Numbered from the stretch's first letter, positions 1 through 32,000 are shown. The stretch: 32,000 bases of DNA from Bellilinea caldifistulae (GCF_001306055.1 NZ_LGHJ01000027.1:1-32000); one strand, 5' to 3'. The notes: generated by a model from the letters alone, not told the origin. Numbers and translations: made by a program.

Positions 1-180
1 ATGATCCTTTGCCGGTTTCTTCGAAACGCTGCTTTTCCATCCCGCTGATCTCCAAAGTGGTTTGGTTCGATTGTATTAAGGTTTTCCCCTTTTCGTCAAT
101 CCCAGTTGTTTGTTTTTCAACAATCTCCTGATAAAAGTTTTTGCTTTTGATGAAGAATCAGATATAATCAAATAAAATTT

Positions 181-1542
181 TTGGATTCGGGAAAATTACC
201 CTTTGACCCCAACCAGAAACGAACGATCCCTATGACAAATTATCTGATGTCCGATGATTCTTTTATGGTTTCATCGGTTTATAAGCCAAAGCTGAATTAT
301 CGCATCTTTCTCTTTATTCGGGATCAACAAGAAGCACAAGAACTCACCGGGCAAATCAGCGCCTTTGGTTACCAGATTAATCAGTTTACAAAATCAGATG
401 ATTTAATTTCTGCCTTGCGCTGGTCCTTACCCAATGCTATCCTCGTCTTTGTGGACTCTAAAACGCTTTCTTTTGAAGATTACGAAGACCTGGCGCAAAA
501 ACTCAAAAAACAATCCAATAACCTGCCGCTGATAATCATCAGTGCTGAGGATAATTTCGACTTAAGGCTGAGAGTAGTACGCGCGGGCGGATCAGCCTTT
601 TTCACCCATCCGGTTGATATCAGTACCTTGATCGGTTCTCTGGATGAGTTCGCCAATCCGGCACCTACGATTCCTAATCGGATTTTGATCATTGATGATG
701 TCCTTTCGCAGGCAAGTTTTTATGCCATGCATCTGGAAAAAGTGGGTATGCAAACCCGCATCGTCACCGACCCGCGCCAGATGATCCAACCCATGATCGA
801 ATTTAACCCCGATCTGATTCTTCTGGATATGTACCTGCCAGACTGCAATGGAATTGAACTGGCGCGCATGATCCGCCAGATGGAAAACTTCGTATCGGTG
901 CCAATCGTTTTTCTGTCTGCCGAGACGGATCGCGAACGTCAACTGGCCGCTTTGATGATGGGCGCCGATGATTTCCTGATCAAACCCGTCAAACCCGAGC
1001 ACCTGATAGCCTCAGTCACTTCTCGCATCGAAAGATACCGGAAATTGCGTTCCTTGATGATTTATGACGGCTTAACCAATCTGCTCAATCACACCACCAT
1101 CAAAGAACGACTTGTCAAGGAATTACTCCGTTCTGAACGAGACAAACAACCGCTTTCTTTTGCAATGATTGATCTTGATCATTTCAAGAACGTCAATGAC
1201 CGTTACGGGCATTCTGCCGGTGACCGGGTGCTCAAGAGCCTGGCTCGCCTGCTTAAGCAACGATTACGCCGGACTGACTTAATTGGCCGTTATGGAGGGG
1301 AGGAATTTTCCATCATTTTTCCCAATACAACCGCAGCTGAAGCCGCATCGGTGGTTGATAAACTGCGGGAAAGTTTTGCCCGCCTGCACCACCTCGGCCC
1401 TGAGGGAGTTTTTACGGTCACATTCAGCGCCGGTATTGCTTCCTTCCCGCAGTTCAAAAGCGCAATTGCGATCAGTAACGCCGCTGACCGAGCGCTCTAT
1501 CAGGCAAAGGAAAAAGGCCGCAACCGCATCAGCGTAATTTGA
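181..1542 (+). CDS. Response-regulator diguanylate cyclase (degenerate REC + canonical REC + GGDEF)
   Basis: 453-aa ORF. It opens with TTG at 181 and the first ATG is at 232, so the start is uncertain. The second receiver domain has canonical motifs (RILIIDD, LILLDMYLPD, FLIKP). The C-terminal GGDEF domain has an intact RYGGEEF active site and an RxxD I-site (RRTD) five residues upstream. Confidence 0.85.
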   Translation: MDSGKLPFDPNQKRTIPMTNYLMSDDSFMVSSVYKPKLNYRIFLFIRDQQEAQELTGQISAFGYQINQFTKSDDLISALRWSLPNAILVFVDSKTLSFEDYEDLAQKLKKQSNNLPLIIISAEDNFDLRLRVVRAGGSAFFTHPVDISTLIGSLDEFANPAPTIPNRILIIDDVLSQASFYAMHLEKVGMQTRIVTDPRQMIQPMIEFNPDLILLDMYLPDCNGIELARMIRQMENFVSVPIVFLSAETDRERQLAALMMGADDFLIKPVKPEHLIASVTSRIERYRKLRSLMIYDGLTNLLNHTTIKERLVKELLRSERDKQPLSFAMIDLDHFKNVNDRYGHSAGDRVLKSLARLLKQRLRRTDLIGRYGGEEFSIIFPNTTAAEAASVVDKLRESFARLHHLGPEGVFTVTFSAGIASFPQFKSAIAISNAADRALYQAKEKGRNRISVI

Positions 1543-1553
1543 GGAATTGACCC

Positions 1554-2060
1554 TCAGCGGCGCACAGTAACCTCCACCAGAATTTTCAAGGCATCCGCTT
1601 CAACCGTGATGGATTTGATGACTGCGCCTTCACCAGCCTGATTCACCTGATCCCGAATCACTTTGGAAAGCGCTTCGTTGACTTTTTTAACGGCATCGCT
1701 GGCAAGATCAACACCCGGAATGTTAATGGCGGTCACCTCTACTTTTGGCTGGTCGTTAACAACCGAAAACTTAAGTTCCACCTGTCCGTTCAACCGTTGA
1801 CCGCCCAGCGCCTGATACTGGCCTTTCGCAACGATTCGGTCGGGTTCAACGAATTCAATATCTTCGACTTCAATAAGCGGCAGTTTTTCACCCTGAGAAG
1901 CGGCCGCCGATTGAGCAGTCGAGATGATTTGCTTGATGGTATCCTCCTTCAAAGTAATCGGGATGGATAACTTGCCATCCTGAAGGCTCAGATTGCAAGC
2001 CAGCGAAACCAGCATTAAAATCATACCCACTATCAGGATCATCCGCTTTTTTTGATTCAT
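1554..2060 (-). CDS. Hypothetical secreted or lipoprotein-like protein
   Basis: ORF 1554..2111 trimmed to the ATG at 2058-2060 (MNQKKRMILIVGMILMLVSLAC...). This gives a basic N-terminus, a hydrophobic core and a lipobox-like LVSLAC. No family recognised. Confidence 0.55.
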   Translation of the reverse strand: MNQKKRMILIVGMILMLVSLACNLSLQDGKLSIPITLKEDTIKQIISTAQSAAASQGEKLPLIEVEDIEFVEPDRIVAKGQYQALGGQRLNGQVELKFSVVNDQPKVEVTAINIPGVDLASDAVKKVNEALSKVIRDQVNQAGEGAVIKSITVEADALKILVEVTVRR

Positions 2061-2112
2061 GGTCAAACTCCTTTTGTTGAATTCAAACAGTAAGTAACGT
2101 GATTCTACCAAT

Positions 2113-2141
2113 AAAAAAGGGGCTGAATGGGTTTCAGCCCC
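2113..2141 (-). terminator. Rho-independent terminator downstream of the protease gene
   Basis: Perfect 8-bp stem GGGGCTGA (2119-2126) / TCAGCCCC (2134-2141) with a 7-nt loop. The A-run at 2113-2118 on the + strand is a T-run on the - strand directly 3' of the hairpin. It lies 27 nt past the stop of the 2168..3760 gene. Confidence 0.6.
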
Positions 2142-2167
2142 TTGTCAACGAAAAATTTGCTACAACC

Positions 2168-3760
2168 TTAAGGTAAAGCCCCTACAACATCAAAAGTTGC
2201 CAGCACTTGATCAAATGCCTTTAGATCCGCATCCGTCATGGCGTTGAATAAGACCGATACCAGTAAAGAAGTTTTATCCACCTTAGGACGGGCAGTAAGC
2301 ACGATAAACAAGTTGCCCGCGCCTTCGCAGTTTTTGTAAACATCATACGAGCCTTCGAAAGCATTATCTTCGTATTTTTCGCGGATTTGCCACTTGCAGG
2401 ATGACTGAAAAACGGATTTGTAGTAATCCAGTAATTGGATGTAGCCAGCCAGTTTTGCCACCTGATCGGATACGCCGAAGAAAATGCCGGGTTCATCAAA
2501 CGCGTTATTGAAACGATCCAGGTTCGCCGCAGCGCTGATAGAGGAACCAATCACTTCCCCATCCGAAACCCACGGAGAGCCGTCTACCTGTGTCCATGTA
2601 GATGGGATGGCAACCTGAATTGCTCCATAATCATCCTGCACCAGCACATAATCGCCATAGGCCTGCCCGCTTCCCCCGGAAACATCCTCCTCCAATTGCT
2701 GGGCGAAGGAAAATTTGGTTTCTAACGGTTTTCCGTTCAATTCACCTGCCAAAACTTCCTGAGTGCCGAAGCGGAGAACTTCAATGGCTAGCACATCACT
2801 GGCGTTGCGAGTGCGCAAAATATTGCAGTAATCGGTCATCTGACCATCGGTTGCCAGCACCAGACCTTCCATCAGGGTGATAATGTCACCCCCTTGCAGA
2901 CCAGCCTTACCAGCCGGAGAACCCGATTTCACCGAGGCCACCCAAATACCTGACAGGCTGCCATCCTCCGAAACAACCGCCTGGCCATTAATGCCGATGG
3001 ATTCATAATCCTGCCCTGCTTTGAGGATTTCAATCACTTTGAGGGCATCCTTGCCGCGGATGGCAAAGTTTTGGTCAAAGCGGTCATTGCCGGCATAATT
3101 GACCCCGACGACCTGGCCCTGCATATTCACCAGCGGGCCGCCGGAATTGCCACCGCGGATGCGGGCATCATGTTCAATGACAGCCGGTACTGACGCCCAA
3201 AAAGACTCACCATCCGCATTGGCTTTGGATACAATCCCTTTGGTCAACGTGTATTCAGGATCGCCTAACGGAAAACCAGCCGCATAAACTTCGAGGCCAG
3301 GGGTAATTTCACCTTCATAGAAGGTCAGAAATGGAAAATCATCCCCCTCGATATCAATCACTGCCAGATCCCAGCATTCCGAAACGCCCAGTATTTTGGC
3401 ATTGCGCGGACGTGTTTCACCTGCCAGAAAGACCTTGAGCAGCGCTGCCCCTGTAACCACATGATTATTGGTTACAGCGATGCCGGAAGGATCAATAATA
3501 AAACCGGTACCACGCCCGGCCACGTTATAAAGGCTGCCCAATTCCGGATCCACGAAACTACCCTGCGCCTCAATTTGCACGGTGGCGCTGCGTAACAGGC
3601 TCAGCACATCAACCTGTTGGGTCGGTGTGGGCTGAGGAGCAGAGGTGGGTAATTCCACCGGCGGATTGGTCGGCGCAGTCGTTGGTTGACTGGCCGGTGC
3701 ACAAGCCACTAACAGGCTTAAAATCAATAAAAATGTCCCTAAATACTGAGCGCGCCTCAT
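2168..3760 (-). CDS. Trypsin-like (HtrA/DegP-type) serine protease with PDZ domain and an extra C-terminal domain; lipoprotein-type signal
   Basis: ORF 2168..3838 trimmed to the ATG at 3758-3760 (MRRAQYLGTFLLILSLLVAC), preceded by GGAGGAAAGC. Catalytic triad context TNNHV / DLAVIDI / GNSGGPL. PDZ-like segment GIWVASVKSGSPAGKAGLQGGDII. About 190 aa follow the PDZ with no recognised family. Confidence 0.8.
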   Translation of the reverse strand: MRRAQYLGTFLLILSLLVACAPASQPTTAPTNPPVELPTSAPQPTPTQQVDVLSLLRSATVQIEAQGSFVDPELGSLYNVAGRGTGFIIDPSGIAVTNNHVVTGAALLKVFLAGETRPRNAKILGVSECWDLAVIDIEGDDFPFLTFYEGEITPGLEVYAAGFPLGDPEYTLTKGIVSKANADGESFWASVPAVIEHDARIRGGNSGGPLVNMQGQVVGVNYAGNDRFDQNFAIRGKDALKVIEILKAGQDYESIGINGQAVVSEDGSLSGIWVASVKSGSPAGKAGLQGGDIITLMEGLVLATDGQMTDYCNILRTRNASDVLAIEVLRFGTQEVLAGELNGKPLETKFSFAQQLEEDVSGGSGQAYGDYVLVQDDYGAIQVAIPSTWTQVDGSPWVSDGEVIGSSISAAANLDRFNNAFDEPGIFFGVSDQVAKLAGYIQLLDYYKSVFQSSCKWQIREKYEDNAFEGSYDVYKNCEGAGNLFIVLTARPKVDKTSLLVSVLFNAMTDADLKAFDQVLATFDVVGALP

Positions 3761-3997
3761 GCTTTCCTCCATTGGGTGGTTAATCTGATGAATACAATTC
3801 TTATTTTTGATTTTACTACCTAACAATTCCTCCAACATAGGATGATTTTTGTTTTCACCCTCTTGGAAATAATGAGTGATTTGATCATAAAATTTGCCTT
3901 TTATTCTTTACTTCATCAGTAAAATTTTCTACAATTAGATTAAATTCTCCGCTTTCCAGGCGGGAAAAAAGATGCTTTCGTGACTCGGTGAGTAATT

Positions 3998-4645
3998 ATG
4001 GAAAAATTTTCAAGTGCTTTTTCCTTTCAGCATCGTTTCCGTTTCATCAACTCCTTTCAACTTCAATTTCCGGTTTTCATGAATTTACCCTATGCTGGAA
4101 CAATCAACCTCAACGAGATCACGTTTGGGTTATGCGGCGGAATGTGTTTTGCAGCGCTGGATTATTTTCACGCCAACCAGTTACCCCCTCCATTCCAAAC
4201 CCCGCAAGAAATTGATCCCCAATTGTTCGGATTCCTTTGTGATCGCCAGTTAGACAGTTTGAAAGTTTTTACAGTACTTAAATTCATGGAATGGATGATT
4301 ATTGATGAAAAACAAATTGTAACCCGCATTAAGAGGTATGAAATCCCTAAAATGAAGCGTCTCCTTCAAAAGGGTGAACCGGCCGTACTGGGTTTGGTAC
4401 GCGTGCGCGGCGTGCAAAGCCCAACCCAAAATCATCAGGTACTTGCCACCGGTTATGAGCTTGATCCGGCGTTTGAGCAAATCTCAATCTCCCTTTATGA
4501 CCCAAATCATCCACACCTGAATCCTGTCATCCGTTTTTTCATGGGTAAAAACGCAACCGCCCCGCTTTTCATCCAATCCACCGGTGAACCGCTGTTTGGT
4601 TTTTTTGTAATACCTTACCGTTTTCAAAAACCGCCCCAAATCTAG
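3998..4645 (+). CDS. Hypothetical protein (possible papain-like Cys/His fold)
   Basis: 215-aa ORF with no competing frame. Ordered motifs GLCGGMCFAALDYF ... NHQVLATGY ... LYDPNHP. No family recognised with certainty. Confidence 0.5.
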   Translation: MEKFSSAFSFQHRFRFINSFQLQFPVFMNLPYAGTINLNEITFGLCGGMCFAALDYFHANQLPPPFQTPQEIDPQLFGFLCDRQLDSLKVFTVLKFMEWMIIDEKQIVTRIKRYEIPKMKRLLQKGEPAVLGLVRVRGVQSPTQNHQVLATGYELDPAFEQISISLYDPNHPHLNPVIRFFMGKNATAPLFIQSTGEPLFGFFVIPYRFQKPPQI

Positions 4646-4874
4646 ATCGTTCATCCTGACAAGTTGATAAGGGCAACTTTTTGCATTTTCCCCTTTTTCT
4701 CTATAAAGCTGAAAGAAGAGGGTTTTATCAAAAGTTACGGTATTTTTGAAGAAAAACTCCAAACCGCGAGAATCCCCTTGATTAGCGCGATCATCAAATT
4801 GTTTTATCCCTCGATGGGAGAACCACCGACACATAAAAAAAGAGGATGTCGGGTTCATTCTCATCTGATTTCTG

Positions 4875-4921
4875 TCGGGGCGGGCGGATTTGAACCGCCG
4901 ACCTCACGGACCCGAACCGTG
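4875..4921 (-). tRNA. Truncated tRNA-Pro(CGG), 3' portion only (anticodon arm to discriminator); probable att-site remnant
   Basis: The reverse complement reads CACGG-TTCGGGT-CCGTG AGGTC GGCGG-TTCAAAT-CCGCC CGCCCCG A. This is a perfect 5-bp anticodon stem, a 7-nt loop with anticodon CGG and G37, a 5-nt variable loop, a canonical T-arm, a 7-nt acceptor 3' strand and discriminator A. The 27 nt upstream have no D-arm and no complementary CGGGGCG acceptor strand. Confidence 0.6.
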
Positions 4922-5053
4922 AAATCAGCGGCATTTTCCAATTGGTTACTATGCTAAGTGCCAGCACTTGACGGGTGACGCAATCGCATGGTCATGGTCT
5001 AAATCGCTTTGGACAATCATCAAATACCGCTTAACCATATCCAGGGTTGAATG

Positions 5054-5821
5054 TCACAAGATTTTTTGAAGCGAATAAATATTTCCTCCATTTCTCAGAA
5101 ATTTGATGGCAAATGTATGTCTGAATCGGTGAGGAAAAACGTGACTGATATTGCTTTTATCCCCAATCTCTGACAAAATCTTTCTCAATTTACATCGCTC
5201 CATTGGTTTTCCACTCTTTAAAGCAAATAATGGGGAAGAAGAGGAACTCTCTTTTCGATTGGCAAGATATTCATCAATCACCCCTATGGTCTCCCTGGAA
5301 ATGGGGACCAAACGCTCTTTTTTCCCTTTCCCAATAACTCTAATATGCCCTGTAACACGATTCAAATCTTTGATTCGCAAATTGCACAATTCTGTTGCTC
5401 TAATCCCAGTATCCAACAGGGTGAGAATGATGGCTCGATCACGTAAAGGATAATGAGATTGAGAAGCGCTCTCCAATAAAGCACAGATTTCCTTTTTCGA
5501 AATAGGGATAATAGTTTTCTTTTCGGCAACCGGGGCTTTAATTTGACGGACAGGATTCTCCTTACACACCCCCTGCTGAACTGCCCACTGCCACAATGCT
5601 GATAAATCTGCATGATGATTTCGGAGCGTTTTTGCCGACACATTCGATTGTGTAGCCATGAATTGAATGATGTGTTGCTTACTGATAGTCTCAAACTCCA
5701 AATCACCAAAGAAGGCAAGGAACTTTCTGAAGGTGACACCATAATCCCGGATGGTATGCGGTGAGTATCGCATAGCAATCCGTTCTTCGATAAATTGTTT
5801 GACCGCAGTGCTAAACAACAT
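5054..5821 (-). CDS. Tyrosine recombinase/integrase (XerC/D-like), cut short by an in-frame TGA before the catalytic Tyr; likely pseudogene
   Basis: N-terminal SAM-like core-binding region. Catalytic-domain motifs DTGIRATEL (Arg) and HRFRHTFA (His-x-x-Arg). The ORF stops at LQKIL-TGA, yet the same frame continues HSTLDMVKRYLMIVQSDL... down to a TAG at 4949-4951. Confidence 0.75.
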   Translation of the reverse strand: MLFSTAVKQFIEERIAMRYSPHTIRDYGVTFRKFLAFFGDLEFETISKQHIIQFMATQSNVSAKTLRNHHADLSALWQWAVQQGVCKENPVRQIKAPVAEKKTIIPISKKEICALLESASQSHYPLRDRAIILTLLDTGIRATELCNLRIKDLNRVTGHIRVIGKGKKERLVPISRETIGVIDEYLANRKESSSSSPLFALKSGKPMERCKLRKILSEIGDKSNISHVFPHRFRHTFAIKFLRNGGNIYSLQKIL

Positions 5822-6250
5822 AGCATCCTCCGTTAATTGGTGGTAATTTTTTGGTATTCCGATTCTGCCACCTCAAAACGGTCTTGAAAATATAAATTTT
5901 TGCTATACTATTGGGAAAGACAAATTCAGCCCCACCGCTGGTATCGGCGAGGCTGAGACGGCAACGCGGTGAAGGCGCGTTGCGGCAAAAACAAGCATAG
6001 CAAACTTTTGCCGCCCGCGCAAGTGAACCGCTAGGGAGTACAACAGATTCTTTGCGCAGTAATTTTATCTTTTCTGTACCTACTTAGTTGGTTTCCGCGT
6101 ACAGACAGTGATTTGTCAGAAAGCAGGGGGCTGTTCTTTCAACATAGTGACTTTATCCATGAAATCTCCTATTCCCCCAACTCTACTCTCACAAGTTTTA
6201 CAGCTTAACAAGGTATAAAAAATGCTCGGATTTCAACAAAATATGTAGTT

Positions 6251-6269
6251 TGTTGCAGTACTTGCAACA
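6251..6269. promoter_or_regulatory. Perfect 7-bp inverted repeat TGTTGCA-N5-TGCAACA upstream of WYL-cas3 (candidate operator)
   Basis: TGTTGCAGTACTTGCAACA, read directly, 135 nt upstream of the cas3 ATG. No binding data. Confidence 0.3.
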
Positions 6270-6312
6270 TCTATTCTGTAAGATATAGATAAGTCTGTAA
6301 CGCCTTCTCTAT

Positions 6313-6326
6313 TTTGATTAATCAAA
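6313..6326. promoter_or_regulatory. 14-bp perfect palindrome TTTGATTAATCAAA upstream of WYL-cas3 (candidate operator)
   Basis: Read directly. It is followed by TTTCAAA (6336-6342) / TTTGAAA (6353-6359) inverted heptamers. Confidence 0.3.
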
Positions 6327-6403
6327 TGATATGGATTTCAAAGACTTCTTGATTTGAAAGCACAAACGTCAAAAAAATTCATAAATGATAATAGGATGCA
6401 AAG

Positions 6404-9400
6404 ATGAGTGGACTGACCAAATCCGAACGATTGGAAGAAATGAAACGATTATACATTCAACGGGCATATTCCGATAAGGAACTGGCTGAACGGTTGGGAG
6501 TAAACAGAACACAAATTTATCGGGATCGAATCGAACTTTCCCGTGAATATCCGATAGAAAAAGATCAAAATGGACGGTATCACATTCCTCGCTCAAAACT
6601 GCTTTCAGAAATCAAGGTCAACCTTCTCGAAGCACTTACCCTCTATCTGGCTGCCAGCAAAATAGCCCGCCAAACCCGAGTTTATCACCCCCCCGCTGCC
6701 AACGCCGTCGAAAAACTGGCTGCGGTCTTACGCCAGCCAATGACGGAACAACTGCTGAACTCTGCCAACCGTCTCTTGAATCAAGAGAAAAAACCGGAAA
6801 AGATCAAAATCCTTGAAACCATTGCTCAGGCATGGGTGGAGCAGCGCAAAGTCCGAATGGAATATCAACGTCTGGGGCATGATGAAATTACGCGGCACAC
6901 TATCAGTCCCTATCTGATCGAACCTTCTATCTGGAGTGACAGTGTCTATGTCATTGCTCAAAGCGACTTCAACGATAAAATTTATCCCTTCAAAATAGAC
7001 CGAATCCTTTCCGCCTTCCTGACCAGCGAAACTTTTGCAATTCCCTCATCTTTTAGCTCAGAGGACTTGTTGAAACATGCCTGGGGAATCTGGTATGCCG
7101 ACCGCGAACCGGTTACCGTAAAACTGCGGTTTTTCCCCTCTCCAACCGTCATTCAACGGTTAGAGGAAAGTATCTGGCATCCGTTAGAGCGCGTCGAGAA
7201 AACCGAAGATGGCGGTCGAATCTGGAGCGTGGAAATTGCCGATTGGCGCGAGATGCTCCCCTGGATACGAGGATGGGGCGCCGATGTGGAAGTGCTGGAA
7301 CCGCCAGATCTGCGCTCCGCGTTGGAAAAAGAAGCCAGAAGAATGGCAAAATTGTATGGGATGGGAGATCTTAATACGGTGCGCCCTCGTTTCTTTGCCC
7401 ACCGTCGTGAGGATGAAGATTCTGAAAACTGGCAGCCCCTTATTGAGCATTTGAGGAACACAGCAGCAATGGCGCGCGACTTTGGCAAGGACGCCAACGT
7501 TGCGGATTTTGCTTACATCACTGGGCTGCTCCACGATTTAGGCAAATACTCAGATGAATTTCAAAAGCGGCTTGTAGGCAGTGGGAGGCGTGTTGATCAC
7601 TCTACTGCTGGCGCGAAAGAACTTATTAGCCTTTTCAAAGATAAGCCACAGCGACCCTTTGCTTATCTTCTAGCATATCCCATCTTGGGGCATCATGCCG
7701 GCTTGCCCGATTACGGTAGCGAAACTGATTTGGAAGGAGGCACCCTCTGTGCACGGCTAAAGAATGTCATTCCCGATTACAGTGCGTATAAAAACGAATT
7801 AGATGTTACGGAGTTGTCGCTTCCGCTAAATTTACCTTTTCGTCCATTGCACCTGCCAATTATCCCTCAAAAGCCACCCAAAAATTATTTTGGGTTCTCA
7901 CTCTCTTTTATGGCGCGTATGATTTATTCTGCCCTGGTTGATGCCGATTTTCAGGAAACGGAAACCTATATGAGGGGTAAAAAACCTCGCGGCGAGTATG
8001 ACAAGATCCCTGAATTGCGGGGAAAACTGGATCAGCACTTAAGGCAATTTGAGAAACCGACCAGCGAAATCAACCAAAAGCGCAACGAAATACTTCACGC
8101 CTGTATCGAAAAAGCAAAAACTGAAAAACCCGGCTTCTTCTCGCTTACTGTGCCAACAGGCGGAGGGAAGACGCTCGCTTCAATGGCGTTTGCACTTCAT
8201 CATGCTGCTGAATACGGCTTAAGACGTGTCATCTATGTGATCCCCTTCACGACCATCATCGAGCAAAACGCCGGGGTTTTCAAGAATATTTTCGGTGAAG
8301 AGCAGGTACTGGAACATCACTCCAATTTCGATTGGGAAGGTAAAAACCGTGAGGATGCCGACAACCGTACCAACAGTGTTCTTGCCAAACTCAAACTAGC
8401 GGCGGAGAACTGGGAGATTCCAATTGTGGTCACAACCAATGTGCAGTTTTTCGAATCGCTGTTTGCTAACAAGTCATCGCGCTGCCGAAAGCTACATAAC
8501 ATTGCAAAAAGCGTGATTATTTTTGATGAAGCCCAAATGTTACCGCGGGAGTACATGCGCCCAGCAATGGCGGCGGTATGGGAATTGGTCACCAATTACG
8601 GCGTAAGCGCCCTCTTTTGTACTGCTACCCAGCCCCGCTTGGAACGTTTCCTACCCTTGGGGACCGAAGTTAAAGAACTCGCACCCAACCCGCAGGAATT
8701 ATTCGATTTTTATAAGCGAGTGGATGTGCAGAATCTTGGGACGCTCACCGACGTGGAATTGTTAGATCGTCTGAATCGGCATGACCAGGTTCTGTGCATT
8801 GTCAACACCCGCCGCCACGCTAGCGGATTATTCAAGGGCTTACAGGGCGATGGAAATTTCCACCTTTCGACTCTAATGTGCCCGGTGCACCGCCGCGCCA
8901 AATTGGAGGAAATCAAAAAGAGATTGTCGAGCGGAAAATCCTGCCGCGTGGTCTCAACCACGGTAATGGAAGCAGGGATTGATCTGGATTTTCCCATCGG
9001 CTATCGCGCCCTTTCAGGGCTGGATTCCATCAACCAGGCGGCAGGACGCGTCAACCGCGAGATGCGGCAACCGTCAGGCTATCTGTTTGTTTTCGAGCCA
9101 AAGTCGGAATTCATCAATAAGACGCCTTCTTTTATCAAACAGGCGGCGGAAGTTGCTCGCATGGTCTTGCGTGATCATGCCAAAGCGCCGATTTCCATCC
9201 CCGCTATTCAAGCATTTTTCGGACATTTGTATAACTTGCAAGACCCTCTGGCATTTGACTTCAAACGTATTATGGATTGCTTTGAGGATGACGAGGGCAG
9301 GTTCAAATTTGAGACGGCGTCGCGGGCGTTCCAAATCATCGAAGACCCAACCGTAACGGTCATTATTCCCTTTAACGAGGAGGCTAAAAAACTGATTGAA

Positions 9401-9625
9401 GAATTGAAATATACCAAGTATCCATTCTCTACCTTGCGGAAACTTCAGCCCTACACAGTTTCTATTTATAAGAGCGAGTTCGATAAACTCAGTTCGAAAG
9501 GAGTCGTTTTGACTATTGAAGATACCTATCATTTCCTGAACCCCGACAACCTGCAAGCGTACTATGACCCGCATTGCGGTCTTCTTATCCCCGAAAACGG
9601 TGGCGGGGATGGGTTACTGTTCTAA
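6404..9625 (+). CDS. cas3: Cas3 HD nuclease / SF2 helicase (type I-C) with an N-terminal HTH-WYL-WCX regulator module fused in frame
   Basis: 1073-aa ORF with AGGA 7 nt upstream of the ATG. Residues 1 to about 318: HTH (SDKELAERLGVNRTQIYRDRIEL), WYL-type core (VRMEYQRLGHDEITRHTISPYLIEPSIWSDSVYVIAQSDFNDKIYPFKIDRI), WCX-like tail (WIRGWGADVEVLEPPDLRSAL). From about residue 325: Cas3 HD motifs (LLHDLGKY, VDHSTAG, GHHAGLPD), helicase motif I VPTGGGKT and motif II FDEAQ. Confidence 0.9.
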   Translation: MSGLTKSERLEEMKRLYIQRAYSDKELAERLGVNRTQIYRDRIELSREYPIEKDQNGRYHIPRSKLLSEIKVNLLEALTLYLAASKIARQTRVYHPPAANAVEKLAAVLRQPMTEQLLNSANRLLNQEKKPEKIKILETIAQAWVEQRKVRMEYQRLGHDEITRHTISPYLIEPSIWSDSVYVIAQSDFNDKIYPFKIDRILSAFLTSETFAIPSSFSSEDLLKHAWGIWYADREPVTVKLRFFPSPTVIQRLEESIWHPLERVEKTEDGGRIWSVEIADWREMLPWIRGWGADVEVLEPPDLRSALEKEARRMAKLYGMGDLNTVRPRFFAHRREDEDSENWQPLIEHLRNTAAMARDFGKDANVADFAYITGLLHDLGKYSDEFQKRLVGSGRRVDHSTAGAKELISLFKDKPQRPFAYLLAYPILGHHAGLPDYGSETDLEGGTLCARLKNVIPDYSAYKNELDVTELSLPLNLPFRPLHLPIIPQKPPKNYFGFSLSFMARMIYSALVDADFQETETYMRGKKPRGEYDKIPELRGKLDQHLRQFEKPTSEINQKRNEILHACIEKAKTEKPGFFSLTVPTGGGKTLASMAFALHHAAEYGLRRVIYVIPFTTIIEQNAGVFKNIFGEEQVLEHHSNFDWEGKNREDADNRTNSVLAKLKLAAENWEIPIVVTTNVQFFESLFANKSSRCRKLHNIAKSVIIFDEAQMLPREYMRPAMAAVWELVTNYGVSALFCTATQPRLERFLPLGTEVKELAPNPQELFDFYKRVDVQNLGTLTDVELLDRLNRHDQVLCIVNTRRHASGLFKGLQGDGNFHLSTLMCPVHRRAKLEEIKKRLSSGKSCRVVSTTVMEAGIDLDFPIGYRALSGLDSINQAAGRVNREMRQPSGYLFVFEPKSEFINKTPSFIKQAAEVARMVLRDHAKAPISIPAIQAFFGHLYNLQDPLAFDFKRIMDCFEDDEGRFKFETASRAFQIIEDPTVTVIIPFNEEAKKLIEELKYTKYPFSTLRKLQPYTVSIYKSEFDKLSSKGVVLTIEDTYHFLNPDNLQAYYDPHCGLLIPENGGGDGLLF

Positions 9626-9736
9626 TTCAACCACTGCGAGGAGAGTGAAGTCTACCGCAGCCATTTCCCTGCAGAAGCGGAAGATCTCTCGTTATTTTAC
9701 ACCTCGCATTGACAATCACGAAAGGAGGTTCAAATT

Positions 9737-10402
9737 ATGGGATACGGCATCATCATCCGCGTTGAAGGCTCTTATGCCCTGTTCACTCGCCCCGAAATGA
9801 AAGTGGAGCGCGTCAGTTACGATGTCATCACGCCCTCGGCGGCACGCGGGATTATCGAGGCGGTTTATTGGAAACCCGCTATCCGTTGGGTAATTGATAA
9901 AATCCATGTCCTGCGCGAAATTCAATTTACCAACATTCGTCGCAACGAGGTGAGCAGTAAAGCATCGGTGGACAATGCCTTGCAAGTGATGAAGGGCGCG
10001 CAAAAACCGCTCTACATCGCTGCTACCGAAACTCGTCAACAGCGCGCTGCAATGGTTTTAAAAGATGTGGATTATGTCATCGAGGCGCATTTCGATTTGA
10101 CAGACAAGGCCGGCCCGGACGATACACAGGAGAAGCATTACAACGTGGTTTTGCGCCGTCTGCGTAACGGTCAGCGCTTTCACACCCCCTGCCTGGGGAC
10201 TCGTGAGTTTCCTGCCAAGGTAACGCTCATCGAGGATAAAGACGACATCCCCAAAAGCCCGCTTGTGGGCAAGCGTGACCTGGGTTACATGCTTTACGAC
10301 CTGGATTTCTCCAACCCTCGCGACATTCAGCCAATGTTCTTCCGAGCGGTTATGGAAAATGGCGTTATTGTTGTGCCGAAGCCTGAGGAGGTGCGGCGAT
10401 GA
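9737..10402 (+). CDS. cas5: Cas5c (Cas5d) type I-C pre-crRNA endoribonuclease / Cascade subunit
   Basis: 221 aa with AAGGAGG upstream. The N-terminus MGYGIIIRVEGSYALFTRPEMKVERVSYDVITPSAARGIIEAVYWKP is characteristic of Cas5d. The stop overlaps the cas8c start (ATGA). Confidence 0.9.
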   Translation: MGYGIIIRVEGSYALFTRPEMKVERVSYDVITPSAARGIIEAVYWKPAIRWVIDKIHVLREIQFTNIRRNEVSSKASVDNALQVMKGAQKPLYIAATETRQQRAAMVLKDVDYVIEAHFDLTDKAGPDDTQEKHYNVVLRRLRNGQRFHTPCLGTREFPAKVTLIEDKDDIPKSPLVGKRDLGYMLYDLDFSNPRDIQPMFFRAVMENGVIVVPKPEEVRR

Positions 10403-12312
10403 TCTTGCAATCGCTCTATAACTACTACCAGATTTTGCGCGAAGACCCCGACGTAGAGATTGCCGAGCCCGGCTATAGCAATGCCCCTGTCAGTTATGCT
10501 CTCAATTTATCTGAAAACGGTGATCTGCTAGACATCGTACCGCTGTTTGTCCCTGTTCAATCCGGGAAAAAGACAGTGGAGAGACCCCGCCGAATGAATG
10601 TACCAGAGCAAGTCAAGCGTAGTGTCAACGTTGCGGCAAATTTCCTGTGTGATAACGCTGCTTATGTCCTTGGGCTCACCGGAAAAGAAGCAAAAGACCC
10701 GGAGTATTCCCAAAAGCGATTTGAGGCTTTTCGGAAACTAAATGTAGAAATTCTTTCTGGAGTTAATACCCCTTTAGCTCGTGCAGTGATTTCTTTCTTG
10801 CAAAAATACGATCCCTCAACCGCTTTACAGAATCCCGTAATTTCACGCCATCTGGAAGGATTGATGGAAGGTGGTAATCTTATCTTTCAGGTTGAAGGCA
10901 AGAATGTGCTGGACGACCCTCAAGTCAGGAGCGTTTGGGAGGAGTATAAAACCGGGCAAAAAGCGGCTGTCATGCAATGTCTGGTCACTGGTGAAATTGA
11001 GCCGGTTGAACGTCTGCATCCAGACATAAAAGGAGTTCGAGATGCCCAAAGCAAAGGCGCTTCTCTGGTTAGCTTCAACCTGGATGCATTTACATCTTAT
11101 GGCAGAGAACAAGGCTCGAATGCGCCCGTGAGCAAGCGGGTCGCATCAGGATATGGTGTGGCGCTCAATTATCTGCTTTCCAACCAAAACCCGAATCGCA
11201 AAATTTACTTTGGTGATACCACCGTGGTCTATTGGGCGGATGCGCCCGAAAAACGTTACGCAAGCGCTTTCTACTCTTTCCTGAATCCAGAATTCCAACA
11301 GGGGCAGGGGGAAGAAGAAACCGAAGAAACCAAAAGTGAGGAAAAACGGAAACGTGCCAAACAAGCAGAAAGAACGCTTGGCGAAGTAGCCGAATCTGTA
11401 TGGCAGGTAAAAGCCATTGACCTTGCCGAGTTACACAAACAAATTGAAAAAGAATTGGACAAAAACACGCGATTCAATATTTTGGGATTAGCCCCGAGCG
11501 CAGCGCGTTTGTCTGTGCGCTTCTTTCTCACCCAGCCGTTTGGCGTGTTCGCCGAACGCATCATGCAGCACTATGAAGACCTGCAAATCGAGAAGGAATA
11601 TGTCAACCAGCCGACATATATCTCGCCCTATCGCATCCTTGCCGAATGTGTTTCGCCCAAAGTGACCTCACGCGATGAAGAAGTAAAAAAATCCTGGTCA
11701 CTGTTAGGCGGTGCATTCATCCGTTCGATTCTCACGGGAACGCCTTACCCCGAAGGTTTGTACGCAGCCATTCTGAATCGTATTCGCCATGATACCGATG
11801 AATCCAGTGAAGGAGGAAGACAAAGAAGTATCAAAATCAACTATATCCGCGCTGCCTATCTCAAGGCGCATCTCATCCGAAAGTATCGCCGTCAAGGCAA
11901 TAATCCCTATCAGGAGGCTTTGCATATGTCACTCAATGAATCCTACACTCACCCGGCCTACGTGCTGGGCCGTCTGTTCGCTGTACTGGAAAAAGTACAG
12001 AGAGAATCTATTGGGACAACCATAAATGCCACCATCAAGGACCGCTACTTCACCTCTGCCTGCGCATCACCTGCCAGTGTTTTCCCAACGCTGCTACGGC
12101 TTGCCCATCATTGGACGGCGAAAGCCGAATATGGCAGCGTATCGGACAGAAAAATCCAGGACTTACTGGGCATGCTCGAGGCAAAACCCTTTCCATCGCG
12201 ATTCTCGTTGGATGAGCAGGGCATTTTTGTTCTGGGCTACTATCACCAGCGGGCTGCCTTCTACACCAAGAAGGATAATCATGCTGAGGAAACAAGTCAA
12301 CCCGATGATTAA
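10399..12312 (+). CDS. cas8c: Cas8c (Csd1) type I-C large subunit
   Basis: 637 aa in the canonical position between cas5c and cas7c. N-terminus MILQSLYNYYQIL and a C-terminal helical region typical of Csd1. Confidence 0.9.
   Translation: MILQSLYNYYQILREDPDVEIAEPGYSNAPVSYALNLSENGDLLDIVPLFVPVQSGKKTVERPRRMNVPEQVKRSVNVAANFLCDNAAYVLGLTGKEAKDPEYSQKRFEAFRKLNVEILSGVNTPLARAVISFLQKYDPSTALQNPVISRHLEGLMEGGNLIFQVEGKNVLDDPQVRSVWEEYKTGQKAAVMQCLVTGEIEPVERLHPDIKGVRDAQSKGASLVSFNLDAFTSYGREQGSNAPVSKRVASGYGVALNYLLSNQNPNRKIYFGDTTVVYWADAPEKRYASAFYSFLNPEFQQGQGEEETEETKSEEKRKRAKQAERTLGEVAESVWQVKAIDLAELHKQIEKELDKNTRFNILGLAPSAARLSVRFFLTQPFGVFAERIMQHYEDLQIEKEYVNQPTYISPYRILAECVSPKVTSRDEEVKKSWSLLGGAFIRSILTGTPYPEGLYAAILNRIRHDTDESSEGGRQRSIKINYIRAAYLKAHLIRKYRRQGNNPYQEALHMSLNESYTHPAYVLGRLFAVLEKVQRESIGTTINATIKDRYFTSACASPASVFPTLLRLAHHWTAKAEYGSVSDRKIQDLLGMLEAKPFPSRFSLDEQGIFVLGYYHQRAAFYTKKDNHAEETSQPDD
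11926..12312 (+). CDS. cas11: Candidate Cas11c small subunit from internal in-frame initiation within cas8c (128 aa)
   Basis: AGGAGG at 11912-11917, an 8-nt spacer, then ATG at 11926-11928 in the cas8c frame (codon 510). The product would be the last 128 aa. Type I-C systems are known to make Cas11c this way. Confidence 0.5.
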   Translation: MSLNESYTHPAYVLGRLFAVLEKVQRESIGTTINATIKDRYFTSACASPASVFPTLLRLAHHWTAKAEYGSVSDRKIQDLLGMLEAKPFPSRFSLDEQGIFVLGYYHQRAAFYTKKDNHAEETSQPDD

Positions 12313-12463
12313 TGTCATCGCAAGTGGTAAAGCGGCGAATCAATTTACTTTCAAAGAGAGCGCTACCCTCGTATTCAAAACAAGTGAATTGGCCATCTTC
12401 CTCGGCAAGACGGAAAATTGTAAAGTTTTTTCAAAAAACCAAAATAACAAAGGAGAATAACTC

Positions 12464-13330
12464 ATGACTACCCTTTCCAACCGCTATGAATTTGTTTTGC
12501 TCTACGACGTAGAGAACGGCAATCCGAACGGCGATCCTGATGCAGGAAATATGCCACGCATTGATCCTGAAACAGGCTACGGAATTGTCACCGACGTGTG
12601 CCTGAAGCGAAAAATTCGCAATTACGTGGAGATGATTAAGGGAGATACACCCGGTTACCGAATCTATGTCAAGGAAGGCATCCCGCTGAATGCCAATCAC
12701 AGAGAAGCCTATCTTGCCGTTGGTTTAGAACCCGGCAAGAAAGCTTCAGTAGAAGGGGTAAACAAAGCCCGCGAGTGGATGTGCAAGAACTTTTATGACA
12801 TCCGCACCTTTGGCGCCGTTTTGAGCGTTGGAGATAACTGCGGTCAGGTGCGCGGGCCAGTGCAATTGAACTTCTCCCGGAGCATTGACCCTATCGTTCA
12901 ACAAGAAGTGACCATCACTCGCCTGACAGTCACAAGAGAGGAAGAAGCAGACAAAGAGCGCACGATTGGGCGCAAACACATCATCCCCTATGCCTTATAC
13001 CGTGTTGAGGGGTATGTTTCTGCCAAATTAGCCAATGACCCGACCAAAGGAACCGGTTTCTCTGAAGAAGATCTGCAACTGTTTTGGGAGGCGTTAATCA
13101 ACATGTTTGAACATGACCGTTCGGCGGCGCGCGGAAAAATGGCAACCCGCAGATTGTTTGTTTTCAAACACGAGAGTGATTTGGGAAATGCACCCGCTCA
13201 TCGGTTGTTTGAACTGATTCGGGTCAATAAAAAAGAGGGCGCCAACCCACCGCGCAGTTTTGATGATTATGAGGTGAGTGTTAACAAAGATGACCTACCC
13301 TCTGGAGTCACCCTAATTCCCATGCTCTAA
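12464..13330 (+). CDS. cas7: Cas7c (Csd2) type I-C backbone subunit
   Basis: 288 aa with AAGGAGA upstream. YEFVLLYDVENGNPNGDPDAGNMPRIDPETGYGIVTDVCLKRKIRNYV is the hallmark Csd2/Cas7 N-terminus. Confidence 0.92.
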   Translation: MTTLSNRYEFVLLYDVENGNPNGDPDAGNMPRIDPETGYGIVTDVCLKRKIRNYVEMIKGDTPGYRIYVKEGIPLNANHREAYLAVGLEPGKKASVEGVNKAREWMCKNFYDIRTFGAVLSVGDNCGQVRGPVQLNFSRSIDPIVQQEVTITRLTVTREEEADKERTIGRKHIIPYALYRVEGYVSAKLANDPTKGTGFSEEDLQLFWEALINMFEHDRSAARGKMATRRLFVFKHESDLGNAPAHRLFELIRVNKKEGANPPRSFDDYEVSVNKDDLPSGVTLIPML

Positions 13331-13399
13331 GCCAATTTCGAAAACCCGGCTCCCACGTGGGGGGTGGGAGCCGGGGAATTTCCTTTTAGGGAACTAGAT

Positions 13400-14068
13400 A
13401 TGCCCCGCGAATATACCTCCGATGACCTTTTGCCCCTTTCCGGCATCCAGCACTTCATGTTTTGCCGTCGGCAGTGGGCACTGATTCATGTCGAACAACA
13501 ATGGAGAGAAAATACCTTCACCGCTGAGGGCAGGCTCTTACACCAACGGGTAGATGATCCTTTCTTTACCGAAACCCGAAATGGAGTCATCATTGCTCGC
13601 TCGGTACCGGTTGCTTCTTACCGTTTGGGGCTTTCGGGTATATGCGATGTGGTCGAATTCAGCGAGTCGGAAGTGGGTGTAAATCTGCCTGGCAGGCAAG
13701 GCACTTTCTTACCGGTGCCGGTGGAATACAAGCGTGGCCGCCCAAAATCCACCCCTGTGGACGAAGTTCAATTATGCGCTCAGGCAATCTGTCTGGAAGA
13801 AATGCTCTCGGTAGCCATTCCGGTTGGCTATCTATACTATGCAAAAACTCGCCACCGCACACCGGTAGAATTGACCGATAAGCTGCGTCAGCTGGTTGAT
13901 AAGATCAGTGCTGAAATGCATGCCTACTACGAACGCGGATACACTCCCAGAGTAAGAACTTCACGCGCCTGCCGTTCCTGTTCCCTGGCAGAAATTTGTC
14001 TGCCGCGCTTGCAAGAAAAATCCATGCCCGTTTCCCGCTATATTCATCAGTGGATTGACCATGACTAA
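13400..14068 (+). CDS. cas4: Cas4 RecB-like exonuclease with C-terminal Fe-S cysteines
   Basis: ORF 13364..14068 (GTG) trimmed to the ATG at 13400 (MPREYTSDDL...). An N-terminal Cys (FMFCRRQW) and C-terminal CRSCSLAEIC form the 4-Cys cluster pattern. PD-(D/E)xK-like DVVEF ... EYK. Confidence 0.85.
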   Translation: MPREYTSDDLLPLSGIQHFMFCRRQWALIHVEQQWRENTFTAEGRLLHQRVDDPFFTETRNGVIIARSVPVASYRLGLSGICDVVEFSESEVGVNLPGRQGTFLPVPVEYKRGRPKSTPVDEVQLCAQAICLEEMLSVAIPVGYLYYAKTRHRTPVELTDKLRQLVDKISAEMHAYYERGYTPRVRTSRACRSCSLAEICLPRLQEKSMPVSRYIHQWIDHD

Positions 14069-14071
14069 CCG

Positions 14072-15103
14072 ATGAAAACCCTTGCCAATGTCCTGTATAT
14101 AACCACACCCGATACTTACCTCTCTCTGGATGGGGAGAACATTGTCATCAAGAAAGATGAGCATACCTCAACGCGGCTGCCCCTTCATAACTTGGAAAAT
14201 ATTGTCTGCTTCAACTGGCAGGGCGCCAGTCCGGCTTTGATGGGCGCCTGCGCGGAAAGAGGAATCGGATTGGCATTCCTCTCGCCGAATGGACGTTTTC
14301 TTGGGAGGGTGAGCGGCAAGATTAAGGGCAATGTTCTGCTTCGGAAGAAGCAATATCGAATTTCCGAAGAAGAGACCCCCAGTGTGCCAATTGCCTCATC
14401 ATTTTTGGTTGGCAAAGTTTATAACAGCCGCAAAGTCATTGAACGCGCCTTGCGAGACCATGCACTGCTGGTGGACAAGGTTGCCCTCTCCAAAGCTTCT
14501 TCATTCCTAAAGGAAATTTTGAGCGCATTGGTCACCTGCAAACACATTGCAGAATTGATGGCATTTGAAGGGAGCGCAGCAAAGATCTATTTTGGGGTCT
14601 TCGATCAGTTGATCTTGCAACAGAAAGATGATTTTCACTTTGTCGAAAGATCGCGCCGCCCGCCGTTAGATAATATGAACAGCCTGCTTTCGTTCCTTTA
14701 CACCTTGCTGACTAATGAAGTGGTTTCTGCCTTGGAAGCAGTTGGACTGGATCCATACGTGGGGTTTCTTCATACCGAGCGTCCAGGTCGGCCTTCGCTT
14801 GCTCTGGATATGATGGAAGAACTGCGTCCCGTGTTTGCCGACCGATTGGCGCTTTCGCTGGTAAACCGCCGGCAAATCACTGCCAAAGGATTTACTCAAA
14901 AAGAAAGTGGCGGGATTTTGATGGATGATGAAACCCGGAAAACGGTCATCACTGCCTGGCAGGAACGTAAAAAGGAAGAAATCGAACATCCCTACCTGAA
15001 AGAACGCATTCCCTTTGGTTTGATCCCGCATGTGCAAGCCCTGTTACTGGCTCGTCACCTGCGCGGCGATTTGGATGCCTATCCTCCTTTTTTCTGGAGC
15101 TGA
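14072..15103 (+). CDS. cas1: Cas1 integrase (type I-C)
   Basis: 343 aa. LYITTPDTYLSLDGENIVI, AFEGSAAKIYF and GLDPYVGFLHTERPGRPSLALDMMEELRP are typical Cas1 motifs. Confidence 0.92.
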   Translation: MKTLANVLYITTPDTYLSLDGENIVIKKDEHTSTRLPLHNLENIVCFNWQGASPALMGACAERGIGLAFLSPNGRFLGRVSGKIKGNVLLRKKQYRISEEETPSVPIASSFLVGKVYNSRKVIERALRDHALLVDKVALSKASSFLKEILSALVTCKHIAELMAFEGSAAKIYFGVFDQLILQQKDDFHFVERSRRPPLDNMNSLLSFLYTLLTNEVVSALEAVGLDPYVGFLHTERPGRPSLALDMMEELRPVFADRLALSLVNRRQITAKGFTQKESGGILMDDETRKTVITAWQERKKEEIEHPYLKERIPFGLIPHVQALLLARHLRGDLDAYPPFFWS

Positions 15104-15136
15104 TGCGTAATTTGGTGATTATGGAAGAGGTATGAA

Positions 15137-15427
15137 ATGTTCGTTCTCATTACCTATGATGTCAACACCGAAACCGAAGCGGGAAAAAAGCGTTTGAGAA
15201 AAGTGGCCAAAGCCTGTCAGGATTACGGTCAACGGGTGCAGAATTCGGTTTTTGAATGTGTTATTGACCCGACCCGTTTTCGGTTTTTGCGAGCCAGGCT
15301 TGAGAAATTGATTGATAAGGAAAAGGACAGCCTCCGATTTTATTTTTTGGGCGATGAGTGGAAAAATCGGATCGAGCATATTGGAGCTAAGCCAAGCCTT
15401 GACATTACCGGAACTCTGATAACCTGA
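15137..15427 (+). CDS. cas2: Cas2
   Basis: 96 aa. MFVLITYDVNTETEAGKKRLRKVAKACQDYGQRVQNSVFEC is the classic Cas2 ferredoxin-fold N-terminus. Confidence 0.92.
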   Translation: MFVLITYDVNTETEAGKKRLRKVAKACQDYGQRVQNSVFECVIDPTRFRFLRARLEKLIDKEKDSLRFYFLGDEWKNRIEHIGAKPSLDITGTLIT

Positions 15428-15610
15428 GTATAGGGCAAGTGGTTGCGAACCTGAAGTGCACACGAAAATTCAGGGAGGTTCGCAGGAAAAACAGCACCTT
15501 AACAACAGAATATGGTAAAAGATTGATCGTTTTTCGGTAATTATCGGGAAACCGAAAAAGAACGAAGCCAACATCTGGCGTTTTGGGGATTAAAACCGCC
15601 AGATGTTGCT
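15428..15610 (+). promoter_or_regulatory. CRISPR leader
   Basis: Non-coding stretch between the cas2 stop and repeat 1. It contains three inverted repeats (15445-15483, 15530-15559, 15569-15608). Repeat orientation (3' ATTGAAAC) matches + strand transcription. Confidence 0.7.
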
Positions 15611-18600
15611 GTCGCTCCCCCCACGGGGAGCGTGGATTGAAACATTGAAGCGTTGGAACAAGCAGAGGAAACTAGCCATGGTCGCTCCCCCCACGGGGAG
15701 CGTGGATTGAAACGCCTCTGGTGCGGAATTATCGAGATTGATGACAGGTCGCTCCCCCCACGGGGAGCGTGGATTGAAACTCGGTGGGAGGGTATTTGTA
15801 GACTTTGCTCCTCCGTCGCTCCCCCCACGGGGAGCGTGGATTGAAACACTGAGTGGCTCGGCCATTGGTCAACCGCTGGAGTCGCTCCCCCCACGGGGAG
15901 CGTGGATTGAAACAGGTGGTTGGCGAATTTGAGCGCATGTCTGCGACTCGTCGCTCCCCCCACGGGGAGCGTGGATTGAAACTCCTCAAAGACCTTGGAC
16001 GGAGACCGGATGCCCAAGGTCGCTCCCCCCACGGGGAGCGTGGATTGAAACTACATGGCTGATACTCAAGCGGAGTTGGACGCGGGTCGCTCCCCCCACG
16101 GGGAGCGTGGATTGAAACTCAATATATTTGTGACAAAAATAGAGATATTGTCAGTCGCTCCCCCCACGGGGAGCGTGGATTGAAACGGGGTGACGAAGGG
16201 CGGAACAGGGTAAATCTGTAACGTCGCTCCCCCCACGGGGAGCGTGGATTGAAACTTACATGTCCGCTAGATGCGGACGGTTTCGTAGCGTCGCTCCCCC
16301 CACGGGGAGCGTGGATTGAAACAAAGAACAATCACTTTGAACCCGAACGGTGCTTTGTCGCTCCCCCCACGGGGAGCGTGGATTGAAACCAGGCTGCGAG
16401 CCGGTCGCGCCAACTGTCTTGGCGCGTCGCTCCCCCCACGGGGAGCGTGGATTGAAACACGTGTTCTAGCCATGGTTTTACCTCTTTTGGATGTCGCTCC
16501 CCCCACGGGGAGCGTGGATTGAAACTCAACGAGAGTAGCGGTGTCGCTTTCCGCCAGCGATCGTCGCTCCCCCCACGGGGAGCGTGGATTGAAACCAGGC
16601 TGCGAGCCGGTCGCGCCAACTGTCTTGGCGGTCGCTCCCCCCACGGGGAGCGTGGATTGAAACTCAGCTGTAGTTGCGACTACCGTTAGGTTTTCCGGGT
16701 CGCTCCCCCCACGGGGAGCGTGGATTGAAACTACTCTAGCGTGCTTCCTACCTATATGCCTCCGGGTCGCTCCCCCCACGGGGAGCGTGGATTGAAACAA
16801 TAATTATATGGTTGAAAGTGTTTACGGTTATTTGTCGCTCCCCCCACGGGGAGCGTGGATTGAAACTTGGAGCAAACCGACCCAGCCATAAGAGCCGCTC
16901 AAGTCGCTCCCCCCACGGGGAGCGTGGATTGAAACCCAGAAGTAGATTTTGGGATCTCCAACTTTACCTCGTCGCTCCCCCCACGGGGAGCGTGGATTGA
17001 AACAGAAGTTTCTCTTCAATTCTTTCGATGAACCCCAGTCGCTCCCCCCACGGGGAGCGTGGATTGAAACACTCCATTAGCCGTTGTAAAATTACCGCCA
17101 GCGTGTCGCTCCCCCCACGGGGAGCGTGGATTGAAACTCGAGGCTTGCAAACGACTTGAAAAGAGGTTGAAATGGTCGCTCCCCCCACGGGGAGCGTGGA
17201 TTGAAACACTTCTTAAACCGCTTTGCCCACTTGCCCTCTTTGTCGCTCCCCCCACGGGGAGCGTGGATTGAAACCGTGCTGTCAAGTACTTTCTGCAACT
17301 TTTTAACTTGTCGCTCCCCCCACGGGGAGCGTGGATTGAAACAGGTGTGAGCAAATAATTCGCTCAACTTCCATCAGTCGCTCCCCCCACGGGGAGCGTG
17401 GATTGAAACCATGACGTGGTCGCTCACCGATAAAAATGCACTGTCGCTCCCCCCACGGGGAGCGTGGATTGAAACCCAAACGTCAACGCCGATCGTGGTT
17501 TTAGATAAGTGTCGCTCCCCCCACGGGGAGCGTGGATTGAAACTTGTTCTGCGGTCGTATCCGGTTGTTCGCCTTTGGTCGCTCCCCCCACGGGGAGCGT
17601 GGATTGAAACACGAGTAATACCAGCACGGAGGATGCAGGGAAAGTCGCTCCCCCCACGGGGAGCGTGGATTGAAACGATTTGCTCTGGCGTAACAACCTC
17701 TCCCGTGCTTGTCGCTCCCCCCACGGGGAGCGTGGATTGAAACCGGGAAGGAAGGCAAACTCGATTTTATTGGCGGCTTGTCGCTCCCCCCACGGGGAGC
17801 GTGGATTGAAACGCCTGCCTCCAATTCCCACACACCACCTGCAACGTGTCGCTCCCCCCACGGGGAGCGTGGATTGAAACAGACGCTGTGAGGTATGAGA
17901 TGGCTATCAAACTAGTCGCTCCCCCCACGGGGAGCGTGGATTGAAACTGCTTACAACGACCTGGTTGCTGAGAGCCGTGTCGGTCGCTCCCCCCACGGGG
18001 AGCGTGGATTGAAACTGGGTTCAATAGTACTGTCAGGTCTCTCGCAGTCGGTCGCTCCCCCCACGGGGAGCGTGGATTGAAACATCAATTAATACGATCG
18101 TCTCTACAGCCGAATATTGTCGCTCCCCCCACGGGGAGCGTGGATTGAAACTGTCACAAATATATTGAAAAGTGTATACTAATAATCGTCGCTCCCCCCA
18201 CGGGGAGCGTGGATTGAAACTGAGGGGATACTACCGGAATCGGAGGAAAGAACGGTGTCGCTCCCCCCACGGGGAGCGTGGATTGAAACTGTCGCCCCGC
18301 TGCCGGAGGACGGCGAGCGGTGGGTCGCTCCCCCCCACGGGGAGCGTGGATTGAAACGAGAAAATCAAAGCCGGACTGGTCGGCTCGTCAGAGTCGCTCC
18401 CCCCCACGGGGAGCGTGGATTGAAACGTGTAGAACGGCTCGAACTCAGCGATGTAATGGCGGTCGCTCCCCCCCACGGGGAGCGTGGATTGAAACTTTGA
18501 GAAGAACTTTTGCTACAAGACTTTTGACCGCCGTCGCTCCCCCCCACGGGGAGCGTGGATTGAAACCTGATGCCCGTGCGCGTACTGTGGAGCGCGCGGG

Positions 18601-21600
18601 GTCGCTCCCCCCCACGGGGAGCGTGGATTGAAACTTTCTTGCGTTTGCGTACACGCCCGATGCCGGGCGGTCGCTCCCCCCCACGGGGAGCGTGGATTGA
18701 AACAAACTTTTGCGCGAGATAACTACTGGAAAAGCGAGTCGCTCCCCCCCACGGGGAGCGTGGATTGAAACTTCTTGCGTTTGCGTACACGCCCGATGCC
18801 GGGCGGTCGCTCCCCCCCACGGGGAGCGTGGATTGAAACCCGGAAGTTGATCTCAACGAGTACTGGGATTATGTCGCTCCCCCCCACGGGGAGCGTGGAT
18901 TGAAACGCCCGTGTCGTGGGGCAGGCGTTCGGCCTGTGCGGTCGCTCCCCCCCACGGGGAGCGTGGATTGAAACGTCATTGTCATGGCGTTCGTGGTCAT
19001 CCCGCTGGGGTCGCTCCCCCCCACGGGGAGCGTGGATTGAAACACCGCACGCTCACGGTTATCGCCCATCGCCCAAGGTCGCTCCCCCCCACGGGGAGCG
19101 TGGATTGAAACGTCAGAAAAGGAACGCTATGCGTTCCTCATGCCGGTCGCTCCCCCCCACGGGGAGCGTGGATTGAAACTGAATTACCGGAGGAATTACT
19201 GCAAACACGAAGGGTCGCTCCCCCCCACGGGGAGCGTGGATTGAAACCGTAAACTCGCGGCTGCTCATGCGCGCCAGTCCGGGTCGCTCCCCCCCACGGG
19301 GAGCGTGGATTGAAACGCTCATTGCTTGCGCTCGCGGTAACCTCTGCGCGCGGTCGCTCCCCCCCACGGGGAGCGTGGATTGAAACTTCCGAAAGTCGCC
19401 AGACGGTCGTATCTCGTGCCGGGTCGCTCCCCCCCACGGGGAGCGTGGATTGAAACGCATTGATGCAGTGTCCATACCTCGATCCGCGACCGTCGCTCCC
19501 CCCCACGGGGAGCGTGGATTGAAACACGGTAGACCGGGTGGACATCGTTGGTGTGGTCAGTCGCTCCCCCCCACGGGGAGCGTGGATTGAAACGGTTGCG
19601 GGTGGCGTCACAACACGGACGTTCATTGTCGCTCCCCCCCACGGGGAGCGTGGATTGAAACACTAGACCCTCCCGCGATAAAACATAGCCCTCGCGTCGC
19701 TCCCCCCCACGGGGAGCGTGGATTGAAACGGATGGATAGATACCCATTGTCGTATTCCAATGCGTCGCTCCCCCCCACGGGGAGCGTGGATTGAAACACG
19801 TCAAATCAGGAAAGCGAGGCCAGATGCGATGTCGCTCCCCCCCACGGGGAGCGTGGATTGAAACGAGCCGCTGGGTCGCGATACGGACAGCCTGGACGTC
19901 GCTCCCCCCCACGGGGAGCGTGGATTGAAACGGCGATATAAAACGACTTGCGGACATAATCCCAGTGTCGCTCCCCCCCACGGGGAGCGTGGATTGAAAC
20001 TGCGCACTGCGTTAATCGTTTTTTTGCGCACGGTTGTCGCTCCCCCCCACGGGGAGCGTGGATTGAAACCACCCAATGGGTGGTGCATGACGGATATTCG
20101 CGGGTGTCGCTCCCCCCCACGGGGAGCGTGGATTGAAACATCCTCCTGCTGTGCCGCAGCCAGTAGCAGCGACCGTCGCTCCCCCCCACGGGGAGCGTGG
20201 ATTGAAACTGGATCGTCATCTACTGCCTCGTCAATCTCGCGGGTCGCTCCCCCCCACGGGGAGCGTGGATTGAAACGTAGGAGTCTATCATTGATAAGGC
20301 TTCAACGGCGGTTTGTCGCTCCCCCCCACGGGGAGCGTGGATTGAAACTTCGTAGTACCGCCGCGCGTCATCGTAGATTTTCGTCGCTCCCCCCCACGGG
20401 GAGCGTGGATTGAAACCCCGCCGGATCAACCGCCGCGACCAGGTTGTCCGGTCGCTCCCCCCCACGGGGAGCGTGGATTGAAACGTCCAAGGCCAGGTTG
20501 GTGGCCATCACGGTCAGCGTCGCTCCCCCCCACGGGGAGCGTGGATTGAAACAATTTGATATTGAATCAGACTTTACCCCCCAAATGTCGCTCCCCCCCA
20601 CGGGGAGCGTGGATTGAAACTACGAAAAGAACATTTAACAATTTCGAGTCATCGGTCGCTCCCCCCCACGGGGAGCGTGGATTGAAACCCGTTGTCGCGA
20701 AGCAAGATGAGCATGGTCTCGTCGCTCCCCCCCACGGGGAGCGTGGATTGAAACGGAAACGGCGCGAGGCGCACGGCGTCAGCCGCTCGTCGCTCCCCCC
20801 CACGGGGAGCGTGGATTGAAACTGGATGGTAATCGTAATAATCCATCGCCTCGTAAAGTCGCTCCCCCCACGGGGAGCGTGGATTGAAACGGAACGTTGT
20901 AATCGAGCATGATTACAACTTCCACGTCGCTCCCCCCACGGGGAGCGTGGATTGAAACAGGTATAGCGGTTCGTTGTATTCAATCTTTGTTCGTGTCGCT
21001 CCCCCCACGGGGAGCGTGGATTGAAACGAATCCGAACGGCGCTTTGGCCGCCGGTTCTTTGTCGCTCCCCCCACGGGGAGCGTGGATTGAAACCAACCTA
21101 TCCCGCCAGGACAGGCGGGACGCCTGGGTCGCTCCCCCCACGGGGAGCGTGGATTGAAACACATCGTTGCTGGTGACTGACGTCACCGAATCGCGTCGCT
21201 CCCCCCACGGGGAGCGTGGATTGAAACTTTTAACTATATTTTTATATCTTTCTGGCAAACGGGTCGCTCCCCCCACGGGGAGCGTGGATTGAAACAGCCA
21301 TTGCCAGTCTCCAAGTCAACTTCGTCCAGCGTCGCTCCCCCCATGGGGAGCGTGGATTGAAACCATAATGCAAGAAGTTTTACCCGAAAATCTTTTGTCG
21401 CTCCCCCCACGGGGAGCGTGGATTGAAACGTTTCGGTCCCGCTTTGTTGTTCCGGAGATGTCCGTCGCTCCCCCCACGGGGAGCGTGGATTGAAACTTCG
21501 GCAATCTAAAAGAAATGCTTTGGCCAACCCTGTCGCTCCCCCCACGGGGAGCGTGGATTGAAACGCGAATATGAGAAGATGTATCTCATGCGCTGGGAGT

Positions 21601-23996
21601 CGCTCCCCCCACGGGGAGCGTGGATTGAAACGGTCACGAAATAGAAGAGTTTATGACACTCATTGCAGTCGCTCCCCCCACGGGGAGCGTGGATTGAAAC
21701 AAGACCTAAACGAACTTGGTCTTATTGGCTCTTATGTCGCTCCCCCCACGGGGAGCGTGGATTGAAACAATCTCGAAGTTGGACAGCAGGAAATGTACAC
21801 CTGTCGCTCCCCCCACGGGGAGCGTGGATTGAAACAAGTCGCTGAAAGTTGTCGCCGACTTGTATCTTGGGTCGCTCCCCCCACGGGGAGCGTGGATTGA
21901 AACCTCCACCTCACCGAATTCCTCGATCAATTCGGGTGTCGCTCCCCCCACGGGGAGCGTGGATTGAAACGCTCCCCAATGCTCTTGCGTCAGGCGTCCC
22001 GCCAGGTCGCTCCCCCCACGGGGAGCGTGGATTGAAACCCAGTGGTAGCGAAAACTATAACGAAATTATTACCGGCGTCGCTCCCCCCACGGGGAGCGTG
22101 GATTGAAACAGGATTGCGGCGATGTTGGACGATTGTAGTTTGGTCGCTCCCCCCACGGGGAGCGTGGATTGAAACGCCTTCGAGCCTTTCCGCGATTGAC
22201 GACAGGCTGGTCGCTCCCCCCACGGGGAGCGTGGATTGAAACCAAGATCACGCTGCCCCAGAATCTCACAATTACGTCGCTCCCCCCACGGGGAGCGTGG
22301 ATTGAAACACAAATAGAACGCTTATAATTGTACTGTAAAATAGGTCGCTCCCCCCACGGGGAGCGTGGATTGAAACGGTGTTTCGGGCAGTAAGACCGCA
22401 GAGGCCCAAAAGTCGCTCCCCCCACGGGGAGCGTGGATTGAAACCGGCATACTGGTCGGCATACTGGTACTGGTCGGCGGTCGCTCCCCCCACGGGGAGC
22501 GTGGATTGAAACTCCCGCTTTTCGGCAACCTGCATGAGATACCAGTCGTCGCTCCCCCCACGGGGAGCGTGGATTGAAACATTGAAAAACCACATTAAAA
22601 TATCAGATAACTTAGTCGCTCCCCCCACGGGGAGCGTGGATTGAAACACCTCACTCAACTCCTCTATCACGAAGGATTCTTGGCGCTCCCCCCACGGGGA
22701 GCGTGGATTGAAACTCTGTCTGTCTGTCTGGCTGGCTTGCCTGTTGCCGTCGCTCCCCCCACGGGGAGCGTGGATTGAAACACTTTCGCTCAGCACGCGG
22801 ATACACGCGAATACGTCGCTCCCCCCACGGGGAGCGTGGATTGAAACCAGTAGGGGTTTTTGTTCCAGTTAAAAATCTCAAGTCGCTCCCCCCACGGGGA
22901 GCGTGGATTGAAACTCCGTTTTCGGCAAAACAGCTTTTTCTCGCGGCGTCGCTCCCCCCACGGGGAGCGTGGATTGAAACACTTTCGCTCAGCACGCGGA
23001 TACACGCGAATACGTCGCTCCCCCCACGGGGAGCGTGGATTGAAACCAGTAGGGGTTTTTGTTCCAGTTAAAAATCTCAAGTCGCTCCCCCCACGGGGAG
23101 CGTGGATTGAAACTTCGAGATTGCCAAATTTCAGTTTATCGTAGCTGTGTCGCTCCCCCCACGGGGAGCGTGGATTGAAACTCATCCTCATTGATGGCAA
23201 CCAAGCGGCGCGCTGTCGCTCCCCCCACGGGGAGCGTGGATTGAAACGCTACGCTCATTTATCCTCAAGTCCAGACTGCTTGTCGCTCCCCCCACGGGGA
23301 GCGTGGATTGAAACGAGTAATCTAAGTTTAGATCATTGCAGACTCTACGTCGCTCCCCCCACGGGGAGCGTGGATTGAAACGCTCGTAATCGTATGCTCC
23401 GCGTCCAGCCGAATGGTCGCTCCCCCCACGGGGAGCGTGGATTGAAACTTATTTGCTTGTTAAAAATATTGGGCTTAATGATGGTCGCTCCCCCCACGGG
23501 GAGCGTGGATTGAAACTGTTAAGGGGATTCTCACCCCTTTAACATATATTTGTCGCTCCCCCCACGGGGAGCGTGGATTGAAACTATTTTGTTAATAGTA
23601 AAACCTTACAAAACCCTAGTCGCTCCCCCCACGGGGAGCGTGGATTGAAACCCATATATTTGAAATTACGTGTATCGGGTTGGGGCGTCGCTCCCCCCAC
23701 GGGGAGCGTGGATTGAAACAATCATCTTTACGATTATACACCTAGTACACGTTTATCGTCGCTCCCCCCACGGGGAGCGTGGATTGAAACATCCCCTCTA
23801 TCCTTTTTGTAATTCTTTCAATCAGTGTCGCTCCCCCCACGGGGAGCGTGGATTGAAACGGGCTTGCAGACGCTGGAAATCTCTTTTTCGATGGTCGCTC
23901 CCCCCACGGGGAGCGTGGATTGAAACCCCCCTCTGATACTGAAAATTGTAATCATGCTCAACAGTCGCTCCCCCCACGGGGAGCGTGGATTGAAAC
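15611..23996 (+). CRISPR. Type I-C CRISPR array, 124 repeats / 123 spacers; consensus GTCGCTCCCCCCACGGGGAGCGTGGATTGAAAC
   Basis: All repeat starts were located by hand. Repeats are 33 or 34 nt and spacers are 32-38 nt. The repeat has a GCTCCCC/GGGGAGC hairpin and the I-C-typical 3' GGATTGAAAC. Repeats 1-40 have a C6 run, 41-77 a C7 run, and 78-124 a C6 run. Confidence 0.98.
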
Positions 23997-24068
23997 GGGT
24001 TTCAAAAACTCTAGGGCCTGTATGCAAACCAATTTATCATTGGTCTCATGGTATATAGATGTGAACTA

Positions 24069-24652
24069 ATGAACGAACAATGGGAACGAATTGAACCATT
24101 ACTGCCACCGCAGAAACCAAAAGCCAGGTGACCGGCACACGAGCATCGAACTGTTCTCCATGGGATACTCTGGATTGTACGGACTGGAGCGCCCTGGCGA
24201 GATTTCCCAGAACGATATGGGAAATGGATAACAGTGTACAGCCGCTTTCAGCGCTGGCGTAAAAAGGGAGTAGGGAAGAAAGTTCTGGCTGAACCGCAAA
24301 CTCTGGCAGATCAACAGGGTGAACTGAGTTGGCAAATCCATCTGGAACAAGGTGCAGTTTTTCCTAGAACAACTGGACGGAAACCTTTGTATCCCAAACG
24401 ATTAATTTCCGATAAAGGATACACCAGCCGTAAGTTCCGTTCATCATTTGGGAAAACACCATATTGCAGTGACCATCCCGCACAAGGAAAAAGAGCGCCA
24501 TAAAGGTGTCTTCGACAAAGCATTGTATCAAACACGAAACCGGGGAGAAGGATTATTTGAACGTTTAAAGCAGTTGCATCGAATTGCTACACGGTAGAAA
24601 AAAAGAGGAGAAAACTTCGCTGCTATTTTCCTTTGGTCACAATTTGCATACA
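24069..24652 (+). mobile_element. Decayed IS5-family (IS427/IS1031-like) transposase remnant (pseudogene)
   Basis: Translation gives MNEQWERIEPLLPPQKPKAR-TGA-PAHEHRTVLHGILWIVRTGAPWRDFPERYGKWITVYSRFQRWRKKG, the DUF4096-type N-terminus. After a frameshift near 24460-24480 it gives HHIAVTIPHKEKERHKGVFDKALYQTRNRGEGLFERLKQLHRIATR-TAG-KKRGENFAAIF, the family C-terminus. The central DDE segment is mostly missing. Terminal inverted repeats were not identified. Confidence 0.7.
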
Positions 24653-24942
24653 GACCCTCGACTATCCCTCAGGGACACGTTGGAATGCTTGTTTTACCAA
24701 ATCCAAGTTTACACCAAGGAGCCCCTTATTCCAAACTCACGTTACTTAAGTTTATCCGCTGCAAGTATATAAAGATTATGTCAAAACCCGCTCTCACTTG
24801 CAGGACTAACAGCAGAAGATTGGCAGGTTGTAGAACAGTAAAGAAACGAGTTTGGGATAAAAAGATATCCCTTTGGGCTCATGGCAAAAATGACTTTCTA
24901 CTGCCCTCGCAGTCCTAATTAAGTTTGGATGAATTAAACTGC

Positions 24943-25683
24943 CTACGCAACCAGCGTTAATCGGTACTGATAGCGGTCGGCGCGATAAATGAACTGAACA
25001 TACTCCACGCAGACATTGCGCATGTCGTACGTAACCCGGTCTGCCACAAGAAGCGGACGGCCGGTTTTGATGTTCAATAATTCCGCTTCCCGTTTGGTGG
25101 CGTTTCTGGCAATCAACAACTCGCTGGCGTGGGCCAGTTTAATCCCTTTGCGGCTTAACAACTCGTAATACGATTGCAGTTTGATCAATTCTTCGGGGTC
25201 AACTTTCAGCCAGGGAGGGATGTAAAGATATTGCAGCCCAATCGGTTCGTTATTGGCAAAACGCAATCGCCGAACACACCAGACCGGCACTTTTGCCGAT
25301 AGCCCAAGATGATTCATAACCTGCGCATCTGGCAGAATATTTTCAACCTCTAAAGTTTTAGAACCGGGTTTCAAGCCCCTTGACCGCATATCCTCGCTGA
25401 AACTGGTCAGCTTGATGATCTCCGGCTCGATCTTTTTTGCCTTGACAAAAGTGCCCACCCCCTGCCTGCGTTCAATCAGTCCTTCCATTTCCAACTCACC
25501 CAGCGCTTGCCGAATGGTTGCCCGGCTTACGTTGAACATTTGCATCAGTGCATATTCAGAAGGCAGTAATTCACCGCTAGCCAATCTGCCTTCCCGAATT
25601 TGCTCCGCAATCACATTTTTGATCTGAAAATACAAAGGCACATGATCAGATTGATTGAGAGGGGGAAGCAATGAGTTAAGCAT
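24943..25683 (-). CDS. GntR/HutC-family transcriptional regulator (wHTH + UTRA domain)
   Basis: ORF 24943..25845 trimmed to the ATG at 25681-25683 (MLNSLLPPLNQSDHVPLYFQIKN), which removes the overlap with the divergent kinase gene. HTH segment LPSEYALMQMFNVSRATIRQALGELEMEGLIERRQGVGTFV. Confidence 0.8.
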   Translation of the reverse strand: MLNSLLPPLNQSDHVPLYFQIKNVIAEQIREGRLASGELLPSEYALMQMFNVSRATIRQALGELEMEGLIERRQGVGTFVKAKKIEPEIIKLTSFSEDMRSRGLKPGSKTLEVENILPDAQVMNHLGLSAKVPVWCVRRLRFANNEPIGLQYLYIPPWLKVDPEELIKLQSYYELLSRKGIKLAHASELLIARNATKREAELLNIKTGRPLLVADRVTYDMRNVCVEYVQFIYRADRYQYRLTLVA

Positions 25684-25785
25684 ACAAGTTGTCCTGTTGT
25701 CCGGTTGACCGTATAAGTTGAACTCCTTAAAATCATAACTAACTCGTATCGATTCGTCAACACAATTCCGCGGACCAATTTTTTT

Positions 25786-26727
25786 ATGAATAAAGTCGTT
25801 GTTGTTGGAAGTTTGAACATTGACCTGATTGCAAAGACATCCCACGCCCCGGCCGCTGGTGAAACGGTAAATGCCGAGGAATTTTTCATTGTTCCCGGTG
25901 GTAAAGGCGCAAATCAGGCTGTGGCAATGGCGCGTCTGGGGTTGAATGTAAGCCTGATCGGCCGGGTTGGAAAGGATTATTTCGGGAATTTTTTGATTCG
26001 GGAATTGGAAAAGGAAAAACTCAACACAGATTATGTTTCCAAGGATGAGGAAGAACTAACCAGCATTGCAATGATCATTCTCGAAGAGTCGGGGGAAAAC
26101 CGGATTGTGGTTGCTCAAGGGTCAAATTATCGCATTAATCCAACCGATATTGACCGGGCAGAGTCGGTAATCGAAGAGGCCGATATTGTTGTCTGTCACT
26201 TCGGACGAGATCACCCCGTTTTGGGTTATGTTATAAAACTGGCAAAAAGCAAATGTAAAAGGGTTTTAGTTAACCCTGCGCCTGCCTTTCCGATAAGCCG
26301 CGAACTTTTGAAATCCATTGATTATTTAGTAGTAAATCAAGGGGAAGCTGAATTCATCAGCGGTCTACCAGTTACCGACTTGACCAGCGCATATCAGGCC
26401 GCAAAGCAACTCCACCATCGTGGAAGCGCTGAAGTCATCATTACATTAGGCCCAGGAGGCGCAATCCTCAGTGAACCGAATCAAAAATATCACATTCCCG
26501 CCTATCCGATTACAGTGGTTGATACAACTGCGGCGGGAGATGCATTCATTGCCGGGTTGGTTTATGGGATCTTAAAAGATTGGACACCCAGAGAAAGAAT
26601 CCGATTCGCAAATGCCTGCGGTGCTTTAGCCAGTACAAAAATTGGAGCTATCTCATCCTTACCCCGGCAAGTTGAAGTTGAACAATTTTTATCCACGAGA
26701 AAGGAGGCAGAAGAAGTATCCAATTAG
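25786..26727 (+). CDS. rbsK: Ribokinase (PfkB family)
   Basis: 313 aa. VVVVGSLNIDLI, GGKGANQAVAMARLG and the C-terminal DTTAAGDAFIAGL are ribokinase/PfkB signatures. Confidence 0.8.
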   Translation: MNKVVVVGSLNIDLIAKTSHAPAAGETVNAEEFFIVPGGKGANQAVAMARLGLNVSLIGRVGKDYFGNFLIRELEKEKLNTDYVSKDEEELTSIAMIILEESGENRIVVAQGSNYRINPTDIDRAESVIEEADIVVCHFGRDHPVLGYVIKLAKSKCKRVLVNPAPAFPISRELLKSIDYLVVNQGEAEFISGLPVTDLTSAYQAAKQLHHRGSAEVIITLGPGGAILSEPNQKYHIPAYPITVVDTTAAGDAFIAGLVYGILKDWTPRERIRFANACGALASTKIGAISSLPRQVEVEQFLSTRKEAEEVSN

Positions 26728-26797
26728 TCATGAAAAACCGGTTAGAAAACCAGATTATGACACCCGTTTAGAACAGTAAATTCCTGAGGAGGAAAAA

Positions 26798-27880
26798 ATG
26801 AAAAGTCTGCGCGTTTGGATTATCTTGATGCTGATCGCTGTCGTTGTATTGGGGTGTACTTCACCAACCTCTGCGCCCACAAATACCAGTGCACCTCCAC
26901 CGCCCGCTCAAGACACCCAGGCCCCCCAAAGTGGTGCTGAACAACCGCAAGAGGGCAAAGCTTCCAAAAATTGGAAAATCGCCTTCATTCCCCAACTGAT
27001 CGGTATTCCGTACTTCACTGCCATGGAAGAAGGCGGCAATGACGCTGCCAAAGCCTTTGGAGTAACCTACCTCAACGTTGGTTCCCCCACTGCCAATGCA
27101 GCCGAACAAGTCCGTTTAATGGAAAATCTCATCCAGCAGCGGGTAGATGCCATTTCCATCTCGGTACTGGATTCCGCCTCTCTTAATCCGGTTATGGAAC
27201 GAGCCGAACAGGCAGGGATTGTGGTGTACACTTCGGATTCCGACAGCCCAACTAGCGTTCGGAGAGTATATGTTGCTCAGGCTTTGGATAAAGATCTGGG
27301 ATACACCCTGATTGACCGATTGGCAATGCAAATTGGTGAAGCCGGACAAATTGGGATCATCTCCGGCGAATCCACGGCGACCAATCTGAATACCTGGATT
27401 GATTTCATGAAGGAAGCCGTAGCAACCAAATATCCCAATATTGAAATTGTGGATATTCGTTACACCCAGGGTGGTTCTTCAGAGGATGCACTGCGACAAG
27501 CCGAGGAGTTGATGACCCGCTATCCGGATATTAAAGGTTTGATTGCCGTGGCTTCCACCACCGTGCCCGGCGTAGCCAAAGCAGTCGAGAATGCCGGAAA
27601 GACAGGCCAGGTTGCCGTGATCGGTTATGGTTCCCCCAACACTGTCAGACCGTTTATTAAAAGCGGTGTGATGAAAGAATCGGTTTTGTGGAATCCTAGG
27701 GCACTGGGCTATCTGAATGTTTGGGCAGGTATCCAGTTACTCGAAGGAAAACCATTCCAAGAAGAAAATATTGTGCCGGGCCTGTCGGATCCTGTCAAAT
27801 ACTTCCCGGACACCAAAATTTTACTTCTGGGGCCGCCTTTGGTCATTGATGCCAACAACGTTGACAATTTCGACTTCTAA
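26798..27880 (+). CDS. Sugar ABC transporter substrate-binding lipoprotein (periplasmic-binding-protein type I fold)
   Basis: 360 aa with GAGGAGG upstream. Signal plus lipobox VVLGC, then a Pro/Thr/Ala/Gln-rich linker, then KIAFIPQLIGIPYFTAMEEG typical of ribose/AI-2-type binding proteins. Confidence 0.8.
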   Translation: MKSLRVWIILMLIAVVVLGCTSPTSAPTNTSAPPPPAQDTQAPQSGAEQPQEGKASKNWKIAFIPQLIGIPYFTAMEEGGNDAAKAFGVTYLNVGSPTANAAEQVRLMENLIQQRVDAISISVLDSASLNPVMERAEQAGIVVYTSDSDSPTSVRRVYVAQALDKDLGYTLIDRLAMQIGEAGQIGIISGESTATNLNTWIDFMKEAVATKYPNIEIVDIRYTQGGSSEDALRQAEELMTRYPDIKGLIAVASTTVPGVAKAVENAGKTGQVAVIGYGSPNTVRPFIKSGVMKESVLWNPRALGYLNVWAGIQLLEGKPFQEENIVPGLSDPVKYFPDTKILLLGPPLVIDANNVDNFDF

Positions 27881-27912
27881 AATTCACTGATACCACGGGA
27901 CGGAGACCCCAC

Positions 27913-29478
27913 ATGGAAAGCACACCCCTGCTGCAATTGACCAATATTTACAAATCTTTTGGTGGCGTAAAAGCTCTCTCCGGTGTGAGCCTGACCGCTA
28001 ACAGCGGTGAAGTCCATGCAGTTGTTGGAGAGAATGGTGCAGGAAAATCAACTTTGATGAAAATTATTTCTGGGGCTCTCCGTCCCGATTCCGGTCAAAT
28101 TGTGTGGAATGGTACCGAATACACATTTCAAGAACCCAGGGATGCATCGAAACTGGGAATAGCCATCGTTTATCAAGAACCTTTGTATTTCAACGATTTA
28201 TCGGTGGTAGAAAACCTGTTTCTGGGAGAAGAAATCAAAAGACCGAATGGCACGTTGGACTGGAAAAGTATGACCGAACAGGGAGTGGATGCGCTCAGCC
28301 GCATCGGTCTCCCCCCTGAAATCATTCGAAAGCCAATGAGCGAGCTTTCCTTAGGAGTGAAGCAGCTGGTTCTAATCGCCAGAGCAGTTCAGCGAAATGC
28401 TCGATTATTAATACTCGATGAACCAACCGCAATCTTAAGCCAACGCGAAACAGAGGTTTTATTTCAAACCATTCACACCTTGAAAGAAAATAACGTATCA
28501 ATTTTATATATCTCCCACCGACTAGCGGAAATATTTGAGATTGCGGATTACGTTACCGTTTTGCGGGACGGTCATGTTGTAATGGATTCAAAAGTCACCG
28601 ATACGAATGAAAATGATTTGATCAATGCCATGACTGGCCGCAAAATTTCAACAGAAATCTACATACCAAGAAATTTTCAACAACAGGATCCCTTGCTATC
28701 TGTCCATAACTTAACTTGTGATGGCTATTACAGCAACATCAGTTTTTCTATTAAGCCCAAACAAATACTCGCCTTTTATGGCCTGGTTGGAGCCGGTCGC
28801 TCTGAGGTTGCCAGAACCATCATTGGGGAAATGCAAGCCGATTTCGGAGAAATTATTTACCAGGGCCGTCCGATCAGGCCAAGGAGTAGTCGCGAGTCCA
28901 TCGGTCTGGGCATTGTCTACTTGCCAGAGGATCGAAGATCACAAGGGCTTTTCTTCATTCGCTCCATTAAAGACAACATAAGTGCTTCTATTTTGCAAAA
29001 TATTTCTTCCAGGATTGGAAAGATAAATTCAAATCTTGAAAATTCAGTTGTATCCCAAATTTTCCAAAAGCTGGCTATAAAAGCACCAACTATAGAGATA
29101 CCCGTATCGAGTCTCAGCGGTGGAAATCAACAAAAAGTTGTTTTGGGACGAAATCTTACCCTCAAACCGAAATTATTAATTCTGGACGAACCAACCCACG
29201 GTATTGATGTGGGTACAAAAAACGAAATCCACAAACTAATTTTTGAATTGGCTAATCAAGAAATTGCCATTATTTTGATTACCTCCGACCTGCCGGAAGC
29301 ATTAGCCATTGCAGATACTTTCGTGGTTATGCATGAAGGTCGTCTGATGGGAATTTTAGATAGACAGGAAGCCAACGAAGAATTAATCCTCCGGCTTGCA
29401 TTGGGTATCAACGGAAATAACAGGAGACAAGATGAACACCTTATCCTCAGAGCCCCCCTCCAAACCCACAATGAATGA
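27913..29478 (+). CDS. Sugar ABC transporter ATP-binding protein with two ABC cassettes (RbsA/MglA-like)
   Basis: 521 aa. First cassette has Walker A GENGAGKST and Walker B LLILDEP. Second cassette has signature LSGGNQQK and Walker B LLILDEP. Confidence 0.88.
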   Translation: MESTPLLQLTNIYKSFGGVKALSGVSLTANSGEVHAVVGENGAGKSTLMKIISGALRPDSGQIVWNGTEYTFQEPRDASKLGIAIVYQEPLYFNDLSVVENLFLGEEIKRPNGTLDWKSMTEQGVDALSRIGLPPEIIRKPMSELSLGVKQLVLIARAVQRNARLLILDEPTAILSQRETEVLFQTIHTLKENNVSILYISHRLAEIFEIADYVTVLRDGHVVMDSKVTDTNENDLINAMTGRKISTEIYIPRNFQQQDPLLSVHNLTCDGYYSNISFSIKPKQILAFYGLVGAGRSEVARTIIGEMQADFGEIIYQGRPIRPRSSRESIGLGIVYLPEDRRSQGLFFIRSIKDNISASILQNISSRIGKINSNLENSVVSQIFQKLAIKAPTIEIPVSSLSGGNQQKVVLGRNLTLKPKLLILDEPTHGIDVGTKNEIHKLIFELANQEIAIILITSDLPEALAIADTFVVMHEGRLMGILDRQEANEELILRLALGINGNNRRQDEHLILRAPLQTHNE

Positions 29479-30787
29479 TATTTCCCAAGTTTTTTCATGG
29501 ATTGATAACCATCGGGAAGAAGTTATTGACTTATTGCAAAGGCTGGTTCGAGTTCCCAGTGTCAATCCTTGGTTTCTGGAAGAGCCGGGACAAAGGTACG
29601 AGGAACAGGTACAAGATTTGATTGCCGAAGAATTAAGATTTTTCGGAGCTGTGATTGACCGGTGGCAACCAGATCCTCAAGATCTTTCTAAATATCAGGG
29701 CAAACCGGGTTATTACCCAGACCATAAATTTAACGGAAGACCCAATCAGGCAGGTCTCATAAGAGGAGTGGGTAAAGGCAAATCAATTTTGCTAACGGGC
29801 CATGTGGATGTGGTTAAAGCCGGTTCGGATTGGAGCGTTGATCCATTTAGTGCCGTTCGTAAAGACGGAAAGGTTATTGGGCGAGGGGTGGTGGATATGA
29901 AAGGCGGAATAACCGCTATGATTTCTGCTATCAAGGCAATTTACTCCGTGGGTTTCAAGAACGCTGGAGATATTTGTATCGGTACGGTTGTTGATGAAGA
30001 AGCAGGAGGAATGGGCACATTAGCCTTTGTAGACCGCGGTTACAGAGCCGATGGTTGCATTCTCACAGAGCCGACCGATTTGACCATTGCCCCCCTCTGC
30101 AGAGGTATATTGTGGGGAAAGCTCACCATAAAAGGCCGCAGTGGTCATATCGAATTACCTCAGTCAGATTGGCGTAATGGGGGAGCCGTTGATGCTATCC
30201 GCCTTTCCCGTTATTTTCTTGACCAGTTTGATGTTTTGAATGCAGATTGGGCTAACCGGAAAACTCATCCACTGTTACCCATGCCCTGTCAGGTATATGT
30301 CGCCCAACTCAATGCAGGCGATTATCCAACCACTTTCGCCGGTCAAGCAGAGCTTGTTTTCAATGCCCAATATCTGCCCGCCGAAAGAGACCATAACTTC
30401 CTTGGCGGAAAAGTAAAGAAGGAGATTGAAGATTTCATCACTAGCGTATCTCAAAAAGATGAGTGGTTGATCCACAATCCGCCAAAAGTTGAATGGCTAA
30501 TTGATGCTGATTGTGCCGAGACACCCATCAATCATCCTTTTGTGGAGACATGTAAGGCTTCCCTCTTGCAGGTTACGGATAAGGCAGTAATCGAGGGTAT
30601 TGGTAGTCACACGGATATGGGTTGGTTTGTAAATGTCGGTATTCCAACCATAAATTTCGGTCCCGGAAAGCCTTCTGTTGCCCACCAAAGCGACGAATCT
30701 CTTAACGAAGAAGATCTTATTATCGCCACCAAAGTTCTGGCTGTCATTGTTATGAATTGGTGCGGCATAACAAAATTATCCCAATGA
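29432..30787 (+). CDS. M20-family metallopeptidase / deacylase (ArgE/DapE/ACY1 type)
   Basis: ORF 29396..30787. The preferred start is the ATG at 29432 with AGGAGA at 29422-29427; the alternative ATG at 29471 overlaps the ATPase stop. Metal-ligand contexts LTGHVDVV, GRGVVDMKGG and VVDEEAGGMG. The stop overlaps the next start (ATGA). Confidence 0.8.
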   Translation: MNTLSSEPPSKPTMNDISQVFSWIDNHREEVIDLLQRLVRVPSVNPWFLEEPGQRYEEQVQDLIAEELRFFGAVIDRWQPDPQDLSKYQGKPGYYPDHKFNGRPNQAGLIRGVGKGKSILLTGHVDVVKAGSDWSVDPFSAVRKDGKVIGRGVVDMKGGITAMISAIKAIYSVGFKNAGDICIGTVVDEEAGGMGTLAFVDRGYRADGCILTEPTDLTIAPLCRGILWGKLTIKGRSGHIELPQSDWRNGGAVDAIRLSRYFLDQFDVLNADWANRKTHPLLPMPCQVYVAQLNAGDYPTTFAGQAELVFNAQYLPAERDHNFLGGKVKKEIEDFITSVSQKDEWLIHNPPKVEWLIDADCAETPINHPFVETCKASLLQVTDKAVIEGIGSHTDMGWFVNVGIPTINFGPGKPSVAHQSDESLNEEDLIIATKVLAVIVMNWCGITKLSQ

Positions 30788-31800
30788 GAAATAGGAGTGG
30801 TCCGGTGAAAACTTTCATTCCTGGATTGAGTCGTCGGGACTTGTTCACAATTGGTTTGGTGATTCTTGAGGTTGTAATATTTTCCATAGTTTCAGAAAAT
30901 TTTCTCAACAGTTCTAACCTCCGATCCGTGCTCCGTAATGCGACGGAGTTGTCATTGGTAAGCATTGGCATGACGATTGTTATATTAATGGGAGGGATCG
31001 ATATTTCGGTTGGTTCCGCCTTGGGTGTTGTAGCAATTATTGTTGGCTGGTTAATACAAGCGGAAGTTCATCCGCTGATCATTGGCCTTGTTGCTATTCT
31101 CGTTGGTACCACCATTGGTTTTGTCAACGGCTCTTTGATTACCTTCGGCAGAATACCAGACATTATCGCAACACTGGGAATGTCAAATATCCTCCGAGCG
31201 GCTGTTTTCGGTATGCTTGGTGGCCGGTGGATAACCGGTCTCCCCCCTGTGTTTAGTCCTTTGGTACAGGGACAATATTTTGGAATACCCGCTTCAATTT
31301 TTGTAATTTTCATATTTTATTTTGTTTTTTGGGCTCTTTTGACATTTTTACCAATTGGCAGGCATATTTACGCAACAGGTAACAATGTGGAAGCAGCCAA
31401 GCTTTCGGGTATAGATGTAAGGAAAACAAGAATTGTTGGTTACATGCTGCTTGGTTCTCTAGTGGGTTTTTCCTCGTTACTTTATGTGGGCAGGCTAGGA
31501 AGCGTTGAAATTACTGTTGGCATTGATTTACCAATCTCTGCAATTGCTGCAGTCGTCATTGGGGGAGCTTCGGTGTTTGGTGGACGCGGTTCGATTGTTG
31601 GAACCCTGGCTGGTGTCTTTTTCATGGCATTCATGAAAAATGGCCTGTTGTTGTTGGGTATTCCTTCTTTATGGGAACGTGCAGTGATCGGATTTTTGAT
31701 CATTTTCTCGGTTGGCATTGATTTGCTAATTAACAAGCATCAGGCTATTGCAAAATTCCTTCACCTCAAAACGAGACAATCGCGTGTAGGAGAGGCATAA
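30784..31800 (+). CDS. Sugar ABC transporter permease (RbsC/AraH-like)
   Basis: ORF 30757..31800 trimmed to the ATG at 30784, which is coupled by ATGA to the peptidase stop. Multiple hydrophobic helices and ATGNNVEAAKLSGIDV, typical of this permease family. Confidence 0.8.
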   Translation: MRNRSGPVKTFIPGLSRRDLFTIGLVILEVVIFSIVSENFLNSSNLRSVLRNATELSLVSIGMTIVILMGGIDISVGSALGVVAIIVGWLIQAEVHPLIIGLVAILVGTTIGFVNGSLITFGRIPDIIATLGMSNILRAAVFGMLGGRWITGLPPVFSPLVQGQYFGIPASIFVIFIFYFVFWALLTFLPIGRHIYATGNNVEAAKLSGIDVRKTRIVGYMLLGSLVGFSSLLYVGRLGSVEITVGIDLPISAIAAVVIGGASVFGGRGSIVGTLAGVFFMAFMKNGLLLLGIPSLWERAVIGFLIIFSVGIDLLINKHQAIAKFLHLKTRQSRVGEA

Positions 31801-31804
31801 GATC

Positions 31805-32000
31805 ATGATAGAAAGGTTTTTTAAGCAGTCTTTACCTGCCCTATTAAGCAATCGAGTTTATTTTTTGATTGCCTTATTGATCATCGTACTGATTTTCCTT
31901 TCCCTAATCAGTCCGTATTTTCTCAACACCAGAACAATTCTCGATATCTTACGAATGGGAACTGTGCTGCTCTTGCTTTCAATTGGTCAAACCCTAGTCA
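31805..32000 (+). CDS. Second ABC transporter permease, 5' part only (runs off the window)
   Basis: ATG at 31805, 5 nt after the previous stop. MIERFFKQSLPALLSNRVYFLIALLIIVLIFLSLISPYFLNTRTILDILRMGTVLLLLSIGQTLV resembles the N-terminus of RbsC-type permeases. Confidence 0.6.
   Translation, partial: MIERFFKQSLPALLSNRVYFLIALLIIVLIFLSLISPYFLNTRTILDILRMGTVLLLLSIGQTLV

What the first reader, a model, noticed from the sequence alone, without database searches (positions are those of the whole stretch)
6404..9625. HTH-WYL-WCX regulator module fused in frame to the type I-C Cas3 nuclease-helicase
The cas3 ORF is 1073 aa, about 320 aa longer than a stand-alone I-C Cas3. Residues 1 to about 318 (nt 6404-7357) have the architecture of PafBC/BrxR/CapW-type regulators. 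They show a helix-turn-helix (SDKELAERLGVNRTQIYRDRIEL), a WYL-like beta core (SVYVIAQSDFNDKIYPFKIDRI) and a WCX-like tail (GADVEVLEPPDLRSAL). The frame then runs without a stop into the normal Cas3 N-terminus (FFAHRRED..WQPLIEHLRNTA; HD motif HDLGKY at 7532-7549). WYL regulators are known as separate proteins controlling CRISPR, BREX and CBASS loci, and WYL1 modulates Cas13d. Here the sensor/DNA-binding module is joined to the effector nuclease. This suggests either autoregulation of the cas operon by Cas3 itself or ligand-gated Cas3 activity. I believe WYL-Cas3 fusions have been noted in comparative surveys, but I know of no functional characterisation. Internal ATGs at 7343 (M314, after purine-rich AGAAGA) and 7361 (M320) could also give a stand-alone Cas3.
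Basis: partly seen in the sequence, partly recalled or inferred. Interest (0 to 1): 0.78.

Follow-up and report, generated by a model that had tools for sequence, protein, structure and literature searches.

The report
Transcription-factor module fused to Cas3
The CRISPR nuclease Cas3 of this bacterium (Bellilinea caldifistulae) carries a complete DNA-damage-sensor-type transcription factor on its front end, and a conserved binding site in its own promoter suggests the nuclease helps control its own operon; the fusion was listed in surveys in 2014 but has never been tested.

Summary
ORF 6404-9625 (+) is one uninterrupted 1073-aa protein. Residues 1-~319 form a wHTH / three-helix-bundle / WYL / WCX module, followed by a 14-residue linker and an intact type I-C Cas3.

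It is not an assembly artefact. All 120 listed homologue clusters carry the same architecture, including isolates of Anaerolinea, Roseiflexus, Chloroflexus and Gracilinema.

The module is closest to the ssDNA-activated activators DriD and PafBC, not to the repressors CapW/BrxR.

The palindrome at 6251-6269 (TGTTGCA-N5-TGCAACA) is a conserved operator. It lies 9 nt upstream of a TAnnnT −10 box, over the −35 position. A blind metagenome scan for it found the module gene directly downstream in 26 of 123 instances.

Close relatives encode the module as a separate, translationally coupled gene. The same module (70% identical) is also fused to type I-E Cas3.

Best reading: ligand-gated (probably ssDNA) autoregulation of the cas operon by Cas3 itself. 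Activator versus repressor is unresolved.

The architecture is already known (Makarova 2014; a PADLOC Cas3c model covers it end to end). Its function is untested. Interest is moderate.

The parts
6251..6269 (.). Predicted operator: perfect palindrome TGTTGCA-GTACT-TGCAACA, spanning about -40 to -22 relative to the inferred transcription start
   Evidence: It occurs once in the 32-kb window. It is conserved upstream of the orthologous genes in L085, L086, L087, L001, L005, L084, L002 and L081. In a blind metagenome scan, 26 of 123 instances are followed by the module gene on the same strand.
6279..6284 (+). -10-like hexamer TAAGAT, 9 nt after the right arm of the palindrome; no -35-like hexamer at 16-18 nt spacing
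   Evidence: The same 9-nt spacing to a TAnnnT hexamer is seen in the window, L085, L086, L087 and L005, none of which were selected for it. The consensus from 28 sites is. The assignment as a promoter is inferred; no transcript data are available.
6404..9625 (+). Single ORF, 1073 aa: transcription-factor module fused to type I-C Cas3 (coordinates include the stop codon)
   Evidence: PADLOC model Cas3c PDLC01766 matches residues 1-1073 end to end.
6404..6583 (+). Winged helix-turn-helix, residues 1-60; recognition helix about 35-46
   Evidence: AF2 helices at 6-19, 24-31 and 35-46 plus a beta hairpin. R35 is invariant and R40 is present in 51 of 55 fused proteins. It aligns to the DriD wHTH.
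6623..6778 (+). Three-helix bundle linker domain, residues 74-125
   Evidence: AF2 helices at 74-90, 96-108 and 113-125. These correspond to the DriD 3HB, residues 79-133.
6809..7015 (+). WYL (Sm-like beta-barrel) ligand-binding domain, residues 136-204
   Evidence: Pfam PF13280, 40 bits. R200 is invariant, K197 is present in 51 of 55, and Y/H182 is conserved.
7106..7348 (+). WCX (WYL C-terminal extension, dimerisation) domain, residues 235-315
   Evidence: Pfam PF25583, 65 bits. W258, H259, W287 and the motif R289-G-W-G292 are invariant.
7358..7393 (+). Junction linker, residues 319-330, with low model confidence
   Evidence: pLDDT is below 50 at residues 322-326 in the full-length model. There are 14 residues between Y318 and H333 in 48 of 55 fused proteins. 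Split relatives place the stop and start codons here.
7394..7963 (+). Cas3 HD nuclease domain, residues 331-520
   Evidence: NCBIfam cas3_HD, 95 bits. H333, H377-D378, H430-H431 and D513/D515 are invariant.
8069..9622 (+). Cas3 SF2 helicase (residues 556-890) plus C-terminal domain
   Evidence: NCBIfam cas3_core, 121 bits. Walker A PTGGGKT, DEAQ, TAT and QAAGRVNR are conserved. Foldseek top hits are the I-C Cas3 structures 8zns and 8g9u_P.
9737..15427 (+). Rest of the type I-C operon: cas5c 9737-10402, cas8c 10399-12312, cas7c 12464-13330, cas4 13364-14068, cas1 14072-15103, cas2 15137-15427
   Evidence: Pfam and NCBIfam subtype-specific models all score above their cut-offs.
15611..23996 (+). 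CRISPR array, about 124 repeats (GTCGCTCCCCCC(C)ACGGGGAGCGTGGATTGAAAC)

Best explanation
The first gene of this type I-C operon encodes one polypeptide made of two functional units.

- **Residues 1 to about 319** form a DriD/PafBC-type transcription factor (wHTH, three-helix bundle, WYL, WCX).
- **Residues about 331-1073** form a catalytically intact Cas3 nuclease-helicase.

The proposed mechanism is as follows. The module dimerises through WYL/WCX. Its two wHTH domains bind the 19-bp palindrome TGTTGCA-N5-TGCAACA, which lies over the -35 position of the cas3 promoter. Binding is gated by a ligand held in the WYL/WCX cleft, most likely short single-stranded DNA, as in DriD, PafBC and CapW.

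Cas3 produces ssDNA when it degrades a target. Fusing or translationally coupling the sensor to Cas3 would therefore give a feedback loop, in which the operon (interference plus adaptation genes) is retuned once interference or DNA damage begins.

**Shown here**
- The architecture, and the intactness and conservation of both halves.
- The conserved operator and its fixed position relative to the -10 box.
- The coexistence of fused and split forms.
- The exchange of the module between I-C and I-E cas3 genes.

**Inferred**
- That the module itself binds this operator.
- That it dimerises.
- That the ligand is ssDNA.
- The direction of regulation. I lean towards activation (about 55:45). The reasons are the closer kinship to DriD/PafBC, the three-helix bundle, and a promoter with no -35 hexamer.
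For: **Fold and homology**
- AF2 model of residues 1-325: pLDDT 94.6.
- Foldseek: DriD 3e-17 over the full length, then PafBC, CapW and BrxR.
- Family profile against PDB sequences: DriD 2e-33 (profile 5-319 against DriD 7-327) and PafBC 1.5e-32.

**The DNA-reading head is under selection in fused proteins**
- R35 in 55/55 and R40 in 51/55.

**Most DriD ssDNA-contact positions are kept**
- Y154, Y182, K192, F196, K197, R200 (55/55), W230 (54/55) and R282.

**Operator**
- A single copy in the window.
- Present upstream of fused orthologues at varying distances from the ATG, and upstream of the split gene in Ornatilinea.
- GTTGC-N5-9-GCAAC occurs in the module-carrying loci but in only 3-4 of about 70 module-less I-C loci, and there at unrelated positions.
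- Blind scan: 26 of 123 exact instances have the module gene downstream on the same strand. No independent instance had the module in the wrong orientation. No module gene occurred elsewhere in those 738 kb.

**Promoter geometry**
- TAnnnT lies 9 nt after the right arm in 5 of 5 loci not selected for it.
- DriD sites likewise overlap the -35 position at a fixed distance from the -10, on promoters that lack a -35 element (PMC13004042).

**Functional linkage to Cas3**
- Genuine split forms use TAATG or TAGCGATG stop/start coupling.
- The same module, 70% identical up to the junction, is fused to I-E Cas3 that is only 23% identical.
- Linker length is fixed at 14 residues in 48/55.

**Cas3 is intact**
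- Catalytic motifs are invariant.
- The array has about 124 repeats.
Against: - No binding, expression or ligand data exist for any member of this fusion class.
- Three DriD ssDNA-contact arginines are not kept. R176 and R178 correspond to T163 and H165. R204 corresponds to Y194, and is Arg in only 23/55 fused proteins against 52/62 stand-alone ones. The ligand could therefore differ.
- Some loci carry an extra small wHTH ORF between the operator and the fusion gene (L081, L001, L015, L116, L160). That protein could be the operator-binding factor in those loci.
- A transcription factor carrying an 83-kDa nuclease-helicase on each subunit may be sterically awkward on a promoter. The full-length model gives no reliable inter-domain geometry (pTM 0.56).
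- The promoter elements are assigned by pattern only, and Chloroflexota promoters are poorly characterised.
Confidence: 0.6

Rival explanations
1. Accessory nucleic-acid-binding domain. The WYL/WCX part mainly serves Cas3 enzymology, as the C-terminal WYL domain of Thermotoga elfii Pif1 does for that helicase. It would hold the displaced or translocated single strand, helping to load or gate the HD nuclease and helicase at the Cascade R-loop. Any promoter binding would be secondary. This reading is compatible with the best explanation and could hold in addition to it.
For: [quoted passage not shown]
- The linker to the HD domain is short and length-constrained: 14 residues in 48/55.
- The module stays with Cas3 across two subtypes.
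- The split forms are translationally coupled, as expected for subunits of one complex.
- The WYL pocket has diverged somewhat in fused proteins, with R204-equivalent Arg in only 23/55.
Against: - The complete transcription-factor module is retained, including the wHTH with an invariant recognition-helix arginine. TePif1 has only the WYL barrel.
- A conserved palindromic operator sits in the promoter of fused genes. A pure enzymatic accessory role would not need it.
- Most I-C Cas3 proteins work without any such domain.
- One close relative at 61% identity (L004) lacks the module entirely.
Confidence: 0.2
2. CapW/BrxR-like repressor version of autoregulation. The module sits on the operator and blocks RNA polymerase. 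Ligand binding, or recruitment of the fused Cas3 to Cascade-bound targets, pulls it off and derepresses the operon.
For: - WYL regulators next to defence loci that have been tested (CapW, BrxR, sll7009) are repressors. For CapW, ssDNA was shown to release it from DNA (PMC11662680; PMC4012209).
- The operator covers the -40 to -22 region, a classic repressor position.
- CapW and BrxR are also fold matches (E about 1e-8).
Against: - Sequence kinship is far stronger to the activators DriD and PafBC (2e-33 and 1.5e-32) than to BrxR (1e-5).
- The RWHVR motif of CapW/BrxR is absent; the window has SVYVI.
- A three-helix bundle is predicted, rather than the two-helix linker of CapW.
- The promoter has no -35-like hexamer, as in activator-dependent DriD promoters.
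Confidence: 0.3
3. Two products or no functional fusion. The long ORF is an assembly or annotation artefact, or cells mainly make a separate Cas3 from an internal start (M314, M320 or V326), so the covalent link has little meaning.
For: - Close relatives do encode two proteins (L005, L003, L024, L063).
- A Met or Val codon often lies where the split relatives have the Cas3 start.
- Internal initiation cannot be excluded from sequence alone.
Against: - The reading frame is continuous in all 120 listed homologue clusters, including several isolate genomes.
- M314 and M320 are not conserved; the consensus residues are L and V.
- No GGAG-type ribosome-binding site precedes them in the window. The genuinely split relatives have AGGAG or GAGGA.
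- The linker length is constrained.
- A dedicated end-to-end profile exists in PADLOC.
Confidence: 0.1

Closest known systems
WYL-Cas3 fusions listed by Makarova, Anantharaman, Grishin, Koonin and Aravind 2014 (Front Genet 5:102); PADLOC-DB model Cas3c PDLC01766
   Same: This is the same architecture. [quoted passage not shown] The 1009-position PADLOC profile matches the window protein from residue 1 to 1073.
   Different: Nothing differs in architecture. The literature gives one sentence and no operator, ligand, oligomeric state or phenotype. The comparative results here are not in the papers I could search: the conserved operator, the kinship to DriD, the fused/split switching, and the I-C/I-E exchange.
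DriD (Caulobacter crescentus) and PafBC (actinobacteria): ssDNA-activated WYL transcription activators
   Same: - It has the same four-domain order: wHTH, three-helix bundle, WYL, WCX.
- It gives a full-length profile and fold match.
- Most ssDNA-contact positions are kept.
- Its palindromic site has 7-nt arms over the -35 position at a fixed distance from the -10, on a promoter without a -35 hexamer.
   Different: - It is covalently joined to a nuclease-helicase.
- It regulates, by inference, a CRISPR-Cas operon rather than DNA-damage genes.
- The operator sequence and spacer differ: N5 here against N7 for DriD.
- Three contact arginines are replaced.
- Identity is only about 20%.
CapW / BrxR (and sll7009): WYL repressors next to CBASS, BREX and CRISPR loci
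   Same: It is a defence-locus-associated wHTH-WYL-WCX protein with a palindromic operator in the promoter it is transcribed from. For CapW, ssDNA is the ligand.
   Different: - The sequence match is much weaker (BrxR 1e-5).
- The RWHVR motif is absent.
- The linker has three helices rather than two.
- Those proteins are free-standing.
Thermotoga elfii Pif1 helicase with a C-terminal WYL domain
   Same: A WYL domain is fused to a DNA helicase. In TePif1 it binds ssDNA and tunes ATPase and unwinding.
   Different: TePif1 has only the WYL barrel, at the C-terminus, with no HTH or WCX and no operator. Here a whole transcription factor sits at the N-terminus.
Canonical type I-C Cas3 (solved structures 8zns, 8g9u)
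   Same: Residues about 331-1073 match in fold (E 2e-37 and 7e-31; 31-32% identity) and carry all the motifs. The operon is a standard I-C operon.
   Different: There are an extra 320-330 N-terminal residues.

Membership tests
Type I-C Cas3 (Cas3c) | HD nuclease motifs plus SF2 helicase motifs I, II, III and VI in one polypeptide | tested here: met
   NCBIfam cas3_HD (95 bits) and cas3_core (121 bits) score above their cut-offs. H333, HD377-378, HH430-431, D513/D515, PTGGGKT, DEAQ, TAT and QAAGRVNR are conserved in 55 homologues.
Type I-C Cas3 (Cas3c) | Encoded with cas5c, cas8c (csd1), cas7c (csd2), cas4, cas1c and cas2, with a I-C type repeat array | tested here: met
   Subtype-specific NCBIfam models (TIGR01876, TIGR01863, TIGR02589, TIGR03640) all score above their cut-offs. 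The array is at 15611-23996.
Type I-C Cas3 (Cas3c) | Fold similarity to solved I-C Cas3 | tested here: met
   Foldseek gives 8zns at E 2e-37 and 8g9u_P at E 7e-31.
WYL-Cas3 fusion class (Makarova 2014; PADLOC Cas3c PDLC01766) | WYL-containing N-terminal extension in the same polypeptide as Cas3, matched end to end by the class profile | tested here: met
   PDLC01766 aligns residues 1-1073 to profile positions 1-1009 of 1009, at 1702 bits. Residues 1-323 alone score 518 bits.
wHTH-WYL-WCX transcription factors, DriD/PafBC branch | Domain order wHTH, three-helix bundle, WYL, WCX | tested here: met
   Secondary structure of the AF2 model, Pfam WYL and WCX, and the full-length profile alignment to DriD at 2e-33.
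wHTH-WYL-WCX transcription factors, DriD/PafBC branch | ssDNA-contact residues in the WYL/WCX cleft | tested here: inconclusive
   Eight of eleven DriD contact positions are conserved in type. R176, R178 and R204 are replaced by T163, H165 and Y194. The mapping uses a sequence-profile alignment, not a structural superposition.
wHTH-WYL-WCX transcription factors, DriD/PafBC branch | Binds a (pseudo)palindromic site overlapping the -35 position at a fixed distance from the -10 | tested here: inconclusive
   A conserved palindrome with the right geometry exists, and it co-occurs with the module gene. Binding itself was not and cannot be tested here.
wHTH-WYL-WCX transcription factors, DriD/PafBC branch | Dimer, and ssDNA-dependent transcription activation | not testable with these tools
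   This needs SEC-MALS or cryo-EM, in-vitro transcription, or reporter assays.
CapW/BrxR repressor family | RWHVR motif on the WYL strand, with its two ssDNA-contacting arginines | tested here: not met
   The equivalent positions 180-184 read SVYVI in the window, and SVYVI, TTHVI or SIYVI in 55 fused homologues. None has the flanking arginines (motif from PMC11662680).
CapW/BrxR repressor family | Close sequence relationship to CapW/BrxR | tested here: not met
   The family profile hits BrxR 7qfz at only 1e-5 over 83 residues, against 2e-33 for DriD. PADLOC returns generic cas-associated WYL models.
TePif1-type helicase with accessory WYL | An isolated WYL barrel appended to the helicase, without an HTH | tested here: not met
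   Here a complete wHTH-3HB-WYL-WCX module is present at the N-terminus.

The most novel reading that the evidence does not exclude
Cas3 is itself a ligand-gated transcription factor. The ssDNA that the nuclease-helicase makes while shredding a target is read in cis by its own WYL/WCX cleft. That switches the wHTH pair onto or off the operator, so interference directly drives expression of the whole interference-plus-adaptation operon as a product-sensing feedback loop. Because WYL/WCX modules dimerise, the effector would also be an obligate two-headed Cas3. This could change how DNA is degraded at an R-loop, for example on both strands or in both directions.
Probability: 0.25. Interest if true: 0.75.

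Novelty: new member of a known kind. Interest (0 to 1): 0.5.

Why it matters
How bacteria keep a self-destructive nuclease such as Cas3 quiet, and then raise CRISPR-Cas expression during attack, is only partly understood. WYL regulators were recently shown to sense single-stranded DNA.

Here such a sensor is welded to, or translationally coupled with, the enzyme that makes single-stranded DNA, in two CRISPR subtypes and several phyla. If the proposed loop exists, it would be a direct molecular link between interference activity and cas gene expression, and so to primed adaptation.

The conserved 19-bp operator, the natural fused/split pairs and the thermophilic source organisms make this testable with simple biochemistry. 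The module could also be of practical use as a portable, ligand-responsive handle on Cas3 genome-editing tools.

Tried and rejected
- **Frameshift or misassembly artefact:** rejected. The frame is continuous in all 120 listed homologue clusters, and the identical protein is on record from a 3.7-Mb contig.
- **P0122 as the closest stand-alone relative (354 aa, 60% identity):** rejected. Reading L084 across the junction shows a fused gene broken by a frameshift in a long-read contig.
- **The other window palindromes** (6313-6326 TTTGATTAATCAAA and 6336-6359): not conserved in any orthologue. They lie in an insertion of about 85 nt relative to L086 and L087.
- **Internal start at M314 or M320:** there is no conserved start codon and no GGAG-type ribosome-binding site. 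This is not excluded experimentally.
- **A second operator elsewhere in the window** (CRISPR leader, or in front of cas5 or cas1): none found with up to 2 mismatches.
- **Whether stand-alone family members are always cas-linked:** they are not. P0144 lies beside an ARPP-1 gene and P0204 beside a dehydrogenase. P0127 is not on record.
- **Monophyly of the fusions:** a rough neighbour-joining tree of N-modules mixes I-C-fused, I-E-fused, split and free forms. The tree has no support values, so I rely on pairwise identities instead.
- **Homology of the upstream integrases** in the window and in L081: only 34% identity over the catalytic core. This is no evidence for a shared insertion site.
- **Self-targeting spacers:** none within the window.
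- **Estimating what fraction of all I-C Cas3 carry the module:** not possible.


Full report
**1. What is in the window**

The window comes from Bellilinea caldifistulae (Anaerolineae, Chloroflexota). The translated ORF is 100% identical to an NCBI protein of that species, found on a 3.7-Mb contig.

ORF 6404-9625 (+) is uninterrupted and encodes 1073 aa. It is the first gene of a complete type I-C operon:
- cas5c 9737-10402
- cas8c 10399-12312
- cas7c 12464-13330
- cas4 13364-14068
- cas1 14072-15103
- cas2 15137-15427

All of these score above the curated cut-offs of subtype-specific models. A CRISPR array of about 124 repeats follows at 15611-23996.

**2. The N-terminal extension is a complete WYL-type transcription factor**

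Pfam finds WYL at residues 136-204 and WCX at 235-315, both above their gathering scores. It also finds a sub-threshold HTH at 16-56.

I predicted residues 1-325 with an alignment of 61 relatives. The model is confident (pLDDT 94.6, pTM 0.80). It shows a winged HTH (1-60), three helices (74-125), a beta-barrel (148-210) and an alpha/beta WCX domain ending in a long helix (301-317).

The best PDB matches by Foldseek are:
- full-length DriD: E 3e-17, TM about 0.6
- PafBC: about 1e-13
- CapW: 1e-8
- BrxR: 2e-8
- the Cas13d accessory protein WYL1: 7e-7

A sequence profile of the family aligns with DriD from end to end (E 2e-33) and with PafBC (1.5e-32). It reaches BrxR only at 1e-5. The RWHVR motif that defines the CapW/BrxR ligand site is absent. 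The module therefore belongs to the wHTH-WYL-WCX superfamily and sits nearer the DriD/PafBC activator branch.

**3. The Cas3 part is intact**

Residues about 331-1073 match the solved I-C Cas3 structures 8zns and 8g9u (E 2e-37 and 7e-31). All HD and helicase motifs are invariant or nearly so in 55 fused homologues.

In the full-length model the two halves are joined by a low-confidence segment at residues 322-326. The number of residues between Y318 and H333 is 14 in 48 of 55 proteins, so the linker is short and length-constrained.

**4. The fusion is real, widespread and already catalogued**

All 120 best homologue clusters (59-88% identity, full coverage, about 1060-1110 aa) carry WYL and/or WCX plus Cas3 domains. 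They include isolates of Anaerolinea, Roseiflexus and Chloroflexus, and the spirochaetes Gracilinema caldarium and Treponema sp. J25.

Makarova et al. [quoted passage not shown] PADLOC-DB contains a 1009-position "Cas3c" model that matches this protein end to end, N-terminal module included.

Four full-text searches found no functional study of such a fusion.

**5. Comparative evidence that bears on function**

(a) *Fused and split forms coexist among close relatives.* I used my own HMMs of the two halves on 80 genome loci that had been seeded only on Cas3 helicase motifs.
- Fused genes occur in a Chloroflexi MAG, an Ignavibacteriales MAG and Litorilinea.
- Ornatilinea apprima, an isolate at 60% identity, has two genes joined by TAATG with an AGGAG ribosome-binding site.
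- An Anaerolineales MAG has TAGCGATG.
- Lachnospiraceae, Desulfobacteraceae and Thermoanaerobaculia MAGs have a separate module gene directly upstream of cas3.
- One close relative (L004, 61% identity) and about 68 other I-C loci lack the module entirely.

(b) *The same module is fused to a different Cas3 subtype.* Among the best 150 representatives of the module family there are:
- 82 free-standing proteins
- 39 fused to I-E-type Cas3
- 12 fused to I-C-type Cas3

P0121 sits in a full I-E operon (cse1, cse2, cas7e, cas5e, cas6e, cas1, cas2). Its module is 70% identical to the window's (E 1e-168) right up to the junction. After that point the Cas3 parts are only 23% identical. The module has therefore been exchanged between cas3 genes at the domain boundary. 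This argues for selection on the pairing with Cas3 and not on one particular operon.

(c) *A conserved operator.* The perfect palindrome TGTTGCA-GTACT-TGCAACA at 6251-6269 occurs once in the window.
- The same palindrome lies upstream of the orthologous genes in L085, L086 and L087 (A. thermophila). These sites are at -136, -67 and -74 from the ATG, and the flanks have diverged.
- Close variants precede the fused gene in L001, the split gene in Ornatilinea, and the I-E fused operon.
- In all five loci with a near-perfect site, none selected for this feature, a TAnnnT hexamer follows exactly 9 nt after the right arm. This places the palindrome at about -40 to -22.
- No -35-like hexamer sits at the normal spacing.

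I then ran a blind scan of metagenome contigs for palindrome-N9-TANNNT. Of these, 26 have the module gene downstream on the same strand within 700 nt. Those genes include I-C-fused, I-E-like-fused and split forms. The only two "wrong" hits are reverse-strand matches in loci that also score correctly. No module gene occurs anywhere else in those 738 kb.

The geometry resembles DriD. Its 7-nt-arm palindrome overlaps the -35 position at a fixed distance from the -10 on promoters without a -35 element (PMC13004042).

(d) *Both functional surfaces are conserved in fused proteins.*
- Recognition-helix R35 is invariant and R40 is present in 51/55.
- Of the DriD ssDNA-contact positions, Y154, Y182, K192, F196, K197, R200 (55/55), W230 (54/55) and R282 are kept in type.
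- The equivalents of R176, R178 and R204 are not kept. The last is Arg in 23/55 fused proteins against 52/62 free-standing ones.

**6. Interpretation**

The best-supported reading is that the N-terminal module is still a working, ligand-gated DNA-binding domain that acts on the promoter of its own operon. Cas3 would therefore autoregulate the cas genes.

ssDNA is the most likely ligand, by homology with DriD, PafBC and CapW. Cas3 itself makes ssDNA, so a feedback loop is an attractive inference, but it remains an inference.

I lean slightly towards activation. The reasons are the kinship to DriD/PafBC, the three-helix bundle, and a promoter without a -35 hexamer. Repression of the CapW/BrxR kind is a serious alternative.

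An accessory role of the WYL domain in Cas3 loading or gating, as in TePif1, is compatible with this reading and may act in addition. The constrained linker and the translational coupling in split relatives point to a physical partnership.

Two separate products from internal initiation are not supported. M314 and M320 are not conserved and lack a ribosome-binding site. This cannot be excluded without protein data.

**7. Caveats**
- No experiment exists for any member of this class.
- The promoter assignment is by pattern only.
- The contact-residue mapping rests on a profile alignment.
- Some loci carry an extra small wHTH ORF that could bind the operator there.
- The neighbour-joining tree has no support values.
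- The metagenome scan pattern itself required the TAnnnT box.

**8. Verdict**

The architecture is a known, catalogued but uncharacterised class, and this protein is one more member of it.

New here are:
- the conserved operator and its promoter geometry
- the DriD/PafBC affiliation
- the natural fused/split series
- the I-C/I-E module exchange

Together these turn a one-line survey remark into a directly testable hypothesis. Interest is moderate (0.5).

Noticed in passing
window 15611-23996: The CRISPR array has three blocks of repeat variants: 40 repeats of 33 nt, then 37 repeats of 34 nt with one extra C in the C-run, then 45 repeats of 33 nt. There are also internal duplications of repeat-spacer units, about 199 nt at 22748-23181 and another at 16357-16630. 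This may reflect recombination between two arrays or a block insertion.
   Followed up: partly
L081 8639-9004; also L001 about 5700-5860, L015 about 176-380, L116, L160: In several loci a small winged-HTH ORF of about 90-125 aa lies between the conserved operator and the module-cas3 gene, overlapping its start by 4 nt in L081. In L116 and L160 the ORF resembles the HTH part of the module (E 1e-6 to 8e-10). The window has no such ORF. It could be a second regulator acting on the same operator.
   Followed up: partly
window 5054-5821 (-); L081 7263-8291 (-): A tyrosine recombinase gene lies on the opposite strand upstream of the fusion gene. In the window it is 255 aa and appears to lack the C-terminal end of the catalytic domain. 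The I-E fused locus also has an integrase in the same position, but the two are only 34% identical.
   Followed up: partly
L084 8950-9420 (protein P0122): A 354-aa protein that looks like a stand-alone regulator is in fact a fused gene with a frameshift just after the junction, in a long-read metagenome contig. Some apparent free-standing family members in databases may be artefacts of this kind.
   Followed up: yes
L004 5977-8283: An Anaerolineaceae Cas3 that is 61% identical to the window's Cas3 part has no N-terminal module, and no module gene lies within 6 kb on either side. The module can therefore be lost completely in close relatives.
   Followed up: partly
window 6285-6403: There are about 85 nt of extra, AT-rich sequence between the promoter and the start codon compared with L086 and L087. 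It contains two non-conserved palindromes (6313-6326 and 6336-6359). Its role is unknown; it could be a long 5' leader.
   Followed up: partly
window about 24060-24200 (+): Just past the end of the array, an ORF begins MNEQWERIEPLLPPQKPKAR and then hits a stop. To my eye this resembles the N-terminus of an IS-family transposase with a frameshift. I did not check it with any tool (sequence printed).
   Followed up: no
window 3998-4645 (+): A 215-aa ORF has no Pfam or NCBIfam match at E <= 0.01.
   Followed up: no
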